A stretch of 64,000 bases of DNA, from NCBI GenBank assembly GCA_045655005.1, contig JAZOOJ010000019.1:5416-69415 (forward strand), in the 5' to 3' direction. Positions 1 through 64,000 of this stretch are shown one piece after another. Origin of the DNA: Clostridia bacterium (GTDB lineage: Bacteria; Bacillota; Clostridia; Christensenellales; UBA1242). Under the pieces are notes generated by a model. That model did not search any database, was not told the DNA's origin, and saw only the letters and a list, made by a program, of their open reading frames with translations. Position numbers and translations under genes: made by a program. Each line of letters starts with the position of its first letter. Within the stretch, counting starts at the first letter, position 1.

Positions 1-573
1 ATTGAGGAAATTGATCTGGTAAGTGGGAGTTTAATTGTCAATATTGGTGATGCGGTCGCAAAAGGAGATGTGTTAATAACTTCTGGAAAAGTTGGAGATG
101 TTTTTATGGAGGCCCATGGAAGTATTATAGCAAGGGTTCAAATTGAAGGTGATGCGGTTGGATGTTTGGAGCAAGTTAGCGAGATAAGGACTGGGAACTG
201 TACAGAAGTTGTGTATTTGGAAGCGTTTGGCAAAAGATTTTATTCAAGTGACGTGACTGAAAATGTGGCAGAGAATTTATATGGAAAATATCAGGTTGAA
301 AAAGAAGAAGTGGTTTTAACACAAAATAATTTGCTACCAATTAAAAAAATTGTGTTAAGATATTATGAAATTGAAGAAAAATGTGTTACAATAGATTATG
401 GACAATTGATTGAGCAACTTTCTGCAAGTGCATATAACATAGCAAAAAGCCGTTTGCCACAAGGTTCTGATGAATTGGCTGTAAGTTATAATACCATTCA
501 AGAAGGCTCATTACATAAAGTTGTTTGCTCAATTGAAACAAGGGTCGATATAGCAAAACGTGCAGATAATTAA
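1..573 (+). CDS. yqfD: C-terminal part of a YqfD-like sporulation protein (5' end lies outside the window)
   Basis: Frame 1 is open from nt 1 (IEEIDLVSGSLIVNIGDAVAKGDVLITSGK...) to TAA at 571-573. The GD.V.KGDVL.SG ... RTG pattern and the position just upstream of ybeY-era-recO fit the Bacillus yqfD...ybeY-era neighbourhood. Family call is from memory. Confidence 0.5.
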   Translation: MEEIDLVSGSLIVNIGDAVAKGDVLITSGKVGDVFMEAHGSIIARVQIEGDAVGCLEQVSEIRTGNCTEVVYLEAFGKRFYSSDVTENVAENLYGKYQVEKEEVVLTQNNLLPIKKIVLRYYEIEEKCVTIDYGQLIEQLSASAYNIAKSRLPQGSDELAVSYNTIQEGSLHKVVCSIETRVDIAKRADN

Positions 574-591
574 AAAAGGAGTACAAAAGTT

Positions 592-1089
592 ATGATAGTA
601 AACTTTTTAAATAAAACAGAAGTTCCAAAAACCACTCGTGATGAAATGGTAAGAGTTATGGAAAAGGCTTTGCAAGTATTAAAACAAACAGCATTATTGG
701 AAATTAATGTTGGCTTTGTATCCGCTGATGAAATCCGTGCGGTAAACCTTGAGCAACGTGATAAAGATGTTCCGACCGATGTTTTATCATTTCCCGCGTC
801 CGACGTAAAGGTTGGTGAAGTAATTGATGTAACCAAAGATGAGTATAAATATAACATTAATCCTGAAAATGAGGCATTTTCTCTTGGCGATATGATAATT
901 TGCTTGGAAGTGGCAAAGGCTCAGGCAAAATCTTTTGGACATAGTCTAAAAGATGAACTTGTAAGGCTTTCATTACATAGTTTGTTGCATTGCTTGGGGT
1001 ATGACCATATAGAAGATGCAGATTTTGAAATAATGCACAAGTTGGAAATTGGTGTCGCTAAACTTTGTGGATATGAATTTGAAGAATAA
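592..1089 (+). CDS. ybeY: rRNA maturation endoribonuclease YbeY
   Basis: 165 aa with the zinc motif HSLLHCLGYDH (H..LH..GYDH). AGGAG lies upstream of the ATG. It sits immediately upstream of era. Confidence 0.9.
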   Translation: MIVNFLNKTEVPKTTRDEMVRVMEKALQVLKQTALLEINVGFVSADEIRAVNLEQRDKDVPTDVLSFPASDVKVGEVIDVTKDEYKYNINPENEAFSLGDMIICLEVAKAQAKSFGHSLKDELVRLSLHSLLHCLGYDHIEDADFEIMHKLEIGVAKLCGYEFEE

Positions 1090-1101
1090 AGGGGAAAACA
1101 T

Positions 1102-2001
1102 ATGAAGAATGAAGATAAAAAGACGGGTTTTGTTGCGGTTGTAGGAAGACCAAATGTCGGCAAAAGTACATTAGTTAACACTATGGTTGGAAGTAAGGTT
1201 AGTATTACAGGTCCAAAACCACAAACAACAAGAAATAAAATTATTGGCATTAAAACAGGTGAAGATTATCAAATTGTATTTGTTGATACACCTGGGGCAA
1301 TAAACCCAAGAAATGAACTTGGAAATTATATGAAAAAAAGCATTGATACAGCCGTTGAAGGTATCGATTTGCTTTTAATAGTGTTAGATAGTTCAAAAAT
1401 CACCGATAAAGACTTTAAACTTATTGAAAAATATAAAAATATAAAAGTTCCTATTTTTGTTTGTTTAAATAAAACTGATATTTCTAAGTTTGACGAAGTG
1501 TATCCAAAACTAGAGAAGTTAAATGAACTTAAATATATTACCGAGTTTGTGAGCCTTTCAGCTAAAACTGGAAAAGATGTTGATAAATTAATCGAAAAAA
1601 TTGTTGAATATTTACCAAAAGGCTACTATATGTATGACGGTGACCAAATAACGGATAGGTCGGTAAGGTTTTTGGCAAGCGAAATAGTTCGTGAAAAAGC
1701 ATTACTGTTCTTGCAAGAAGAAATACCACACGGAATTGCTGTTGATATACCAAAGTTTGATGAAAAGAAGAAAATAGTACACATAGAAGCCGAAATTATT
1801 GCAATTAAACAAAACCATAAGCCTATTATTATCGGTAAAGACGGCGAAATGCTTAAACGTATTGGAAGTTCTGCAAGGGTTGAAATTGAGCAAATGCTTG
1901 GCAAAAAGGTTAATTTACAACTGTTTGTTAAGGTAAGAGAAAATTGGCAAGATAATTTATCAACTTTACGTGAATTTGGTTACGACAAAAAGGGCATATA
2001 A
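1102..2001 (+). CDS. era: GTPase Era
   Basis: G1 motif GRPNVGKST, G3 motif DTPG, G4 motif NKTD, and a C-terminal KH-like region. ybeY-era synteny. Confidence 0.95.
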   Translation: MKNEDKKTGFVAVVGRPNVGKSTLVNTMVGSKVSITGPKPQTTRNKIIGIKTGEDYQIVFVDTPGAINPRNELGNYMKKSIDTAVEGIDLLLIVLDSSKITDKDFKLIEKYKNIKVPIFVCLNKTDISKFDEVYPKLEKLNELKYITEFVSLSAKTGKDVDKLIEKIVEYLPKGYYMYDGDQITDRSVRFLASEIVREKALLFLQEEIPHGIAVDIPKFDEKKKIVHIEAEIIAIKQNHKPIIIGKDGEMLKRIGSSARVEIEQMLGKKVNLQLFVKVRENWQDNLSTLREFGYDKKGI

Positions 2002-2076
2002 CAAAAGAGAAATCTGCTGTTTACATTTTAATTTTCGGGGCATACTCTAATTATAAAGAAGAAAGGGGTGCGGAAT

Positions 2077-2217
2077 ATGGAAATCAGCAAGGAAAATAAC
2101 ACAAATAAGATTACAGCAAAAGAAGTTGCGTGGGAACTATTCAAAAAATCTGGAAATATTAATTATTATAGGCTATATTCAGATTTAAAAAATGAAGAAG
2201 ATTCTCTAAATCAATAA
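2077..2217 (+). CDS. yqzL: YqzL-like small protein (46 aa, below the ORF-track cut-off)
   Basis: Hand translation gives MEISKENNTNKITAKEVAWELFKKSGNINYYRLYSDLKNEEDSLNQ*. GGGGTG lies 6-7 nt upstream. It contains the W..F..(S/T)GNI..Y motif and occupies the era/recO gap exactly as yqzL does in B. subtilis. Confidence 0.6.
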   Translation: MEISKENNTNKITAKEVAWELFKKSGNINYYRLYSDLKNEEDSLNQ

Positions 2218-2326
2218 TATTATGTGTAATATAATAAAGCTCTTACGAGGGAAGTGAAACGCTTATAAATAAAGGCTTTAAGTTCTCTCGTAAGTAGTAG
2301 TATTATGTCTGGCGAAAGAGGAAGAA

Positions 2327-3037
2327 ATGGACAGAGAAATAAAAGAAAATGCCATAGTTTTGAAAGTCGAAGATTCGGGTGACTATGATAGAATTTTAAC
2401 AATGCTATCTATTAATCGAGGGCTTATTAAGGCTAAAATTAAAGGAGTAAAAAAGCCTAAGGCAAAACTTTCGTTTGCAAGTTTTCCTTTTGCTTTGGGT
2501 GAGTATATATTTGTTAAAACAGGGAATAATTTTAATACCGTTATAAATTGTAATTTCATAGATAATTTCAGTGAATTAACTTATGATTTGAATAAATTTT
2601 ATGCAGGTTCAGCGATTTTAGAGATAACCAGGTTAATCGCCAAAGAAAATCAATCTTGCACTGGATTATTTGTGTCGCTTCTTAAAGTCTTGCAAGACCT
2701 TACTTATACAAATAAAAATATGATTGCTCTTTTAACAAAATATGTCTTAAATTGCTTAGAATTTTGCGGGCTTGCAATAAATATTGATGTCAACCTAAGA
2801 ATGGATAAACAAGCGTATTTTGACTATGATTTAGGACTTATAACAAACGAGAGAAGTGAAGAATCAATTGTCCTAAACGAAAACGATGTCAATGGTATAA
2901 TTCTTTTATTAAGTGGTGATGAATCAATAATTGACGAAAGTGTTAAAACTTCTAAAAACCTGTTAAAACTGATAACTAATTACTTTGAAACAAAATTAGA
3001 TGAAAAATTTGAAGTATTAGAAAAGTTTTGTAAATAA
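2327..3037 (+). CDS. recO: DNA repair protein RecO
   Basis: 236 aa. The N-terminal OB-fold pattern is AIVLKVEDSGDYDRILTMLS..G.I.AKIKGVKKPKAKL. Conserved era-(yqzL)-recO synteny. Confidence 0.8.
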   Translation: MDREIKENAIVLKVEDSGDYDRILTMLSINRGLIKAKIKGVKKPKAKLSFASFPFALGEYIFVKTGNNFNTVINCNFIDNFSELTYDLNKFYAGSAILEITRLIAKENQSCTGLFVSLLKVLQDLTYTNKNMIALLTKYVLNCLEFCGLAINIDVNLRMDKQAYFDYDLGLITNERSEESIVLNENDVNGIILLLSGDESIIDESVKTSKNLLKLITNYFETKLDEKFEVLEKFCK

Positions 3038-3040
3038 AAA

Positions 3041-3072
3041 AATGAGTCTTGTTTTTACAAGGCTCATTTTTG
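3041..3072. terminator. Bidirectional rho-independent terminator between recO (+) and the BRO-N gene (-)
   Basis: Hairpin aatgagtcttg / caaggctcatt with one G-U pair, flanked by an A-run on one side and a T-run on the other. Confidence 0.7.
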
Positions 3073-3106
3073 ATTTAAGTTGTATATTTTTTATGCTTAG
3101 CTTTAG

Positions 3107-3943
3107 TTAGTTCTCATCGATTTTAGTTCTTAATAATTTTTTATTATTTGCATTAAGCGGGCTAATCACTGAATGTCCCAAGTTGGATTCAATATCTGTT
3201 CTTGTGTTTTTGGCTATTTGCCCGCCCGTTTGTGCGACTTTTTTATTTTCGCTAAATGTTTGTGGCTTTTGTTGCTTGCTAATGGCGGTAGTTGTAACTT
3301 CTGCAAGCATATTAAGGACTAATTCAATGTCCGTCATATTATCACGCAAGTTTTCTTTTTTTAGCCCTTTGAGTTGTTTATATTCTTGGACAGAAAGTCC
3401 AGACCAAGCTTTTGTCATTTCGTTAGTAAGAATTGCATAATCTTTTTCTTGGGTTATCCCTCTGTCTTGCCATTCAGCGGTAAGCTCTTTGCGGGTTTTA
3501 ATAGTCATCATTCTTTGAGTTATCCATTCTTCTGGATAACCTTTTTCTCTGTAAGTTTCAATGGCTCTATCAATTGCTTTTTGAGGGTCAGCAATTTCGT
3601 CCAATCTTTCGCTTCCAACCTGTGCCAACCACACTTTAAAAGGTTCTGCTTTTTTACTTGGGATAGATTGTACAAGTCTTAAAATGCCTTTTGTGTTAAG
3701 GGCGTCTGTTTCTCTTAATTTGCCGTCTTGTGCGGGTAATTTCAACTGGTAACAATTTGATACCAGTTCACTTCCTTCTTTTTTTAATCTGCCTTTTAAC
3801 ACCTTCCAGTATTTACGAGCATCTTCATAATCTTTATCGGTTAAAATACCAACTACATCTACAACAGAAAAGTTCCAATCTTCTTTTTCACTATTCCATT
3901 GTGTACGAACTGTTCTATCTTCAAAAATTTTAATGTTTGACAT
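3107..3943 (-). CDS. BRO-N domain DNA-binding protein (antirepressor-like family)
   Basis: 278 aa. The N-terminus KIFEDRTVRTQWNSEKEDWNFSVVDVVGILTD and the later LRLVQSIPSKKAEPFKVWLAQVGSERLDEI match the widespread BRO-N family as I remember it. It has its own AGGAG RBS and an extended -10 element. Confidence 0.7.
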   Translation of the reverse strand: MSNIKIFEDRTVRTQWNSEKEDWNFSVVDVVGILTDKDYEDARKYWKVLKGRLKKEGSELVSNCYQLKLPAQDGKLRETDALNTKGILRLVQSIPSKKAEPFKVWLAQVGSERLDEIADPQKAIDRAIETYREKGYPEEWITQRMMTIKTRKELTAEWQDRGITQEKDYAILTNEMTKAWSGLSVQEYKQLKGLKKENLRDNMTDIELVLNMLAEVTTTAISKQQKPQTFSENKKVAQTGGQIAKNTRTDIESNLGHSVISPLNANNKKLLRTKIDEN

Positions 3944-4034
3944 TTATTTTCTCCTAACGCAATTATTATATCATATGGGGGTTGTAATTGCATTGAATTT
4001 TAAAAAATTTCTCTAAAAATTTCAGAAATATATC

Positions 4035-4064
4035 TTGCACAAGAGTTTGTATCTGTGATATAAT
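4035..4064 (+). promoter_or_regulatory. sigma-A type promoter of ppdK
   Basis: TTGCAC (4035-4040), 18 nt spacer, TGaTATAAT with the -10 hexamer at 4059-4064. Confidence 0.6.
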
Positions 4065-4105
4065 GACTTCGGTCGAATAAAAACAAAAATTTATAGGAGA
4101 TTTTT

Positions 4106-6748
4106 ATGGCAAAGAAATACGTTTACTTATTTAGTGAAGGTAATGCTACTATGAGAGAACTTCTTGGTGGAAAGGGTGCAAACCTTGCCGAAATGACCAA
4201 AATCGGTCTTCCAGTTCCTCAGGGCTTTACCATCTCAACAGAAGCCTGCACTCAATACTACGAAGATGGCAGACAAATTAACGACTCAATCAGAAACGAA
4301 ATTATGGAAAACATCGAAAAGATGGAAACTATCACTGGCAGAAAGTTCGGTGATAAGGAAAATCCTCTTCTTGTTTCAGTTCGTTCAGGTGCAAGAGCAT
4401 CTATGCCTGGTATGATGGATACTATTCTTAACCTAGGTTTAAACGAAGAAGTTGTTGAAACTCTTTCTAAGAAGAGTGGAAACCCAAGATGGGCTTATGA
4501 CTGCTACAGAAGATTTATTCAAATGTTCTCAGACGTAGTTATGGAAGTTGGTAAGAAATATTTTGAAAAACTTATCGACAAAATGAAAGAGGAAAAGGGA
4601 GTTACAAGCGACATTGACCTTGACGCTGAAGACCTTAAGACTCTTGCTAATCAATTTAAGGCTGAATATAAAAACCAATTAGGAAAAGACTTCCCAACCG
4701 ACCCAAAGGAACAACTTTTCGAGGCTATCAAGGCTGTATTCAGATCTTGGGACAATCCAAGAGCAAACATCTATCGTATGGACCACGACATTCCTTATTC
4801 TTGGGGAACTGCTGTTAACGTTCAAATGATGGCATTTGGAAACATGGGCGAAACAAGTGGTACTGGTGTTGCGTTTACACGTAATCCTGCTACTGGTGAA
4901 AAAGGTCTTATGGGTGAATTCCTAATGAACGCACAAGGTGAAGACGTTGTTGCTGGTGTTAGAACTCCAATGCCAATCGCTAAGATGGCAGAAGTTATGC
5001 CAGAGGTTTATGAGCAATTCCTTGATATCTGCGAAACTCTTGAAAATCACTATCGTGATATGCAAGATATGGAATTTACTATTGAAGACAAGAAGCTTTA
5101 TATGCTTCAAACCAGAAATGGTAAAAGAACAGCCGCTGCGGCTATTAAAATCGCTTGCGATTTAATCGATGAAGGAATGATTTCAGAGAAAGAAGCACTA
5201 ATGCAAATTGATGCTAAAACTCTTGATATGTTACTTCACCCAACATTTGATAGTGCTGCACTTAAAGATGCAGACAAGAACAATGTAATCGGTAAGGGTA
5301 TTGCTGCTTCTCCTGGTGCTGCTGCTGGTACAATCGTATTTACAGCAGAAGATGCAGTTGAAGAAGGCAAGAAAGGAAACAAGGTTATTCTTGTTAGACT
5401 TGAAACAAGTCCAGAAGATATCGAAGGTATGAAGTATGCACAAGGTATCTTAACAGTTCGTGGTGGTCAAACATCTCACGCTGCCGTTGTTGCTCGTGGA
5501 ATGGGAACTTGCTGTGTTTCTGGTTGTGGCGAAATCAAGATGGACGAAGAAAACAAGAAGTTCACTCTTGCTGGCAAAACTTTCAAGGAAGGAGATTCTC
5601 TTTCTCTTGACGGATCAACCGGTACAATCTATGACTGTATGATTAAAACAGTTCCAGCAGACCCTAACAGTGGTTACTTTGGAAGAATTATGAAGCTTGC
5701 TGACAAGTACAGAAAGCTTGGCGTAAGAACAAACGCTGACTCTCCATCAGATGCTCAAAGAGCAGTTGAACTTGGTGCTGAGGGTATTGGACTTTGCCGT
5801 ACAGAGCATATGTTCTTTGATCCATCAAGAATTGGTGCGTTCAGAGAAATGATTTGTTCAGATACAGTTGAACAAAGAGAAGCTGCTCTTGCTAAGATTG
5901 AACCAATGCAACAAGAAGACTTCGAAGGACTTATGGAAGCTCTTCATGGTATGCCTTGCACAATCCGTTTCTTGGATCCACCTCTACATGAGTTCGTTCC
6001 AACAAGCGAAGAAGATATTGCTACCCTTGCTAAAACTCAAGGCAAGACAGTTGCTGATATCAAGCAATTAATTAACGACTTACATGAATTCAACCCAATG
6101 ATGGGTCACCGTGGTTGCCGTCTAACAGTTACATACCCTGAAATTGCTGTTATGCAAACAAAGGCTGTAATTAAGGCTGCCATAAACGTTCAAAAACGTC
6201 ATCCAGAATGGAAAGTTAACCCAGAAATTATGATTCCACTTATCGGCGAAATTAAAGAATACAAGTTCGTTAAGGACGTTGTTGTTAAAACTGCTGATGA
6301 AGTTATCAAGGCTTCTGGAGTTGAACTTCACTATGAAGTTGGTACCATGATTGAAATCCCAAGAGCAGCTTTAACTGCTGATGAGATTGCAAAAGAAGCT
6401 GATTTCTTCTGCTTCGGTACAAACGACTTAACTCAAATGACATTTGGATTTAGCCGTGATGATGCTGGTAAATTCTTGCCATCATATTACGCTAATAAGA
6501 TTTACGAATCTGACCCATTTGCTCGTCTTGACACAGTTGGTGTTGGTAAGCTTATGGATATGGCTGTTACACTTGGAAAGGGTGCAAATAAGACATTACA
6601 CGCTGGTATTTGCGGAGAACACGGTGGAGACCCATCTTCAATCGAGTTCTGCCACAAGATTGGCTTAGATTATGTTTCTTGTTCTCCATTCAGAGTGCCT
6701 ATCGCTCGTCTTGCTGCTGCACAATCTGCAATCAAGGCTGAGAAGTAA
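4106..6748 (+). CDS. ppdK: Pyruvate, phosphate dikinase
   Basis: 880 aa. Phosphohistidine motif GGQTSHAAVVARGMG, PEP-utiliser motifs LCRTEHMFF and GICGEHGGDP, and an N-terminal ATP-grasp region. Confidence 0.97.
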   Translation: MAKKYVYLFSEGNATMRELLGGKGANLAEMTKIGLPVPQGFTISTEACTQYYEDGRQINDSIRNEIMENIEKMETITGRKFGDKENPLLVSVRSGARASMPGMMDTILNLGLNEEVVETLSKKSGNPRWAYDCYRRFIQMFSDVVMEVGKKYFEKLIDKMKEEKGVTSDIDLDAEDLKTLANQFKAEYKNQLGKDFPTDPKEQLFEAIKAVFRSWDNPRANIYRMDHDIPYSWGTAVNVQMMAFGNMGETSGTGVAFTRNPATGEKGLMGEFLMNAQGEDVVAGVRTPMPIAKMAEVMPEVYEQFLDICETLENHYRDMQDMEFTIEDKKLYMLQTRNGKRTAAAAIKIACDLIDEGMISEKEALMQIDAKTLDMLLHPTFDSAALKDADKNNVIGKGIAASPGAAAGTIVFTAEDAVEEGKKGNKVILVRLETSPEDIEGMKYAQGILTVRGGQTSHAAVVARGMGTCCVSGCGEIKMDEENKKFTLAGKTFKEGDSLSLDGSTGTIYDCMIKTVPADPNSGYFGRIMKLADKYRKLGVRTNADSPSDAQRAVELGAEGIGLCRTEHMFFDPSRIGAFREMICSDTVEQREAALAKIEPMQQEDFEGLMEALHGMPCTIRFLDPPLHEFVPTSEEDIATLAKTQGKTVADIKQLINDLHEFNPMMGHRGCRLTVTYPEIAVMQTKAVIKAAINVQKRHPEWKVNPEIMIPLIGEIKEYKFVKDVVVKTADEVIKASGVELHYEVGTMIEIPRAALTADEIAKEADFFCFGTNDLTQMTFGFSRDDAGKFLPSYYANKIYESDPFARLDTVGVGKLMDMAVTLGKGANKTLHAGICGEHGGDPSSIEFCHKIGLDYVSCSPFRVPIARLAAAQSAIKAEK

Positions 6749-6813
6749 GCATACATAAAAATAAGGAGTTTGTTAATGCAAGATTAAGCTTTAATTTTAA
6801 TTAACAAAATAAA

Positions 6814-6856
6814 AAGAACCTATATAACCATAAAAATGGTTATATGGGTTCTTTTA
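6814..6856 (+). terminator. rho-independent terminator of ppdK
   Basis: Long hairpin agaacctatataacca / tggttatatgggttct followed by TTTT. Confidence 0.8.
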
Positions 6857-6875
6857 GTTTTGTGACAAATTTAAC

Positions 6876-6903
6876 TTGACAATCATTTAGGGTAGAATAT
6901 AAA
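6876..6903 (+). promoter_or_regulatory. sigma-A type promoter placed directly in front of the radical SAM gene
   Basis: TTGACA (6876-6881), 16 nt spacer, TATAAA (6898-6903). The ATG is at 6912 and no SD is visible. Confidence 0.5.
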
Positions 6904-6911
6904 ATACTGTT

Positions 6912-7826
6912 ATGAAAAAATGTTATTTATGCCCAAGAAATTGTGGGGTGGACAGAGAGAGTCAAAAAGGTGTATGCGGTACGGGGGATAAGTTGATTAT
7001 CTCCTATTCTATGATGCACCATTTTGAAGAACCAATCATAAGTGGTGAGCCGTGTGATGAAAGGGGCAGTGGAACAATCTTTTTTGGTGGATGCAATATG
7101 AAATGTGTATATTGCCAAAATTATGACCTATCTCATCACGCAAAAGGTGAGGAAGTGTCGGTATTACGTCTGGCATACCTTATGGAATTTCTTGAAAAAC
7201 AAGGGGCTTACAATATAAATTTGGTTACACCAACTCATTTTGCTGATAAGATAATTGACGCATTGAAAATTTATAAACCAAATATTCCAATTGTATGGAA
7301 TACCAGTGGTTATGAAAAGCCTGAGGTTATTGAAAGATTAAAAGGTTATGTAGATATATTTTTAACAGATTTAAAGTATTATGACGCCGAGTTGTCTAAT
7401 AAACTATCTAAAGCTCCAAATTATTTCGATTGTGCAAGTCAAAGCATTTTAAAAATGAGAGAAGTTGTGGGTGAAGACATAATTGAAAATGGTATGATGA
7501 AAAAAGGGATAATTGTTCGTCATCTTGTTTTGCCAAATTATAGTGCAGACAGCATTAAAATTTTAGAGTGGGTAGCAGAGAATTTGGGCAAAAATACTAT
7601 TTTAAGCATAATGAACCAATATTTGCCGTTTTATAATGCTAAAGATATGCCAGAAATGAATAGGAAAGTTTCTGCTATTGAGTATAAGCGAGTAGTACAA
7701 AAAGCACTAACTTTAGAGTTTGATAGGGCATATATTCAAGACAACTCAAGTGCTGATGAAACTTTTGTTCCGCCGTTTTCTGACACAAGCAAAAATTTAT
7801 TAAACAAAGTAAAAGATGTCAATTAA
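6912..7826 (+). CDS. Radical SAM enzyme, PflX-like (putative activase family)
   Basis: 304 aa. CxxxCxxC cluster motif CNMKCVYCQN, and an N-terminal CYLCPRNCGVDR....GVCG typical of this subfamily as I recall it. Confidence 0.65.
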   Translation: MKKCYLCPRNCGVDRESQKGVCGTGDKLIISYSMMHHFEEPIISGEPCDERGSGTIFFGGCNMKCVYCQNYDLSHHAKGEEVSVLRLAYLMEFLEKQGAYNINLVTPTHFADKIIDALKIYKPNIPIVWNTSGYEKPEVIERLKGYVDIFLTDLKYYDAELSNKLSKAPNYFDCASQSILKMREVVGEDIIENGMMKKGIIVRHLVLPNYSADSIKILEWVAENLGKNTILSIMNQYLPFYNAKDMPEMNRKVSAIEYKRVVQKALTLEFDRAYIQDNSSADETFVPPFSDTSKNLLNKVKDVN

Positions 7827-7847
7827 ATTTGACATCTTTTTATTGTT

Positions 7848-8132
7848 TTATTTTTCGGTTATTTCAAAATATGTTTCACCATCTTTTATTAAAAGTTCGC
7901 TTCTTGCTAGTTCTTCTAAGTAAATCAATGATGAGCGTTTTTCAATGCCGTCTTCAAGATTTGAGCGTTTTTCTTGTAATGCATTAATTTCGGTTTGCAA
8001 TTCAACAACTTGTTTGTCATATTTGGTGTACAAAATTCTTTGATAAGTAATAACTCCAACAAGGACAACTAAAAACGCTGTTGCAAGAACAGTTATGGCT
8101 TTAATGAGATTGTTTAATTTTTTTTGCTCCAT
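7848..8132 (-). CDS. divIC: Septum formation initiator (DivIC/FtsB family)
   Basis: 94 aa with one N-terminal TM segment, a coiled coil (VVELQTEINALQEKRSNLEDGI) and YLEELARSELLIKDGE. It lies downstream of yabP-yabQ, as in Bacillus. Confidence 0.6.
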   Translation of the reverse strand: MEQKKLNNLIKAITVLATAFLVVLVGVITYQRILYTKYDKQVVELQTEINALQEKRSNLEDGIEKRSSLIYLEELARSELLIKDGETYFEITEK

Positions 8133-8478
8133 ATTGTTTTCTCCTTGTTTTTAGTTTGTTTTTGATGCAATTCATTGTTAATCTAATCTTATTATAGATA
8201 AATTTAGTCAAAAAATCAACTAAATTTCCTATTGATACAATTTCAATTAAAAAACCAAAAGCAAAAGCACAAATTATATATAATCTGACAACTCCATTGT
8301 TGTATTTAATAAGTTGGTAGGTGAAAAGAAATCCAAGTATAATCATTGATATTATGTCAGATATAATATGTGCGCTTTTACTAGAATTTAAAAGAGTTAC
8401 AGGTATTTTGAGCAGGGTGTAAACTATACCTGAAATAAGACCAAAAAAAAGAGAAATGTACAATATTTGCATCAGCAC
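8101..8478 (-). CDS. yabQ: Spore cortex biosynthesis protein YabQ-like membrane protein
   Basis: 125 aa multi-TM protein immediately downstream of yabP. The call rests mainly on synteny. Confidence 0.55.
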   Translation of the reverse strand: MLMQILYISLFFGLISGIVYTLLKIPVTLLNSSKSAHIISDIISMIILGFLFTYQLIKYNNGVVRLYIICAFAFGFLIEIVSIGNLVDFLTKFIYNKIRLTMNCIKNKLKTRRKQYGAKKIKQSH

Positions 8479-8484
8479 GCAACC

Positions 8485-8751
8485 TTATTTTATTATTTTG
8501 GAAAGAAGACCTTTTTTTGCTTTGGCGTATTCAATTTTTGCAATTTCGCCTTCTGCCTCTAGGATTTTTTCGGCGATTAGTAAACTTTTAACTCTTAGTC
8601 CACTACCGGTAATATTTAGCGGACCACATTCAGTTTTTGCAATGATTTCTGTCGTTGTTGCACTCACGACTTCGGTTACTCCGGTGATTTTTAAACTTCT
8701 TCTTGCATTTAATTCAAGTTTATGTTCAATATTTTTAATATTTTCTGCCAT
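8485..8751 (-). CDS. yabP: Sporulation protein YabP
   Basis: 88 aa. HKLELNARRSLKITGVTEVVSATTTEIIAKTECGPLNITGSGLRVKSL matches the YabP pattern H.L.L.NR..L.ITGV..V.SF. Confidence 0.75.
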   Translation of the reverse strand: MAENIKNIEHKLELNARRSLKITGVTEVVSATTTEIIAKTECGPLNITGSGLRVKSLLIAEKILEAEGEIAKIEYAKAKKGLLSKIIK

Positions 8752-8874
8752 TTAGTTCCCTCCATAGTAATAATTATGAAGGTCTTACTTCAAATATGTT
8801 TTCCACAAAAATATTCAAATTATTTTATTATTTTTCTTTGGTTATTTTTTGATTTGTTTTAAATTATTGGCATT

Positions 8875-11151
8875 ATGAAACAACTTTTAAAAAATATATT
8901 TGCATTATTTGGGTTTTTTACTCTTTTCTATTTCTTACAAAGGGCGTCACTTGCTGAGACCATTGCTCCCTTTGCAGTGTCATTTATTTTTGCATTGTTT
9001 TGTATTGAAAGCCCCAATTTTTGGTTTTTATTAAGTTATTTTGCAAGTGGGCTGTTAAGTCATTTGACTCCGCTTGGCATAGTGATAATAGTTTTACAAG
9101 TTACGTTGATTTTTGCATTAATTATTTTCGAAAGATTTATAAAGACCAAATTAAAACCTTTGGTGTTTGGTGTGGTTTTAGTAATATCTCAAATGCCAGA
9201 AATTTTTATTTTTAGATACAATGGACTTGTTCTTGCTAATTTCTTAATCTCAATAATACTATCCGTTTTGTTCTATTATTTATTTTTAAGATTGATTTAC
9301 GCTGTTAAAAATAGGGGACTTAAATCATCGTTTACCGTCGATGAACTTTTTGGTGTTTTTATTTTGGTGGTGGGCATTACTTTGGGGACTGGGGCTGTTG
9401 AACTTAAAGGCTTTAATTTTGCACTGGTTGTGACCTTGATGGCGTTATTGCTTTTATCTAATTTAACATCAGTATATCCGATGATGTTTTATGCGGTGGC
9501 GTCAGGAGTATCCTTTATGTTGGCTTATAATCAGTCTAACTATTTTGTGATTTTTGTTGTATGGGCATTAGTTTTGGCGTTATTTAAAGACAGTTATAAG
9601 TTGATAACTGTTATAATGATTATATTATCGGATGTTTTATTGGGGGTTGTTTTTAATGTTTACTTGAATTACGGCTTTGCCAATTTTTTAATGGTTGCAA
9701 TTATGGGGGTTGCGTATTTTTGTCTTCCTAAAAAAATTAATAATCAAATAAAAAATAAACTTGAATATGTGCGACCAGACCCAGGACAACTTGATGAAAT
9801 GTTTAGACAAAGTGTTAAAAACAAGTTATCATCGTTTGTGGGTTTGCTTTATGATATTGATTCAATTTATAAAGATATGGTTAGACCTATGAGTGATTTT
9901 ACTAGTGCAAAGTCAGAAATTGCTAAAGATGTGTGCAAAAGGGTGTGCAAAGATTGTATAAATCGAAAAAGTTGTTATGATAAGAATGTGTCAGGAATAG
10001 AGTTCGCAGTTGAAAGTTCCTTAGAAATTGCGATAAAAAAAGGTGAAATAAAGGTTATTGATATGCCTGCAAGCCTTGCAAGGTGCCCTAATTATAGTTT
10101 ATTGGTTGGGAACATAAATCAAGCGTCAAAAAAATATTTAGCATTAATTCGTGAAGCAAGTGCAGAAAATATGGGCAAAATCACGATAGGAAATCAGCTA
10201 AAAGGTGTTGCAGATTCGTTAAGGGATTTCAATTCTTCGTTAACAGAAGATTATCGTGCAGATAGAGAATATGAACAAAAGTATATAAAAGAATTATTGT
10301 ATAATGACATTATTGCCGAAGATTGCCAAATTATTTTTTGTTCAGATGGGAAATTAAAATCGATATCGATTTTGTTAAAGATGTCAAATAATAAAAGTAA
10401 ATTTTTATGTGTTACGCAAAACTTTTTTAAATGTTTTTTAAAGATTAGCGAGAGCAAATATTCTGATAATAGCGGATGGCAGATAGTTTCGCTTACAAAA
10501 AAACCGAGGTATGGATTCGTGTTTGGAAGTGCCACTGTGGGGCATAATGGAAAGATTGTAAATGGTGATTCTCATTCTTGTATACAACTTAGTGGGGATA
10601 GGTATCTATTATCTATCGCAGATGGGAAAGGACATGGAAAAGTGGCGGAGAAAACAAGTAACTTGACAATTTCGTTAATAGAAAAGTTTTTTAAAGCAAA
10701 TATTTCAACCCAAACTGTTGTTACAAGCGTAAATCAAATACTTTCATTTAATAGTACTGAAAATTTTAGTGCAGTTGATTTATGTATAGTAGACCAAAAC
10801 AATGGTAGGGCAGATTTTGTAAAACTTGGCTCAACTCCAACGCTTATTAAACGTGGTGAAAAGGTTAGAATTATTTCAGGTTCTGGGCTTCCAATGGGAG
10901 TTTCGAAAATGGCAACTGCTTTTTACGAATCAGAATTCTTATCGGTTGGAGATATAGTAATTATGACGAGCGATGGCGTGTTTGATGGTTTTGACAGCCC
11001 TGAAAATTTTGCTGGTTTTGTTAACAATTTACGACTTTTAAATATGGATATGTTGGCAAAATGTTTATTAGAAGAATCTATTAAATTAAATGGTGGGAAA
11101 ATTAAAGATGATTTAACAGTTGTGGCTTTTCGTTGGCTTGTTGATTATTAA
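8875..11151 (+). CDS. spoIIE: Stage II sporulation protein E (membrane PP2C phosphatase)
   Basis: 758 aa. About 10 N-terminal TM segments and a C-terminal PP2C region (SIADGKGHG, MTSDGVFDG, DDLTVVAF). It lies next to tilS, as in Bacillus. Confidence 0.9.
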   Translation: MKQLLKNIFALFGFFTLFYFLQRASLAETIAPFAVSFIFALFCIESPNFWFLLSYFASGLLSHLTPLGIVIIVLQVTLIFALIIFERFIKTKLKPLVFGVVLVISQMPEIFIFRYNGLVLANFLISIILSVLFYYLFLRLIYAVKNRGLKSSFTVDELFGVFILVVGITLGTGAVELKGFNFALVVTLMALLLLSNLTSVYPMMFYAVASGVSFMLAYNQSNYFVIFVVWALVLALFKDSYKLITVIMIILSDVLLGVVFNVYLNYGFANFLMVAIMGVAYFCLPKKINNQIKNKLEYVRPDPGQLDEMFRQSVKNKLSSFVGLLYDIDSIYKDMVRPMSDFTSAKSEIAKDVCKRVCKDCINRKSCYDKNVSGIEFAVESSLEIAIKKGEIKVIDMPASLARCPNYSLLVGNINQASKKYLALIREASAENMGKITIGNQLKGVADSLRDFNSSLTEDYRADREYEQKYIKELLYNDIIAEDCQIIFCSDGKLKSISILLKMSNNKSKFLCVTQNFFKCFLKISESKYSDNSGWQIVSLTKKPRYGFVFGSATVGHNGKIVNGDSHSCIQLSGDRYLLSIADGKGHGKVAEKTSNLTISLIEKFFKANISTQTVVTSVNQILSFNSTENFSAVDLCIVDQNNGRADFVKLGSTPTLIKRGEKVRIISGSGLPMGVSKMATAFYESEFLSVGDIVIMTSDGVFDGFDSPENFAGFVNNLRLLNMDMLAKCLLEESIKLNGGKIKDDLTVVAFRWLVDY

Positions 11152-11164
11152 CTTTTAAAAACTA

Positions 11165-11193
11165 TTGCAAGACATAAATTTTTCGTGTATAAT
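11165..11193 (+). promoter_or_regulatory. sigma-A type promoter of tilS
   Basis: TTGCAA (11165-11170), 17 nt spacer, TATAAT (11188-11193). The ATG is at 11204. Confidence 0.55.
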
Positions 11194-11203
11194 TTAGTCA
11201 GTT

Positions 11204-12529
11204 ATGGAAGAAAAGGTTTTAAAGTGTATTTTAGATAATAATTTGATTAAAAATGGCGATAGGGTTGGTGTTGGACTTTCTGGCGGAGGCGACTCTATGG
11301 CGTTGATGTCGTGTTTAATAAAATTGCAGGCAAAAATTGATTTTCAAATTATTGCAATTCATATAAATCACAATTTGCGTGGAGAAGAAGCTCTAAGAGA
11401 TGTTAACTTTGTTGAGAATTTTTGTAAAAAACATAAAATTAGGTGCCTAGTAAGAAGTGTTGATGTAATTGGTTTTGCAAAAGACAACAAACATACGGTT
11501 GAACAGTCTGCAAGGGAACTCAGGTATAATGAGTTTGGGGATATAGTAGAAAGCGAAGGTTTAGATGTAGTAGCACTTGCTCATCATCAAAACGACCAAG
11601 CAGAAACAGTTTTGATGCATATTGGAAGAGGGTGTGGAGTCAGTGGATTAGTTGGAATGAAGTATAAGTCTGGAAATTTCATTCGTCCAATGCTTGATAT
11701 TTCTAAATCTGAGATAGAAGAATATCTTAAAAACGAAAAAATTGACTTTGTAGAAGACAGTTCAAATGAAAGTGATGATTATAAAAGGAACTATGTCAGA
11801 CATAATTTGCTTAAATCCTTTGAAAATGCCTATTCTGGTGCAGTTTTGAATCTTGTAAAATTATCTAAACTTGCGAGTACAGATGAAGACTTTATTCAGT
11901 CAATTTTGCCTTGCGATTTGATTAAGTCAAGAGAAGATGGTGTAATCCTTTTATCCGAAGTGAAAAATTGTCATCTTGCAATTGTTTCAAGACTAATAAG
12001 AAAATGTTTTATTGAACTAAATGCTATTGTTGATGTTGAGTGTTTTCATATTGAAGCCATTTTAAAGTTGTTTGATACGCAAATTGGCAAAAAACTTGAT
12101 ATGCCAAATGGTGTTGTTGCGGTTAAATGTTATGACGGAGTTTTATTTAAAAAGAAAATATTTGAAAAACAAGCGACATTGTCATTTCAATTAGGCGAAT
12201 TCACATTTTGTGGTCAACAATATAAGGTAAACATTACAAATAAAGCAAGTGATGTAGGAAATAATTGTCTATATTTTGATTTAGATAAAATTCCAAGAGA
12301 TGCTGTATGGAGAAATTATTGCAGTGATGATGTTTTTACAAAGTTTGGTGGCGGAAGTAAAAAGGTAAAAGACTATTTAGTTTCAAAAAAAGTAGACTGT
12401 GAAAGAAGAAAAATATTACCATGTTTGTGCGTGGGGAATAAATGCCTATTAATTGCAGGGGTAGAGATATCTAACGATATTAAAACAAACGAAAATACAA
12501 AAAATATAGGTTTTGTGCAAAAAATCTAA
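11204..12529 (+). CDS. tilS: tRNA(Ile)-lysidine synthetase
   Basis: 441 aa with the PP-loop motif GLSGGGDSMAL. spoIIE-tilS synteny. Confidence 0.9.
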   Translation: MEEKVLKCILDNNLIKNGDRVGVGLSGGGDSMALMSCLIKLQAKIDFQIIAIHINHNLRGEEALRDVNFVENFCKKHKIRCLVRSVDVIGFAKDNKHTVEQSARELRYNEFGDIVESEGLDVVALAHHQNDQAETVLMHIGRGCGVSGLVGMKYKSGNFIRPMLDISKSEIEEYLKNEKIDFVEDSSNESDDYKRNYVRHNLLKSFENAYSGAVLNLVKLSKLASTDEDFIQSILPCDLIKSREDGVILLSEVKNCHLAIVSRLIRKCFIELNAIVDVECFHIEAILKLFDTQIGKKLDMPNGVVAVKCYDGVLFKKKIFEKQATLSFQLGEFTFCGQQYKVNITNKASDVGNNCLYFDLDKIPRDAVWRNYCSDDVFTKFGGGSKKVKDYLVSKKVDCERRKILPCLCVGNKCLLIAGVEISNDIKTNENTKNIGFVQKI

Positions 12530-12571
12530 TATTTTGACATAAAAATACAATAATTTGACAAAAATATTGGT

Positions 12572-13675
12572 ATGAAAAAGAAAATCATATCAATATTTTT
12601 TGTTTTAATTGCATTTTTTGTCGTAAGTGGTTCAACACTTGTGGTAAACAATAATTTTGCATATTCAAGAAAATATGAGATTGAAACAAAGGGTGTGTCG
12701 GTTGAAAGAGTGTATTTTAAAGTCCGTGACGGAATTACTGAAAGACTTGATAAAATGGCGTTAAAACTGAAAAGTATGGGTTTTAATGATAGTGTAATTA
12801 CAAAGTATCTTTTCACAAACTACGAAGAAGTTATTAAGTCTTTGCAGGCTGAGAATATCGAAGTTGTTAATTCTGAAATTGTATTAGAGGGAAATAGAAT
12901 TTATCCAACGCAAGAATCAAATGGAAAAATTGTGCAAATCGACAAACTTGATAGTTTAATTGTATCAAAAGTGCTTTCAAATGAGCCTTTTTTAGAAGTT
13001 CCTTTTGAAACAATTGAAGCGTCAAGCACATATGCTGAGAATTTGGCGTTTTGTAATCTAAAATCTTATTTTACAACCCCAATAAGGGGCATAAACCAAG
13101 AGGGGAGAATACACAATATTGGAGTTGCATTATCTAAATTTGATGGAATGAGAATTGAACCAAACGAGGTTGTTTCATTTAATAAAGTTATTGGTAATAC
13201 AACGCAAGAGAATGGATATGCACTTGCAAAAGTAATAATTAATGGAAAGTATGAAGATGACTTTGGTGGTGGAGTATGTCAGGCGTCAACAACTCTTTAC
13301 AATGCATTACTTTTGGCCGATGTTGAGGTAATGCAAGCAAATCCGCATAGTTTAAAAGTGGGTTATGTTGAGGGTGCTTTTGATGCTATGGTTTCTTATG
13401 GTATAAGTGACTTGATTTTTAAAAACAATACGGGTGGACCATTGTTTATTACGACATTTTGTAATAGCGACAGTTGTGGGGCAACTATCTTTGGCTCGGA
13501 AAATGAATTTGATATTGTAAGACGCTCGGAAATTGTTGACTTTGATAGTGAGAAATTTCCAAAAATAAGTTCAAAATATGAGAGTTTTTTAGATTACTAT
13601 AAAAATGGCGAAAAGAAGTTTGAAAAGAGAATAAGGAAAGACAATTATTATAAATTAAATGTAGAAAGTGTTTAA
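12572..13675 (+). CDS. VanW family protein (signal-anchored)
   Basis: 367 aa with an N-terminal TM segment and the VanW core GGGVCQASTTLYNALLLA. Confidence 0.8.
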   Translation: MKKKIISIFFVLIAFFVVSGSTLVVNNNFAYSRKYEIETKGVSVERVYFKVRDGITERLDKMALKLKSMGFNDSVITKYLFTNYEEVIKSLQAENIEVVNSEIVLEGNRIYPTQESNGKIVQIDKLDSLIVSKVLSNEPFLEVPFETIEASSTYAENLAFCNLKSYFTTPIRGINQEGRIHNIGVALSKFDGMRIEPNEVVSFNKVIGNTTQENGYALAKVIINGKYEDDFGGGVCQASTTLYNALLLADVEVMQANPHSLKVGYVEGAFDAMVSYGISDLIFKNNTGGPLFITTFCNSDSCGATIFGSENEFDIVRRSEIVDFDSEKFPKISSKYESFLDYYKNGEKKFEKRIRKDNYYKLNVESV

Positions 13676-13720
13676 AAATTAAGATTTTGGGAAAGATTGC
13701 TTTTGAAGGAGATTGAATTT

Positions 13721-13975
13721 ATGAGAAAAGCAACCCAAACAATAAGCGAAATCATAGACAAAATTAAGTCTATGCAAGGAAAAGATGTTGATATGGAAGT
13801 AAACAGGGGAAGAAAAAGAATTGAAAAATACGTAGCGGTTATAGATAAAATCTATCCAAGCGTTTTTACGGTATCAATCAAAGAACCTGCTGGGAATAAC
13901 AATCAAAGTTATAGTTATTCAGATGTTTTATGTGGTGATGTTAAAATAAAACAAAAACAAATTAAATTAAGTTAG
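13721..13975 (+). CDS. veg: Veg family protein
   Basis: The start is refined to ATG 13721, which has GAAGGAG 8 nt upstream. NRGRKRIEKYVAVIDKIYPSVFTVSI....SYSYSDVL matches Bacillus Veg (GGRRK..E..G.....YPSVF......SYSY.D.L). Confidence 0.85.
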   Translation: MRKATQTISEIIDKIKSMQGKDVDMEVNRGRKRIEKYVAVIDKIYPSVFTVSIKEPAGNNNQSYSYSDVLCGDVKIKQKQIKLS

Positions 13976-14038
13976 TCATAAAAGCCGGTCCTTTATACTA
14001 GAATGTATTATCACAAAATTTAAGGAGGACGACAGAGG

Positions 14039-15538
14039 GTGGCAAGTGTTGCATCGACAAAGAAAGTGGCTAATAAGAGTTTGGTAAAAACTCTTGAATT
14101 GAAGACCAGTTGCAGTTATCAAACAGAAGATGGGAAGTTTATAGATAAAATTTTGGACGGAATTGCAAGTGTTTCTATTGAAACAAGTGAAAAAGTGGGA
14201 GACTTTTTGCAGTTCGCAGGAAAAGTAAATTTAACAAGTGTTTTTGTAGATAGCGAAAAGCAACTTGGTAGCGAAAAAATCGAAAGTAATTTTTCAGAGA
14301 AAGTGCAAATAGGTGATGTTGATGCTACTGCAATTATCCCCAAAATTATTTCGGTTAAACAAAGGCGAGAAACTTCAAATTATGTAGATTGCACAATAAT
14401 TTTAACTATTGAAATTTATGGAGTTTTGCAAGAAACAATTGCGTATGTTGATGCTGGAAATGTAGGATTGGTAGAAAAGACCAAAGTGATTGAGGCTGAA
14501 AGTTTATTGTGCTTCAATAATACTACATTTAATTTAAACGATGAAATTGAAAGCGTTGACCATATTGACAGAGTTATTGCAAACTATACAACCGTTGCTA
14601 TCAACAAGGTGGTTCCAAATGGAAACTATGTAATTGTGGACGGCGAATTGTACAGAGATGTACTTTATGTTTCAGAGGGGATAACAAAAAAATTGCAAAA
14701 GCGTAACGACTTTACGCAAGAAGTTGCTCTGTTAAATTGTAGTGATGACACGATAATATCTTCCAAAATTTACCTTGCAAACGAAAGCCTTTCATTAGAT
14801 TTAAGCGATGATGGCTTAAAATCGGTAATTACTTTTAACACCAACATTTCTGCGTCGGTTTGGGGATTTGAAAAGACCAAGTTTAATTGCTTAGAAGACG
14901 TTTATTCTACCAAAAAAGAACTTGAAATCAAACATTCTTCATACACAAATATTATGCAGTATAATTCAATATTTGCAAGTGAAAATCTTTTATCCAATAT
15001 TGATATGTCTGACAAAAAGAGAATTGATGAGATTGTGTCAATTGGTTCAAGCAGTGTTTCAATTAATAGCATAGTCACTGAAAATTCGGTATGCAAGATA
15101 GGCGGAGTGATTACGCAGAAAATAATTGCCAAAAATTATGATAATGACGATATATTCTCAACCGAAGTAGAAGTACCATATTCTACACAAATTAACTTGA
15201 ATATCGAAGACGATTCCGATTGTTGTTCATATGTTGTTGCGAGATGCGTAAATGCAAAAAACAAGGCTGGAAAAGAATTGAGTTTAACCTATGAAATCAA
15301 TATTATGTCAGACATAGTGCAGAAAAAAATAGAAAGTTATATCTCAGAATGCAATGAGTTGACAGATAAAGTATCGTCAAATCATAGTATTGTAATTTAT
15401 ATGCCTGAAAAAAATGAAAAAATATTTGACATTGCGAAAAAATTAAGCGTAACACCAGAAGTAATGCTTGCCCAAAATCCGGGAATCTCTGACAATGAGC
15501 CTATTTCAAAAATTATCTTATTTAAAAGCGTAAAATAA
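14039..15538 (+). CDS. Large sporulation-associated protein, possibly DUF3794/SPOCS repeats with a C-terminal LysM-like segment
   Basis: 499 aa, GTG start with AGGAGG 10 nt upstream. The C-terminus IVIYMPEKNEKIFDIAKKLSVTPEVMLAQNPGI resembles LysM. The DUF3794 assignment is from memory of similar Clostridial proteins and is weak. Confidence 0.35.
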   Translation: MASVASTKKVANKSLVKTLELKTSCSYQTEDGKFIDKILDGIASVSIETSEKVGDFLQFAGKVNLTSVFVDSEKQLGSEKIESNFSEKVQIGDVDATAIIPKIISVKQRRETSNYVDCTIILTIEIYGVLQETIAYVDAGNVGLVEKTKVIEAESLLCFNNTTFNLNDEIESVDHIDRVIANYTTVAINKVVPNGNYVIVDGELYRDVLYVSEGITKKLQKRNDFTQEVALLNCSDDTIISSKIYLANESLSLDLSDDGLKSVITFNTNISASVWGFEKTKFNCLEDVYSTKKELEIKHSSYTNIMQYNSIFASENLLSNIDMSDKKRIDEIVSIGSSSVSINSIVTENSVCKIGGVITQKIIAKNYDNDDIFSTEVEVPYSTQINLNIEDDSDCCSYVVARCVNAKNKAGKELSLTYEINIMSDIVQKKIESYISECNELTDKVSSNHSIVIYMPEKNEKIFDIAKKLSVTPEVMLAQNPGISDNEPISKIILFKSVK

Positions 15539-15549
15539 ATATCATACAA

Positions 15550-15585
15550 AAAACAGCACCCCTTCGATTTTGGAGTGCTGTTTGT
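15550..15585. terminator. Bidirectional terminator between the 14039-15538 gene (+) and glpK (-)
   Basis: Hairpin acagcacccc / ggagtgctgt, flanked by an A-run and a T-run. Confidence 0.65.
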
Positions 15586-15635
15586 CTAAGTGGCATAATT
15601 AAATATGTTTAAATTGTATATCTTAAATTTTTTTA

Positions 15636-17120
15636 TTAATTTGCATTGAATTGTAGGCGGTTTAGAAGTTTTTTGTGCCAATAGGTATACATTCTTTTTG
15701 CATAGCCTTCAAGTTCTGGGTCTGGCTCGAATGTTTTTGAATGAGATACAAGTGTTGTTATATCTGAAAGTGATTTAATAACCCCAGATGCAAGCATTGC
15801 AAGATAAGTCGCTCCCATTGCTGTGCTTTCTGGTTCGCTTGAACGATGTACAACTATTTTTGCCGTGCAAGAGATTAAGTCTAATAAATAATCGGATTTA
15901 CTAACTCCGCCATCGCAGGTGATTTCCTTTACATTAACTTTTTTGGTTTTTAATTCATCAAGGATTTCTTGAAGCGAAAAGGCAAAACTTTCAATCGTAG
16001 CTTTTGTAATCTTGTTTTTGTCGGTATCAAAGGTCATTTCAGATATTGACCCTCTTAAATTCCCGTTCCAATAAGGGGCTCCAATTCCTGTAAATGTTGG
16101 GAAGAAGCAAACTCCGTCGCTTTTTGTTGTGTGACAAATAGTGTCAAGTTCAGAAAAACTATCAAACATATTTAGTGTGTTTTTAATGAAGTTTAGGGCA
16201 CTTCCGCAATTAAAAATGCTCCCCTCAATGGCATAAGTTGTTTTGCCTTTGATTGAGTATGCAATAGTATTTAACAATTTGTCGTTGTTTTCAACAATTT
16301 TGTTTCCGGTGTTAACAAGTAAAAATCCGCCGGTACCATATGTCATTTTTGCAGTCTTTGGTATGATTGTTCCTTGACCTACAAGGCTGGATTGTTGGTC
16401 GCCAATAACGGAAAGAATTGGTAGGTTTTCGCCGGAGATAACATCGGTTCCAAAATTATCGACCGAATTTAAAATTTTTGGCAAGTAGGCAGGCTTTAAA
16501 CCCCAAAATTTCAAAAGTTCACCATCATATTCAAAAGGTTTTGTAAGGTCTACAAGCATAGTTCTTGATGCGTTTGAAGTATCAGTTACAAAAGATTTTC
16601 CGCCGGTTAATTTGTAAACTAGCATTGCGTCGATTGTACCAAAATGCAAGTTTCCATTTTTCAATGCCTTTTTTACATTTTCGTTGTTTTCAAGTAGCCA
16701 TTTCATTTTACTTGCACTAAAATAACTGTCCATAATAAGACCTGTTTTGGCTTGAATTCTTGCTTTTGTGCTGTCGTTTATGCTATCGCAAAATTCGGTA
16801 GTCCTTTTGCATTGCCAACTAATAATTGGGGCGAGTTGGTTGCCGTTATCATCAAAAGAACAAACGGCTTCACGCTGGTTGGTAATTCCAATACCAAAGG
16901 TGTTTTTGTTGGTGAGTTTATGCTTTTTGATAAGATATAAGAGAGAAGTTTTAACATTTTGCCAAACTTCTTCGGCGTCTTGCTCGACCCAGCCCGCAAA
17001 GGGATAGAAACTTTTTATTGGAAGACTGTGGCTGTCAACGATTTTTTTTGAGTTGGTATCGTAAAGAATGACTCTTTCGCTGGTTGTTCCCTCGTCGATG
17101 GTTAGGATATATTGGCTCAT
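15636..17120 (-). CDS. glpK: Glycerol kinase
   Basis: The start is refined to the ATG at 17120 (GGAGG 8 nt upstream), giving MSQYILTIDEGTTSERVILYD. Motifs GDQQSSLVGQG and TYGTGGFLL. The ORF-track TTG start at 17162 adds 14 unlikely residues. Confidence 0.93.
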   Translation of the reverse strand: MSQYILTIDEGTTSERVILYDTNSKKIVDSHSLPIKSFYPFAGWVEQDAEEVWQNVKTSLLYLIKKHKLTNKNTFGIGITNQREAVCSFDDNGNQLAPIISWQCKRTTEFCDSINDSTKARIQAKTGLIMDSYFSASKMKWLLENNENVKKALKNGNLHFGTIDAMLVYKLTGGKSFVTDTSNASRTMLVDLTKPFEYDGELLKFWGLKPAYLPKILNSVDNFGTDVISGENLPILSVIGDQQSSLVGQGTIIPKTAKMTYGTGGFLLVNTGNKIVENNDKLLNTIAYSIKGKTTYAIEGSIFNCGSALNFIKNTLNMFDSFSELDTICHTTKSDGVCFFPTFTGIGAPYWNGNLRGSISEMTFDTDKNKITKATIESFAFSLQEILDELKTKKVNVKEITCDGGVSKSDYLLDLISCTAKIVVHRSSEPESTAMGATYLAMLASGVIKSLSDITTLVSHSKTFEPDPELEGYAKRMYTYWHKKLLNRLQFNAN

Positions 17121-17244
17121 AATTATTGACCTCCAAAATCTTTTATTCATACAATATAGCAATTATAGTGTAGCAAAAACAAAACATAGTCGCAAATGAT
17201 TTTAATATAGTAATAAAAAATATTAATTTTTTCATTATTGAATA

Positions 17245-17273
17245 TTGACAAATTGGTAATTTTGTGTGATACT
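17245..17273 (+). promoter_or_regulatory. sigma-A type promoter of the 17314 gene
   Basis: TTGACA (17245-17250), 17 nt spacer, TGtGATACT with the -10 hexamer at 17268-17273. Confidence 0.5.
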
Positions 17274-17313
17274 ACAAGTCTAATATTAATTTACTAAAAA
17301 GAGGGGTTTTTAT

Positions 17314-17616
17314 ATGAATTGTAATTTGCCAAAAGGTTTTAAAGCAAGTGTTTCAGACAGGGCAGGGTTTGATAGTCCAAGGCAATACGTAATCAGAAGT
17401 ATGCCACAAATCGACAGAAGAAATGTACCTATGGGGTTTAATGAGAGCCCAATGATGTCTTACGGCACAGGAAAAAACTATAATTTTACTAATAGTGCAA
17501 GGTTAAGACGAAATGCGCAAGCTCGTAATAACAGAAATGCGACAAGAAAGAGCGAAAGTGCAAGAAGTTTTGCAAGAATAGTTGCAAAGTATAACTCTGA
17601 AGAATCTGAGATGTAG
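17314..17616 (+). CDS. Hypothetical small basic Asn/Arg-rich protein
   Basis: 100 aa with GAGGGG RBS and its own promoter. I recognise no motif. Confidence 0.5.
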   Translation: MNCNLPKGFKASVSDRAGFDSPRQYVIRSMPQIDRRNVPMGFNESPMMSYGTGKNYNFTNSARLRRNAQARNNRNATRKSESARSFARIVAKYNSEESEM

Positions 17617-17707
17617 TTTTTTATTAAAAAATAACTATTCATCAACAAATTTTAATAAAATTCGTACAAATTTTGTTAAAAAAATGGTCTATAAATTTTA
17701 AAAACCA

Positions 17708-17736
17708 TTGACAAAATAATTTTTGTATGATAAATT
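17708..17736 (+). promoter_or_regulatory. sigma-A type promoter of rpmG-secE-nusG
   Basis: TTGACA (17708-17713), 17 nt spacer, TGaTAAATT with the -10 hexamer at 17731-17736. Confidence 0.5.
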
Positions 17737-17789
17737 ATATATACACTCGCCTTGATTAGGGGGTGTTAATTTTTTGGGAGAAATTTTTT

Positions 17790-17939
17790 ATGAGAACAAA
17801 GATCACATTAGAATGTACAGAATGTAAAGAAAGAAATTACGATAATTACAAAAACAAGAAGAATGACCCAGACCGTATTGAAATGAAGAAATACTGTTCA
17901 AGATGTCAAAAGCATACTGTTCATAAGGAAACAAAGTAA
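17790..17939 (+). CDS. rpmG: 50S ribosomal protein L33 (49 aa, below the ORF-track cut-off)
   Basis: Hand translation gives [49 protein letters not shown], with a CxxC...CxxC zinc ribbon. GGGAG RBS. Canonical position before secE-nusG. Confidence 0.93.
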
Positions 17940-17965
17940 TTATTTTCTAATAGGGGGTATTTCTG

Positions 17966-18331
17966 GTGGCAAAACACAATCAGAAATCTAATGCAAAAGT
18001 TAAAGACGAAGACAAAAATTTGGTTGAAGAAACAGTAGAAATGGAAGAAACTGAAACAACAGAAGTTGCAGAAGAAACGGTCGCAATTGACAAAAAAGTT
18101 GCTAAGGCTGAAAAGAAACAAAAAACTGCAAAAGTTAAAGTTAACAGAGAACCAAGAAAAAGCAAATTTAAAGAAGTTTTTGCAGAGCTCAAAAAGGTTA
18201 ACTGGCCATCATTTGGAAAAACAATGAAGCAAACAGGAATGGTGCTTTCAATTGTTTTGATTTTTGGTGTAGTTGTTTTAGGATTCGATACACTTATCAG
18301 CTGGCTTTTAGGTCTGCTAACAAAAATTTAG
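17966..18331 (+). CDS. secE: Preprotein translocase subunit SecE with a long Lys/Glu-rich N-terminal extension
   Basis: GTG start. The C-terminal 55 aa, FKEVFAELKKVNWPSFGKTMKQTGMVLSIVLIFGVVVLGFD, form the SecE core. No alternative start codon precedes the core. Confidence 0.85.
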   Translation: MAKHNQKSNAKVKDEDKNLVEETVEMEETETTEVAEETVAIDKKVAKAEKKQKTAKVKVNREPRKSKFKEVFAELKKVNWPSFGKTMKQTGMVLSIVLIFGVVVLGFDTLISWLLGLLTKI

Positions 18332-18356
18332 TCTGGTCTTAATGAGGTAAATATTA

Positions 18357-18893
18357 ATGGATGATAATATGAACGAACGTGAAGAGGCTAAGTGGTACGT
18401 CTTGCATACCTTTTCTGGGTATGAAAATATGGTACAAGACAACCTCTATAAAGTTATTGAAAAAAATAATCTAGAAGAAGATATTTTAGAAGTTCAAATT
18501 CCAATGGAAGATACCATTGAAGAAAAGAACGGAAAAAGAAAAGTTGTTCAAAGAAAGATGTTTCCTTGTTATGTTCTTGTGAAAATGAGATATAGGGATT
18601 CACTTTGGCATACAATTGTCAACACTCGTGGTGTTACTGGTTTTGTTGGACCTGCAGGTCGTCCATTGCCATTAACAGAAGATGAAATCAGAAGAATGCG
18701 ACTTGAAAAAGTCAATGTTGATATTAAGATCAACATTAATGACAAGGTTAAAGTTGTCGGTGGTCCATTTGACGGATTCGCTGGTGATGTTGTTGAAGTT
18801 GATTCTGAAAATCAAATTTGCAAAGTTATGGTTTCAATGATGGGAAGACAAACTCCATTGGAATTGGAATTTTCTCAAATTGAATTAATTTAA
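18357..18893 (+). CDS. nusG: Transcription termination/antitermination factor NusG
   Basis: NGN domain (WYVLHTFSGYEN) and KOW motif (VKVVGGPFDGFAGDVVEV). Confidence 0.95.
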   Translation: MDDNMNEREEAKWYVLHTFSGYENMVQDNLYKVIEKNNLEEDILEVQIPMEDTIEEKNGKRKVVQRKMFPCYVLVKMRYRDSLWHTIVNTRGVTGFVGPAGRPLPLTEDEIRRMRLEKVNVDIKININDKVKVVGGPFDGFAGDVVEVDSENQICKVMVSMMGRQTPLELEFSQIELI

Positions 18894-19008
18894 TTTGATT
18901 TTATCTGGCTTAACGTCAGTTAAAATATATGTGGGAGAAGTAAATTTTTCTATGCTTCGGTTAAAACCACAAATTATCCATTTAAGAAATGGGTAAAGGA
19001 GATTTATT

Positions 19009-19440
19009 ATGGCAGCACCAAAGAAAGTTCAAGCCGTAGTTAAGTTGCAATTACCAGCAGGTAAGGCAACTGCAGGTCCTCCAGTTGGTAGTTCACTTGG
19101 ACCTCATGGAATTAACATTCCAGGATTCGTTAAAGATTTTAACGACAGAACTGCATCACAAGCGGGTTTAATTATCCCAGTAGTAATGACAATCTACCAA
19201 GATCGTTCATTCACATTTATTTTAAAGACTCCACCAGTTGCAGTCCTAATTAAAAAGGCACTTGGAATTGAAAGTGGAAGCGGAAAGCCAAACCGTGATA
19301 AAGTTGGAAAACTTACACTTGCTCAAGTTAAGGAAATCGCTGAAACAAAGATGAAAGACCTTAACACAACAGATGTTGAATCTGCTATGAGCATGGTTAA
19401 GGGTACAGCTCGCAGTATGGGCATTACCGTGGAAGAATAA
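19009..19440 (+). CDS. rplK: 50S ribosomal protein L11
   Basis: [34 protein letters not shown]. Confidence 0.97.
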
Positions 19441-19457
19441 GGAAGGAGGAACGATAA

Positions 19458-20147
19458 ATGAAATACGGAAAACGTACAGTTGAAGCAAGAAAACTTGTTG
19501 AAAAGTCAAAAACATATGATGTTGAAGAAGCAATTTCACTTGCAATTGAAACAGCAACTGCAAAGTTTGATGAAACAATCGAACTTCATGTAAAACTTGG
19601 CGTTGATGGTAGAAATGCAGACCAACAAGTAAGAGGAACAGTTGTTCTTCCACACGGAACTGGTAAAGAATTAAAGGTTTTAGTTATTGCAAAAGGCGAC
19701 AAGGCTGAAGAAGCGAAAAATGCAGGTGCAGATTTCGTTGGAGCAGAAGATATGATTGCAAAAATCCAAAACGAAAACTGGTTAGGATTTGATGCTTGTA
19801 TCACAACTCCAGACATGATGGGGCTTGTTGGACGTATCGCTAGAGTTCTTGGACCAAAGGGCTTAATGCCAAACCCAAAATCTGGTACAGTTACAACTGA
19901 TGTTGTTAAGGCTATCAATGATGTTAAGGCTGGTAAAGTAGAATACAGACTTGACAAAAACAATATCGTGCATGTTATTATCGGTAAAAAGTCTTTCGGC
20001 AAAGAAAAACTTGTTGAAAACTTAAACACTGTTATGGATGCTATTGTTAAGGCTAAGCCACAAGCAGCAAAGGGTCAATACCTAAAGTCTGTTAACATTG
20101 CAAGCAGCATGGGACCTGGTGTTAAAGTTAACTACAGAGTTATGTAA
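19458..20147 (+). CDS. rplA: 50S ribosomal protein L1
   Basis: 229 aa with [14 protein letters not shown] and [11 protein letters not shown]. It follows rplK. Confidence 0.97.
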
Positions 20148-20171
20148 TTTAACATAAAAATCAAAAATGAA

Positions 20172-20202
20172 AATGACTGGTAAATTTACCAGTCATTTTT
20201 TT
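20172..20202 (+). terminator. rho-independent terminator after rplA
   Basis: Perfect hairpin aatgactggtaaa / tttaccagtcatt followed by TTTTT. Confidence 0.8.
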
Positions 20203-20563
20203 ATGTAAAACATGGTGGGATAGTGGTATTATGTTTGACAAAACATTGTTAAAGTGCTTGGTTGATAGCAGTGTTATGTCAGACATAAATTGCTAAAATA
20301 AATGGTTTGAACCACTTTTTAACAAACTTTCAGTACTTTTTACATTGTTTGGTCGTCGTCACCACTTGAATTTTTGTTTTGCCTTGCTCTTTTTGCAAGC
20401 ATATCTGCTCTTCCAGTTTGTATAAACCAATCTATAATAGGTTTTACTTCATGTGAAGGCTTAAGTTTAACAAAAATTTTAAAAAGTTGCAACAAATTAA
20501 TTGTTAACATTCTGCCAGTTGAGTTATACAACGAAATATTAACTATAAATATTTATAAAAGGG

Positions 20564-20592
20564 TTGACAAAGGGGAAAACTTGGTGTAGAAT
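20564..20592 (+). promoter_or_regulatory. sigma-A type promoter of rplJL
   Basis: TTGACA (20564-20569), 17 nt spacer, TAGAAT (20587-20592). Confidence 0.6.
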
Positions 20593-20594
20593 AT

Positions 20595-20762
20595 TGGACG
20601 TAATAAATAAATGACTTTTTGTGCCAAAGACGACAAGTCGTGAAATTTCACTATAAAATCTTGTCTAGGAACAAATTTTGGAAATTTTAAGGGTAAAGTT
20701 CGTTTCCAGATGTGTTCCTCGCATCTGGAATTTATTTTTTATATATAAAAGAGGAGGGTAAT
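20595..20762 (+). promoter_or_regulatory. Ribosomal protein L10 leader (autoregulatory 5' UTR with attenuator)
   Basis: A ~165 nt leader lies between the promoter and rplJ and ends in an intrinsic terminator hairpin just before the RBS. This is the arrangement known for the Firmicute L10 leader. I did not score it against a covariance model. Confidence 0.5.
20704..20740 (+). terminator. Attenuator hairpin inside the L10 leader
   Basis: ttccagatg / catctggaa stem followed by TTTATTTTTT, located 22 nt upstream of the rplJ ATG. Confidence 0.65.
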
Positions 20763-21254
20763 ATGTCTGCAAATAGAGAGATTAAGAACACTATTGTTGC
20801 TGAGATTAAGGAACGTGTTCAAAACGCAAAGTCAGTAGTACTTGTTGATTACAAAGGCTTAACAGTTGAACAAGACACCGCTCTTAGAAACAAGTTTAGA
20901 GAAGCTGGTTGTGAATACAGAGTTTACAAAAACCGTCTTATTAAGATTGCGTTGAATGAACTTGGTATCGAACTTGATTCTAAACATTATGATGGACCAA
21001 CTGCACTTGTTACAAATAACGAAGATGTTGTTGCTCCTGCAAAAATCGTCTTTGATGGCGAAACTCAATACAAAGTAATGAAAGCTAAATGTGCTTACAT
21101 CGAAAACAAAGTTATGGAATATGACGAAGTTAAGAAAATCGCGTCTATCCCAAGCAAGGATGTGCTTGTTGCTCAATTACTTGGTATGCTTTTAAATCCA
21201 ATCCGTTCACTTGCTGTCGTTTTGGATCAAGCTGCTAAAAAGCAAGAAAACTAA
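20763..21254 (+). CDS. rplJ: 50S ribosomal protein L10
   Basis: The start is refined to ATG 20763 (GAGGAGG 6 nt upstream), giving MSANREIKNTIV... The ORF-track start at 20712 lies inside the attenuator hairpin. Confidence 0.95.
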   Translation: MSANREIKNTIVAEIKERVQNAKSVVLVDYKGLTVEQDTALRNKFREAGCEYRVYKNRLIKIALNELGIELDSKHYDGPTALVTNNEDVVAPAKIVFDGETQYKVMKAKCAYIENKVMEYDEVKKIASIPSKDVLVAQLLGMLLNPIRSLAVVLDQAAKKQEN

Positions 21255-21297
21255 TTAAATTAAAAAAACAAAAAATAATTTTTAAGGAGAATTTAAA

Positions 21298-21669
21298 ATG
21301 GCTGATATTAAGAAAATATTAGATGAAATTAAAGAACTTACCGTTGTTGAACTTAACGAACTTGTTAAGTCATTAGAAGAAGAATTTGGCGTTAGCGCTG
21401 CTGCTATGGCAGTTGCTGCTCCAGCTGCTGGTGCTGCTGCTCCTGCAGAAGAAGAAAAGAGCGAATTTAATGTAGTGCTTAAAGAAGTTGGCGCTAACAA
21501 AATCGCTGTTATCAAGGTTGTTAGAGAAGTTACAGGTCTTGGACTTTCAGAAGCTAAGGCTCTTGTTGACGGAGCTCCTGCAACAGTTAAGGAAAACGTT
21601 GCAAAAGATGCTGCTAACGAAATGGTTGCTAAGTTCAAAGAAGCTGGCGCTACAATCGAATTGAAGTAA
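21298..21669 (+). CDS. rplL: 50S ribosomal protein L7/L12
   Basis: Ala-rich hinge and C-terminal [24 protein letters not shown]. Confidence 0.97.
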
Positions 21670-21681
21670 GTTTAAATGTAA

Positions 21682-21713
21682 AAAGCCTAAGGGAAATTCC
21701 TTGGGCTTTTTGT
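21682..21713. terminator. Terminator after rplL (also faces the convergent DUF1540 gene)
   Basis: Hairpin aaagcctaagg / ccttgggcttt followed by TTT. Confidence 0.75.
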
Positions 21714-21775
21714 TTAAATTGGTTTATTTTAATGTGTGAAGTTAAAAAATGTTTTATGAATTTAAAGTTTAAATG

Positions 21776-22069
21776 CTATTTTTCAAGGAATGTGGAACAT
21801 TCAACAGAACCATTCTCATTTAAGACAGCAATTCCATTTGCTAAGCATTTACCTTGCTTATTGAATAGGCAAGTGGCGTTACACAAAACTTCTACGCTTG
21901 GACGAATCAAAGGTTGAGGGATTTCATCACTAAACTCGGTTTTGTTTTCGTCTGCTGATGGGGAAAATGTTTGACACTTTGTTAGTCTGTCAATAATGAT
22001 GTGTTTTGCATTACAATTGCAATTATTGTTATATTCGCATTTCCCACACTTACATTTTAAATCTACCAT
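21776..22069 (-). CDS. DUF1540 domain protein (two Cys-rich repeats)
   Basis: 97 aa with two copies of C....C.(Y/F)N....C.A..I......C.TF (KCGKCEYNNNCNCNAKHIII...CQTF and CNATCLFNKQGKCLANGIAV...CSTF). Confidence 0.6.
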   Translation of the reverse strand: MVDLKCKCGKCEYNNNCNCNAKHIIIDRLTKCQTFSPSADENKTEFSDEIPQPLIRPSVEVLCNATCLFNKQGKCLANGIAVLNENGSVECSTFLEK

Positions 22070-22139
22070 ATATTTTCTCTCCTTTTATTGTATTGTTGAC
22101 AAAGTTGATTTAATTATACCGACAGTTTTGTGAATTTTA

Positions 22140-22169
22140 TTGACAAGACTTGCTTCATTTTGTTACAAT
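22140..22169 (+). promoter_or_regulatory. sigma-A type promoter of rplI
   Basis: TTGACA (22140-22145), 18 nt spacer, TGtTACAAT with the -10 hexamer at 22164-22169. Confidence 0.55.
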
Positions 22170-22195
22170 AATTCCGTAAAGGGGAGTAAATATCT

Positions 22196-22633
22196 ATGAA
22201 AGTAATTTTAACAAAACAAGTAAAGAATGTTGGAAAGGCTGGCGATGTTGTCAATGTTTCAGACGGCTATGCAAAGAACTTTTTATTTAAACAAGGTATG
22301 GCAATTGAAGCCAACCAAGAAAATTTGAATGTTAACACACAAGCAAAGCAAAAGGCGGAAAGAGAACGTGCAAATGAAAAGGCAGAGGCTGAAAAACTTG
22401 CTGGAATTTTAAAAGATGTTGAAGTGGTAATTAAAGCGTCAACTGGAAAGAATGGGCAAATGTTTGGCTCGGTTACGAATAAAGAAATTTCAGAAGGTTT
22501 AGAGAAAATGGGCTACAATGTTGACAAAAAGAAGATAGTTGTTGCAAATCCAATTAAATCTTTGGGAGTTTATGAGGTAACTTGCAAACTGTTCCCAGAA
22601 GTTTCTTGCAAATTAAAGGTTGTGGTTAATTAA
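22196..22633 (+). CDS. rplI: 50S ribosomal protein L9
   Basis: [39 protein letters not shown] is the canonical L9 N-terminus. Confidence 0.93.
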
Positions 22634-22710
22634 TTTGTTTTGAAATAATTTAAAAAGATGATAAAATAAAGGTAGTAATATTGCTACTTTTATTTTTTGG
22701 AGAAAATTTT

Positions 22711-23805
22711 ATGGAGAATATACGACTGGTTGAAGTTTTTAACAGGTTTGTTGGTGAAAATGTTAAAAGCGTAAGTCCTTTAGGGAAAGGCAATATTAAT
22801 TATACATACAAAGTTGTTTGTGAAGGTGGTAAAGAATATCTGCTTCAAAGGTTGAATGGGAATGCATTACCAAACATTGACGCTTGCTTACATAATATTG
22901 ATGTGATTTCAAACCATATAAAGGCAATGGGGGAAGTTTCGCTTTCGCTTATTAAAACAAAAGATGGCGAGGTCTCATACAAAGATAACAATGGTTTTGT
23001 TTGGCGTCTTTATCCATTTTTTAGTGGTTCTTTTAGTGTAGACGAAACCGATGACTTGGAATTGATTGAAGAAATAGCAAGAGGGTTTGGGCATTTTGAC
23101 AATCTTTTGGTTGATTTGGACGTGAAAAATGTTCAAGTTAGTGACGATAATTTTCATAATGCAAGACAAAAATATGAATTATTAATGAAGGCGATAGTTG
23201 ATGACTCTCAAAACAGGGTGGTTGAAGCAATCGATGAAATTGAATGGGCAAAGCGACTTATTGAAAGTTGTAAAAATAAAACAGGAATCGAAATTTTTAA
23301 ATTGTCTGATGAACTTTTTGGGGGTCGACTCAATAAACAAGTGGTTCACAACGATACAAAACTTAATAATGCTTTGCTGGATATGAATAACAAAGTGCTT
23401 TGTGTGGTTGACCTTGATACTGCTATGCCTGGAACAATACTTAATGATTTTGCTGATGGGGTTAGATTTGCTTGCAATAGTGTTTGCGAAGAAGAATATG
23501 ACATTTCTAAGGTAAAATTTGATTTGGCTAAGTTTGAAGCTTTTACGAAAGGCTTTTTTGGTGGTATTGCAAGGAAGTTAGACAATCTTGAGAAAGAATT
23601 GGTCTTTGTCGCACCAATTGCAATTGCTTTTGAGTTGGGATGCAGATTCTTTGCCGACTTTTTAAACGGCGACGTGTTTTTTAGGATTGTGTCTGATGAT
23701 AAAAATTTTAATTTGGTGCGTGCAAGGGTTCAATATAAATTGTGTGAAAGTATGCTTGAAAATTTTAAAGAAATGCAAACAATAATTTTAAAATATATTA
23801 ACTAG
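22711..23805 (+). CDS. APH-fold kinase, N-acetylhexosamine 1-kinase (NahK)-like
   Basis: The start is refined to ATG 22711 (GGAG 8 nt upstream). Catalytic loop VVHNDTKLNNALLD and a downstream VVDLDT (DxD). The subfamily assignment is from memory. Confidence 0.45.
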   Translation: MENIRLVEVFNRFVGENVKSVSPLGKGNINYTYKVVCEGGKEYLLQRLNGNALPNIDACLHNIDVISNHIKAMGEVSLSLIKTKDGEVSYKDNNGFVWRLYPFFSGSFSVDETDDLELIEEIARGFGHFDNLLVDLDVKNVQVSDDNFHNARQKYELLMKAIVDDSQNRVVEAIDEIEWAKRLIESCKNKTGIEIFKLSDELFGGRLNKQVVHNDTKLNNALLDMNNKVLCVVDLDTAMPGTILNDFADGVRFACNSVCEEEYDISKVKFDLAKFEAFTKGFFGGIARKLDNLEKELVFVAPIAIAFELGCRFFADFLNGDVFFRIVSDDKNFNLVRARVQYKLCESMLENFKEMQTIILKYIN

Positions 23806-23819
23806 GAACATTAATTTAG

Positions 23820-23849
23820 TTGAAAACTATGTATGATTTATGTTAATAT
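23820..23849 (+). promoter_or_regulatory. sigma-A type promoter abutting the addB start codon
   Basis: TTGAAA (23820-23825), 18 nt spacer, TGtTAATAT with the -10 hexamer at 23844-23849. The ATG is at 23856 and there is no SD. Confidence 0.5.
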
Positions 23850-23855
23850 TAATTT

Positions 23856-26800
23856 ATGAAAATATATACTGCTGACAATAATAGAACTATATTTAATAAA
23901 ATTTTAGAAGAAGTTGCGGAAGAGTCTGTTGATAACTCACGCAACTTTATTTTGCTTGTGCCTGAAAAACTTTCGCTTACAATGGAGCGAGAAATTTTGC
24001 TTAAACATAAAAGAAAGGCTTTGATAAACGTCCAAGTTTTAACACTTTCTCGAATGCTTAGAAAAATGCTTAAGTCAAGTGATAACTATCTTCCAAAAGA
24101 ATCGGGGATTATGATAGTTAAAAGACTTATTATGGAAAATTTAGACAGCCTTGTGTGCTTTAATAAAACGGCTAGGACTATTGGATTTGCTGAAAGAATT
24201 TATGATACTATTTCAAATCTTAAAAACAGTAACGTTCGTCCAGAAGATTTTAAACTTAAAATGACAAAAGTTAATGAGTCTTTGCGTATTAAAATGCAAG
24301 ACATTCTTTTGCTTTATATTAAATACGAAGAATATATCAAAAAGAATGGGATGATTGATGCTTGCGACAGATTTATTTTGCTTTCAAGAATGGTTGAATC
24401 AAGCGAAATGATAAAATCAAGTGAATGTTTTATTTTTGGTTTTGATAACATTTCTGCTTCTGGTATGGAAGTTCTTAAATCGGTTATGCGATATGCAAAA
24501 AAATGTACTTTTGGTTGCTTAAATAATAGTGGCAAAAGCAATAGTTACATCATTGAACCTGAAATGCTTGAAAGCGTTAAACAAGCAGCAGAAGAACTAA
24601 ATATTCAGCCTACAATTGTTGAACTTGTGTCAAAACAAGATGATGTCACATCGCATATACGAAACAACTTGTTTGCTTACCCATATAGCAAAATGCAAAT
24701 AGAAAACGAAGTTGTTTTAATTGAATGTAAAAATCCATTGGAAGAAGTTAAGTTCGTTGCAGAAGTTATTCGCAGAAATGTTATTAAAAAAGGGCTTCGA
24801 TACAACGATTTTGCTGTTGCTTGCTCAGATTTGGGGGTTTATGGCGATGCAGTTCAAACAGTGTTTAAAGATTATCACTTACCTTATTTTGTAGATAGGT
24901 CAGAGAATCTGAATTCTCATCCATTGATGATGTTTATAAATTCACTTCTGTTGTGTTATAAAAGGCATTTATCAAGTGATGAACTTTTAAAAGTAGTAAA
25001 AAATTATTTCAGCGGAATTGACGCAAATAAGCAACACGAACTTGAAAATTATATCATTAAATTTGGCGTTAATTATGACAAATTCAAAAAACCATTTGAG
25101 TATGGCAAATTAGATAAGAATAATGAGATTACTGAAAGCTATAAGATTGTTGAAGGTGCAAGAATTGAAATTATGTCAAAGATTGAACCTATTTTTGCAT
25201 GTATAGAAAAAGCAAGAATTTCCAAAGATTTTACGAATGCAGTTAATAAAATTTTTGAAGTATTTGACTTAGATAATGCTACCGAAAGGTTTATTGAAAA
25301 ACTTAATCAAAGCAAAGAAAAAGTAATGGTTGATTTCACTCGTCAAGTTAAACAAAAGTTTATGGGAATTGTCGCTGAAATTGAACGTATTATGGGTGAA
25401 ACACAAATTGATTTTGATGAATATTATTCAATTTTGATGTCAGGACTTGGGAGCGAAACGGTTTCGTTAATTCCTGTGTTTGTAGATAGCGTTTTTATTG
25501 GAGATGCCTCATCAAGTAAGTTTTTAGGTTCAAAGTATCTTTTTGTAATTGGTGCAAGTGAGGGGGCAATTCCAAAATCTGTCGATGATTGTGGAATTAT
25601 TGTAGATAAAGAAATTCAAGCATTGACTGATTCTATTGGTAAAAAAATCGAGCCAACTATACGAACTATTAATAGAAGAGAAAGGTTTAAATTTATTAGT
25701 TTATTGCAGTCATTTAAAGATAAACTTTATGTAATATACCCCAAATATGACAAAGATAGTTCAGAACAAAAACCAAGCCTCGCAATGCTCGATATTGCTA
25801 AGATTTTTTATAAAATAGAAGATTTAAGGCCTCTTGATATTATTCCTATGAATATTTATAGGAGGAAAAGAGGACTTTTCAATGAAGAAGATAGAAGTTT
25901 AAATTATGCTTATGAATTTAGCACTCCAGAGGTTGGTATGAAAAAACTTTTAAGCCAGGCATATGGTGGTGCTATGTCTGACAATAGTGAGATGATTTCA
26001 GCACTTTATTGGTATTTTAGGAAGTCTTTAAACAACGAAAAGTTTTTGTTGCCAACCACAAAAACTCACAGAATCGCAAGTCCAAAGTTGTTGTTTTTCC
26101 CAAAGAAAACGACAAGTATTTCTCAACTTGAATGCTATTTTAGTTGTCCATATAAGTTTTTTGCAAATTACGGCCTTGGCATTAAAGAGCGTGAAGAAAG
26201 CAAGTTGAAGTCCATTGACTTTGGTAATGTGTTGCACAGAATCGCAGAACTTTACGTAAAAGATATTGAAAAGTATAGAACCATTAAAGATATTCATAAA
26301 CGTGAAGCGATTTTGAATAAATTGATTGAAAAAGTGTTTGACGAAGAAAAAATTAAAACTGCGTCAAACAGGCATATTATTTTACCGCTTAAAGGCGAGG
26401 CTAAAAGACTGATTGATGCATTGTCTTTTCAATATGAGTTGTCTAACTTTAAGCCAGTCGCAGAAGAACTTGTCTTTGGAGAAAAGGGCAAAATCAAAGG
26501 ACTTGACCTTGGGTGTGGCATAAAACTTGAAGGAAAAATTGATAGGGTTGACAGTCTTGGTAATGAGTATAGGGTTATTGACTATAAAACCGGAAAAATA
26601 GATTTGCAGGCAAAAAATGTTTACTACGGCAACAAAATTCAGTTGTTTATGTACTTAAATGCATTGAAAAATGCAAAAAAATCACCAGTTGGGGCATTTT
26701 ATCTCCCTATTAAGAATGTTTTTGTTGATGAAGACTATGGCACATTTTTGTACACCTATAAAATGCAAGGATATTTTGTTGATGATGTAAAAGTCGCACG

Positions 26801-27182
26801 AAATATGGATAATAGTTTAAATCAAGAAAATACAACAAGTAAAGTTATAACTTTGTCGCTTAAAGAAGATAAACAAAATTCTGAAAGTGATAATTTGGTC
26901 ATAAAAAAGCAAAACCATATTTTGCCAGAAGAAGTATTAAGAGGTGTGATGGATTACACTATGGCGTTGTCTTGTGGTGCAGTGAGAGAAATTTTGGACG
27001 GGAACATTGAAATGTCACCAATTCAAAGTGGTGATAAGCCTGCCTGTGAATATTGCACCTATAAAAATATTTGCGGACTTATGTATGCTTCAAATAAAAA
27101 GGCAAGGAAAACGAAAAAAGTAGCGTTTGAAAATTTTGCTTTATTAAAAAAGGAGGATAATAACAATAATGGCAAAAAGTAA
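23856..27182 (+). CDS. addB: Helicase-nuclease AddAB, subunit AddB
   Basis: 1108 aa. Nuclease motif IDYKTGK and a C-terminal Fe-S cysteine cluster (CPYKFF ... CEYCTYKNIC). It overlaps addA by 14 nt. Confidence 0.9.
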   Translation: MKIYTADNNRTIFNKILEEVAEESVDNSRNFILLVPEKLSLTMEREILLKHKRKALINVQVLTLSRMLRKMLKSSDNYLPKESGIMIVKRLIMENLDSLVCFNKTARTIGFAERIYDTISNLKNSNVRPEDFKLKMTKVNESLRIKMQDILLLYIKYEEYIKKNGMIDACDRFILLSRMVESSEMIKSSECFIFGFDNISASGMEVLKSVMRYAKKCTFGCLNNSGKSNSYIIEPEMLESVKQAAEELNIQPTIVELVSKQDDVTSHIRNNLFAYPYSKMQIENEVVLIECKNPLEEVKFVAEVIRRNVIKKGLRYNDFAVACSDLGVYGDAVQTVFKDYHLPYFVDRSENLNSHPLMMFINSLLLCYKRHLSSDELLKVVKNYFSGIDANKQHELENYIIKFGVNYDKFKKPFEYGKLDKNNEITESYKIVEGARIEIMSKIEPIFACIEKARISKDFTNAVNKIFEVFDLDNATERFIEKLNQSKEKVMVDFTRQVKQKFMGIVAEIERIMGETQIDFDEYYSILMSGLGSETVSLIPVFVDSVFIGDASSSKFLGSKYLFVIGASEGAIPKSVDDCGIIVDKEIQALTDSIGKKIEPTIRTINRRERFKFISLLQSFKDKLYVIYPKYDKDSSEQKPSLAMLDIAKIFYKIEDLRPLDIIPMNIYRRKRGLFNEEDRSLNYAYEFSTPEVGMKKLLSQAYGGAMSDNSEMISALYWYFRKSLNNEKFLLPTTKTHRIASPKLLFFPKKTTSISQLECYFSCPYKFFANYGLGIKEREESKLKSIDFGNVLHRIAELYVKDIEKYRTIKDIHKREAILNKLIEKVFDEEKIKTASNRHIILPLKGEAKRLIDALSFQYELSNFKPVAEELVFGEKGKIKGLDLGCGIKLEGKIDRVDSLGNEYRVIDYKTGKIDLQAKNVYYGNKIQLFMYLNALKNAKKSPVGAFYLPIKNVFVDEDYGTFLYTYKMQGYFVDDVKVARNMDNSLNQENTTSKVITLSLKEDKQNSESDNLVIKKQNHILPEEVLRGVMDYTMALSCGAVREILDGNIEMSPIQSGDKPACEYCTYKNICGLMYASNKKARKTKKVAFENFALLKKEDNNNNGKK

Positions 27183-30100
27183 TGACAAAAAAAATGAAAA
27201 AAAGTCCTCTTTGACAGAAGAACAATTAAGGTGTATTAATGAAAGGGGAGTAAATCTTTTAGTTTCTGCGTCGGCAGGCTCGGGAAAGACATTTGTAATG
27301 ATTGAGAGAATCAAAAAGATGATTGAAAATCACGAAGCAAGTGTCAATGAACTTCTGGTGGTAACATTTACAAAGGCCGCTGCAGGTGAAATGAAAGCAA
27401 GACTTGTTCAAGGTCTTGAAAAAATAGAAAATAAAGATGACTATATTAAAGAACAATTATTAGACATACAAAATGCAAGCATAAGTACCTTGCATAGTTT
27501 TTGCTCTAAACTTTTAAAAAGTTACTTTTACGTTCTAGGTATAGACCCTGCTTTTACTTTAATCGATGAAATTGAAAGTAATACACTTAAAGAAAAGGCT
27601 TATAGTAAACTTGTAGATAATGCATTTTTGCGTGGAGATGAAAAGTTTTTTCAATTGTTTGATATGTTTGCAATCAACAGGAAAGAAGACAATTTTAAAG
27701 ATACAATAAATAAATTTTATGAATTTTTATTGACTTTGGTTGATTCGGATTCTTGGTTTAATGAAATGATAAAAAGTACATACAACCAAGATTTAACTAA
27801 AAATGTCTGTGCAAGTTTTATAAACAACTACTTTGTGCAGAAGTTCAATCATTTAAGGAAGTGTGCTGATGTAATACTTACAGACGGAATTGTAAGAGAA
27901 AACGAGAAGTTGGTTACATACATAAATTCTTTATACTTAAACCTTTTGAAAATAAAAGAAGGTAGGTCGTTTATTGAAAACAGAAAGGGTGCGGAAAGTT
28001 TTGAAATCATACCAAGAATGCCTACGCTAAAAGATGACTATGCTTACTTAAAGCCTGATATTGATAAACTTAAAGACGCAACAAAGAAATTAATAAAAGA
28101 AGCCTATGAAAATTATGCAGGGCATTCAGAAGATGTAATTAAAACAAAGATTTCTATTACAAAAGAACATATAATCGCTCTTTACAATTACACAAGAGAG
28201 TTTGAGAAAATATATGCAGACTTAAAGAAAGAAAAAGTTGCATTGGATTTTTCGGATTTGGAACAATATACAATTAAGTTGTTAAAGGACGAAACAATAA
28301 GAAAATCCATTCAAGAAAAGTATAAGTTTGTCTTTGTTGATGAGTATCAAGATACAAATGCAATTCAAGAGGCAATAATTCAAGGAGTGTCAAGAGAAAA
28401 TAATCTGTTTATGGTAGGCGATGTAAAGCAAAGTATTTACAGATTTAGAGCTTCTGAACCACAGATATTTGTCGACAAGTTTAATAGTTATAGTAAAGGT
28501 TTGGCAAAAAAATCTAAGGCTATAAAATTGAATGCAAATTTTAGAAGCAATAAAGATGTTTTAGATTTTTCGAATGAAGTTTTCAGTCGTGCAATGACCT
28601 CTGCGTTTGGTGGTGTTGACTATATTCAAGACGCTATGTTTATTAAGGGTGGAGATAAAGATGAAGTCTTTAATACTCAGTACCCTGTGGTAAATGTTAA
28701 CATCATAAAGTCGGAAAAAGAAGATAGTGATGATGACGATGAAGATTTGTTGGAAGAAAGATTGCCAGTTTACAGTGTGTTAAATGGTGAAGAGTTGTCA
28801 AAAGAAAGTGTAAAAAAAGCCGAGTGCGAAGGAAATATTGTAGTTAATGCTATAAAAGAACTTTTGACGAAAGATATAATTGGTGCAAAAGATAAAGTAA
28901 AACGTAAAATTGAATTTAAAGATATTGCGATTTTGTCTTCAAGCAGAGGTGAATATTTACAAACTATATTGAAACAATTAGAGAATGCAAATATTCCATA
29001 TACATCAGACATCAAAGAAAATATTTTTGACAATCCTGACATTTATGTTTTGAAATCATTTTTAGAGCTTGTTGATAATAAAAATCAAGATGTTCCATTG
29101 CTTGCTGTTTTGCAATCAAATATGTTTCAATTTACAACAAATGAACTTGCGTTAATTCGTCAATCTAACAGAGAAACAAAGTTTTATTATGAAGCTTTTT
29201 ACAATGCTTGTGAAAACGAAAAAGTTTCAATTTCTTTAAAGAAAAAAGTTTTAGATTTTATTAATGTGTTAGCGTATTTTAATTTCCTTAGCCAATTCAC
29301 AACGGTCAATGTGCTAATTCAAAGAGTGCTGGAAGAAACAGGTTTTGAAAATGAAATTTTGAAGAAAAATGGCGGTTCTAAGACTATTGCAGATATTGAA
29401 AAACTTAAATCTTTCATAAATGGGAAGAGTTATAACGCAACACTTACAGAATTTTTGATGAACATAAAAGAAAATGAGATTTCTTTTGAAAGTGATGCCA
29501 ATGAAAATTCGGTTGTTGTGACAACAATTCACAAAAGTAAGGGGCTTGAATATCCAGTAGTAATCATTGTTGGGTGTGGGCAAAAGTTGGTAAACAGGAA
29601 AGACGCATCTGATTTTATTCCGTCGAAAGGATTGGGAGTTGGAATACCGTTTTTTGATTGTGAATCAAGAATAAAAACGGGCTCGATTTGTTATAATGCT
29701 GTAAAACTTGAAAATATCGCACAAAACTTGGAAGAAAAACTAAGGTTGTTTTATGTTGCTCTAACAAGAGCAGTTAATAATCTAATAATTGTCGGGTGCG
29801 TTGGGAAGAATAATCAAATAACTGAAGCGTCAATGGCGAAAACTTTTTTAGACTGGGTTAATCCAGTAATTGACGCTAAGCAAAATGGTGGTATGTCAAG
29901 TTTCTTTGATTTTAAAGTTAATTATTTTGACTTGTCACGAATGATAGATGAAAACGAAACAAAAGAACTTGAACAAACCTATCAATTTGATAAGCCAAAT
30001 GAAGAGCTTATGAAAATTGTTAAAAATGTAGTTGAGTACAAATATGCCTTTGAAGAGGCTTGCAAAATGCCGGTAAAAACAAGCGTGAGTGAACTTTTAA

Positions 30101-30651
30101 AAGAAGAAAAAGATGAGGTGTATATCCCAAGATTGTTTAATGGCGCTGGCAATGAAGACGCAATCAAAAAAGGTCTTACTTATCACAAAATTATGCAGTA
30201 TATTGACTTTAATTTAAAAAGTGAGGAAGAGTGTATACGCTGTATTCAAAATATGGTAAGCAAAGAGATTTTGGACATTTCAGAGTTTAATCTTGTGAAT
30301 ATAAAAGAAATCTGGAAATTGCTTTCTAATAAGCAATTTGTAGAACTTACAAAGGGCAATGTAATGCGTGAAAAAGAATTCATTGCACTAACTAAAATTT
30401 CAAGCGGGAAGGCAAATAAAAGTAGTGATAGTGTTTTATTGCAAGGTGTTGTCGACTTTGTATCAGTACTTGGGAATAGTGTGGTAGTTGTAGATTTTAA
30501 AACCAACAACTGGAAAGATGAGAATAGATATATTGCAAATTATGCAACCCAACTCAATATGTATTCTCAAGTGTTGGGAGAAAGTTTGGGACTGAAAGTA
30601 CACAAGAGATATTTATATTCATTTACTCTTGGTAAATTTATTGAGGTCTAA
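27169..30651 (+). CDS. addA: Helicase-nuclease AddAB, subunit AddA
   Basis: 1160 aa. UvrD-type Walker A ASAGSGKTFVM, motif II VDEYQDTN, TIHKSKGLEYPVV, and a C-terminal nuclease VVDFKTN. Confidence 0.93.
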   Translation: MAKSNDKKNEKKSSLTEEQLRCINERGVNLLVSASAGSGKTFVMIERIKKMIENHEASVNELLVVTFTKAAAGEMKARLVQGLEKIENKDDYIKEQLLDIQNASISTLHSFCSKLLKSYFYVLGIDPAFTLIDEIESNTLKEKAYSKLVDNAFLRGDEKFFQLFDMFAINRKEDNFKDTINKFYEFLLTLVDSDSWFNEMIKSTYNQDLTKNVCASFINNYFVQKFNHLRKCADVILTDGIVRENEKLVTYINSLYLNLLKIKEGRSFIENRKGAESFEIIPRMPTLKDDYAYLKPDIDKLKDATKKLIKEAYENYAGHSEDVIKTKISITKEHIIALYNYTREFEKIYADLKKEKVALDFSDLEQYTIKLLKDETIRKSIQEKYKFVFVDEYQDTNAIQEAIIQGVSRENNLFMVGDVKQSIYRFRASEPQIFVDKFNSYSKGLAKKSKAIKLNANFRSNKDVLDFSNEVFSRAMTSAFGGVDYIQDAMFIKGGDKDEVFNTQYPVVNVNIIKSEKEDSDDDDEDLLEERLPVYSVLNGEELSKESVKKAECEGNIVVNAIKELLTKDIIGAKDKVKRKIEFKDIAILSSSRGEYLQTILKQLENANIPYTSDIKENIFDNPDIYVLKSFLELVDNKNQDVPLLAVLQSNMFQFTTNELALIRQSNRETKFYYEAFYNACENEKVSISLKKKVLDFINVLAYFNFLSQFTTVNVLIQRVLEETGFENEILKKNGGSKTIADIEKLKSFINGKSYNATLTEFLMNIKENEISFESDANENSVVVTTIHKSKGLEYPVVIIVGCGQKLVNRKDASDFIPSKGLGVGIPFFDCESRIKTGSICYNAVKLENIAQNLEEKLRLFYVALTRAVNNLIIVGCVGKNNQITEASMAKTFLDWVNPVIDAKQNGGMSSFFDFKVNYFDLSRMIDENETKELEQTYQFDKPNEELMKIVKNVVEYKYAFEEACKMPVKTSVSELLKEEKDEVYIPRLFNGAGNEDAIKKGLTYHKIMQYIDFNLKSEEECIRCIQNMVSKEILDISEFNLVNIKEIWKLLSNKQFVELTKGNVMREKEFIALTKISSGKANKSSDSVLLQGVVDFVSVLGNSVVVVDFKTNNWKDENRYIANYATQLNMYSQVLGESLGLKVHKRYLYSFTLGKFIEV

Positions 30652-30689
30652 TAAATATTTATTAAAAATTTCAAAAAGGCTAAAATATA

Positions 30690-30719
30690 TTCGACAAAAA
30701 AAATTTATCGTGTTATAAT
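30690..30719 (+). promoter_or_regulatory. Extended -10 promoter of the 30752 gene
   Basis: TCGACA (30691-30696), 17 nt spacer, TGtTATAAT with the -10 hexamer at 30714-30719. Confidence 0.5.
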
Positions 30720-30751
30720 TTTTATAAATTTACACGTAATTGGAGAAATCT

Positions 30752-31849
30752 ATGTTTGAGTTACTAAGAACGGCTTTTAAGCTTGCAGTAACCAATTTGA
30801 CATTAAATAAGTTGGTTTTATGTGGTTTAATTGCACTTTTTGTGATGATATGTTGGAGCGTATTTTCGTTATTATTTAATAACCAAGTACGTATGCGTAA
30901 AAATTGCGTGGAAATTATAAGATTTTTGCGTAATAATCCAATTTCTGCTGACAATTACCCAAAGTTTATTGGAATGTGGCAAAATTTTCCACTTGCTATG
31001 AAGTTTGAATGGAAAAGATATGAGATTAAGAAGGTGGGCAGACCAAGCGATTATTTAAAACGCGAAGAATGTGTTGATTTTTCAATTCAAGGTGGCTTGC
31101 AAAGACAAAATCGCTCGCTTATGAGAACGGTTATTGCAATAGTTACTGTATTGGCGGGATTGTGCTCTGTTGCAATGATTGGCTCAACATCAGCTGTAAT
31201 GAAAACAAATGTTCCGCTTACTACAACACTAATTGCAGATATGTTGTTGGTGCCGTTTTTAATCTACATTTTGTTAATGCTAAATTACTATATCTACACA
31301 TCAATTCGCCATCAACAATACAGGTTACTTGTAGAAGTATTTTATGATTTTGTTGACATTTTGGACGAAAAGGTTGATTTAGTTGATGTGTTTGGAGGAG
31401 AAGGAAACACAGCAAGGTTAATTGCGTCTGTCTATGTGAATGAAACTGAACAAATGTTGATTGAAGAAGCAAGAAAAATCAGAAATAATGAAATACAAAC
31501 AGAGGAGATTCGTGCAAGTAAAACCCAATTAACTCCACTTAAAGCGGGGGTTTTGGGTGTAAGTGATGCGGAAGATATTACTGAGGATAATGTTATAGAA
31601 ACGACCATGCTTGTTTCCAATAAGTTGTCTGATGAAAATCACAAAACTGAACAAATGATAATGAATGAAGATGAATTTCTAACTACGGTTGGAGAAGTTG
31701 AAAGTCTTTTGTCTGAACTCGATGAGGAACCAAGTAAAACTAAAAAGGTTGAAATCGAGAAAAAGGTGAACAGCAAGATAAAGGCTTTGACGGATTACAA
31801 GCAAAAAGCTAAAATTGTAAAAGAAAGCTCAAAAAAAGATAATTATTAA
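30752..31849 (+). CDS. Hypothetical membrane protein (3 TM segments plus an acidic helical tail)
   Basis: The start is refined to ATG 30752 (GGAG 7 nt upstream). TM segments lie near residues 20-45, 130-150 and 165-190, followed by about 170 aa of E/K-rich sequence. I recognise no family. Confidence 0.55.
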   Translation: MFELLRTAFKLAVTNLTLNKLVLCGLIALFVMICWSVFSLLFNNQVRMRKNCVEIIRFLRNNPISADNYPKFIGMWQNFPLAMKFEWKRYEIKKVGRPSDYLKREECVDFSIQGGLQRQNRSLMRTVIAIVTVLAGLCSVAMIGSTSAVMKTNVPLTTTLIADMLLVPFLIYILLMLNYYIYTSIRHQQYRLLVEVFYDFVDILDEKVDLVDVFGGEGNTARLIASVYVNETEQMLIEEARKIRNNEIQTEEIRASKTQLTPLKAGVLGVSDAEDITEDNVIETTMLVSNKLSDENHKTEQMIMNEDEFLTTVGEVESLLSELDEEPSKTKKVEIEKKVNSKIKALTDYKQKAKIVKESSKKDNY

Positions 31850-31875
31850 ATAAATATTTTAAGAAGGTGTATACT

Positions 31876-32085
31876 ATGAAAAAGAAAACTGAAATTAAAA
31901 AGACAATGACTCTTGATGAAGTTTTAAGAATTAATCCAAACTTTGAAAGAATTTTGCTTGGTTTTGGTATGCATTGTTTAGGATGTCCTTGCAGTAGGGC
32001 TGAAACAATTGAAGAAGCAAGTATGGTTCACGGGTTTGATGTTCAAGTTTTACTAGACAAATTAAATGAAGAATTAAACAAATAA
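31876..32085 (+). CDS. DUF1858 / hybrid-cluster-protein-associated redox disulfide domain protein
   Basis: TLDEVLRINPNFERILLGFGMHCLGCPCSRAETIEEASMVHGFDVQVLLDKLNE is the canonical motif GMHC.GCP....E.IEEA...HG. Confidence 0.8.
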   Translation: MKKKTEIKKTMTLDEVLRINPNFERILLGFGMHCLGCPCSRAETIEEASMVHGFDVQVLLDKLNEELNK

Positions 32086-32092
32086 TTTTTAA

Positions 32093-33997
32093 ATGGATGA
32101 AAAACGTATGAAAAGATTTTTAAAGTTGATTTTGACTTTTTCGATTTTTATGTTTTCGGGCTTGTTGCTTAGTGGTTGCGATGACGACATTATATTAGTT
32201 GTTGGCGTAGACTTTTATCAAGAGCAAGTTTTAGTGTCAGTTGGAGAACAACTGGACTTGTCACATAAAGTTTATCCAAGCAATGCAACGAATGCGAAGG
32301 TAACTTATTGGAGCTCAGATCCAAACATTGCAACGGTTGATGAGGCTGGTCATGTTACGGTAAAAGATTCTGGTGAGGCTTTGATTGCAATTCGTACCGT
32401 TGATGGCGGATTCGAAGACTTTTGTAAGATTGTTACAAATATTGACCCAGATGAAATTAAGTGGAACACATCTGACGGAAGAATTGTTCCGGTAGATAAT
32501 GAAGAATACAGCGGTGAAACAACGGTTGCTATTGGTCAAGTCATAAAACTTGAAGTTGATTATTTGATTGATGGTCTTATAAGTGAAGAGGTTACAAATA
32601 AGGATATAACATTTACTTCTTCTAATCCTGAGAATGTAGAAGTAATAAATGCAAAAGAGGGAATTTTAAGAGCAATTGACAGCAATGTTAGAAATGCAGA
32701 CAATATACCTTATTCATACATTACAGCTACATTAAAGACTGCTAAAGGTGAAAAGAAGTTGGTTTGCAGAGTCTCTGTAAACGAATATACAACTGTTGAC
32801 AAGTTATTTGTTAACAGTGTTGAAGGCGATGAAGAAATTTTAATGAATCGTGACGGAAGTGAAAAACTTTACCTTGATGCAGAAGACAACATTGGTATTG
32901 AGTATTATGCATATTTGTTAAATGCATCAAACTTTAAAAAGACTGACTATGATATGACATTGAGAAGTTCAGACGAAGAAGTCTTTACAATTAAGAATGC
33001 TTATGCATCTAATAATGTAATGTATTTTAGATTACTTCCAATAAAAGAAGGTTCGGCAAATTTATTTGTAGATACAACTTGCTATAATGAAAATGGAAAA
33101 CAGGTTAGTGCTGTTATAAATGTTATTGTTCAAGCTGCAGTTGATAAGGTTCAAGTAAGTGCGTCAAATAAAAAAGAAACAACTCTTGGTGACGCATTAA
33201 ATCACGAAATTGTTGTTTCTGGTGATATATTCAGTATAGATTTTGAATATTTTGATGAAGACAATAAAAAAATTGAAAATGCTGAAAGAGAAGTTTATTT
33301 CTTTGATACAAACAGTTATTGTATTTATGATCCCGTAACTGGCAAATATATTTATAATGTTAAGTATGACAATGGTGAATTTAAACAAGGCAGTACAAAA
33401 ATTGAAATGACAGGAAGGGCAAATGATATTTCTGATGACAAAATCATAGTCGCAGGTCCTTGCGCTGATTATATTACTTTGTGCGGAGATAATAAATATA
33501 AAGTATCGTCAGTACCAGATGATATTAATCAAGTATTTTGTATACAAGGTTATGTTGCAAAGGAAAATCATTCTGATATAAATAAAGAAGAAAATAGAAC
33601 ATATTTCTGTTATTTCTTCTATATTAGAAATGAATTGCAAGGAATTATTGCTACAAAGCAAGAAGCAACCAAAGATGGGAATGACCAAATCGATAAAATT
33701 CCAATGACTGGAGGTATTGATGAAGTAACAATTTTATCTCGCTCAAGCGAAGATGTTTATGTTTATACCTTTGCATTTTTCAGTGAGGATACAATCCCTG
33801 CAAATATTACCTATACAATTTCTGATGAAAGTTTAATTTCGGTATCTTGTGACGGAAACAAATATACAATCGCAAGTGTGGTTCCTGCCGGGGCGGGAAG
33901 TGATGTTTATCCTCAAGGGGAGGGAATGGTTACGTTTATAGCGACTGATGGAGAAAAGACCGTTTCCATTGATGTTTTAGTTCACATAGTACGCTAA
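32093..33997 (+). CDS. Surface lipoprotein with bacterial Ig-like (Big_2) domain(s)
   Basis: Lipobox LLLSGC. Big_2 signature VTYWSSDPNIATVDEAGHVTVKDSGEALIAIRTVDG. Confidence 0.7.
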   Translation: MDEKRMKRFLKLILTFSIFMFSGLLLSGCDDDIILVVGVDFYQEQVLVSVGEQLDLSHKVYPSNATNAKVTYWSSDPNIATVDEAGHVTVKDSGEALIAIRTVDGGFEDFCKIVTNIDPDEIKWNTSDGRIVPVDNEEYSGETTVAIGQVIKLEVDYLIDGLISEEVTNKDITFTSSNPENVEVINAKEGILRAIDSNVRNADNIPYSYITATLKTAKGEKKLVCRVSVNEYTTVDKLFVNSVEGDEEILMNRDGSEKLYLDAEDNIGIEYYAYLLNASNFKKTDYDMTLRSSDEEVFTIKNAYASNNVMYFRLLPIKEGSANLFVDTTCYNENGKQVSAVINVIVQAAVDKVQVSASNKKETTLGDALNHEIVVSGDIFSIDFEYFDEDNKKIENAEREVYFFDTNSYCIYDPVTGKYIYNVKYDNGEFKQGSTKIEMTGRANDISDDKIIVAGPCADYITLCGDNKYKVSSVPDDINQVFCIQGYVAKENHSDINKEENRTYFCYFFYIRNELQGIIATKQEATKDGNDQIDKIPMTGGIDEVTILSRSSEDVYVYTFAFFSEDTIPANITYTISDESLISVSCDGNKYTIASVVPAGAGSDVYPQGEGMVTFIATDGEKTVSIDVLVHIVR

Positions 33998-34025
33998 AAT
34001 TGCATAAATAAGTAATAGAATAAAA

Positions 34026-34062
34026 TAGTCTCAAAATGTGATATTTTGAGACTACTTTTTTT
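34026..34062 (+). terminator. rho-independent terminator
   Basis: Hairpin tagtctcaaaat / attttgagacta followed by TTTTTTT. Confidence 0.8.
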
Positions 34063-34072
34063 ACCTTAGATA

Positions 34073-34101
34073 TTGACAAATTAAAAGTTGTGTTGTATAA
34101 T
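34073..34101 (+). promoter_or_regulatory. sigma-A consensus promoter
   Basis: TTGACA (34073-34078), 17 nt spacer, TATAAT (34096-34101). Confidence 0.7.
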
Positions 34102-34144
34102 ATGGTCACAAAAAAATAATATAATATTTCGGGGGATATATATT

Positions 34145-36316
34145 ATGAAAAAAAGAATTTTCTTAATAGTCTCATCAATTGTATGTTGCTTAGTATCTTT
34201 ATCACTTGTTGTTTATACTATTGCTAAAGCTACTCAAACTACATCTTCAAATGTACCAGGTGGTAAGGATAATCCTACAACTGATGTATCAAAACCTAAT
34301 TATGAAGATGCTGTAAATACTCAAAATATTGAATACAATTTGATTGTAGGCGATAGTTTTATCGATGAAATTTTACTTTCTAACGCAGACTCAATGCCAA
34401 GTATTTTAGGAGTTTCAAACAACAGTGTTGTAGCAAAAAAATCTGGCGAAGAAATATTTGTGGTTGAAGCAAATGGTGTTAGATATAATTATGATGTTAA
34501 AGTTTGGGCTAAGGGTAATGGTACTCAAGAAGATCCATATAACATCATAAGAATTAAAGACTTAGAAGAATATGTTGCTGATGATAAATCAAAGAAGACT
34601 TATTACATTCAAAGAACAGACTTGGACTTAGCAGGTCAAAACTGGATTCCTCTTGGAAACGAAGAAAAGCCATTTAACGATAGCTTTGATGGTAATGGTT
34701 ATGCAATTAAGAATATGAGTATCGTTGTTAACGAAGAAAATATTGCAGATTTTACCTGTGATGCACATGGTTATACTTCAATGCATTTAGGGTTCTTTGG
34801 ATATGTACATTCAGCTGAAATTAACAATGTAACTATTGAAAACGCTACAATTGATACAACAGAAATTGATAATATTGATATAAGAGCGGATTACACAATC
34901 GGAAGAATGTTTGTTGGTGCTCTTGCAGGCTATACTCATAATACAAAAATTAATGGTGGCGACAAAAATATTTCTGCAACAATTAAATCTTCGGCTGGCG
35001 ACCATGATGGTATTGACGGAGCTGTTGGTGGTGCGATAGGAATGCTTACAGGTGCTTCATTAATGAAAGATTACAGCGTTAATTCTGTAATCAACGCATC
35101 AGATGTTGCTTATATTAAAGATGAAGTTAATTATGGTGCAAACGCTGCTGGTTTAGTTGGTGTATTAAAAGGTTCTCAAATACAAAATTGTACAGTAGAT
35201 GCTGATATTACTATTGGTAATTACGAAAATGCGAAGGCTGCTGGTGCAGTTGTAAATGTTGTCGGCAACTCTTCTATCAAAAAATTAATTATAGAGAAAG
35301 CTAATATTCAAATCAACAAAGTAGTAAAAAATGCTGAAAAATGCATAAGAATGGCTGGTGCTATTGACTATGTTGAAAGTGGCTCTAAGGTTATATACGC
35401 ACAAGTTAATAACGCAAATATTTATGGAATTACTTGCGGGCAAGTTTCTGGTTTTGTGTCAATGAATAATGGTACAATTACTAATTGTTCGGTAAATGGT
35501 ATACTTAAAGGTGTTTATGTTGCCGGTTTATCCGATACGAACAATGGAACTATTAAATATACAAATGGTGATGATGCTGTAAATGTTGAGATTCACGCTC
35601 AATTATGGGGTTCTGGTTTAGTTAACGATAACCGTGGCACAATACAAGGTGTAAATGATAAGACAGCAGTAAACGCTTCAATTTATTGGTACAAGGTCGC
35701 TGAAAAGTACTTTGACAGTAAAAACTCAATGTTTGCTGGTATTGCAACTATTAATAGTGGAAAAATTACAAACCTTTACGTAATTGCTAATATGTATGAA
35801 GCTGTTAATGCTGGTGGTGCTATTGGTTGGACAAAGAAAGGCGAAGTGGATGCTGAACTTTCAAATGTTGAAGTTTATACAACAGTTAGAACAATTAAAG
35901 AAAACGGCAATTCAAAAATTCAAACTTATACAATTGGTGGAATTGTTGCTATTATGGATAATGACTCAAGTTTGAAAATAGATAGTGTTGAAGCAAAGAT
36001 GAGCGTTAACGCAAAAGCAATTTCTGCTTACAAATATACACTTGATGTGTTTGGTGCTTTTGTTGGAAGATGTTTGGGTGCTTTAAATATTGGAGAAGGT
36101 GTTAATGTTGGCGTTTCTGTTTATGCAAATGACACATTGAATGTTAACGAAGAAACAAAAGATTGTGCACGTATCGCTTTAATTGGTGAAATTAAGTCCG
36201 CTGTTATAGCAGAATTGGATGTAGAGCATATAGTAACTAAGGTTTATGGTAATGTGAATGTAAACGGCACAGCAAAAAGCATTAAGACTTATCCATCATA
36301 TTATGCAGTAGATTAA
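34145..36316 (+). CDS. Membrane-anchored surface protein, GLUG-motif / beta-helix adhesin-like
   Basis: The start is refined to ATG 34145 (GGGGG RBS), because the ORF-track start at 34088 lies inside the promoter. There is an N-terminal TM anchor. The module GNGTQEDPYNI..IKDL.....DLDLAGQNWIPLG....F.DSFDGNGYAIKNMSI is followed by many G-rich A/V/N repeats (VGALAGY, VGGAIGM, AAGLVGV). Confidence 0.6.
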   Translation: MKKRIFLIVSSIVCCLVSLSLVVYTIAKATQTTSSNVPGGKDNPTTDVSKPNYEDAVNTQNIEYNLIVGDSFIDEILLSNADSMPSILGVSNNSVVAKKSGEEIFVVEANGVRYNYDVKVWAKGNGTQEDPYNIIRIKDLEEYVADDKSKKTYYIQRTDLDLAGQNWIPLGNEEKPFNDSFDGNGYAIKNMSIVVNEENIADFTCDAHGYTSMHLGFFGYVHSAEINNVTIENATIDTTEIDNIDIRADYTIGRMFVGALAGYTHNTKINGGDKNISATIKSSAGDHDGIDGAVGGAIGMLTGASLMKDYSVNSVINASDVAYIKDEVNYGANAAGLVGVLKGSQIQNCTVDADITIGNYENAKAAGAVVNVVGNSSIKKLIIEKANIQINKVVKNAEKCIRMAGAIDYVESGSKVIYAQVNNANIYGITCGQVSGFVSMNNGTITNCSVNGILKGVYVAGLSDTNNGTIKYTNGDDAVNVEIHAQLWGSGLVNDNRGTIQGVNDKTAVNASIYWYKVAEKYFDSKNSMFAGIATINSGKITNLYVIANMYEAVNAGGAIGWTKKGEVDAELSNVEVYTTVRTIKENGNSKIQTYTIGGIVAIMDNDSSLKIDSVEAKMSVNAKAISAYKYTLDVFGAFVGRCLGALNIGEGVNVGVSVYANDTLNVNEETKDCARIALIGEIKSAVIAELDVEHIVTKVYGNVNVNGTAKSIKTYPSYYAVD

Positions 36317-36331
36317 GTTTAATAGAAAAAT

Positions 36332-36367
36332 TACTAGGGAGAAAAATCTTCCTAGTATTTTTTTTTA
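36332..36367 (+). terminator. rho-independent terminator
   Basis: Hairpin tactaggga / tcctagta followed by a 10-nt T-run. Confidence 0.75.
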
Positions 36368-36458
36368 TTTCTTATGAAATAACTCAAAATTATTTGACTT
36401 ATATTTTTAAAATATTTAAACTAATAATGTAACATACTAATATAAAAAAATAGGTTAA

Positions 36459-38432
36459 GTGAGAATGAAGAAAAATAATAAAATTTCAAACGCACAAAAC
36501 TCAGAGCCACAAAAGAAAAAAATAACTTTCCCAAAAGTTATGCTAATACTTGCAATTTTAATTGCGGTTGGTCTTGGGGCTTTTACGATTATTGATAAAT
36601 TAAATGACTCAGTTGCGAAGTCGATAAGTATTGAAGGAGCAAGTTCAGATATTTATATCGGTAACCCACAATATGAATCGGTTGAGTTTGCTGTATCTGT
36701 TTTCCCAGAAGCGGCAAACCAAGCCTTTAAGGTGTCAACATCAGATGCAAATGTAGCATCGGTAAGTATAACCGAAGATGGAAAGGTAAAAGTTTCTGCT
36801 GTCAGTGTTGGGAAAGCGACTATTTATGTTGAAAGTGCTGCAAAGTCATCTTTAATTGACAGTGTTGAAATAAATGTTAAAAACATAGATGTTCAAAATG
36901 TTACATTTGTAAAGCGTGCAACCGAAGACGGTGAGGTTGACAGTCCAATACAAAGTGTTGTTATGCAAAAAGATGGCATAGAGCATTATGTGGATTTTAA
37001 CCTTAATCCAGTTGATGCTAATATGGACAACCTTTCAATCGATTTTGATGAATCAATTTTAGAAAGTGTAACTATTGATAAAGCAAACAGAAGACTTGTT
37101 GTTGTTCCAAAAACTGATATCGAAAACGCTTCAACTACAGTTTATGTTGAAATTAATCAAGACACCGACGAGGGAGAAAGGGTTGTTTCAAAAAATATAA
37201 GAATACAGATAAATTTGGTTGAACGTGAAGCGTATTTGGCTTTTGAGTTTGCTTCTGATGCAAATCGTGAGTTTAGTTCTAATCATAGTGGGTTTGTATA
37301 TTTAGATCCAAAACTTTCAACTGACCAACAAAATGTAAGAGATATTTCAGATTTCTATGTAAAAGTCAATATCGCTTATGATAAAGATTTTAATAATCTT
37401 GGGACTTTTAGAATGGAAGACTTTATTGTGAGAGCTAATGATGAAGTTGTGGTAGCTCAAAATAGCACCGAAGAAAGTTTTAGTTACTCACAAGACGACA
37501 TTGTACTTTTAAATATTGATAAAGTTTATGATAATGGAGATTGCTATTACAAAGTAACTGCAACAAAGGACTTTAAATCAGGAAAATATGTAAGACTTTC
37601 ATTTGAACATTATTTTACTGGTGCACAAGGAGTTGTTGAGGTTAGTCATTTTGACCAAAGCAAGTTAAGTGGTGATGCAAACAGATTTAACATTAAACAA
37701 CAAGTTGTTGCAAGTGGAGAAAACCCAAAATTAGGACAAACAATTAATTTGATAAGCGAATCAAATAGCGCCTATGCAATTTCTAAGGGTTCTGAAACTG
37801 TTATGTTTACAACGTACGATGCTGCAATTAATGCTAAAATTATTAAAGCATTCCCAGTTGATGAAAACGGAGAAGAATGTTATTTATTCACAAATGGTAG
37901 TGGTGACCAAATAGCTATTACGCAAGTTGCAAACAGAATGAAGCTTTCTGCGACATCTAATGTGTTTAACACACAGAATGATCACGAAGCTGTAAAAATA
38001 TCATTCAGATGGAAATATATCTATTGGGATAACAGATATATTGTAAACTATGGTGAAGAACAAAAAATAGATTTAAACTTTTATGTTGAAGGTGTTTATT
38101 TTACGGCTGGTGGCGATAATGTAAATGCGATTACATTGTCCACTTCTACAACTACAACAATAAACATTAATAGTACACTAACAAAGAAAATAGCTGAAAA
38201 AAATTATAGCTCTTACTTTACTCAAAACGACGTAATTTGTAAAGTGTATTTGCTTAATAATTTGACTGGTGAGTTAACTGAAACAAGAAATGTGACAGTG
38301 TCACCTTCTGGCGACAGTGGTAATGGTCTGTGGTCGTTTAATGTTTCAAGTGTTGGCGCAAGTTCTGGAGAATATGTAATCAAGTTTAATTATTGCGATA
38401 TGCAAATTGTAATTAATGCTACTTTGCCATAA
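36459..38432 (+). CDS. Membrane-anchored surface protein with Big_2 domain
   Basis: 657 aa (an alternative ATG is at 36465). TM anchor ITFPKVMLILAILIAVGLGAF. Big_2 signature FKVSTSDANVASVSITEDGKVKVSAVSVGKATIYVES. Confidence 0.65.
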   Translation: MRMKKNNKISNAQNSEPQKKKITFPKVMLILAILIAVGLGAFTIIDKLNDSVAKSISIEGASSDIYIGNPQYESVEFAVSVFPEAANQAFKVSTSDANVASVSITEDGKVKVSAVSVGKATIYVESAAKSSLIDSVEINVKNIDVQNVTFVKRATEDGEVDSPIQSVVMQKDGIEHYVDFNLNPVDANMDNLSIDFDESILESVTIDKANRRLVVVPKTDIENASTTVYVEINQDTDEGERVVSKNIRIQINLVEREAYLAFEFASDANREFSSNHSGFVYLDPKLSTDQQNVRDISDFYVKVNIAYDKDFNNLGTFRMEDFIVRANDEVVVAQNSTEESFSYSQDDIVLLNIDKVYDNGDCYYKVTATKDFKSGKYVRLSFEHYFTGAQGVVEVSHFDQSKLSGDANRFNIKQQVVASGENPKLGQTINLISESNSAYAISKGSETVMFTTYDAAINAKIIKAFPVDENGEECYLFTNGSGDQIAITQVANRMKLSATSNVFNTQNDHEAVKISFRWKYIYWDNRYIVNYGEEQKIDLNFYVEGVYFTAGGDNVNAITLSTSTTTTININSTLTKKIAEKNYSSYFTQNDVICKVYLLNNLTGELTETRNVTVSPSGDSGNGLWSFNVSSVGASSGEYVIKFNYCDMQIVINATLP

Positions 38433-38453
38433 GTTTTAAGTTAAGAGAAAAAA

Positions 38454-38711
38454 ATGATAGAAAATGAATTTTTATATGGTAATATCAAAAAGGTGGACTT
38501 GCACGGGTTGTCAAGAGAAGAGGCGTTCAGTTTAATGCATCACGAAATATATATGGTAGACAACTCGGTTGATGGTATCGAATTCATACATGGATACCAT
38601 GGTGGTAAAGTGTTAAAAAACCTTGTTAGGAAAGAGTTTGTTTCCGATAGAATTGAAAAGATAGTTGCTGTTGACGCAAGCAGGACTGTTTATAAAATTA
38701 GGAAACAATAA
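38454..38711 (+). CDS. Stand-alone Smr domain protein
   Basis: 85 aa. VDLHGLSREEAFSLMHHEI....IEFIHGYHGGKVLKNLVRKE fits the Smr pattern DLHG....EA........(I)HG.G.G.L. Confidence 0.6.
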   Translation: MIENEFLYGNIKKVDLHGLSREEAFSLMHHEIYMVDNSVDGIEFIHGYHGGKVLKNLVRKEFVSDRIEKIVAVDASRTVYKIRKQ

Positions 38712-38726
38712 AATTTTAGAAAACTC

Positions 38727-38755
38727 TTGAAAATATCTTTTGCATATGTTATAAT
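38727..38755 (+). promoter_or_regulatory. Extended -10 promoter
   Basis: TTGAAA (38727-38732), 17 nt spacer, TGtTATAAT with the -10 hexamer at 38750-38755. Confidence 0.6.
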
Positions 38756-38784
38756 ATACTCACAAAAAGGGAGGGGGATTTTAT

Positions 38785-38985
38785 ATGGTATCAAAGAATG
38801 TTTTAGTTGGAAGTATCGTAACAGTTTTGATTTGTTTAGCTTTAAGTGTTACTTGTGCAATAATTAGGAGCTTTGACGTGGTTTCGGTAATTTTATTAGC
38901 TGTCGTTGTTGTTCTTGGAATTGTTATTGCAGTTACTGCTTGGAGGGAAATCGTAAATCAAAAACACGATGAAGAAGAAATATAA
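38785..38985 (+). CDS. Small two-TM membrane protein
   Basis: 66 aa with a strong GGGAGGGGG RBS, its own promoter and its own terminator. Confidence 0.55.
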   Translation: MVSKNVLVGSIVTVLICLALSVTCAIIRSFDVVSVILLAVVVVLGIVIAVTAWREIVNQKHDEEEI

Positions 38986-38998
38986 TTAACTAGTTATT

Positions 38999-39030
38999 AA
39001 AACTCTGCGAAATTTTCGCAGAGTTTTTGT
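38999..39030 (+). terminator. rho-independent terminator
   Basis: Perfect hairpin aactctgcgaaa / tttcgcagagtt followed by TTTT. Confidence 0.8.
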
Positions 39031-39084
39031 TTATCTATAAATTTTTTGTTAATACTTGTTAATGTAAAAGGAGATGAAAAGTTT

Positions 39085-39654
39085 ATGGAAAAGAAAACTA
39101 TAGCAACAACAATATCAGGGATTTTAATTTTGGTATTTATTATTATAACAGGAGCAACGCTTTCAGCTTTTAAAGTTCAAAAAGAAAAAGTTGAGGTTAA
39201 ATCGATTAAAATCCAGGCAGAAAGTGGCATTTTTATTACGGACAATAACGGTAATGAAATTCAAGAATTAGAAATTAAATCGTCTGCGGTTGGGGTTCGA
39301 CCAGCAACTGGTGAAGAAGATAGTGTTACTCATGTTCCGTCAACTATTAACGACGCTGTTGGAACGGAGGGAGCATATACTACATTCAATATTAAAAGTG
39401 ATAAAGATTACAAAATTGTTCTTTTAAGTTGCGGTTTAACAAAGGGAAGTGAAGAGAATTTAGACAATGTTAGAATTGCTTTGCTTGATGATAAAAGTGA
39501 TAGTATTAAAGGTAGTGACATCGGAAAGGTTTTGGGAGATGGAAAAGCTACAACAAAAGAAGAAATAACAATTGCGGTATGGCTTGATGCAGATACAAAA
39601 AAGTCCATCGCTTCTGCTGATATCCATATTGTTTTAGCAGTTATTTATAAATAA
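39085..39654 (+). CDS. Secreted protein, possibly of the SipW-type signal peptide / TasA-camelysin-like class
   Basis: The start is refined to ATG 39085 (AGGAG RBS). The N-terminus MEKKTIATTISGILILVFIIITGATLSAFKVQ resembles the ..GGT.A.F.. signal class. This is a weak, memory-based call. Confidence 0.35.
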   Translation: MEKKTIATTISGILILVFIIITGATLSAFKVQKEKVEVKSIKIQAESGIFITDNNGNEIQELEIKSSAVGVRPATGEEDSVTHVPSTINDAVGTEGAYTTFNIKSDKDYKIVLLSCGLTKGSEENLDNVRIALLDDKSDSIKGSDIGKVLGDGKATTKEEITIAVWLDADTKKSIASADIHIVLAVIYK

Positions 39655-39678
39655 TTTATAAATTAGCATACTAATAAT

Positions 39679-41220
39679 ATGCTAAGCAATAAACCAAAGA
39701 GTTTTCGTCCATTTAATACCATTTTAATGATGGCATTGGGTTTGGGCAGTAAAATCACAAGTGTTTTATTTAAAATAGTTTTGATTATAATAATAGGAAC
39801 GGTCGGTATTGGTTATTACCAATTGGCCTTTCCTTTATTTGTCTTTTTATTTTCGATTTCGTCAGTTGGGATTGGAACTACGCTTACTATGCAAATAGCC
39901 GAAAATGGTTGGAGAGAAACGCTTCAAAATGGTGGCTTTCAATACGCAAAAAAATCAACGTATGTCGTTTCTTTAATTTCTAGCATTTTGTTAGTATTAA
40001 TATCGCCATTTGTATCAAAAGTGCAAGGGAACACTGATATAATATACATTTATTATAGCGTTGCAATTGCTATTGTTTCGGTGTCAATATTGACTTTTTA
40101 TAGGGCGGTTTTGCGTGGAAATAAATTGATTAAAGCCTATGCCGTTTCTGACATTATTGAGCAGTTCTCTAAATTGATTTTGGCTGTAATTTTTTCTTTT
40201 TTGTTTGTAAAATGGGGTGAAATATATGCTGTAATGGGCGTATTTATAGGGATTTCACTGAGTGCATTATTAACGCTTATTTATATTAAAATTATTTTGT
40301 CTAAACTTCCTTCAGACGAAAAGACTCCAGATTTTTGCATATTATTTGACAAATCTAAATTTTTAAAATCATCATTTATTGCGGGGTTATCGTCGGTTTT
40401 ATTGCCATTTGTGCAAATTATAGATTCTATTGTTGTAGTTAGAATTTTGACTTTAATTGGATTTGGGCAGATTGAAGCGACCTCGCTATTTGGTCTTTCA
40501 AGAGGTAATATTTCGGCGCTTTTAAATTTGCCTAATACAATAATTGTGGCAATAGAGTTTTTATTGTTGCCTGATTTATTAAAAGTAAAGACAAAAAATG
40601 AAATTATAAAAAAATGTAGGGTTACACTGTCTTTTGCTTTAGCACTTGGCGTATTTGTTGGTGCAATTTATTTTGCTTTTAGCAGTGAAATTTTGACGGT
40701 AGTATATAGAAATTCTTTTGATGGAATGGATAAAAGCATAGCCGTTAATTTGTTGAAAATTGGAGCAGTGTCAGTTATATTTTCATCTCTTTCACAAATT
40801 TTAGCAGTGGTTTTACAGGGAATAAAGAAATTGCATTTGCCAATTATTTCATTAACAATAGCATCAATTTTAAAGATTGTATTTGAAATTATTTTTATTA
40901 GGTATTTGGGAATATATGGTGCAGAGTTATCTAATGTTTTGTTTTATTTAACTCTTGTGGTTAGTAATGGAATATTTTTAATAAATAATAAGGTTTATTT
41001 TGGAAGTCTTCTTAATTTGGCAATAATGATTTCAATTTCTCTTTGGGTTTTATTAACAAAAGTGGTATATAGTTTGATTGCTTATAAAGTTAATTTTATA
41101 TTTGCAATAATACTTGCAAGTGTTATGACTTCTATGGTAGTAATAGCGTTTGGATTGATGATTTCTAGTAAACTTAAAAAGAAAAAATTTCAAAGAAAAA
41201 ATTTTTATAGTCAAGTATAA
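39679..41220 (+). CDS. MOP-superfamily flippase (polysaccharide biosynthesis / SpoVB-MurJ-like)
   Basis: 513 aa with about 14 TM segments. The length and hydrophobicity pattern are typical of Wzx/SpoVB proteins. No diagnostic motif was checked. Confidence 0.5.
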   Translation: MLSNKPKSFRPFNTILMMALGLGSKITSVLFKIVLIIIIGTVGIGYYQLAFPLFVFLFSISSVGIGTTLTMQIAENGWRETLQNGGFQYAKKSTYVVSLISSILLVLISPFVSKVQGNTDIIYIYYSVAIAIVSVSILTFYRAVLRGNKLIKAYAVSDIIEQFSKLILAVIFSFLFVKWGEIYAVMGVFIGISLSALLTLIYIKIILSKLPSDEKTPDFCILFDKSKFLKSSFIAGLSSVLLPFVQIIDSIVVVRILTLIGFGQIEATSLFGLSRGNISALLNLPNTIIVAIEFLLLPDLLKVKTKNEIIKKCRVTLSFALALGVFVGAIYFAFSSEILTVVYRNSFDGMDKSIAVNLLKIGAVSVIFSSLSQILAVVLQGIKKLHLPIISLTIASILKIVFEIIFIRYLGIYGAELSNVLFYLTLVVSNGIFLINNKVYFGSLLNLAIMISISLWVLLTKVVYSLIAYKVNFIFAIILASVMTSMVVIAFGLMISSKLKKKKFQRKNFYSQV

Positions 41221-41274
41221 AAGTATAGTGATATGGAGATTATTTATTTAAATCAATTATATAGGAGAATAATA

Positions 41275-41550
41275 ATGAATAAAAATGATTTAATTAAAGG
41301 GATTTCCAAAGAATCCAATTTGTCGCAAAAAGAAGCAAGAGAAGCATTAACAGCACTCGCTAAAATTATTAAAGAATCGTTAAAGAAAGGCGATAACGTT
41401 AAAATTTCAGGATTTGGTAAGTTTGAAGTAAAGAACAGAAAAGAAAGAGTAACTACTAATCCACAAACTCGCCAAAGGTTAGTAATACCTGCAACAAAAG
41501 TAACATCGTTTAAGGCCGGTAAAGAATTAAAAGATGCAATCTCAGGGTAA
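41275..41550 (+). CDS. hup: DNA-binding protein HU
   Basis: The start is refined to ATG 41275 (AGGAG RBS). MNKNDLIKGISKESNLSQKEA...GFGKFEVKNRKERVTTNPQT. Confidence 0.93.
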   Translation: MNKNDLIKGISKESNLSQKEAREALTALAKIIKESLKKGDNVKISGFGKFEVKNRKERVTTNPQTRQRLVIPATKVTSFKAGKELKDAISG

Positions 41551-41628
41551 AGTATTGACTGATTTTGACCTTTGATAATTTGTGAAATTATAGTTGTGAA
41601 ATATAAAAGTTTGTTGTAATATATAAGT

Positions 41629-42579
41629 ATGACAAATTTCAATCCGAAAGAATATTTTAAAATTAATAATTTAGTTTTGGCTCCAATGGCAGGTTATACT
41701 GACATTGGTTTTCGCCATTTGTGTAGAAAATATGGTGTGGGCTTAGTTTTTACTGAGATGATAAGTGCTAAGGCTATTTTGTATAATAATGAGAAAACAT
41801 TGCAGTTAATGGCTTCAACTGAAGATGAACACCCAATTGCGTTACAATTGTTTGGAAATGACCCAAAAGATTTTGAAAAAGTTCTAAAAAGAAATGAAAT
41901 TGAACATTTTGATGTGATAGATATTAATATGGGTTGTCCTGCTCCTAAAATAGTAAAAAATGGAGAGGGCTCGGCGTTGCTTGAAGATATTGACCTTGCA
42001 AGAGAAATCGTAACTACCTGCGTAAAAAATACAACGAAGCCAATTTCGGTTAAATTTAGAAGTGGCGTTGATGAAGATCATAATGTTGCAGTTGAGTTTG
42101 CTAAGATGTGTGAAGAAGCCGGAGCATCATTTATAACCTTTCACCCAAGAACCAGAGTTCAAGGATATGCAGGGCGTGCAGATTGGGAACAAATTAAAAA
42201 AGTTGTTGATGCTGTAACTATTCCCGTTGTAGCAAGTGGAGATGTATTGACTTTCTTTGACCTACGATATCTAATTGATGAGTGTAAAGCTAGTGCTGTT
42301 ATGGTTGGACGTGGTGCGGTTGGGAAACCCGAAATTTTTGCAGAACTTAAAAATAATACAAAACTAACTTTATCGCTAAATGAGAAAATTGCACAAATAG
42401 AAGAGCATATTAATTGGATGCGTCAGTTTTTTAATGAGAACTATGTATCTAGTGAAATGAAAAAACATATATTAAGTTATGTAAAGTCTTTTGATGGAGC
42501 TATTGAAATGAAAAAAAGAGTTGCAGTGGTTAAAAATATAGATGAGTGTGTCAAAATATTAAAAGAATACGCAAATTAA
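41629..42579 (+). CDS. dus: tRNA-dihydrouridine synthase
   Basis: LAPMAGYTDIGFRHLCRKYG, DINMGCPAPKIV and ITFHPRT. Confidence 0.88.
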   Translation: MTNFNPKEYFKINNLVLAPMAGYTDIGFRHLCRKYGVGLVFTEMISAKAILYNNEKTLQLMASTEDEHPIALQLFGNDPKDFEKVLKRNEIEHFDVIDINMGCPAPKIVKNGEGSALLEDIDLAREIVTTCVKNTTKPISVKFRSGVDEDHNVAVEFAKMCEEAGASFITFHPRTRVQGYAGRADWEQIKKVVDAVTIPVVASGDVLTFFDLRYLIDECKASAVMVGRGAVGKPEIFAELKNNTKLTLSLNEKIAQIEEHINWMRQFFNENYVSSEMKKHILSYVKSFDGAIEMKKRVAVVKNIDECVKILKEYAN

Positions 42580-42658
42580 CTGACTACAATTGTTTGACAA
42601 TGAGGCCTGAAAAATGATAAAATTATTTTGTAATACTTTTAAGGAATAGGTACGTGAT

Positions 42659-43849
42659 ATGAATAAAAAAAGTTTTAAAGACATAGACGTTAACGGGAAG
42701 TCGGTTTTTGTAAGAGTGGATTTTAATGTACCAGTTGACGACAACAATAATATTATTGATGATACAAGGATTATTTCTGCTCTTCCAACGATTAAATATT
42801 TAGTTAATAATAACGCAAAGGTAATACTTTGTTCTCACCTCGGAAGACCAAAGGGTGTATTTAATGACAACTTTTCAATGAAGATTGTTCACCCAACACT
42901 TGAAAGGGTTTTAGGAATGCCAGTCAAAATGGCAAGCGATGTGGTTGGAGAATCTGCGAAAAAACTTGCAAGTGAACTTAAAGAAGGCGAAGTGATGCTT
43001 CTTGAAAATGTAAGATTCCATAAAGAAGAAGAGGAAAACGACGAAGAATTTGCAAAGGAATTGGCTTCGCTCGCAGAGATTTTTGTTCTTGATGCTTTTG
43101 GAACTGCACACAGAGCACACGCTTCAACCGCTGGTATTGCAAGATTTATTCCAGCAGTAGCAGGCTTTTTGGTTGCAAAAGAAGTTACCGAAATTGAAAG
43201 GGCAACAGTCAACCCAACAAGGCCATCGGTTGTAATTTTTGGCGGTAAAAAGGTTTCTGATAAAATTGGTGTAATTTCAACAATGCTTGATAAGGCCAAC
43301 TCAATTTTGATTGGTGGTGCAATGGCATTTACATTTATCGTTGCACAAGGCGGAGAAATTGGATTAAGTCGCTATGAAAAAGATAAAGTTGAACTTGCTA
43401 AGCAAATTCTTGAACTTGCAGAAAAGAAAAATGTAAGAGTATATTTACCAGTAGACTCAGTTGTAACTCGTGAATTCTCACCAAACGCAAAGGCTAAGGT
43501 GGTTGATTCATATAAGATTCCTGCTGATTGTCAAAGTATGGATATTGGTCCAAAGACAAGAAAGTTGTTTGCAAAAATTATAAAGAATGCAAAGACTGTT
43601 ATTTGGAATGGCCCTATGGGTGTTTATGAATTTAAGAAATTCCAAAAGGGTACTGTAGCGGTTGCAAAGGCTATTGCAAAGAGCGATGCAATAAGTGTAA
43701 TCGGTGGTGGTGATAGTGCTGCGGCTGTTAATGAATCAGGATATGCGTCAAGAATTACACACATTTCGACTGGTGGTGGAGCAACTCTTGAACTTTTAGA
43801 AGGTAAGGACCTTCCAGGAATTGCAATGCTTAATGATAAAGAAGACTAG
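42659..43849 (+). CDS. pgk: Phosphoglycerate kinase
   Basis: VFVRVDFNVP, SHLGRPKG and GGGDSAAAV. Confidence 0.97.
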   Translation: MNKKSFKDIDVNGKSVFVRVDFNVPVDDNNNIIDDTRIISALPTIKYLVNNNAKVILCSHLGRPKGVFNDNFSMKIVHPTLERVLGMPVKMASDVVGESAKKLASELKEGEVMLLENVRFHKEEEENDEEFAKELASLAEIFVLDAFGTAHRAHASTAGIARFIPAVAGFLVAKEVTEIERATVNPTRPSVVIFGGKKVSDKIGVISTMLDKANSILIGGAMAFTFIVAQGGEIGLSRYEKDKVELAKQILELAEKKNVRVYLPVDSVVTREFSPNAKAKVVDSYKIPADCQSMDIGPKTRKLFAKIIKNAKTVIWNGPMGVYEFKKFQKGTVAVAKAIAKSDAISVIGGGDSAAAVNESGYASRITHISTGGGATLELLEGKDLPGIAMLNDKED

Positions 43850-43860
43850 GGAGTAGTTTT

Positions 43861-44625
43861 ATGAAAAGAAAGGTAATTTGTGGAAATTGGAAAATGGCTA
43901 AGACAAATAGTGAAAGCCAACAATTAGTTCAAGAAATTATAGAAAAAATGCCAAAGACAAAAAATGAGGTTGTTGTATGCCCATCATTTTTGGCGCTGCC
44001 TCAAACTGTGAGCCAAACAGAAGGGACTCAGGTAAAAGTCGGTGCTCAAACAATGCATTACGAAGACAAGGGACCATACACTGGTGAAGTAAGTGCAAAA
44101 ATGCTTACAGAAATTGGTGTTCAATATGTAATTATTGGTCATAGTAGCAGAAGAAGTGATGACAACGAAACCGATGTTAAAATTAACAAAAAAATAAAGA
44201 AAGCGATAGAAAGTGGTTTAATTCCAATTCTTTGTGTTGGGGAAAGTTCAAAAGAAAGAGAACTTGGAAGAACATACAGAGTAATTAAAAGACAGTTGCA
44301 AAGAGATTTGGAAGGCATTGAAAATGCGACAAGTGTTATAGTTGCTTATGAACCTTTGTGGGCAATTTCTGATGGTATTAATCCTGCTCCAACACCAACA
44401 ATTGAAGAAATTGGTGCGGTTAATAGTGGTATTAAGCGTGTTTTAAGACAAATTTTTGGCAAAGAACAAGTTAAGCAAATGAGAATACTTTATGGCGGAA
44501 GTGTTACCCCAGAAAACGCCGGAGAGATTATGGCTGACAGAAGTGTTAACGGTGTATTGGTTGGTGGTGCAAGTCTTAACGCCGATAAATTTATTGGTAT
44601 TGTAAATTCAGCAATGAAAAAGTAA
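43861..44625 (+). CDS. tpiA: Triose-phosphate isomerase
   Basis: GNWKMAKT, IIGHSSRR, AYEPLWAI and YGGSV. Confidence 0.96.
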   Translation: MKRKVICGNWKMAKTNSESQQLVQEIIEKMPKTKNEVVVCPSFLALPQTVSQTEGTQVKVGAQTMHYEDKGPYTGEVSAKMLTEIGVQYVIIGHSSRRSDDNETDVKINKKIKKAIESGLIPILCVGESSKERELGRTYRVIKRQLQRDLEGIENATSVIVAYEPLWAISDGINPAPTPTIEEIGAVNSGIKRVLRQIFGKEQVKQMRILYGGSVTPENAGEIMADRSVNGVLVGGASLNADKFIGIVNSAMKK

Positions 44626-44635
44626 GAGATAATCT

Positions 44636-44878
44636 ATGCTTGAAAACCTTTTGATATTATGTCGATTATTGCTTGCTCAGAATGAGAAGCAGAAAGCTGA
44701 GTCCTATTTAGGCTTGGCTATTCTTGCGTTGTTTAGTATTGTATTTATAATGGACGTGTTTGGTAAAGGTTCATATGGTAAAAACAAAGATATGAAAAAG
44801 ATATTGCTGTTTTTGTCGTGTTTATTCATTTTTATTTTTATAATTATTTTTATATCATTTAAATATCAAAATAGTTAA
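44636..44878 (+). CDS. Hypothetical small membrane protein
   Basis: 80 aa with two hydrophobic segments and a weak RBS. Coding status is uncertain. Confidence 0.3.
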   Translation: MLENLLILCRLLLAQNEKQKAESYLGLAILALFSIVFIMDVFGKGSYGKNKDMKKILLFLSCLFIFIFIIIFISFKYQNS

Positions 44879-44896
44879 ATAGTTATGAATAAATCA

Positions 44897-44925
44897 TTGA
44901 AATTTTAAAATTAATATGTTATAAT
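44897..44925 (+). promoter_or_regulatory. Extended -10 promoter of secG
   Basis: TTGAAA (44897-44902), 17 nt spacer, TGtTATAAT with the -10 hexamer at 44920-44925. Confidence 0.6.
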
Positions 44926-44959
44926 GTTCGCAAGTTTTGAAAAGTGTATGGAGGAATAT

Positions 44960-45283
44960 ATGTTAACTAGAATTAATAATTTAATCGCAGCAGATAAAGT
45001 AAGACCAGATTGGGTAGTAAAATCTTTTCCTGTTATCCAAATTGTATTAATTTGCATGCTGTTAGTTTGTGCAATCTTTATGATTGTTGCTGTTACAATG
45101 CAACACGGGAACACTAATGGAATGACAGGTATTACCGGTGACACAAGTGATACTTTCTATAACAGAAACAAAGGTCAATCAATGCAAGGTAAAATTAAAA
45201 AGCTTACAGTTATTGATTCAATTTTAATGGTTGCATTGTGTGTAGTATATTTGATTTTATTCCAAATTTATCACGTTGCATAA
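44960..45283 (+). CDS. secG: Preprotein translocase subunit SecG-like
   Basis: The start is refined to ATG 44960 (GGAGG 5 nt upstream), because the ORF-track ATG at 44924 lies inside the -10 box. There are two TM segments flanking a Gly-rich loop (MQHGNTNGMTGITGDTSDTFYNRNKG). The position downstream of pgk-tpiA is typical for secG. Confidence 0.55.
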   Translation: MLTRINNLIAADKVRPDWVVKSFPVIQIVLICMLLVCAIFMIVAVTMQHGNTNGMTGITGDTSDTFYNRNKGQSMQGKIKKLTVIDSILMVALCVVYLILFQIYHVA

Positions 45284-45289
45284 ATTTTA

Positions 45290-45321
45290 AAAACGCATTA
45301 GATTTTTTCTAATGCGTTTTG
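45290..45321 (+). terminator. rho-independent terminator
   Basis: Hairpin aaaacgcattaga / tctaatgcgtttt. Confidence 0.8.
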
Positions 45322-45371
45322 TATATTTTATTTAATTTATAACAAACTATAATTGTAAAGGAGATAAATAT

Positions 45372-45575
45372 ATGGCAATTTTAACATTTATCGCTTTGAT
45401 TCTTACAATTATCGGTGCTGTTAATTGGTTTTTGGTTGGAGTCTTTACCTTTAATCTTGTAACTTGGATTTTTGGTGTTGGACTTTTTGCAAGAATTATT
45501 TATGCATTGGTTGGAATAGCTGGTTTCTGGCTAATCTATGTATTAATCAGGCACAGAGGAAAAGTATTAGCCTAA
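45372..45575 (+). CDS. DUF378 domain membrane protein
   Basis: IALILTIIGAVNWFLVGVFTFNLVTWIFG matches the DUF378 core (IGG.NWGLVG.F.F.LV). Confidence 0.8.
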   Translation: MAILTFIALILTIIGAVNWFLVGVFTFNLVTWIFGVGLFARIIYALVGIAGFWLIYVLIRHRGKVLA

Positions 45576-45597
45576 TTCAAAGGCTAATACTTTTTTT
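45564..45597 (+). terminator. rho-independent terminator (overlaps the stop codon)
   Basis: Hairpin gtattagcct / aggctaatac followed by TTTTTTT. Confidence 0.8.
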
Positions 45598-45734
45598 ATT
45601 CATAAATCGCAAATTGAGTGAAAATGTGTAAATTTGATGAAAAATTTTTTTAAATTGATATATTGGCTGAAATTATTTTTATTTTTTATTTCTTTTGTGT
45701 ATAATTGAATTATATATTTAGGAGGTAACAATAT

Positions 45735-46838
45735 ATGTCTGCTTTAAAAATTGTACAATTTGGTTGTGGCAAAATGAGTGTTTATACTATGCGCTACGTT
45801 TATGAAAAAGGTGCTAAGATTGTTGGGGCTTTTGATATTGATGAGGGGAAGGTTGGAAAAGATATTTCAGAAATTATGGGTGCCGAAAAACCTATGGGTG
45901 TTAAAATCCAACATGCGTCTAAATTTGAAGAATTTTTAATGAAGAAACAACCAGATGCTGTTATTGTAACAACTATGAGTTTGTTAAGTGATGTGGGCGA
46001 TGCTCTTTTGACTTGTGCAAAGTGCGGGGTTAACGCAATTACAACTTGCGAAGAGGCGTTCTTCCCTCAAAATAGTAATCCAAAATTATTTAAGAAAATT
46101 GATAAACTTGCGAAGGAAAATGGGTGTACTATTTGCGGTTCGGGTTATCAAGATGTATTCTGGGGTAATTTAATGTATTTACTTGCAGGCGCAACACATA
46201 AAATTACAAGAATTGTTGGAAAAAGTAGTTATAATGTAGAAGACTATGGCATTGCACTTGCACGTGCACATGGGTCTGGATTGAATTTAAAAGAATTTGA
46301 TGAACAAATTGCGTCTGCTGATAACATTAGCGAAGAAGAACGTGCGAAAGTTATAAATGCAGGCGAATTTATGCCAAGTTATATGTGGAACGTTAATGGT
46401 TGGCTTGCCAGCAAACTTGGATTAAAAGTTGTTTCTCAAACTCAAAAATGCGTACCACAAGTTGCAAATAAAGATATTTATAGTTCTACTTTAAATTTAA
46501 CAATCCCAAAAGGCTGTGCAACTGGTATGAGTGCTGTAGTTACAACAAAGACTGCAGAGGGTATTGAAATTGTCAGTGAGTGTATTGGAAAGGTTTATGA
46601 CGAAACCGAATGTGACTGTAACGACTGGACTGTTGAGGGCGAACCTTCTACAAGAGTGGTTATTGAAAGACCTCAAACAGTTGAACTTACTTGTGCTACA
46701 ATTGTAAACAGATTGCCTGAACTTATTGCAAGTCCCGCAGGTTATTATACAACAGAAAATATGCCAGAGAATTTCCCAAAGATGGTTGCTTTGGATAAAT
46801 ATCTTTGTGAATGTGACGATTGCGACTGCGATTGTTAA
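45735..46838 (+). CDS. DapB-like NAD(P)-binding oxidoreductase (amine dehydrogenase-like family) with a Cys/Asp-rich C-terminal tail
   Basis: Strong AGGAGG RBS. The N-terminal Rossmann-like segment is KIVQFGCGKMS. The overall resemblance to the 2,4-diaminopentanoate dehydrogenase-type family is from memory. The protein ends in YLCECDDCDCDC. Confidence 0.4.
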   Translation: MSALKIVQFGCGKMSVYTMRYVYEKGAKIVGAFDIDEGKVGKDISEIMGAEKPMGVKIQHASKFEEFLMKKQPDAVIVTTMSLLSDVGDALLTCAKCGVNAITTCEEAFFPQNSNPKLFKKIDKLAKENGCTICGSGYQDVFWGNLMYLLAGATHKITRIVGKSSYNVEDYGIALARAHGSGLNLKEFDEQIASADNISEEERAKVINAGEFMPSYMWNVNGWLASKLGLKVVSQTQKCVPQVANKDIYSSTLNLTIPKGCATGMSAVVTTKTAEGIEIVSECIGKVYDETECDCNDWTVEGEPSTRVVIERPQTVELTCATIVNRLPELIASPAGYYTTENMPENFPKMVALDKYLCECDDCDCDC

Positions 46839-46862
46839 AAATTATTAAATTAAATATTTAGC

Positions 46863-46900
46863 AGAAAACTCCTAATTAAAATTAATTAGGTGTTTTCTTG
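46863..46900 (+). terminator. rho-independent terminator
   Basis: Hairpin gaaaactcctaatt / aattaggtgttttc. Confidence 0.65.
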
Positions 46901-46953
46901 CTTATTTTATTTACAAATACATAGGAAGATGATACAATATATCAGGAAGTAGA

Positions 46954-47868
46954 ATGGAGAATAAAACTAGAATTAAGTTAATTATAAACCCAAACTCTGG
47001 GAAGGGTAAGGCCGGCGAACTTGCAGAGAAAATTGTGGGCAAGTTTGAAAGTGTGGGAATAAGTGTAAGCCTTTATTTAACAAAAGCAAAAGATGATGCG
47101 AAAGAACTTGCAAAAACAGTTGATGATGAAGATATTGTCGTGTGTGTCGGTGGTGATGGAACTCTTAACGAGGTGGTAAACGGAATGATGCAAAGGGAGA
47201 AAAAAGTTCCTTTGGGTTATATTCCAATGGGTTCAATTAATGACTTCGCAAGGTCTGCAAGGATTCCAAGGCGTTGGGACAAGGCAGTAGATAATATCAT
47301 TAATGGTAAAGATGTTGAAATTGATGTCGGAAAGTTTAATGATAGGTATTTTACATATGTGGCAGCCGCTGGTATTTTTACAAAGACTTCTTATACAACC
47401 AGTCAAAAGTTAAAGAATAAGTTTGGGAAAATTGCTTATTTATTGCTTGGAATTCAAGATTTGTTTGAGTACAGAAAGATGCACTTAAAAATTGAGGTAG
47501 ACGGGGTTGAATACGAGGAAGACTTTTTATTTGTTGCTGCGTGTAATACAAAGTCAATGGGAAGCATTGTAAAGTTTAAAGATGAATTTGTACAACTAAA
47601 TGATGGCAATTTAGACCTTTTACTAATAAAATATACTAGGAATATATTTAAACTAGCAAAAGGTGTCCACGATTACAATAGAAAACGCTGGAATACCGAT
47701 TTACTGAAATTTGTTCACGCAAAAGAGATAAAAGTGTATGATCGCAATAATGTTACGTGGACATTGGATGGTGAGGGAAGTGAGTTTTTGGACTGCATTG
47801 ACAATGTTTCTCACATCTCAATTATTAATAAAGGTTTGACAATAAGGACGAAAGATGAAAATATCTAG
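46954..47868 (+). CDS. Diacylglycerol kinase-family lipid kinase (DagK/YegS type)
   Basis: LIINPNSGKG and VCVGGDGTLNEVVNG. Confidence 0.85.
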   Translation: MENKTRIKLIINPNSGKGKAGELAEKIVGKFESVGISVSLYLTKAKDDAKELAKTVDDEDIVVCVGGDGTLNEVVNGMMQREKKVPLGYIPMGSINDFARSARIPRRWDKAVDNIINGKDVEIDVGKFNDRYFTYVAAAGIFTKTSYTTSQKLKNKFGKIAYLLLGIQDLFEYRKMHLKIEVDGVEYEEDFLFVAACNTKSMGSIVKFKDEFVQLNDGNLDLLLIKYTRNIFKLAKGVHDYNRKRWNTDLLKFVHAKEIKVYDRNNVTWTLDGEGSEFLDCIDNVSHISIINKGLTIRTKDENI

Positions 47869-48562
47869 GTGGAAATTGTTTTGGATTAAGAATAAGTATT
47901 GGATATATTTGCTATATCTACCAATTTATTTGGTCGCATTTTTTTTGATTGAGGGTTATATTGATAACTCGTTTGATTATTGGGTATCATATTCGCCAAT
48001 TGACGACATTATACCTTTTGTTGAATGGTTCATAATTTTCTATGAACTTTGGTATCCATATATGTTAGGAGTATGCTTATGGTTGTTATTAAAGGATAGG
48101 CAAGCCTATGAAAGAATGGCAAAGATGTTTGTATTTGGGTTCTCTTTTAGTTTAATTTTCTTCTTAATTTTGCCTAACGGACAAAATTTAAGACTTGAAA
48201 GTTTTGAAAGGGAGAATATATTTACAGATATTATTGCAACGTTATGGGCGGGAGATACGCATACAAATGTGTTGCCTAGTATGCATGTTTATGGCTCATT
48301 GATTACAATATTTGCGACCCTAGATACAAAAACAATTAATTCTTGGTTCAAATTCGGAAGTGCCACTCTTGGAATTTTGATTTCAATATCAACTTGTACG
48401 ATAAAACAACATTCCATTCTTGACTTGTTTGCAGGCTGTATATTATTTGCAATACTTTATTGGATTATATATCATAATAAAATATTTAAAAATTATGACG
48501 GTTCAATAGAATATATCTCTGAACTTAAAGGCGAGTATTTAATGATGAAACAGTTTGTGTGA
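47855..48562 (+). CDS. PAP2-superfamily membrane phosphatase/transferase
   Basis: Multi-TM protein with PSMHV and QHSILDLFAG, which resemble the PAP2 C2/C3 motifs (PSGH ... SR....H...D). It overlaps the lipid kinase gene by 14 nt. Confidence 0.5.
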   Translation: MKISRWKLFWIKNKYWIYLLYLPIYLVAFFLIEGYIDNSFDYWVSYSPIDDIIPFVEWFIIFYELWYPYMLGVCLWLLLKDRQAYERMAKMFVFGFSFSLIFFLILPNGQNLRLESFERENIFTDIIATLWAGDTHTNVLPSMHVYGSLITIFATLDTKTINSWFKFGSATLGILISISTCTIKQHSILDLFAGCILFAILYWIIYHNKIFKNYDGSIEYISELKGEYLMMKQFV

Positions 48563-48581
48563 TTTATTTACAAATAAGTAT

Positions 48582-48616
48582 AAAAACCGCAAGGATAAAA
48601 ATTCTTGCGGTTTTTA
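48582..48616. terminator. Terminator between convergent genes
   Basis: Hairpin aaccgcaagga / ttcttgcggtt flanked by an A-run and a T-run. Confidence 0.75.
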
Positions 48617-48710
48617 TTGTAAATGTCTGTAATAATATTACACACTAAATTTTAATCTTTTTCTTTTATCAATAACTCGCTTATTAAAAATTCGGTTTGA
48701 GATAATTATT

Positions 48711-49658
48711 TTATTGATTTTGTTCATCGGTGTTACATTTATTACAAGTAGTTATCATCTCAATGTATCTTCTTTTTATTTCTTTAATGATTATTTCTTT
48801 GTTTTTGATTATAAATTCGTGTTCAGTAGAGTAGTCGCAAAGAGAAAGTTCATCATATCTTTCATACAACATCACATAGTCGTTAAATATCTTTTCAGAG
48901 GTTGCGTCTATGTCGAAATCTTGAGGGATAATATTACTGTTTATAATGCAATTCTGGAAGTTTTTATCGTTTTGGAAGTGTTGGTCACGTAATTGAGAGA
49001 GTATATGCATTGCGGTATATCTTGCATCAAATTCTATTGGGAAAATGTAATTTTTGCGTACATAGTTTATTTCAACATTTTCGTTTTTTAATTGGTTAAA
49101 AATAGAATTGAATGTCATAGTAAATATCATTATTGCATTTTGTTCGTTCGGTTCAATTTGTCCACTTAGAAATAGTGTCCAAAAGTAACTTTGAAAAACG
49201 TGTTGGTTCTCGTGCAAGATGGTTTCAATTAATTCGAAATGAATATTCTTTATGCTGCCCATTTGCGAGAAATATTCGGTTGAGTTTAAAGAAATGTATT
49301 TTTGCATAAAGGCATATAAATATTCTTGATATTCATCGTGAGGGGTGGAGCCTTGGTAGGTGTTATAAAAATTCCATAATGTTTCTAAGTGGTTTTTGTC
49401 AAAACAATCAATATTTAGATTAAGTATGGTTTCAATTCGTTTCTTGTTGAAAATTATAGTTTTGCTTTGATTAGTGACCTTGCCAGATGCACCAAAAGCG
49501 TTCATTTCTTCAAAACGAATATCTGGTTCAAAAGGTATGTTGTGTAATTCGTAATTTGCCTTCGTAATAATTGCCAATTGTGTTGCAAGTTGGTCATAGT
49601 TAATTGGGAATGTAAAGTTTTTAATAAAATCGGCACACAAATTAATTAAATCTTGCAT
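48711..49658 (-). CDS. Hypothetical protein with an HExxH motif (putative zinc metallopeptidase-like)
   Basis: 315 aa, rich in N/I/F/Y/Q, with no signal peptide. ETILHENQHVFQ contains HExxH, and a possible third ligand lies in PIEFDARY about 55 aa downstream. AGGA RBS. Confidence 0.5.
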   Translation of the reverse strand: MQDLINLCADFIKNFTFPINYDQLATQLAIITKANYELHNIPFEPDIRFEEMNAFGASGKVTNQSKTIIFNKKRIETILNLNIDCFDKNHLETLWNFYNTYQGSTPHDEYQEYLYAFMQKYISLNSTEYFSQMGSIKNIHFELIETILHENQHVFQSYFWTLFLSGQIEPNEQNAIMIFTMTFNSIFNQLKNENVEINYVRKNYIFPIEFDARYTAMHILSQLRDQHFQNDKNFQNCIINSNIIPQDFDIDATSEKIFNDYVMLYERYDELSLCDYSTEHEFIIKNKEIIIKEIKRRYIEMITTCNKCNTDEQNQ

Positions 49659-49887
49659 AATTGTTTTCCTTTTAAGTGTAAGTTATGCTCAATGCGAAAA
49701 AGAGTTGAGCTTTTTAATGCTACCATACTAAAAGTATAAGTATAAATATGTAAAAATGCAAGTAGATATGTTAAAATTGGTGTTCGTTTATAAAATTTTT
49801 CAAAAATTAATTTTGTATCGTTTTGATTTGACACAGGCAGTGCTTATTATATAAGATATATCTATACGAAAATTAAAGGAGAATGAT

Positions 49888-50895
49888 ATGATAAAGAAAG
49901 TTTTAAATAAATTTTTGGCATTTTGTTTAACTGTGCCATGTGCGTTTGCTTTAACCGCATGTAAAGAGGAGGTTCCGCCAGCAACACCACCGAGCTCAGA
50001 ACCTAGTGCAGAGACACCGGTGGCACCTCCAACAACTCCGCCAGCAGAAACACCAGTAACACCACCAGCAGACAACCCAGCAACACAATTAACTTTTGAT
50101 GTTTGGGACGGAACGGTTGGAGTCGTTTCTGATCCAGTCGAAGGAGTTATTACTATTGATTCAGCAGCAGAATTTGCAGCGTTTGCTGAAGATGTTAATT
50201 GTGGCAATGAATATGTGGGTATTACAATTAAGTTAACTTGTAACATTGACTTAAATAATCAAGAGTGGACTCCAATCGGCTTTGGTTCATCAAATGCATA
50301 TGGTATACCTGATGGTAATTCTTTATGGTTTGATGGAAATTTTGACGGAGAAGGACATACAATTAAAAATTTAAAAATTACAACATTTGAGGGTGGCGGT
50401 ATTGAGAGCCAAACATCAGCTTCAGGTGTTGCTTTGTTTGGTCATACTTTTAATGCTTCAATTGAAAACCTAATTGTTGATACTGCAGAAGTTGAAGGGA
50501 ATCACTTTGTTGCAGCTGTAGTTGGGTTTGCGATTGGAACAGATGTTGAAAATGTAACAGTTAAGAATGCTGAAATAAGTTGCGTGTATGATAACGGAGA
50601 TGAGAGTGGAGATAAAGCAGGTGCAGTTGTTGCCTTTATTACTGATTCAGAAGATGAAGAAGGAAGTGTTAAGAATTGTACAGTTAGCAATTCAACTGTT
50701 GATGCAGACAGAGATGCGGGACAAGTGATTGGTTGTATTGGTAAAATAGTTGGTAATGATGTTGAACTTGAAAATAATAGTGTCACAAATGTTACTGTTT
50801 CTTATAACGGAGATATTGAAAATAAACATTCTAACAACTCTAATACACATATTAACAATGATATAATTGGTAGAGATGCAAGACTTGAACAATAA
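49888..50895 (+). CDS. Surface lipoprotein with Pro/Thr linker and GLUG/beta-helix-like module
   Basis: Lipobox FALTAC. Linker PPATPPSSEPSAETPVAPPTTPPAETPVTPPADNP. The following segment, NQEWTPIG ... FDGNFDGEGHTIKNLKI ... VAAVVGFA, is paralogous to the 34145 gene. Confidence 0.65.
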   Translation: MIKKVLNKFLAFCLTVPCAFALTACKEEVPPATPPSSEPSAETPVAPPTTPPAETPVTPPADNPATQLTFDVWDGTVGVVSDPVEGVITIDSAAEFAAFAEDVNCGNEYVGITIKLTCNIDLNNQEWTPIGFGSSNAYGIPDGNSLWFDGNFDGEGHTIKNLKITTFEGGGIESQTSASGVALFGHTFNASIENLIVDTAEVEGNHFVAAVVGFAIGTDVENVTVKNAEISCVYDNGDESGDKAGAVVAFITDSEDEEGSVKNCTVSNSTVDADRDAGQVIGCIGKIVGNDVELENNSVTNVTVSYNGDIENKHSNNSNTHINNDIIGRDARLEQ

Positions 50896-50926
50896 TGACG
50901 CACACTTTTGATTTTTTGCGTAACAA

Positions 50927-50965
50927 AAAGCCTAAACCAAATTTTTGGTTTAGGCTTTAGTTTTG
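50927..50965 (+). terminator. rho-independent terminator
   Basis: 15-bp perfect hairpin aaagcctaaaccaaa / tttggtttaggcttt. Confidence 0.85.
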
Positions 50966-51065
50966 CTTAGAAAATATTTATAAAATCAAAAATATGATAA
51001 AAAATGTAATTGGCAATAAAAATATCGTAAGTTAAAAGTAGTTAGGCTATATTATAACAATGTAT

Positions 51066-51098
51066 ATTAAAAAATCCTAAGCATTTTGCTTAGGATTT
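51066..51098 (-). terminator. Terminator of tRNA-Asn
   Basis: Hairpin aaaatcctaagc / gcttaggatttt, with a T-run on the minus strand. Confidence 0.75.
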
Positions 51099-51174
51099 TG
51101 GCTCCCCCTGTTGGACTCGAACCAACGACCTATCGATTAACAGTCGAGTGCTCTACCGACTGAGCTAAGGAGGA
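51099..51174 (-). tRNA. trnN: tRNA-Asn (anticodon GTT), CCA encoded
   Basis: The reverse complement folds by hand as TCCTCCT-TA-GCTC-AGTCGGTA-GAGC-A-CTCGA-CTGTTAA-TCGAT-AGGTC-GTTGG-TTCGAGT-CCAAC-AGGGGGA-G-CCA. It has a 7-bp acceptor stem (one G-U pair), a TTCGAGT T-loop and anticodon GTT, 76 nt in total. Confidence 0.95.
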
Positions 51175-51207
51175 ATATTTTTTGTGCTGTCTTGCAACAA
51201 CATTAGA

Positions 51208-51236
51208 ATTATAACCCATTAATTTAAATAATGCAA
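51208..51236 (-). promoter_or_regulatory. sigma-A consensus promoter of tRNA-Asn
   Basis: On the minus strand: TTGCAT (51236-51231), 17 nt spacer, TATAAT (51213-51208). Confidence 0.65.
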
Positions 51237-51263
51237 CACTTTTTTCAAAAAATTTAAAAAAAA

Positions 51264-51292
51264 TTGAAAAATTTTTATTGGGGTGATATAAT
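51264..51292 (+). promoter_or_regulatory. Extended -10 promoter of comFC-secA
   Basis: TTGAAA (51264-51269), 17 nt spacer, TGaTATAAT with the -10 hexamer at 51287-51292. Confidence 0.65.
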
Positions 51293-51318
51293 TGTTATAT
51301 GCAAAGTGGGGAAAATGT

Positions 51319-52068
51319 ATGAAAATTAAAGAAATTTTTACTAGTGCAGTTAATTATTTTGATGAATTAATGTTTCCAGAATACAAGTGTTTTGTTTGTG
51401 GCAGAGAAGCAAAAGACTTAGATTATTATATGTGTGAACAATGTAAAAAAGATTTTCCATATATCTCTGGTGTTGTTTGTTGCAAATGTGGGCATCCTGT
51501 ATTAGATGGAAATGATTATTGTGACAATTGCAGATTTTTCAATTATGATTTTGATGAGGCTAGGGCTGTTTTTGAATATAATGATAAAACAAAGGGTAGA
51601 ATTCTTGGTATAAAATATCACAATCAGAAGTATTTAGCGAAATTTTTCGCAAAGCTTATGAAAGATGTTTTAGATGATTGGGGTGTAAAACCGGATATAA
51701 TTGTACCAATTCCAATCTCATCTGAACGTAGAAAAGAAAGAGGTTTTAACCAGTCTGAATTGATTGCTGACGAACTGGCGACGCTTACAGGACTTCCAGT
51801 TGTTTCAAAAATTATTTCTAAGAAAAGCGACTCTAAACTTCAAAAGGGTTTGACAATGAAAGAAAGATTTGAAAATATGAAGGGTGTATTTGAGCTTGAT
51901 AAAAGGTATATTTTGAAATTTAAGAAAGTATTAATAATTGATGATGTTTTTACAACGGGTGCAACGGTTTCTGAAGCTAGTAGAACAATTAGAAAGGCTG
52001 GGCCTGATAGAATTTATATTTTGACAGCAGGAAAAAGATTGATGTATAGGGAAGAATATAATATTTAA
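51319..52068 (+). CDS. comFC: ComF family protein (ComFC, phosphoribosyltransferase-like)
   Basis: The start is refined to ATG 51319, because the ORF-track start at 51292 lies inside the -10 box. There are N-terminal Cys pairs (CFVCG, CEQC, CCKCG, CDNC) and the PRT motif LIIDDVFTTGATV. Confidence 0.85.
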   Translation: MKIKEIFTSAVNYFDELMFPEYKCFVCGREAKDLDYYMCEQCKKDFPYISGVVCCKCGHPVLDGNDYCDNCRFFNYDFDEARAVFEYNDKTKGRILGIKYHNQKYLAKFFAKLMKDVLDDWGVKPDIIVPIPISSERRKERGFNQSELIADELATLTGLPVVSKIISKKSDSKLQKGLTMKERFENMKGVFELDKRYILKFKKVLIIDDVFTTGATVSEASRTIRKAGPDRIYILTAGKRLMYREEYNI

Positions 52069-52153
52069 TCATATTATACTATTAAATTTGTTGCGATTTA
52101 GTTTAAAATATTGTACAATAAAATGAGAATAACTATAAAAATTGGAGAATCTT

Positions 52154-54829
52154 ATGGGTTGGCTTACAAATTTAGATAACAAAAGAAGTTTGAAAAAACT
52201 ACAAAAGATAGCCGATGAAATCGATTCATTGGAAGATAAATATTTGAATATGTCAGATGAAGAACTGGCTAATCAAACAAATGTATTAAAAGAAAGATTA
52301 AAGACTGGTGAAACACTTGATGATATTTTGGTTGATGCCTTTGCTGTTGTGCGTGAAGCAAGCACAAGAGTTTTGCATATGCGTCATTTTAATGTGCAAT
52401 TGCTTGGTGGAATTTGCTTGCATCAAGGCAGAATTGCAGAAATGAGAACTGGTGAAGGAAAGACTTTAATATCTACACTTCCTGCCTATTTAAATGCACT
52501 AAGTGGTAAACCTGTTCACATTGTAACAGTTAACGAATATCTTGCAAAAAGAGACGCGGAGTGGATGGGTAAAGTTCATAAATTTCTTGGACTTAGCGTT
52601 GGTTTTGTGTATTCTGCTCAAACACCAGAACAAAAAAGGCAAGCCTATGCTTGTGACATTGTTTATGGAACAAACAGCGAATTTGGTTTTGATTATTTGC
52701 GTGATAATATGGCGATTGACCGAAGGCAAATGCTTGCACGTGGGTATTCCTATGTTATTATCGACGAAATTGATAGTATCTTGATTGATGAAGCAAGAAC
52801 TCCTCTTATTATAAGTGGACCAAGTGGTGAAAGCAGTCAAGAGTATGCTATTGCTGATAAGTTTGCTAAGAATTTAACAGAAGAAGATTATTCAATTGAC
52901 GAAAAGCAAAAGACTATTCACTTGACCGAAAGTGGTGTTGCAAAGGCTGAAAGATTTTATAATATTGCAAATTTAAGTGATGTTGATAATACTGACTTAA
53001 ATCATAATATTAACAATGCAATTCGTGCAAGATTTGTCATGAAGCGAGATAACGATTATATCGTTTCAAACGATGAAGTTTATATCGTTGATGAATTTAC
53101 CGGACGTATTATGGTTGGAAGAAGATTCAGTAATGGTCTTCACCAAGCAATTGAAGCAAAAGAAGGAGTTAAGGTTAAGGCGGAGAATAAAACTCTTGCA
53201 ACAATTACCTTGCAAAATTTCTTTAAACTTTACGAAAAGATGTCTGGTATGACAGGTACAGCACAGACCGAAGAAGGTGAATTTAGGGATATTTACGGGC
53301 TTGATGTTGTTGTAATTCCTACAAACCTTCCAATGATAAGAGTTGATGAAAATGATGAATTCTATTTTTCTCACGAAGCAAAAATTCGTGCAATCATCAA
53401 TGATATCACAAATTGTGTTGAAAGGAAACAACCGGTATTGGTTGGAACAACAACTGTTGAAAGGTCGGAAGAAATCTCAAAAATACTAAGAAGTAAAAAA
53501 ATTGCACACAATGTGTTGAATGCTAAAAATCACTTGCGTGAAGCCGAGATTGTTGCTCAAGCTGGTAAAATTGGTGCTGTAACAATCGCAACAAATATGG
53601 CTGGTCGTGGTACCGATATTTTGCTTGGCGGTAATGCTGAGTTTATGGCAAAAGAAGAGATGAAAAAGGCTGGATATTCTGACGAAATGATTGAAGAAGC
53701 AGTCTCTTATGCTCCAACAGCAGATGAAGAAATAATTAAGGCAAAACTTGAATTTCAAAAGTTCTTAGCAAAGCACAAAGAAGTTGTAAGTGTTGAAAAA
53801 GAAGAAGTTAAGGCTCTTGGTGGGCTTAGAATTATTGGTACAGAACGCCATGAAAGCAGACGTATCGACAATCAGTTAAGAGGTCGTGCAGGTCGTCAAG
53901 GCGACCCAGGCTCGTCTGTGTTCTATATTTCAGCAGATGATGACCTTGCAAGAATTTTCGGAAGTGAAAGATTGAAGAAAATGGCTTCAATGTTCAAACT
54001 TGAAGAAGATGCTTCAATCAAGATGAAATTTTTCTCAAAAAGTGTTGAAACCGCACAAAAGAAGGTTGAGGGCAGAAATTATAGTGTTCGTCGTCAAGTT
54101 GTAGAGTACGATAACGTAATGAACAAGCAACGTGAAGAGGTTTATGTTGAACGTAACAAAATCTTAGACAAAATCAGTATGCACGATAAAATTCTTGATA
54201 TGATTTCAGAGTCTGCAAGTTCAATTGTTAACCAATTTATGGGATTTGAAGAAGTTGAAGATGCTGACATTGATGGATTTAATATGGCTTTGGAACAAAG
54301 AATTATTGAGCCAGGGACTAATTTTATTACACAAGAGATGCTTGAAATAAACTCTGCAAAAGAAGTTGAGGAAGTTGTAATTGAAAAAGCACTCCAAAAG
54401 TACAAAGAAAAGACTGAGGAATTTAAAGAAAAAGGCATAAATATTGAAGATATTGAAAGACTAATTTTACTTAAAGTTTTAGACAAAAAGTGGATTTCAC
54501 ATATCGATGAAATGGACGAACTTCGTCAAGGCATTGGACTTCGTGCGTATGGAAATCAAAACCCAATAAACATTTATCAAAGAGAAGGCTTTGATATGTT
54601 TGAAGAAATGATTGAAAGTATGCGTATTGAAGTTGCTAATATTATGCTTGCTGTTAATGTTGAAGTGGGTCCTCCAAGGCCAAAAATGATGCCAAAGCGT
54701 CCATCTGCGATGGAACATTCGGCAAAAGGAACAGTAACAAACACAAAGTCTGCAACGGGCAGAAATGATGCTTGTCCTTGTGGAAGTGGTAAAAAATACA
54801 AAAACTGTTGCGGAAAAGAATCTGAATAA
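52154..54829 (+). CDS. secA: Preprotein translocase ATPase SecA
   Basis: The start is refined to ATG 52154 (GGAG RBS). Walker A MRTGEGKTL, DEAD-like IIDEIDSILIDEARTPLIISG, and a C-terminal zinc finger CPCGSGKKYKNCCG. Confidence 0.97.
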   Translation: MGWLTNLDNKRSLKKLQKIADEIDSLEDKYLNMSDEELANQTNVLKERLKTGETLDDILVDAFAVVREASTRVLHMRHFNVQLLGGICLHQGRIAEMRTGEGKTLISTLPAYLNALSGKPVHIVTVNEYLAKRDAEWMGKVHKFLGLSVGFVYSAQTPEQKRQAYACDIVYGTNSEFGFDYLRDNMAIDRRQMLARGYSYVIIDEIDSILIDEARTPLIISGPSGESSQEYAIADKFAKNLTEEDYSIDEKQKTIHLTESGVAKAERFYNIANLSDVDNTDLNHNINNAIRARFVMKRDNDYIVSNDEVYIVDEFTGRIMVGRRFSNGLHQAIEAKEGVKVKAENKTLATITLQNFFKLYEKMSGMTGTAQTEEGEFRDIYGLDVVVIPTNLPMIRVDENDEFYFSHEAKIRAIINDITNCVERKQPVLVGTTTVERSEEISKILRSKKIAHNVLNAKNHLREAEIVAQAGKIGAVTIATNMAGRGTDILLGGNAEFMAKEEMKKAGYSDEMIEEAVSYAPTADEEIIKAKLEFQKFLAKHKEVVSVEKEEVKALGGLRIIGTERHESRRIDNQLRGRAGRQGDPGSSVFYISADDDLARIFGSERLKKMASMFKLEEDASIKMKFFSKSVETAQKKVEGRNYSVRRQVVEYDNVMNKQREEVYVERNKILDKISMHDKILDMISESASSIVNQFMGFEEVEDADIDGFNMALEQRIIEPGTNFITQEMLEINSAKEVEEVVIEKALQKYKEKTEEFKEKGINIEDIERLILLKVLDKKWISHIDEMDELRQGIGLRAYGNQNPINIYQREGFDMFEEMIESMRIEVANIMLAVNVEVGPPRPKMMPKRPSAMEHSAKGTVTNTKSATGRNDACPCGSGKKYKNCCGKESE

Positions 54830-54837
54830 TTTTAACT

Positions 54838-54872
54838 AAAAGCCATAAGAATTAAATTTCTTGTGGCTTTTA
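54838..54872 (+). terminator. rho-independent terminator of secA
   Basis: Hairpin aaaagccataaga / ttcttgtggctttt with one G-U pair. Confidence 0.75.
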
Positions 54873-54884
54873 ATTTGTCAAAAT

Positions 54885-54914
54885 TTGACACAAAATAATT
54901 TTGTGTGTTATAAT
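54885..54914 (+). promoter_or_regulatory. Extended -10 promoter of the 610-aa repeat protein gene, overlapped by two palindromes
   Basis: TTGACA (54885-54890), 18 nt spacer, TGtTATAAT with the -10 hexamer at 54909-54914. The palindromes are TGTCAAAaTTTGACA (54876-54890) and ACACAAAATaATTTTGTGT (54888-54906). Confidence 0.65.
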
Positions 54915-54940
54915 TAAATTATTATGTTAGGAGAAAATTT

Positions 54941-56773
54941 ATGGCGTTGGTATTAAATGAAGAAATGAAAGAGTGGTTAAAACCCAGGATTTCTAAAATT
55001 GCTGGTCAAATAATAACCGAGGTTGATGGTGGAGATATTAACGAAAAGTCATTTTCGCAATATAAATTTCGCTGGACGATGGACAGTTTGAAAAAATCAT
55101 TTTTTAAGCAATTTGGTGAAAGGCTTGAAAGCGAAGAAATTTTTGGGTTGTGCAAAAACTTTGTGTTAGATGAACTTAGAAGCAGGGGATTTGAAGAAGA
55201 TCGTGCACAAAATTTTGCAAGTCGTAATTTTGATATGTCTTTCAGAAGGCAGGTTGACATTGAGTCGTTAACGGTTGAGTTTGCAAGATATTTAAAGAAT
55301 GGCGGAAGTTTGAAGAATGTTTCGGCAAAGGAATTGCCAATGTATGAGCATTCTCGCTCTTTTGTAAGAAAAAGTGACGGGGAAAGTAATGATTTTGCAA
55401 GTACGGTTTTATTGGTAAAAGATTTTTACTTTAAAAATCCACAAATTTTTGAAAGTATGGGGCTTTCTGGATTGAAAGAAGAAGATTTTGTTTTTGTGCC
55501 AAAAGTTGAAAGGGTGGCGGTAAATATTCAAAATTTAACAAGTGAGGTTTGTGACTACATTCGTGCTGGTGGAAAACTTTATGGGGTGACTGCAAAATCC
55601 CTTCCGTTTTTTGAAAGGGCAAGGGGTTATCTTAGATTCCACACAGATGCAGAAGAACTTAATTTAGAACAAGCAATTGATGAGGTTAAAAACTATTATT
55701 TTTCAAACATTGCGCCAAGTGAAAGCGAAGAAGAAAGACTGACAGAGAACGACTTTTTATATATGTCGATGTTTGATTACGAGAAAGCAAAAACAAGGGA
55801 GTCAAGCATTGCAAAGATGTATGAATTGGCACTTTCAAGTGTAGACGAAATGGGTAACGTTGGCAAGGTAAGACATAATCCAGAGTGGAGTGCGTCATTG
55901 TCTGCTTTGGAGTGTGGGCTTACAAGTTTGGAGTTTGTTGCGTTAATGTTTCCGGCAGATAGCGGAATGCATATAAAAAAGGGAAGGGTGCATACTGAAA
56001 AATTCACTTTAATTGGTAAAGACTTAGATGCTTTCGTTCAAAAGTTTGGCGAAAAGAATTTGATTGTGAACATTAAGAAGCACGATACGGTCTTGTATCT
56101 AAGATTATGTAACCTGGCTACGCTTTTCCCAGAGGGGTCAATCAGTCTTGGGGAATTAATGGATTTTTATGGATACAAAGATGAGGCTTGTGATTGGACT
56201 TTTGGAAGTTCAATCGATGAAAGTGATGTTATTGAAGAATTGCGAATTGTCTATGCTGAAGCAGTTCAAAGATATTTGGAAAATGGCGGAAGTCTTGAAC
56301 ATTTTGATATGCGTGTAATAAATAAAATGATGGATTTGCGTGGACAAAAGGTTAATCTTTATCACAATTTATATAAACTTGCACTAAGAAAAGGTCTTGG
56401 GCTAAGTGACTATATCAACGGCAAAGAGATTTCTCTTTATGACGCAATTGAACAAGATAATGGTGAAATTGTTGCAAGGAAAAGACGTGTTAAGGGTGTG
56501 GAAATTCCGCCACTTAGTTACGAGATTGGGTTAGGAGAGAGCAAACACTCAAAAATTGTAACAATAAAAGGTAAAGAGTATACTAACTATTTAAGGCAAA
56601 AGTTGGAAAAATTAATGCAAGAAAGCGAGATAATGAACAACCCAGAGGCTCCAAAGGAAATGAAAATAAATGAAAGGTTCAGGCTCGCTGAAATTGTGAT
56701 TGAACAAGCGGTTGCAGAGTCTGGAAGCGAAGACGCTTTGGCTGGAATTGAGAATCCGAATGCCAGTTGGTAA
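54941..56773 (+). CDS. Hypothetical soluble protein with three copies of a Y(L/I)..GG(S/K)L module
   Basis: 610 aa, AGGAG RBS 7 nt upstream, no TM segment or signal peptide. The internal repeats are listed in the findings. I recognise no family. Confidence 0.75.
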   Translation: MALVLNEEMKEWLKPRISKIAGQIITEVDGGDINEKSFSQYKFRWTMDSLKKSFFKQFGERLESEEIFGLCKNFVLDELRSRGFEEDRAQNFASRNFDMSFRRQVDIESLTVEFARYLKNGGSLKNVSAKELPMYEHSRSFVRKSDGESNDFASTVLLVKDFYFKNPQIFESMGLSGLKEEDFVFVPKVERVAVNIQNLTSEVCDYIRAGGKLYGVTAKSLPFFERARGYLRFHTDAEELNLEQAIDEVKNYYFSNIAPSESEEERLTENDFLYMSMFDYEKAKTRESSIAKMYELALSSVDEMGNVGKVRHNPEWSASLSALECGLTSLEFVALMFPADSGMHIKKGRVHTEKFTLIGKDLDAFVQKFGEKNLIVNIKKHDTVLYLRLCNLATLFPEGSISLGELMDFYGYKDEACDWTFGSSIDESDVIEELRIVYAEAVQRYLENGGSLEHFDMRVINKMMDLRGQKVNLYHNLYKLALRKGLGLSDYINGKEISLYDAIEQDNGEIVARKRRVKGVEIPPLSYEIGLGESKHSKIVTIKGKEYTNYLRQKLEKLMQESEIMNNPEAPKEMKINERFRLAEIVIEQAVAESGSEDALAGIENPNASW

Positions 56774-56787
56774 ACAGCATAAACTAT

Positions 56788-56823
56788 GATAGGTAGAAAC
56801 AATATGTTTCTACCTATTTTTTT
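56788..56823 (+). terminator. rho-independent terminator
   Basis: Hairpin gataggtagaaac / gtttctacctat followed by TTTTTTT. Confidence 0.85.
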
Positions 56824-56912
56824 GATTCCGCAAGGTAAATTAAAAATTTACACAAATATTTTAAATGGGCTATTCAAAGTTGACTTTATTAATAATTAAT
56901 TTTATAATAGTA

Positions 56913-56941
56913 TTGATTTAGTTGACATAGTATGGTATAAT
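56913..56941 (+). promoter_or_regulatory. Extended -10 promoter of the hairpin-protein / giant-protein operon
   Basis: TTGATT (56913-56918), 17 nt spacer, TGgTATAAT with the -10 hexamer at 56936-56941. Confidence 0.6.
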
Positions 56942-56968
56942 ATTGGCAACTAAAAAATTGTGCAGTAA

Positions 56969-58105
56969 ATGAATTTTGATAGGGGGGATTTTATCAAAAT
57001 GACAGAGGCTGAAAAATATGTCAAGGCGATAGAGTTTCAGAGATTATATGTCGCCGTTGATACAGGTTTTGATGCATCAAAGAACGAAGAAGACAAAATT
57101 AAATTGGTTGCGGGAAAACTTGGAATAACCGAAGATGAGGGTAAAAAACTTGCCGATTTTATCAAAGACAAAGCTGGTGGATTAACAAATGAAAATGCAT
57201 TAATTCAAGCACGAGAAGATTATTGGAAAAATCTAAACCAAGAGGAAAGCGATGCTAAAACGCAACTTAAAGACAATATAGACAACCAAGTTGTTGAAAA
57301 AGCCGAACAAGAAGCTTTAAAGGCTGGTAAGGTCGCAAAGGTTGCAAAACGCAAAAGCAGAATTAACATAGTTTTTAAACTTGTATTGCTTGGATTAGTT
57401 ATTGGGGCACTTGCAGGGGGTTCACTTGCAATTATTTCGCCAATAATTAATGCCGTGGCACTTTTGCTTGGTGGACTAAGCGGTGCAACGCTTATGGGAC
57501 TTGGTTGTGGGGTTTGGCTTTACAGCGATAAGATAAAAAAATGGTGGGAAAATAAAGACAAGAAAAGAGGTCAAGGCAAGGACAGATATTTAGGAAATTA
57601 CTTCCAAGAAGAAGATGAAAAAGCTCAAAAAGAATTAAGCAAGAAAATTGCGGAGTGGAACAGTGAGAAGGGTAAAAGAACAGCCCTTCAAACAACATTT
57701 AATGACCGCCAGCAAAAAAGGCAAGACGCAGATAATGAGTTTAACAATCATCCGGCAAATAAAAATGCTAAGAATGCGGTGGATAATTTAATTCAAAGAA
57801 TGACAGCCGAGTGGCAGAATGTTCAAACGGCGGATCCAGGGTGGGCAAATTCATATGGCAAGGACTGGCTGAAATATGGAATTGCAAGACTTAAAAAGCA
57901 ACTTGCGATGGGAAATATCACAGACAGCAATTATGTGACGGATCTTCAACCATATGAAGACTTTTTTATCGGCTCGGGTGGGATTTTTGACCCAGCAAGT
58001 GCGATTCGTGCAGACTTTGATGCGGCAAACAGAGTATTGTCACCTGGAACAGACCACGGTAAGGACAAAGCGCCGAATGACCCAGATTTCTACGAGTTAA
58101 CTTAA
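56969..58105 (+). CDS. Hypothetical Gly/Ala-zipper membrane-hairpin protein, short paralogue of the giant protein's N-terminal region
   Basis: 378 aa from ATG 56969. A more likely start is ATG 56999, which has GGGGGGA 10 nt upstream. The layout is a soluble N-terminal region, a hydrophobic block LVLLGLVIGALAGGSLAIISPIINAVALLLGGLSGATLMGLGCGVWL (about 57362-57523), and then a helical charged region. Confidence 0.75.
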   Translation: MNFDRGDFIKMTEAEKYVKAIEFQRLYVAVDTGFDASKNEEDKIKLVAGKLGITEDEGKKLADFIKDKAGGLTNENALIQAREDYWKNLNQEESDAKTQLKDNIDNQVVEKAEQEALKAGKVAKVAKRKSRINIVFKLVLLGLVIGALAGGSLAIISPIINAVALLLGGLSGATLMGLGCGVWLYSDKIKKWWENKDKKRGQGKDRYLGNYFQEEDEKAQKELSKKIAEWNSEKGKRTALQTTFNDRQQKRQDADNEFNNHPANKNAKNAVDNLIQRMTAEWQNVQTADPGWANSYGKDWLKYGIARLKKQLAMGNITDSNYVTDLQPYEDFFIGSGGIFDPASAIRADFDAANRVLSPGTDHGKDKAPNDPDFYELT

Positions 58106-58146
58106 ACAAAACTTTGGTAAAAATATAAATTAAAGGAGATTTAATT

Positions 58147-61100
58147 ATGGCAACATATTATTTCGATGGAAATGTTGGTAGCTTAACTGAATTTAAAAGG
58201 CTTTATGACTTTTTACATCAATATAACCTGTATATGAAAGAACATCCAACAGCAACAATTAATGATGTTCGAAACAACCTTAGATATCCAGGACTTGGCA
58301 GTGCGTTGTACGGAGCAACAAAGGTTAATGATGAAATTGCAAACATCAAAAGATTGACTGGTGGGGTTATGCCAACTCTGGCTGACGAACAAGATTTTCT
58401 TGACCAATTTAAGACTTTTGCAGAAAACAAGAAAAATGCTGTTGAAACAGAGAGAACCGATGCAAATGAAGCATTTACAGACCCTTCGCGTGGCATTGGC
58501 GGGAAGTCGCTTGAAGATATTGAATTAGATGCGGAAGACGCTAAGACCGAACTTAGAGATTGCAGATGGGGAAGATCTGGCATTTGGGCTGGCATATTAA
58601 CTGCTGCCGTTCTTGTTGCAGGTGCTGTTTTACTTCCGGGTGCAGCGTTCCTTGCTGGTGGTGCTTTGGCTGTTCCAGCATTCGCAGGTAATGCAGTTGC
58701 ACTTGGTGCACTTGGTGGTGGTGGCTTTTTAGCACATAGAGCCAGCAAGAAACTTAATAAAAGAATTGAAGACGCAAAGAAAGCACGAAAACTTTATCGA
58801 AGACATGAAAAAAGAATCGATAATGCAAAAACAAGGCAAACGGACGCAGAAAACGATTTTAACAATTTTAATAGACACTTCCGTGGTTTTGAAACAGTTG
58901 ATTCGTTATACAATACAAAAGTAAATCAAGATATCGCTGATATTGGTGCAAGACTTCACGCGATAGAATCTACATTACAAACCGAACTAAACGGATGTGT
59001 CCCAGACAATTCAAGAATGGGTTATGCTGAGGCTGTAAGAGTGAGAGCACAAGCGCAGGCAGAATTGAGAAATGTACAAACCGCAATAACTAACTACAAT
59101 AATCTAAGAAGTTCATCAAGCCTTGATTTAACACTATATATGACTGAAATGACAAACGCAATAACTGCAGAAACAGCATTTAATGGTCATAACCTTACAC
59201 CAGCAGTATCTTTTTTAGATAGAGCAGAAGCACAGCAACGAGCGGTAATTACGGCAACTAATGCAGTTGAAGCAAAATTCAATGCAGAAAAGCCTGTGTT
59301 AAGTGGATTGACATTGGGTGGAATAGAAAGAAGTGAAGCAAGAGATGCTTTTAATGATTTAAAGGATGCTGTTGATTTCGTAGAAGGCGTTTTCGCCGGA
59401 TTTACAACAACTATGTCCAATGATGCAATTTTCAGAGATAATGCAACATTTAAAAGAGACTATGAGGACGAGGCAAAAGAAACTTACTTCCAATACAGAG
59501 TTACTTATTCACAAGCTTGGCAAAAATTTACTGAATCGGTTGCGGTTGCTGCAAGGATAAATAGTAATGTGGGATCGGCTAACGGGTTAACTACAGCCGA
59601 GAAGAATGATTATGACAGAGTTGCGAGGGACTTGGCTGGTTACAACACTCAAATTGCAACAATGAATACAGATGCAACCCGAAGAGACGAGTGCGAAAGG
59701 TATGTTGTTGGTGCAGAGATAAAAGCAGGATTGATTCGTGCCTATTCTGAATTACAGAAGGCAAGAGCTGCAGGTGATGTTACAAAAATTACAGATATTG
59801 AAGCAGAAATCGTTCATATTAAGGCATTAGAGACAGCATATGCAAATCCTGGTGCTGACATTGTAGCAATAAGAAACACTCTTGTAACATATATGGCAAC
59901 TATTGAAACATTACTCGCTGGTAGATTTGTTGTTTTGCCATCGGGCGAAAGAGTTCTTGAATCAAACTACGATAGCAGAATTGGTGAATTAGTTCGTGAC
60001 CTTGATCCGCTTGTTGAAAGATCAAAACAGCTAGGTGATGACATGGAGAATCGCAGAGGTGTTTATAGTGATAAAGTTCGTGAAAGAAGTATTGCGAAAA
60101 CCGATATAAGAAATACACTTGCGGATATCCAAGCATTAATAAATGCAAAACGTAGCATAGTCTCTTCGTATGATGAGTACAGAACCGAACGTGATGCTGC
60201 AAACATAGAATTAGCGACAGTCGATCCAGCAGAAAAAAAATATACAATAGACAGTGTGAATTATTACACCGAAATGGACTTTATTGCGTTAAGGTCAAGT
60301 AAAAGCACTGAACTGCTAAATAAAGCACGCGAAGAAGCTGCATCTTTTAATTCAATCCAAACAGAGTTCCCAAATGGTGCTCCTGACACGACTGATCCAG
60401 ATTATACAACCAAAATTTCAAGATACAATCAATTGGTGAATGAGAGAAACACAAAAGCTTCTGAACTTGCTACTCTAGCCACAGAATTGGAGACAATCAA
60501 TAATGCTTTTGGTTCAGCAAAAGACCCTGGGATTGATACTAGGGTGAGTGCTGCAAAAGCAAGAGCAACTAATCTTGTTCAAATACCTGGTGTTAAAGTA
60601 TTTAGAGAATCCGATATTAATGCTGAAATGCAAACAATAAGAGAGGCGTTGGTTGGACCACCTGGCAGTGTTGACGGAGTTTTAAAGCAAGCACAAGATT
60701 TGTATACTGATATGCAGACTGCAACTGGCACAGAATATACTGATAAATTGGCTGAAAGAAGAGATAAATTTATTGAAATGGGCAGGGGTATTAATATTCT
60801 TAATGCATTAGTTGCTGAGAAACAACGCATTGATTCGTCATACTCATACAGCGGAAGCGAAGAAGAAAAAGCAATTCAAGCTATGCAAGCCGAATATGCA
60901 AAAGGAATGCCAGCTGAAAAAACATCAGAACCAACGGTTAAAGTTGGCTCGGTTGAATATACACAAACACAACTTGAAGCAGAGATTCAAAAACAACTTG
61001 GTGAATTAGACGGAATAGTTGCTGATGCAAAAACATCAAGAACGGCTACATTGCCTACAAAAACCGACCCAGCAGAATACACTACTGAGTACAACAGACG

Positions 61101-64000
61101 TCAGAAATTGATTACTGAAGATGGAATCACGGAAAGGCTTACAGTCATTCAAGGTTTAATTAAAGGGTGGACAGATGCAACCCCAGCTGGTTTTGGTCGA
61201 ACAGCAAAATCAGAATGGACAACAAAAATTACTGAGGCAGAAACTGAAAGAGATGCCACAGTATCACCAACACCAACCAAAACTTATACAGATGCAGATG
61301 TTCAAAATAAATTGCAAGAGCTTGAAAATGCTTGTAAAGAAGAACATAATGCAATGCAGAAAGTACAAAACAAGTCATCAGACAGGACTTCAACCGATTA
61401 TTCTGACGCAAAAACAGAAAGAGATGCGGCTGTTCAAAAGATTAACACTATCATTAGCGAACTTAGAACGATGAATGCCACATTTAGTCCTGAAAGAGAT
61501 GATATTAAAAATGCTATTGCGGAAGCAGAGAAGAAAGCTTCAAACTTGGTTGAAATTGAAAATGTGGCTCCGTTCAGAGAGTCTGAGTTTAAGCAAGCAG
61601 TTGTGGACAGAACTACTACACTTCAAGACAAAATGAGGGATCTTGAAAATGGTAAAGATCCAGGCTCGGGATTGCCAATAAAAAGATCTCATGAAAGTTA
61701 TACTGCTGATGAAATTAAAGCACTAACGGGAATAAAAGTAAGATTAGAGGCTGTGAAGTCTGAATATGAAAAACGTGCCGACAAAGAACAAAAGGTTGTT
61801 GATACTGCGCAACAAACCATTGAAAAAGCACAGCAAGTAATTGACCAATACAACGCTTCACATACAACAACTTATGAGTATGCCGGCAAGACTTATACAG
61901 AAGGTGAGATTAAACAATTAATTGCTGAGAAAAAACAAGAACTTGACAGGCAGTTGATTGTTGAGGAAGGTGCGTTTTATATACTTAGCACACAAAAAGA
62001 AATAGGCATTACTAATCCTGAATACATTAACAATGCGATAACGGCCAGAAAAAATGCATGTACAAAGATAGAACGACTTGCTGATGAATTGGAAAAAATT
62101 AATTCTGTGTATCCTGACAGCGAAATACCAGACAAGGTTGCAAAGGCAAGAGCACAAGCATCACCACATGTTGAAATTGAAAATGTACCGCTATTCAGAG
62201 AGGCTGAACTTGAAAGGGTTATACAAGATAATAAAAGGGCATTACTTGGTGCTCTGCAAGAAGAAGAAGCTTGTTTAGTAGAATTAACTGGACTTATAAA
62301 CAAAGGTGGTAAGAAGGCTGAGGGAAGCCAAGAATATATAGATGCAAAGAATAACAGACAACAATGTTGCGATGAAATAAAGAAGTTGGCTGATGCATTG
62401 GATGCACTGGATGCAAAACGCAAAACACCAGAAGTTGATTTGAAAAAAGATATTACCGATCCTGCAAGGGCAAGAGCAAGCGCACTTATTGAATGGGATG
62501 TTGTAAGAGTTGCAAATGCAGATGGTAAAAAGACCGCCAGGTTGATGTATCCGTGTAGAGAAAGTGAACTATCTGAGAACTTGAACCTTTACAAAAATAG
62601 CGTAACAAACGAAATTAAAAATGTAAAAACAGCAAATGAAGACGAAAAAAGTGATAAACTTCTTGTATTAAAGTATAAAAGTGCAATGCTTGAACAACTT
62701 TACAATGAAAAAATTAATAGAGCAACTGATAAAGATTCTGAGAGAGAAAGTCTTAAAGAATATTTGGAAGTAATTGAAAAGGCAAAGCAATTCATTAAAG
62801 ACAATGAAATAGTAGTTGTCAGCGAAAGTGCAAATCCAGAGCCTCCGGTTGAACAAGAACAAGAAGATCATGCTGGGGACGATGAAGATGAGGAATCTGA
62901 TGAAAGAAGAGTTGCCGAAGAAGAAGCAATGTGGGAAGCACATGGTTCAAATATTGTGCCACAACCAACTGAAGAGGAAATTGCTGCAAATTTAGAGGAA
63001 GGATTTAACCTTATTGAGGAAGAACGTCAAAGGGCGGAAGATGAAGAAGAAAGGCTTGATGATGAATATTATTCAGCACTTGAAGCGGAATTGAATGAAG
63101 AGACTGATGATGCTGAGCATGACGATGATTATTATGGCGAAGACGATAATGAAGCGTTAGATGCTCACGAAGGCGAGAAGGATAGACATAGCAAAAGAAG
63201 AAAAGACACAATATACGCAGGACAAAGAGACGCAAAAAATGCTCCATTCGTTGAAGCAAAGAGAAAAGCTAAGAAATTAGAAGCCGAACGTAGATATGAG
63301 GATATACTTGCAAGACAACAGGCCGAAGCGGAACAAAGAGAAATCGCTAACGCAGAAAGGGCTAATGCACAAGCCGAGGCACTTGCTGAAAGTGAAAGAC
63401 AAAAAGCCGAGGCTGAAAGAATTGCTGAGCAACAAAGACAAGAAGCAGAAGCAAAAGCTTTGGCTGATAAACAACAACAAGCAGACGCAAAACTTGAAGC
63501 GGAAATTATGGCGAAAGATAGGCTTCGTGAAATTGAAGATAGGGCTAAAACTTTGGCTGAATATGTCGATGAGGCAAGAAGTGTTTATACCGTTGAAAAT
63601 GCGACAGATTATTTAACAATACAAGCAGAAATTGAAGACTTAAAAGCTATGCATGGAATTGCTTATGATAAAGAGACTGGAAGACTTGTTTCAAACGGTG
63701 GAAGAGATTATGAAGACCGTGAAGAAGCACAAGAGAAAATCCGAAGAAAAACTCAAATTTTAAGGGATAGGGCGTTTGAAAAACAGAAAGAAAACAGAAG
63801 TGAGATTCTTGCACTTATTAATGAAGAAGCACAAAGACTACTTGTTCTTCTAAAAGAACAACAAGCATACGCAAAGGAAAATGGTGATGAAGATTTCTCT
63901 TGGACAGAGTATCCGCTTGATGTGTTAAAAGACGTTCAAGAAGAGTTAAAGAGAGATGTTGAAGCAGAAGCAAGAGCTGGTGTTGAACAAGAGAGAAAAG
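58147..64000 (+). CDS. Giant membrane-anchored, predominantly helical repeat protein (more than 1,950 aa, 3' end outside the window)
   Basis: ATG 58147 has AGGAG at 58134-58138. My hand translation of + frame 1 is uninterrupted to nt 63999. This ORF is absent from the ORF track because it has no stop in the window. Every listed + ORF in this span is in frame 2, and the minus-strand ORFs are low-complexity shadows. Confidence 0.85.
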   Translation, partial: MATYYFDGNVGSLTEFKRLYDFLHQYNLYMKEHPTATINDVRNNLRYPGLGSALYGATKVNDEIANIKRLTGGVMPTLADEQDFLDQFKTFAENKKNAVETERTDANEAFTDPSRGIGGKSLEDIELDAEDAKTELRDCRWGRSGIWAGILTAAVLVAGAVLLPGAAFLAGGALAVPAFAGNAVALGALGGGGFLAHRASKKLNKRIEDAKKARKLYRRHEKRIDNAKTRQTDAENDFNNFNRHFRGFETVDSLYNTKVNQDIADIGARLHAIESTLQTELNGCVPDNSRMGYAEAVRVRAQAQAELRNVQTAITNYNNLRSSSSLDLTLYMTEMTNAITAETAFNGHNLTPAVSFLDRAEAQQRAVITATNAVEAKFNAEKPVLSGLTLGGIERSEARDAFNDLKDAVDFVEGVFAGFTTTMSNDAIFRDNATFKRDYEDEAKETYFQYRVTYSQAWQKFTESVAVAARINSNVGSANGLTTAEKNDYDRVARDLAGYNTQIATMNTDATRRDECERYVVGAEIKAGLIRAYSELQKARAAGDVTKITDIEAEIVHIKALETAYANPGADIVAIRNTLVTYMATIETLLAGRFVVLPSGERVLESNYDSRIGELVRDLDPLVERSKQLGDDMENRRGVYSDKVRERSIAKTDIRNTLADIQALINAKRSIVSSYDEYRTERDAANIELATVDPAEKKYTIDSVNYYTEMDFIALRSSKSTELLNKAREEAASFNSIQTEFPNGAPDTTDPDYTTKISRYNQLVNERNTKASELATLATELETINNAFGSAKDPGIDTRVSAAKARATNLVQIPGVKVFRESDINAEMQTIREALVGPPGSVDGVLKQAQDLYTDMQTATGTEYTDKLAERRDKFIEMGRGINILNALVAEKQRIDSSYSYSGSEEEKAIQAMQAEYAKGMPAEKTSEPTVKVGSVEYTQTQLEAEIQKQLGELDGIVADAKTSRTATLPTKTDPAEYTTEYNRRQKLITEDGITERLTVIQGLIKGWTDATPAGFGRTAKSEWTTKITEAETERDATVSPTPTKTYTDADVQNKLQELENACKEEHNAMQKVQNKSSDRTSTDYSDAKTERDAAVQKINTIISELRTMNATFSPERDDIKNAIAEAEKKASNLVEIENVAPFRESEFKQAVVDRTTTLQDKMRDLENGKDPGSGLPIKRSHESYTADEIKALTGIKVRLEAVKSEYEKRADKEQKVVDTAQQTIEKAQQVIDQYNASHTTTYEYAGKTYTEGEIKQLIAEKKQELDRQLIVEEGAFYILSTQKEIGITNPEYINNAITARKNACTKIERLADELEKINSVYPDSEIPDKVAKARAQASPHVEIENVPLFREAELERVIQDNKRALLGALQEEEACLVELTGLINKGGKKAEGSQEYIDAKNNRQQCCDEIKKLADALDALDAKRKTPEVDLKKDITDPARARASALIEWDVVRVANADGKKTARLMYPCRESELSENLNLYKNSVTNEIKNVKTANEDEKSDKLLVLKYKSAMLEQLYNEKINRATDKDSERESLKEYLEVIEKAKQFIKDNEIVVVSESANPEPPVEQEQEDHAGDDEDEESDERRVAEEEAMWEAHGSNIVPQPTEEEIAANLEEGFNLIEEERQRAEDEEERLDDEYYSALEAELNEETDDAEHDDDYYGEDDNEALDAHEGEKDRHSKRRKDTIYAGQRDAKNAPFVEAKRKAKKLEAERRYEDILARQQAEAEQREIANAERANAQAEALAESERQKAEAERIAEQQRQEAEAKALADKQQQADAKLEAEIMAKDRLREIEDRAKTLAEYVDEARSVYTVENATDYLTIQAEIEDLKAMHGIAYDKETGRLVSNGGRDYEDREEAQEKIRRKTQILRDRAFEKQKENRSEILALINEEAQRLLVLLKEQQAYAKENGDEDFSWTEYPLDVLKDVQEELKRDVEAEARAGVEQERK
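61549..61587 (+). repeat. Intragenic repeat copy A (encodes VEIENVAPFRESE)
   Basis: gttgaaattgaaaatgtggctccgttcagagagtctgag matches copy B at 32 of 39 positions by hand alignment. Confidence 0.8.
62170..62208 (+). repeat. Intragenic repeat copy B (encodes VEIENVPLFREAE)
   Basis: gttgaaattgaaaatgtaccgctattcagagaggctgaa is in the same frame as copy A, 621 nt downstream. Confidence 0.8.

Follow-up and report, generated by a model that had tools for sequence, protein, structure and literature searches.

A short gene and a giant gene from a Clostridia bacterium encode probable paralogues with a shared, predicted membrane-hairpin module

Two adjacent genes in the 64,000-nt stretch of clostridial DNA analysed here (the window), gene B for a short protein and gene C for a giant one, are very probably old paralogues that share a membrane-proximal module of ~200–240 residues. 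This module consists of a long pre-membrane helix, a predicted Gly/Ala-rich hydrophobic hairpin of 49–54 residues, a basic juxtamembrane stretch and ~100 residues of helix. In our reading, the giant is an all-helical scaffold that faces the cytoplasm and is anchored by the hairpin, and the short paralogue is its partner; we give this overall reading a probability of about 0.5. B and C have no detectable relative of known function and are absent from all curated libraries searched; their function can only be inferred, because they match no known protein family.

Two orphan genes in the secA neighbourhood

Gene B, on the forward strand, occupies positions 56999–58105 and encodes a putative short subunit of 368 aa, which is also the gene-caller product. 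The coordinates given in an earlier note on this DNA (56969–58105, 378 aa) do delimit an open reading frame from a further ATG, but the orthologues speak for a later start, as they begin with MTEAE, MSQEE or MTQAE at the position of 56999 (the L003 protein starts a few residues earlier). ATG 56999 is preceded by AGGGGGG, there is no Shine–Dalgarno sequence at 56969, and the true start is probably the downstream one. Gene C follows on the same strand after 41 nt (58106–58146). It has a Shine–Dalgarno sequence, AAAGGAGA (58132–58139), 7 nt upstream of its ATG at 58147, and stays open to the window end at 64000, giving at least 1951 codons; its 3' end, the C-terminus of its product and the genes downstream lie beyond the window. 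Its orthologues comprise proteins of 1252, 1653 and 1847 aa, plus fragments.

The family is very small, with only six relatives among 1.84 billion proteins. Searches of Pfam, NCBIfam, PHROGs, PADLOC, PDB and Foldseek returned nothing significant for B or C, and the family libraries searched with B likewise gave no significant match. The weak similarities were a 27-residue match of B to a PHROGs family of unknown function (E 0.0087) and a match to Phage_holin_3_6 in the Pfam search with B and C (E 0.42). The six B orthologues are 31–74% identical, and the identities of B and C to the window proteins run in step from locus to locus (74/81, 50/54, 35/42, 31/37 and 34/35%). Divergence is fast compared with the neighbouring genes, B and C being 34% and 32% identical where SecA is 92% and ComFC 59% identical. 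Both genes are under purifying selection (dN/dS of 0.18–0.21 for B and 0.3–0.5 for C) and hence are real genes.

The arrangement of the two genes is conserved. The earlier note had asked whether they are adjacent in other genomes, and in all five other contigs with visible upstream DNA (L001, L002, L003, L004 and L006) B immediately precedes C in the same orientation, 26–58 nt separating the two. The locus has pgk, tpi, dus, comFC and secA as neighbours. The secA gene is directly upstream of the locus in L004, where prfB lies on the other side, and in L006; in the window, the locus is one gene further downstream. This secA is a canonical gene with a SEC-C motif in the usual comFC-secA-prfB setting. 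Phage and plasmid collections contained no matches to B or C, and no related viral contigs were found. The locus is chromosomal, not mobile. Its fixed position by secA suggests that it is inherited vertically, whereas defence islands are distributed patchily.

The transcript of the upstream gene A is closed by an intrinsic terminator (56788–56825, forward strand) with a 14-bp stem (56788–56818) followed by a T-run; it folds at −18 kcal/mol (z −4.4), which none of 200 shuffled sequences equals. Between this terminator and gene B lies a conserved 80-nt regulatory element (56880–56958, forward strand) in which the promoter scan found two tandem sigma-70-type promoters, P1 (TTGACT-17-TATAAT, 56880–56908) and P2 with an extended −10 (TTGATT-17-TGgTATAAT, 56913–56941). 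An 11-nt inverted repeat (56917–56927 and 56944–56954) flanks the −10 hexamer of P2. The element occurs once in the window and lies upstream of B in all loci with assembled upstream DNA (4/5), L004 having the same promoter pair. Its identity is 81–95% in five loci vs 45–71% for the flanking non-coding DNA. The gap between B and C is free of terminator-like sites. Our scans thus bear out what the earlier note had described, namely a 41-nt gap without a terminator, the extended −10 promoter at 56913–56941 and a strong terminator upstream.

On these grounds, B and C are most likely co-transcribed from the conserved tandem promoter. The B/C part of the two-gene operon proposed in the earlier note is supported by the conserved arrangement and the lack of an internal terminator, but its extent of two genes is not: L004 carries two more orphan genes (D and E) after C, with no terminator-like site between. 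As C stays open to the window end, the downstream extent of the operon is beyond the window, and further genes located there may belong to the same transcript. The tandem promoter is conserved and of the sigma-70-type consensus, which suggests strong constitutive expression.

The module shared by B and C

In B the region homologous to the giant comprises the pre-membrane helix, the hairpin and the post-membrane helices (aa 45–285, positions 57131–57853, forward strand); in C the corresponding region is aa 78–296 (58378–59034, forward strand). Both were delimited with hhalign and HMMER. The family profiles are shallow (six B and seven C orthologues, Neff ~2.4), and hhalign aligned them with a probability of 94.9% (E 4.5e-8, 190 columns), or 94.6% (E 6.9e-8) when a 600-aa C profile was used, which paired B45–285 with C78–296. 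The probability climbed with profile depth, from 72.6% with three sequences per family to ~95%. In composition-preserving column shuffles the whole alignment had a z of 7.5. The earlier note had made its claim depend on an alignment with low-complexity regions masked; with the hydrophobic block removed, the alignment remained significant, with a z of 5.2 over 146 collinear columns, and the flanks taken singly scored 4.4 (N side) and 5.45 (C side). A HMMER profile built from C alone matched the L004 B protein at E 6.9e-7 and the window B protein at E 0.0024, and matched no further ORF among 324, the other membrane proteins of the window included. The reverse search with a B profile did not retrieve C, and an exhaustive search with C, at a library-wide cut-off of E ≤0.001, brought up no protein resembling B. 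In pairwise BLASTP, window B matched L003 C at E 0.003 over 139 aa.

Could the two proteins have no common ancestor at all, and owe their likeness to similar composition (a Gly/Ala-rich hydrophobic block, basic flanks and charged helices) and a few chance identities? The direct BLASTP similarity of window B to window C is weak (E 0.011), and the hairpin blocks alone are no more similar than their composition predicts (z 1.1–1.3). Two of the four short identities cited in the earlier note do not hold up as homologous positions; its motif coordinates are accurate to within 1 nt. EFQRLY (57032–57049) and EFKRLY (58189–58206) agree by chance, a 5/6 hexamer match occurring in 8.8% of shuffled N-domains; the extreme N-termini (B1–63 vs C1–79) have no profile similarity (z 0.77), and their best local match leaves these two hexamers unpaired. 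The stretch RQDADNEFNNH (57719–57751) and its counterpart RQTDAENDFNNFNRH (58834–58878) do match significantly at the local level in the window pair (BLASTP E 0.011, shuffle z 5.1, p ~0.0005–0.001), but the family profile alignment sets them roughly 35–50 residues out of register, and the residue register of the post-membrane helix differs between pairwise and profile alignment. With the hairpin left intact and the flanks rotated, the strictest control, none of 40 permutations reached the real score, yet z was only 2.9. Against independent origins stand the hhalign probability that increases with deeper profiles, the hairpin-free alignment, the C profile that selects B alone while leaving other membrane proteins of the window unmatched, and a collinear architecture with concordant module boundaries, the hairpins being similarly placed at aa 121–175 of B and aa 143–196 of C. 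We regard unrelated origins as quite improbable. The claim that B is a paralogue of the giant's N-terminus accordingly holds at the family level, but without the extreme N-termini and with a module that extends beyond the end given in the note, to ~nt 59034. Neither of the outcomes that the note had named as refuting its interpretation was obtained. If the overall reading is right, the pair would clearly exemplify a tandem duplication after which one copy grew massively at its C-terminal end.

Predicted topology, helical rod and possible roles

The uncharged, Gly/Ala-rich blocks of 49–54 aa and the basic stretches beside them, both pointed out in the earlier note, are present in both proteins. 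In B the block (57359–57523, forward strand) has a Kyte–Doolittle maximum of 2.5 and an invariant GSLA..P turn, with 7–9 Lys/Arg per 20-aa flank and a conserved WW directly after it. In C (58573–58734, forward strand) the block is ~52% Gly/Ala/Ser, carries Pro164 and Pro177 and is followed by nine Lys/Arg in the next 20 aa. Block length is kept in those orthologues where the uncharged block was detected. The assignment as a hairpin draws on these features, 49–54 uncharged residues with a central Pro; the AlphaFold2 models of B and C contain no confident two-helix hairpin and no second helix, with a pLDDT of 26–47 in this region and its second half modelled as coil. The hairpin is likely to enter from the cytoplasmic side with both termini of each protein in the cytoplasm, because the Lys/Arg-rich flanks should remain inside according to the positive-inside rule.

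B is predicted to be all-helical. In C, the rest of the conserved core extends to ~aa 590 (59035–59916, forward strand) and is alignable in all orthologues; by BLASTP, aa 1–563/588 of window C are 31–35% identical to the L003 and L004 proteins, and further on only patches align. A variable helical rod follows (60418–62514, forward strand), in which jackhmmer on the C orthologues detected four repeats of ~80 aa (aa 758–837, 1082–1159, 1286–1370 and 1395–1456; domain E-values 1e-16 to 1e-37) with the motif ...A.A.AS.LVEIENV.PFRESE...; there are also four copies in L001 and three in L003. The distal part is acidic and Glu/Ala-rich, with an EA-rich stretch at ~aa 1650–1800. The AlphaFold2 model of C aa 1–1200 is nearly all-helical, with helices of 20–50 residues throughout (pLDDT 70.8).

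In the proposed arrangement, the homologous hairpins and juxtamembrane helices would bring B and C together in the membrane as a hetero-oligomer, to which we give an even chance. The rod of helical bundles in C, which includes the 80-aa repeats and an acidic distal part rich in Glu and Ala, could be a membrane-tethered cytoplasmic scaffold, a function that we propose tentatively; B would cap or anchor this scaffold, and its C-terminal domain (aa 286–368) might recruit something else. In a bolder version, B, C and, in some genomes, a third member D would make up a new kind of bacterial membrane skeleton, built of paralogues that are anchored by hairpins, restricted to one lineage, strongly expressed and quick to evolve. 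There, B, C and D would co-assemble through the shared module, and a helical-bundle rod of >1900 residues would project into the cytoplasm and organise the envelope or cell division of these Clostridia. We consider this unlikely.

Two other roles have to be weighed against a scaffold. C might instead be an exported, adhesin-type surface protein, with the hydrophobic block as an internal signal-anchor and B as a dedicated accessory export or anchoring factor, which would account for the proximity of secA (immediately before the locus in L004 and L006, with one gene in between in the window). Yet this secA is the canonical gene, not an accessory secA2 locus, and C has no N-terminal signal peptide, ~143 soluble, acidic residues preceding a block whose length fits two membrane spans rather than one or three. 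In its giant size, internal repeats and fast evolution C resembles typical surface proteins, but its highly acidic body, predicted to be all-helical, sets it apart from the beta-rich Gram-positive adhesins, the complete orthologues P0005 and P0006 contained no sortase or cell-wall-binding Pfam domain, and the 7–9 Lys/Arg within 20 aa after the block, seen in both families, would hold what follows in the cytoplasm. Export seems to us improbable. The same holds for a conflict system, whether anti-phage defence or a membrane effector of the toxin/immunity type, with Gly-zipper hairpins that produce or regulate a membrane lesion and a giant helical part that serves as the sensor. The very fast divergence relative to SecA and ComFC would suit it, although dN/dS values of 0.18–0.5 give no overall sign of diversifying selection; so would the extreme narrowness of the family, but PADLOC and PHROGs yielded no significant match and the locus is fixed by secA. 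The glycine-rich hairpins do resemble holins and pore formers, as the Phage_holin_3_6 match weakly echoes, and Zorya ZorAB sets a precedent for membrane complexes that extend a long helical tail into the cytoplasm (PMC11946911); the pair carries no nuclease, ATPase or other effector domain, however, and the conserved tandem promoter hints at strong constitutive expression.

Comparison with known systems

Uncultured Firmicutes harbour many orphan families, and the newness of a family alone is not new biology. If our preferred reading, a hairpin-anchored cytoplasmic scaffold with a short partner, is correct, C would define a new family, limited to a few related uncultured Clostridia, in which giant cytoplasmic proteins are tethered to the membrane and every giant has a short paralogue, here B, as its dedicated partner. 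Its practical value is modest for now and lies in a family defined by six loci, with module boundaries and a conserved promoter plus operator-like element.

Phage tape-measure proteins are likewise giant and helical, often with Gly-rich hydrophobic segments, but there was no tblastn match in 50,697 phage records, and the locus lies in the core chromosome among housekeeping genes with no phage genes nearby. Long chains of helical bundles are also found in eukaryotic rod proteins (talin, vinculin, alpha-catenin, spectrin/alpha-actinin and plectin), which rank highest in the Foldseek search with the C aa 1–1200 model; all of these matches were non-significant (E > 0.3), with query-normalised TM-scores of ≤0.1 and ~10% identity, and the resemblance is generic rather than one of descent.

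In the anti-phage ZorAB membrane complex of Zorya, ZorA has a very long cytoplasmic alpha-helical tail (PMC11946911). ZorA resembles C in being membrane-embedded, with a long cytoplasmic helical extension and a gene for a smaller membrane partner next to it. Unlike B and C, ZorA and ZorB are not paralogous to each other, and B and C lack a MotA/ExbB-like transmembrane domain of 3–4 helices and ZorC/ZorD-like genes, and have a fixed chromosomal position. Known defence systems, including Zorya, gave no match at E ≤0.01 in PADLOC-DB 2.0 for A, B, C, P0005, P0006 or the L004 D and E proteins.

Flotillins of the SPFH group (FloA/FloT) have a hairpin-type anchor in the N-terminal region, both ends in the cytoplasm and a Glu/Ala-rich coiled-coil tail. 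C has a predicted anchor of this type and, at ~aa 1650–1800, a comparable EA-rich stretch, but the anchors of B and C are preceded by a soluble domain of 120–143 aa and C is 4–5 times larger. No Band_7/SPFH match was found in Pfam or NCBIfam.

A further analogue is EzrA (PF06160), a cell-division scaffold of Firmicutes whose structure has been described (PMC4243239). As proposed for C, this Gram-positive scaffold combines an N-terminal membrane anchor with a large cytoplasmic part made of consecutive helical-bundle repeats. EzrA differs in its single transmembrane helix at the extreme N-terminus, where B and C have a predicted internal hairpin, in its length of ~560 aa and in having no paralogous partner gene. 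B, C, P0005, P0006 and P0007 had no match to it at E values of up to 1, no PDB sequence or fold match supported a relationship, and the likeness is one of analogy only. Should the scaffold reading be correct, B and C would enlarge the small number of helical scaffolds known to be anchored in bacterial membranes, with EzrA as the principal case.

Layout and transcription signals of the locus

On the forward strand of the window, secA (52142–54829) is followed by gene A (54941–56773, 610 aa), the short gene B (ORF 56969–58105) and the giant gene C, which starts with an ATG at 58147 and is still open in frame at base 64000, giving at least 1951 codons. The coordinates of the earlier note were correct within 1 nt, and the one start that we would move is that of B, which it had placed at 56969 (378 aa). 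The start is most likely ATG 56999 (368 aa), because the B orthologues begin with MTEAE, MSQEE or MTQAE at the matching position (a few residues earlier in L003, one of the contigs of relatives), the gene caller's product has 368 aa and AGGGGGG precedes this ATG; there is no ribosome-binding-site-like sequence before 56969.

Gene A ends in a strong terminator (56788–56818 and the T-run after it; −18 kcal/mol, z −4.4), and B is preceded by two tandem sigma-70-type promoters, P1 (56880–56908, TTGACT-17-TATAAT) and P2 (56913–56941, TTGATT-17-TATAAT with TG upstream). The 41-nt gap between B and C carries AAAGGAGA at 58132–58139, and no terminator-like site was found in it. Within B, the segment encoding the membrane hairpin holds a weak 7-bp terminator-like stem–loop (57411–57431), which is probably a chance outcome of Gly/Ala codons. 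We rejected as a gene the minus-strand ORF at 58218–58748, which lies antisense to the hairpin-coding part of C: its product (176–180 aa, with a counterpart in the relative's contig L002 at 3112–3654 on the minus strand) is rich in Pro, Ala and Ser, and it is a by-product of GC-rich Gly/Ala sense codons, very unlikely to be genuine coding sequence.

The 80 nt from the −35 hexamer of P1 to just past the −10 of P2 (56880–56958) occur once in the window and are 81–95% identical at all five loci with upstream DNA, the others being L001 (~1055–1135), L002 (~1800–1878), L004 (6373–6451) and L006 (~3020–3100). This is about equal to the identity of secA DNA (83%); the non-coding DNA flanking the element is 45–71% identical, the coding DNA of B 50–53% identical in distant pairs, and the B and C proteins at the loci that share it merely 31–39% identical. 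An 11-nt inverted repeat (56917–56927/56944–56954) brackets the P2 −10 hexamer and may represent an operator.

Relationship between the short and the giant protein

Taken as a single pair, the window's B and C resemble each other only barely beyond chance. The best BLASTP match of B to C(1–400) had an E-value of 0.011 and covered 58 residues C-terminal to the hairpin; shuffle tests gave z 5.1 (p ~0.0005–0.001) for the segments beyond the hairpin, and neither the N-domains (z 1.2) nor the hydrophobic blocks (z 1.3) rose above composition. The pair EFQRLY/EFKRLY, previously put forward as a shared N-terminal motif, could not be established as one, since 8.8% of shuffles yield a 5/6 hexamer match for the N-domains and the BLASTP E-value of the segment is 1.5. 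N-terminal homology on that basis was rejected, as the first 45–80 residues have no detectable relatedness. Across loci, BLASTP of the window's B against the L003 giant gave an E-value of 0.003 over 139 residues.

Besides the window copies, the family profiles drew on five B genes and on six C genes or gene fragments. The hhalign probability was 72.6% with three sequences per family and 94.9% (E 4.5e-8, 190 columns) with six and seven; against a 600-residue C profile it was 94.6%, with B45–285 aligned to C78–296. Column-shuffle controls, made within each region so that regional composition and hairpin position were kept, gave z 7.5 for the whole profile and z 4.4, 5.45 and 1.1 for the N side, the C side and the hairpin alone, and with the hydrophobic hairpin deleted the alignment remained significant (z 5.2). 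Rotating the flanks around an intact hairpin gave control scores with a mean of 42.5 and a maximum of 59.6, against a real score of 63.6 (z 2.9), which none of the 40 controls reached. Independently of hhalign, a HMMER profile made from C sequences only was run against all 324 ORFs found in the window and in L004; its sole matches were the B proteins of L004 (E 6.9e-7) and of the window (E 0.0024).

From the family-profile alignments, the shuffle controls, the HMMER matches and the cross-locus BLASTP, we conclude that B and C very probably (roughly 85–90%) have a homologous membrane-proximal module in common, and the paralogy of B with the N-terminal region of C claimed in the earlier note thus holds. 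The competing account, in which B and C have converged without homology, is unlikely in view of the same controls. An extension of the homology into the C-terminal domain of B was rejected: the alignment ends at B285/C296 even against the 600-aa C profile, which leaves the last 83 residues of B its own. In the window pair, RQDADNEFNNH is matched to RQTDAENDFNNFNRH; the family alignment moves the two roughly 35–50 residues apart and none of its alternatives offered the pairwise register, leaving the register beyond the hairpin uncertain at the level of residues.

Distribution, genomic setting and evolution

A B orthologue (362–368 aa) lies directly upstream of C on the same strand in every other contig that shows DNA upstream of C, namely L001, L002, L003, L004 and L006 (B–C gaps of 45, 37, 26, 55 and 58 nt); the contig of the C orthologue P0004 is cut at both ends. 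Conversely, C follows every B found, and the expected co-occurrence and adjacency of the short and giant genes are thus borne out in all five. Relative to the copies in the window, B and C lose identity in step (74/81, 50/54, 35/42, 31/37 and 34/35%).

The locus is chromosomal. The gene order is comFC, secA, A, B, C in the window, with pgk, tpi and dus nearby, secA, B, C in L006, and comFC, secA, B, C, D (486 aa), E (456 aa), prfB in L004. Just upstream of the window's comFC-like gene is a tRNA gene (51102–51174, minus strand), and a ribosomal protein L10 leader lies at 20606–20745 (plus strand); Rfam at the gathering threshold matched nothing else. Gene A occurs, between secA and B, in the window's own subclade alone, which comprises the window, L001 and L002. 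It is an orphan with its own terminator and a perfect-consensus promoter (TTGACA-18-TATAAT with TG, 54885–54914), and three similar motifs, Y(L/I)(K/R/E)(N/A)GG(S/K)L, can be seen in it by eye.

The limit of the operon to two genes, as originally proposed, is not established, as in L004, which belongs to the Clostridia MAG, the giant is followed by the orphan genes D (11465–12925) and E (12951–14321) with no terminator-like site separating the three. D has a two-span hydrophobic region of its own (aa 144–195) and an N-domain similar to the one in C (hhalign probability 45%, E 2e-4), and could represent a third protein of the module family. The product of E is extremely acidic and of low complexity.

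Relatives are rare. When 1.84 billion representative proteins were searched exhaustively by HMMER, with aa 1–800 of C as the query, six matches were returned in all. A word-indexed homologue search found just 1–2 relatives per query; queried with the aligned distant giants it found none, probably because its candidate list is swamped by hydrophobic and low-complexity words. Scans of GTDB genomes, JGI metagenomes and IMG/VR with the C alignment yielded nothing; those with the B alignment recovered only the known Clostridia MAG contig, and nothing from metagenomes or viral contigs. There were no above-threshold matches to Pfam, NCBIfam, PHROGs or PADLOC for A, B, C, their orthologues or D and E of L004, no PDB sequence match below E 0.05 (B profile, C profile, whole giant and the C-terminal domain of the L003 giant, P0005), and nothing from tblastn against phage and plasmid collections or from a literature search. 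Foldseek searches of the PDB with the AlphaFold2 models of B and C gave nothing below E 0.3; the best value, 0.36, is not significant, the targets being Ufd2, talin, SMC, dynein and vinculin. By these searches the B/C family has no known relative, and there is little to indicate new biology.

Between the window and L004, SecA is 92% identical, ComFC 59%, B 34% and the N-terminal 530 residues of C 32%, the remainder of C not being alignable. The dN/dS ratios are 0.02–0.05 for secA, 0.11 for gene A, 0.18–0.21 for B and 0.31–0.50 for C. Ratios below 1, together with the low identity relative to the neighbours, identify B and C as real, fast-evolving genes under purifying selection.

Protein anatomy and a possible mode of action

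B and C each contain an uncharged block of 49–54 residues (33–54% Gly/Ala/Ser, central Pro, Kyte–Doolittle maximum 2.3–2.5), and the 20 residues that follow include 7–9 Lys/Arg; in B the block is also preceded by a strongly basic stretch and closely followed by an invariant WW. By the positive-inside rule, these basic flanks favour a hairpin whose two ends are both cytoplasmic. Because the block is poorly modelled by AlphaFold2 (pLDDT 26–47), we only infer this topology. The model of C aa 1–1200 (pLDDT 70.8) consists almost entirely of helices of 20–50 residues, with two tiny beta-hairpins; B is predicted to be all-helical, aa 250–330 being its best-predicted part.

The giant has a core conserved in all orthologues (to ~aa 590), a variable rod with four ~80-aa repeat copies (aa 758–837, 1082–1159, 1286–1370 and 1395–1456), a very acidic stretch (~aa 1500–1650) and then a Glu/Ala/Lys-rich stretch running to the end of the window. 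The most distant complete giants, P0005 and P0006, have a C-terminal domain of ~330 aa in common (41% identity; L003 ~5708–6683, P0005 aa 1507–1832; L004 ~10354–11349, P0006 aa 904–1235) with no Pfam or PDB match. The L002 giant has an in-frame TAA at 4721–4723 where the window reads GAA, and homology goes on in that frame up to the end of the contig; the TAA reflects a nonsense mutation or else an error in sequencing. The stop at 7282 in L001 may be an artefact, since the near-identical P0004 reads through that point.

The shared ancestral module, obligate adjacency, conserved promoter, purifying selection and helical predictions have been demonstrated. The mode of action that we propose goes further: B and C would both insert their hairpin from the cytoplasmic face and pair via the homologous hairpin and juxtamembrane helices, the helical-bundle rod of the giant might serve as a membrane-tethered cytoplasmic scaffold, and B, with its own C-terminal domain, could be the short partner or adaptor. 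The observation in the earlier note is partly confirmed, and its interpretation is partly supported, namely in the paralogy and the co-occurrence of the two genes, with a physical partnership of the short and the giant subunit staying conjectural. Fast divergence and rarity would also suit a conflict or defence system, but the fixed core-genome position, a dN/dS below 1 and the absence of an effector domain make this improbable. An exported surface protein has just as little in its favour, because the flank after the hairpin is basic, no signal peptide is present and the body is helical and acidic.

The closest analogies to the cytoplasmic scaffold proposed here, all of which stop short of membership, are the flotillin-type hairpin scaffolds, the long-tailed ZorA of Zorya (PMC11946911) and EzrA, which combines a transmembrane anchor with repeated triple-helical bundles (PMC4243239).

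Follow-up and report, generated by a model that had tools for sequence, protein, structure and literature searches.

We describe here a gene for a giant protein of 2,631 residues which, together with a smaller protein encoded directly upstream of it, appears to represent a new family with fewer than ten known members, all of them from one narrow clade of ruminant-gut Clostridia that is uncultured and probably forms spores. The gene begins near the end of the stretch of clostridial DNA that was analysed (the window, 64,000 nucleotides). The explanation that we favor, to which we give somewhat less than an even chance, is that the product is a cytoplasmic, membrane-tethered helical scaffold, hub, or spacer, and not an enzyme, a toxin, a secreted adhesin, or a phage component. 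The first-pass annotation had put the giant forward as the best candidate in this region for an undescribed system, which is plausible in the sense of a new protein family with an upstream partner.

The giant gene is real and intact

The reading frame opens at an ATG at 58147 on the forward strand, 8 nt downstream of the Shine-Dalgarno sequence AGGAG (58134..58138, forward strand), which is read directly from the sequence and lies inside the gap that follows the partner gene. Machine translation of frame +1 from 58147 to 63999 gives 1,951 codons with zero stops up to the window edge, in agreement with the first-pass annotation, which had placed the same start and ribosome binding site before a stop-free frame of more than 1,950 codons and had named an in-frame stop as the finding to look for; none is present. 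The remaining five frames contain 52–252 stops each over the same interval, and 1,951 open codons would arise by chance with a probability of about 1e-65 given the base composition, or 1e-74 given that of the whole window. Composition by codon position is as usual for coding sequence, and dN/dS is 0.33 relative to the orthologue at locus L005 (at a dS of 0.31) and 0.30 relative to that at L006. The portion within the window (58147..64000, forward strand) is the 5' 74% of the gene (codons 1–1951 of 2,631), and the full-length product (P0001) is encoded on a 169.7-kb contig; because the complete product has 2,631 residues, the stop codon is predicted about 2,042 nt downstream of the window edge.

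As had been noticed earlier, the list of open reading frames shows out-of-frame and antisense frames here, all of which are short, and the giant frame is missing from it because the lister leaves out frames running off the end of the source. Callers that require a stop within the window, and fragmented assemblies of metagenome-assembled genomes (MAGs), hide giant genes of this kind. There are no significant DNA tandem repeats in the region, the sole one of note being a 39-nt unit present in 2.6 copies (63395–63492), and no Rfam elements other than a tRNA-Asn.

Domain organization of the giant protein

The protein begins with a soluble helical domain without a signal peptide (residues 1–142; 58147..58572, forward strand), delimited by the family alignment and an AlphaFold2 model with helices at residues 13–32, 38–44, 57–71, 78–111, and 122–158. 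The start of this domain, MAT(F/Y)xF...SEF...Y.F.H.YN.Y, is kept across the family alignment. The Gly/Ala-rich hydrophobic stretch of about 50 residues reported previously is real and comprises 54 residues (144–197; 58576..58737, forward strand) that include zero charged residues and a Pro-Gly near the middle. Kyte-Doolittle 19-mers exceed 1.5 from residue 143 to 168, and the hydropathy profile supports the membrane anchor proposed earlier, which we predict to be a two-helix hairpin; AlphaFold2 confidence is low across it. The uncharged stretch is 54 residues long in P0001, P0003, P0004, and P0005, and 49 in P0006. It is followed by a strongly basic juxtamembrane segment with 12 K/R and 3 D/E (residues 198–222; 58738..58812, forward strand), and the 25 residues after the hairpin contain 9–12 K/R in all five members compared. 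From the positive-inside rule alone, we infer that the long C-terminal part is cytoplasmic.

The topology bears on the possibility that the giant is a fast-evolving cell-surface protein, in which the hydrophobic stretch is a signal-anchor and the repeat rod is displayed outside, as would follow from an odd number of crossings or from a re-entrant loop combined with one crossing. Such a loop could be read into the latter half of the stretch (about 30 residues, with Pro and Asn), giant helical-bundle surface proteins occur in Firmicutes, and the strong divergence of the protein between close relatives, its variable repeat number and length, the gut habitat, and the other large Big_2-bearing orphan proteins encoded in the same window are all in keeping with surface exposure. 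However, the cluster of basic residues after the stretch in every member strongly disfavors translocation, the 140-residue N-terminal domain has no export signal, and there is neither a signal peptide nor a lipobox, the sole LPXTG-pattern match in the protein (LPGAA, residue 163) lying inside the hairpin. Pfam returns no cell-wall-binding, SLH, or other domain, and the window and locus proteins scanned include no accessory-Sec components or sortases. We therefore regard surface display as unlikely. The narrower idea of an accessory Sec (SecA2/SecY2) adhesin was rejected, since in addition to the missing signal peptide and the position of the LPXTG pattern, the protein is rich in E/A/K/T and not in Ser, and the adjacent SecA is of the housekeeping type.

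Beyond the hairpin is a conserved helical N-module (residues 193–620; 58723..60006, forward strand), recognized by BLASTP, invariant columns, and pN/pS; BLASTP identity to P0004 and P0005 is 31–35% over residues 1 to about 590. The most conserved block is residues 356–545 (nt 59212–59781), where pN is 0.18–0.20 versus a pS of 0.56–0.61, and columns 360 to 545 are almost continuously invariant in comparison with P0002. Four R-unit repeats are present on the forward strand: R-unit 1 (residues 746–844; 60382..60678), identified by self-comparison and a repeat HMM (E=9e-38) and containing the motif A+A.A..LV.I..V..FRES; R-unit 2 (residues 1077–1168; 61375..61650; HMM E=1e-38); R-unit 3 (residues 1286–1375; 62002..62271; HMM E=4e-41); and R-unit 4 (residues 1392–1495; 62320..62631; HMM E=6e-36), in which the seed alignment reveals a 14-residue insertion. 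By composition, residues 1561–1800 (62827..63546, forward strand) form a hyper-acidic, E/A/D-rich, low-complexity segment with a net charge of -44 that contains an EA/Q/R-rich run.

AlphaFold2 models cover residues 1–1200 and the last 631 residues, with a pTM of only 0.35 in each. Residues 193–1200 are nearly all helix in the first (mean pLDDT 70), and the second is mostly helix with two small beta hairpins, which backs the earlier description of the sequence as helix-like. At 20–50 residues each, the modeled helices are more suggestive of bundles than of a single long coil. The earlier reading that catalytic, nucleotide-binding, and secretion motifs are lacking also holds, with Walker A, HExxH, lipobox, and twin-arginine motifs all absent.

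A hairpin partner is encoded directly upstream

Directly upstream of the giant gene in all seven loci with upstream sequence (the window, L002, L003, and L005–L008) is a gene for a partner protein of about 365 residues, identified by alignment and hhalign; in the window it encodes 368 residues (56999..58105, forward strand) and is preceded by the ribosome binding site AGGGGGGA (56981-56988, forward strand). The giant belongs to a small conserved gene set because this partner is always directly upstream. The partner comprises a helical N-terminal domain, a Gly/Ala-rich hairpin of about 53 residues with basic flanks, a helical C-terminal part, and an acidic-aromatic C-terminus. The 41-nt gap between the two genes has a ribosome binding site and no terminator-like site, and the genes are probably co-transcribed. 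A consensus scan finds two tandem sigma-70-type promoter-like sites upstream of the pair (56880..56941, forward strand; 11/12 and 10/12 positions), TTGACT-17-TATAAT and TTGATT-17-TATAAT with a TG extension, both of which are consensus matches only.

A comparison of the partner with the N-module of the giant by hhalign gives 94% probability (E=1e-7) and is colinear through the pre-hairpin helix, the hairpin, and the post-hairpin helices. The partner is probably a paralogue, but the support weakens to E-values of 0.007–0.017 if the comparison is made piece by piece (pre-hairpin, hairpin, and post-hairpin). There is no relationship between the partner and the C-module of the giant. An acidic-aromatic motif (MWEA in the giant; DFYE or FWA at partner C-termini) was considered as further evidence and dropped because it is inconsistent across members.

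A small and rapidly diverging family

Relatives and neighbors were sought, as the first-pass annotation had advised. HMMER, run exhaustively against 1.84 billion representatives, recovers six relatives, each of them from a Clostridia MAG or a gut metagenome, and the upstream partner is conserved. The exhaustive scan alone recovered the family, and a word-indexed protein search overlooked known members. Most of the members recovered are truncated fragments on contigs of 2.6–7 kb. Pattern-based scans found no relatives in GTDB species genomes or JGI metagenomes, and none of the N-module, C-module, or partner in IMG/VR; tblastn against 50,697 phage and 72,556 plasmid records gave no match, and a literature search found no publication on the family.

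The family plan consists of the helical N-terminal domain of about 140 residues, the 54-residue hairpin with its basic C-terminal flank, a helical module of about 400 residues, a variable middle with zero to four repeats of about 90 residues and a hyper-acidic stretch, and a helical, conserved C-module of about 370 residues. We define this as a new giant-hairpin family by its N-terminal plan, C-module, and upstream partner, and the window protein has all three. Members span 1,252 to 2,631 residues, and the N- and C-modules align among those of 2,631, 1,847, and 1,252 residues, with the middle differing among them; the repeat HMM counts 4, 4, 2–3, and 0 R-units per member. The C-module is 35–41% identical between members and is conserved to the same degree as the N-module.

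Identity among relatives is 92–96% for SecA, 58–74% for ComFC, 34–52% for the partner, and 33–44% for the giant. The partner and the giant diverge far faster than their flanks, as proteins of the cell surface or of conflict systems typically do too, and this counts against our scaffold reading. A second alternative is that the locus is a hypervariable islet acting in defense or another inter-genomic conflict, in which the hairpin proteins permeabilize the membrane, as in abortive infection, when the long helical part senses a trigger. The divergence of the locus beyond that of its flanks, its variable gene content, including an optional gene for a 610-residue protein, and the Gly/Ala-rich, small-residue-rich hairpins are consistent with this, as is a sub-threshold similarity of two members to Holin-X. 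This similarity (PF07332, E 0.16–0.54) reaches 10.8–12.4 bits versus a cut-off of 28.4, however, and is restricted to hydrophobic residues of the hairpin. We rejected a two-TM holin, the giant being 2,631 residues long, and there is no endolysin-family match among the neighboring proteins scanned. PADLOC profiles likewise match none of five cluster proteins (the giant, its partner, the 610-residue protein, and the 486-residue hairpin and 456-residue acidic proteins of L003), searches for a nuclease, an NTPase, or another sensor or effector domain came up empty, and the locus is present in every relative with a recovered secA downstream flank. Moreover, conservation of the C-module is unlike the swapped C-termini of polymorphic toxins, and with no LXG, Rhs, or toxin match in Pfam a polymorphic toxin was rejected. 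A role in conflict is thus, in our estimation, slightly less probable again than surface display.

The locus lies between secA and prfB where its flanks are visible

The secA gene in the window (52142..54829, forward strand) forms the conserved upstream flank, and its product has all of the SecA Pfam domains plus SEC-C and is 92% identical to the SecA proteins of L003 and L007. The 610-residue orphan gene (54941..56773, forward strand), whose product has three internal repeats, lies between secA and the partner gene. A 12/12 promoter match precedes it (54885-54914; consensus scan), a terminator with a 14-bp stem follows it (56788-56818; terminator scan), and it appears to form a separate transcription unit. 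L005 and L006 encode homologues, and L003, L007, and L008 lack them; the protein matches no family in the libraries searched and is not related to the giant.

In L003 the gene order is comFC-secA-partner-giant-(two more genes)-prfB, with tsaD, ctsR, and mcsB as further neighbors, and the upstream order in L007 and L008 is the same. Wherever the flanks are visible, a cluster of two to five genes sits between the housekeeping secA and prfB. The 486-residue protein of L003 has weak in-register similarity to the N-terminus of the giant (E 7e-4, 26% probability) and none to the partner outside of the TM segment. From this gene order and a GC3 resembling that of secA and rpoB, the locus is chromosomal and vertically inherited. 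The position of the giant beside secA, pointed out in the first-pass annotation, offers no evidence of a functional link: the adjacent SecA is a housekeeping protein with a SEC-C zinc tail, the cluster in a relative simply lies between secA and prfB, and the association is positional only.

The suggestion that the host is a spore former fares better. Genes for SpoIIE-like and SpoVB-like proteins are present in the window, with scores under the curated NCBIfam cut-offs in both cases, and on this basis the lineage probably sporulates. These genes also raise the possibility that the giant is a sporulation-specific mother-cell protein that is morphogenetic or associated with the coat. Proteins of that class tend to be lineage-specific, repetitive, of low complexity, and fast-evolving, and the giant family is likewise orphan, repetitive, acidic, and rapidly diverging. 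Against this, the promoter-like sites upstream of the pair are near the sigma-70/sigma-A consensus and not that of sigma-E or sigma-K (consensus match only), there is no similarity to a known coat or exosporium family, and the locus sits among vegetative housekeeping genes. We consider a sporulation role improbable, and a shade more so than one in conflict.

Comparisons with described families and folds

The first-pass annotation could not assign the giant to a named family, and sequence, profile, and fold libraries alike bear this out. Neither the giant nor the family profiles have a match in Pfam (to E<=10), NCBIfam, PHROGs, PADLOC, or PDB sequences, and no library searched reveals an enzymatic or toxin domain in the giant. 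Confident profile matches to a tape measure, an SMC/EzrA protein, or an adhesin repeat, which would have placed it in a described family, were searched for and none was found. Fold searches of the PDB (with the 1–1200 and last-631 models) and of BFVD (with the 1–1200 model) give no match with E<0.03. All of the hits are helical rods of a generic kind; those in the PDB, none of them significant, are to rod or scaffold proteins, among them talin, vinculin, alpha-catenin, alpha-actinin, SMC arms, and the dynein tail. We rejected an SMC/MukB-like protein (no Walker A, no SMC match in Pfam, and SMC-arm folds at E>1), EzrA (no Pfam, NCBIfam, or PDB sequence match, and an anchor that is a hairpin after a 140-residue domain), and flotillin/SPFH (no Band_7 match at E<=10 in any family member).

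The top BFVD matches are to tape measure proteins, in which long helices and a Gly/Ala-rich hydrophobic segment are common, and it could be argued that the giant is a prophage tape measure or another mobile-element remnant. These matches have E-values of 0.036–1, probabilities of no more than 0.2, and TM-scores of about 0.08, however, and there is no PHROG family at E<=0.01, no Pfam tape-measure match at E<=10, and no relative in IMG/VR or among the phage and plasmid records. The locus also keeps its place on the chromosome between secA and prfB, has no phage genes nearby, and resembles host genes in GC3. The absence of profile, collection, and context support effectively refutes this origin, and we give it scarcely any credence.

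Discussion

The nature of the giant and its partner is best accommodated by a membrane-tethered scaffold, for which we propose the following arrangement. Both ends of the hairpin would face the cytoplasm and, because of this, the whole rod of about 2,400 residues would be cytoplasmic and tethered to the membrane on its inner side. The partner may pack against the hairpin of the giant through small-residue-rich helices, giving a hetero-oligomeric membrane anchor. The rod and the acidic linker would then act as a non-enzymatic spacer or scaffold, keeping the conserved C-module at a defined distance from the membrane that differs among lineages, where it could bind a putative cytoplasmic target. 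A more elaborate model, which we think rather improbable, is that the giant, the partner, and the further hairpin and acidic proteins of relatives constitute a new membrane-attached cytoskeletal or tethering apparatus restricted to a clade of ruminant-gut Clostridia, in which the number of R-units sets the distance from the membrane to some structure inside the cell, for example the nucleoid, the forespore, a storage granule, or an internal membrane. If true, bacteria would possess a molecular ruler with no relation to known cytoskeletal families. If the simpler scaffold proposal holds, an uncultured gut lineage encodes an unannotated family of very large tethered proteins with a dedicated partner. 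The locus adds a bounded example to the short list of giant bacterial proteins without homologues, and raises the question of what benefit derives from a conserved 370-residue module on a length-variable rod of 1,000–2,000 residues at the membrane.

Several known systems share parts of this architecture. Phage tape measures are very long, helical, and length-variable with Gly/Ala-rich hydrophobic segments, and provide the best, albeit non-significant, viral fold matches, although the giant has no sequence, profile, or context support for such a relationship and is encoded at a chromosomal locus between secA and prfB. Flotillin (SPFH) likewise has a hairpin anchor and helical repeats rich in EA, and shares its operon with a small membrane protein, its partner NfeD, but the giant has no Band_7/SPFH or NfeD domain, its hairpin follows a 140-residue domain, and it is about five times larger. 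The bilobed hydrophobic hairpin of about 50 residues with both termini cytosolic, as predicted here, resembles that of chlamydial Inc proteins and of reticulon-, atlastin-, and mitofusin-type anchors, which often precede coiled-coil or helical regions. Inc proteins reach a host membrane by type III secretion, and the tethers of eukaryotes include a GTPase or another domain, whereas the giant has no type III secretion or GTPase features, and the lineages are unrelated.

EzrA is a membrane-anchored, spectrin-like division regulator of Firmicutes of about 560 residues. Its anchor is one N-terminal TM helix, before which there is no soluble domain, and it is not known to have a paralogous partner, an acidic region, or R-units. 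The giant, in part by prediction, shares with it a non-enzymatic, cytoplasmic helical-bundle rod in Firmicutes, a tether on the N-terminal side, and poor sequence conservation, but at 2,631 residues, with a hairpin anchor and a preceding N-terminal domain, it has no EzrA profile or significant fold match. The polar hub proteins of the HubP/FimV type belong to the Proteobacteria, with a periplasmic LysM domain at the N-terminus and one TM helix, and although no FimV or LysM domain is detected in the giant, they too combine a membrane anchor with a very large, acidic, repeat-bearing cytoplasmic region of variable length and a conserved C-terminal module. The analogy is one of architecture only, and it extends to the landmark or scaffold role of HubP/FimV, which is the kind of role that we propose for the giant.

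The giant gene and its extent

The open reading frame that begins at ATG 58147 and runs off the window edge on the forward strand is a real gene, and orthologues of it exist. Machine translation gives 1,951 codons in frame +1 (58147-63999) without a stop, and an AGGAG at 58134-58138 sits 8 nt before the start, as the first-pass annotation had reported. The five remaining frames over this interval contain 52-252 stops, and the chance of 1,951 open codons at this base composition is about 1e-65. Only short out-of-frame and antisense ORFs are listed here because the ORF lister omits frames running off the end of the source, which is how the annotation had accounted for the gene's absence from the track. 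The complete product in the protein database (P0001, from a 169.7-kb contig) is 2,631 aa long, so the window carries 74% of the gene and its end is expected roughly 2 kb beyond the window. The GC3 of 0.24 is similar to that of secA (0.25) and rpoB (0.26), and the gene therefore looks native.

The closest orthologue, at locus L005, shares 80% amino-acid identity across the first 500 residues, with dS of 0.31 and dN/dS of 0.33 (0.30 in the comparison with locus L006). We also note an in-frame TAA at L005:4721-4723, where window codon 561 is GAA; the alignment stays in frame past it, up to residue 885, and the TAA is therefore either a nonsense polymorphism (a pseudogene) or an assembly error.

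Anatomy of the giant protein

The product opens with a helical soluble domain lacking a signal peptide (residues 1-142), followed by a 54-residue stretch without a charged residue (144-197; 30% Ala, 22% Gly, and a Pro-Gly roughly halfway along), which we refer to as the hairpin, and then by 12 K/R in the next 25 residues. A conserved helical module spans residues 193-620, within which residues 356-545 are almost invariant relative to the related fragment P0002 (pN 0.18-0.20 vs pS 0.56-0.61). The middle contains four units of about 90 residues (746-844, 1077-1168, 1286-1375, and 1392-1495) that share the motif A+A.AS.LVEIENV.PFRESE, followed by a hyper-acidic E/A/D-rich segment (1561-1800, net charge -44), and a conserved C-module makes up the last ~370 residues. 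In AlphaFold2 models run on family alignments, residues 1-1200 consist almost entirely of helices 20-50 residues long (pLDDT 70, pTM 0.35), and the last 631 residues of helices with two small beta hairpins (pLDDT 63). A motif scan found no Walker A, HExxH, CxxC, lipobox, or twin-arginine motif, and the sole LPXTG-pattern match, LPGAA at residue 163, lies within the hairpin. The first-pass description of the protein was right.

A small family with a dedicated partner

The gene is an intact orphan and, with its few relatives, makes up a very small family lacking annotation. A word-indexed search of 5.8 billion clusters returned nothing beyond P0001 and a partial MAG protein labelled 'hypothetical protein [Clostridia bacterium]'. 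With residues 1-1200 as the query, an exhaustive HMMER scan across 1.84 billion representatives yielded six proteins altogether, two of them full-length (P0004, 1,847 aa, and P0005, 1,252 aa) and the others fragments. An extra copy at L006, reached via the partner gene, is essentially identical to P0002. All of these relatives come from MAGs or metagenome assemblies, and the sample labels XIEF21 and TONG22 are presumably ruminant-gut study tags. Full-length members are 31-35% identical in the N-module and 35-41% in the C-module, and the middles differ, with 4, 4, 2-3, and 0 repeat units; the hairpin length (54 aa, 49 in one member) and the 9-12 K/R within the next 25 residues are constant.

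A partner gene of about 365 codons lies directly upstream of the giant gene at all seven loci with upstream sequence (the window, L002, L003, L005, L006, L007, and L008). In the window it occupies 56999-58105 (+; 368 aa), separated from the giant gene by 41 nt that contain the AGGAG. Its start at ATG 56999, with the ribosome binding site AGGGGGGA at 56981-56988, agrees with homologues and with the database entry P0008; the start that the ORF lister gives, ATG 56969, is contradicted by the homologues, by P0008 (368 aa), and by the position of AGGGGGGA. Two near-consensus sigma-70-type sites precede the partner (56880-56941; consensus matches only) and no terminator-like site was found between the genes, so the pair probably forms one operon.

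The partner repeats the giant plan on a small scale: its N-domain and C-part are helical, and between them lies a Gly/Ala-rich hairpin of ~53 residues with basic flanks. When its profile is aligned with that of the giant N-module, the two are colinear over ~200 columns at 94% probability (E=1e-7); three pieces compared singly reach just E 0.007-0.017, with out-of-register controls at 0.12-0.36, and we therefore regard paralogy as probable, not proven. The partner C-termini (58082-58105 in the window) are acidic-aromatic (DPDFYELT, DEDFYEIV, EEAFWA, and DGFWA), and the giant acidic region has 'E-rich + MWEA' twice, at residues 1595 and 1958; this motif is inconsistent across members and is at best a possible docking motif.

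The secA-prfB interval

At L003 the order is comFC-secA-partner-giant-486 aa-456 aa-prfB-tsaD...ctsR-mcsB, and L007 and L008 show comFC-secA-partner-giant. In Bacillus subtilis secA and prfB are neighbours, and the cluster therefore represents an insertion between them that is specific to this lineage. The first-pass annotation had pointed to a candidate system beside secA; the window SecA is of the full housekeeping type, down to the SEC-C tail, and no accessory-Sec genes were seen among the window and locus proteins scanned, so the adjacency to secA is positional only.

Downstream of the giant at L003 (11465-14321), the 486-aa product combines an N-domain with two TM helices and a basic stretch, its N-terminus weakly resembling that of the giant (E 7e-4); the 456-aa product joins a single hydrophobic segment to an extremely acidic E/S/T/D tail. 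An extra gene for a 610-aa orphan precedes the partner in the window (54885-56818 together with its flanking signals), L005, and L006; of the six relatives' loci showing that position, three have it. In the window it has its own RBS, a promoter-like site with a perfect 12/12 match to TTGACA-18-TATAAT with a TG extension, and a strong terminator with a 14-bp stem; the protein contains three internal repeats of ~65-90 aa ('...YLKNGGSL...') and has no match in any library searched.

Other features of the window

At 32093-38432, three large ORFs in a row (634, 742, and 657 aa) go unmatched in NCBIfam; two of the three, probably encoding surface proteins, bear a Big_2 Ig-like domain close to the N-terminus. 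SpoIIE-like (8875-11151, E 1e-95) and SpoVB-like (39679-41220, E 3e-27) proteins, both scoring under the curated NCBIfam cut-offs, fit a sporulating lineage. A 335-aa ORF (49888-50895), whose N-terminus resembles that of a lipoprotein (...ALTAC) and which contains a Pro/Thr-rich linker, adjoins a 315-aa orphan (48711-49658, -), neither matching Pfam or NCBIfam; the antisense ORF at 49800-50246 appears to be a shadow of that linker region. A 367-aa protein (45735-46838) has an unusual Cys/Asp tail, ...CECDDCDCDC.

Proposed role and comparison with known systems

We tentatively propose, at a little under an even chance, that the giant is a non-enzymatic membrane scaffold or tether. Both ends of the hairpin would lie in the cytoplasm, as we infer from the positive-inside rule, the lack of an export signal, and a hydrophobic length fitting two helices. 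Partner and giant would associate via their small-residue-rich hairpins, and the helical-bundle rod and acidic linker would serve as a spacer, holding the conserved C-module off the membrane at a distance particular to each lineage.

The main fact that a scaffold explains least well is the rate of change, although substitutions are tolerated in helical rods. From the window to L003, identity is 91.7% for SecA, 59% for ComFC, 34% for the partner, and 33% for the giant over its first 500 residues; the corresponding values for L003 against L007 are 95.8%, 74%, 52%, and 44%. Across the window (secA at 52142-54829), L003, L007, and L008, SecA retains 92-96%, ComFC 58-74%, and the giant and partner 33-52%. 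By these alignments the secA-prfB interval is a divergence hotspot, and the gap in identity indicates that the pair evolves far faster than its flanks, yet under net purifying selection. Such divergence would suit a variable protein displayed at the surface, which we nonetheless consider unlikely, and it would also suit a membrane effector of conflict or defence, which we rate slightly lower. A sporulation morphogenetic protein is a somewhat weaker candidate again.

The giant protein matches none of the known families searched. Neither the single protein nor any family member matched Pfam (to E=10), NCBIfam, PHROGs, or PADLOC, and neither phmmer nor family profiles matched PDB sequences. Foldseek against the PDB gave best E values of 0.14 (N-model) and 1.1 (C-model), the matches being talin, vinculin, catenin, alpha-actinin, SMC arms, the dynein tail, and designed helical repeats. 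Against BFVD it returned tape measure proteins (E>=0.036, TM-score ~0.08), and the phage, plasmid, and IMG/VR collections contained no relatives; a phage remnant is very improbable. The findings that the first-pass annotation had named as counting against it (an in-frame stop, or a match to a tape measure, to SMC/EzrA, or to an adhesin repeat) were all looked for and did not occur. The proposed scaffold or tether would be analogous in architecture to EzrA or to HubP-type hubs, while being unrelated to either.
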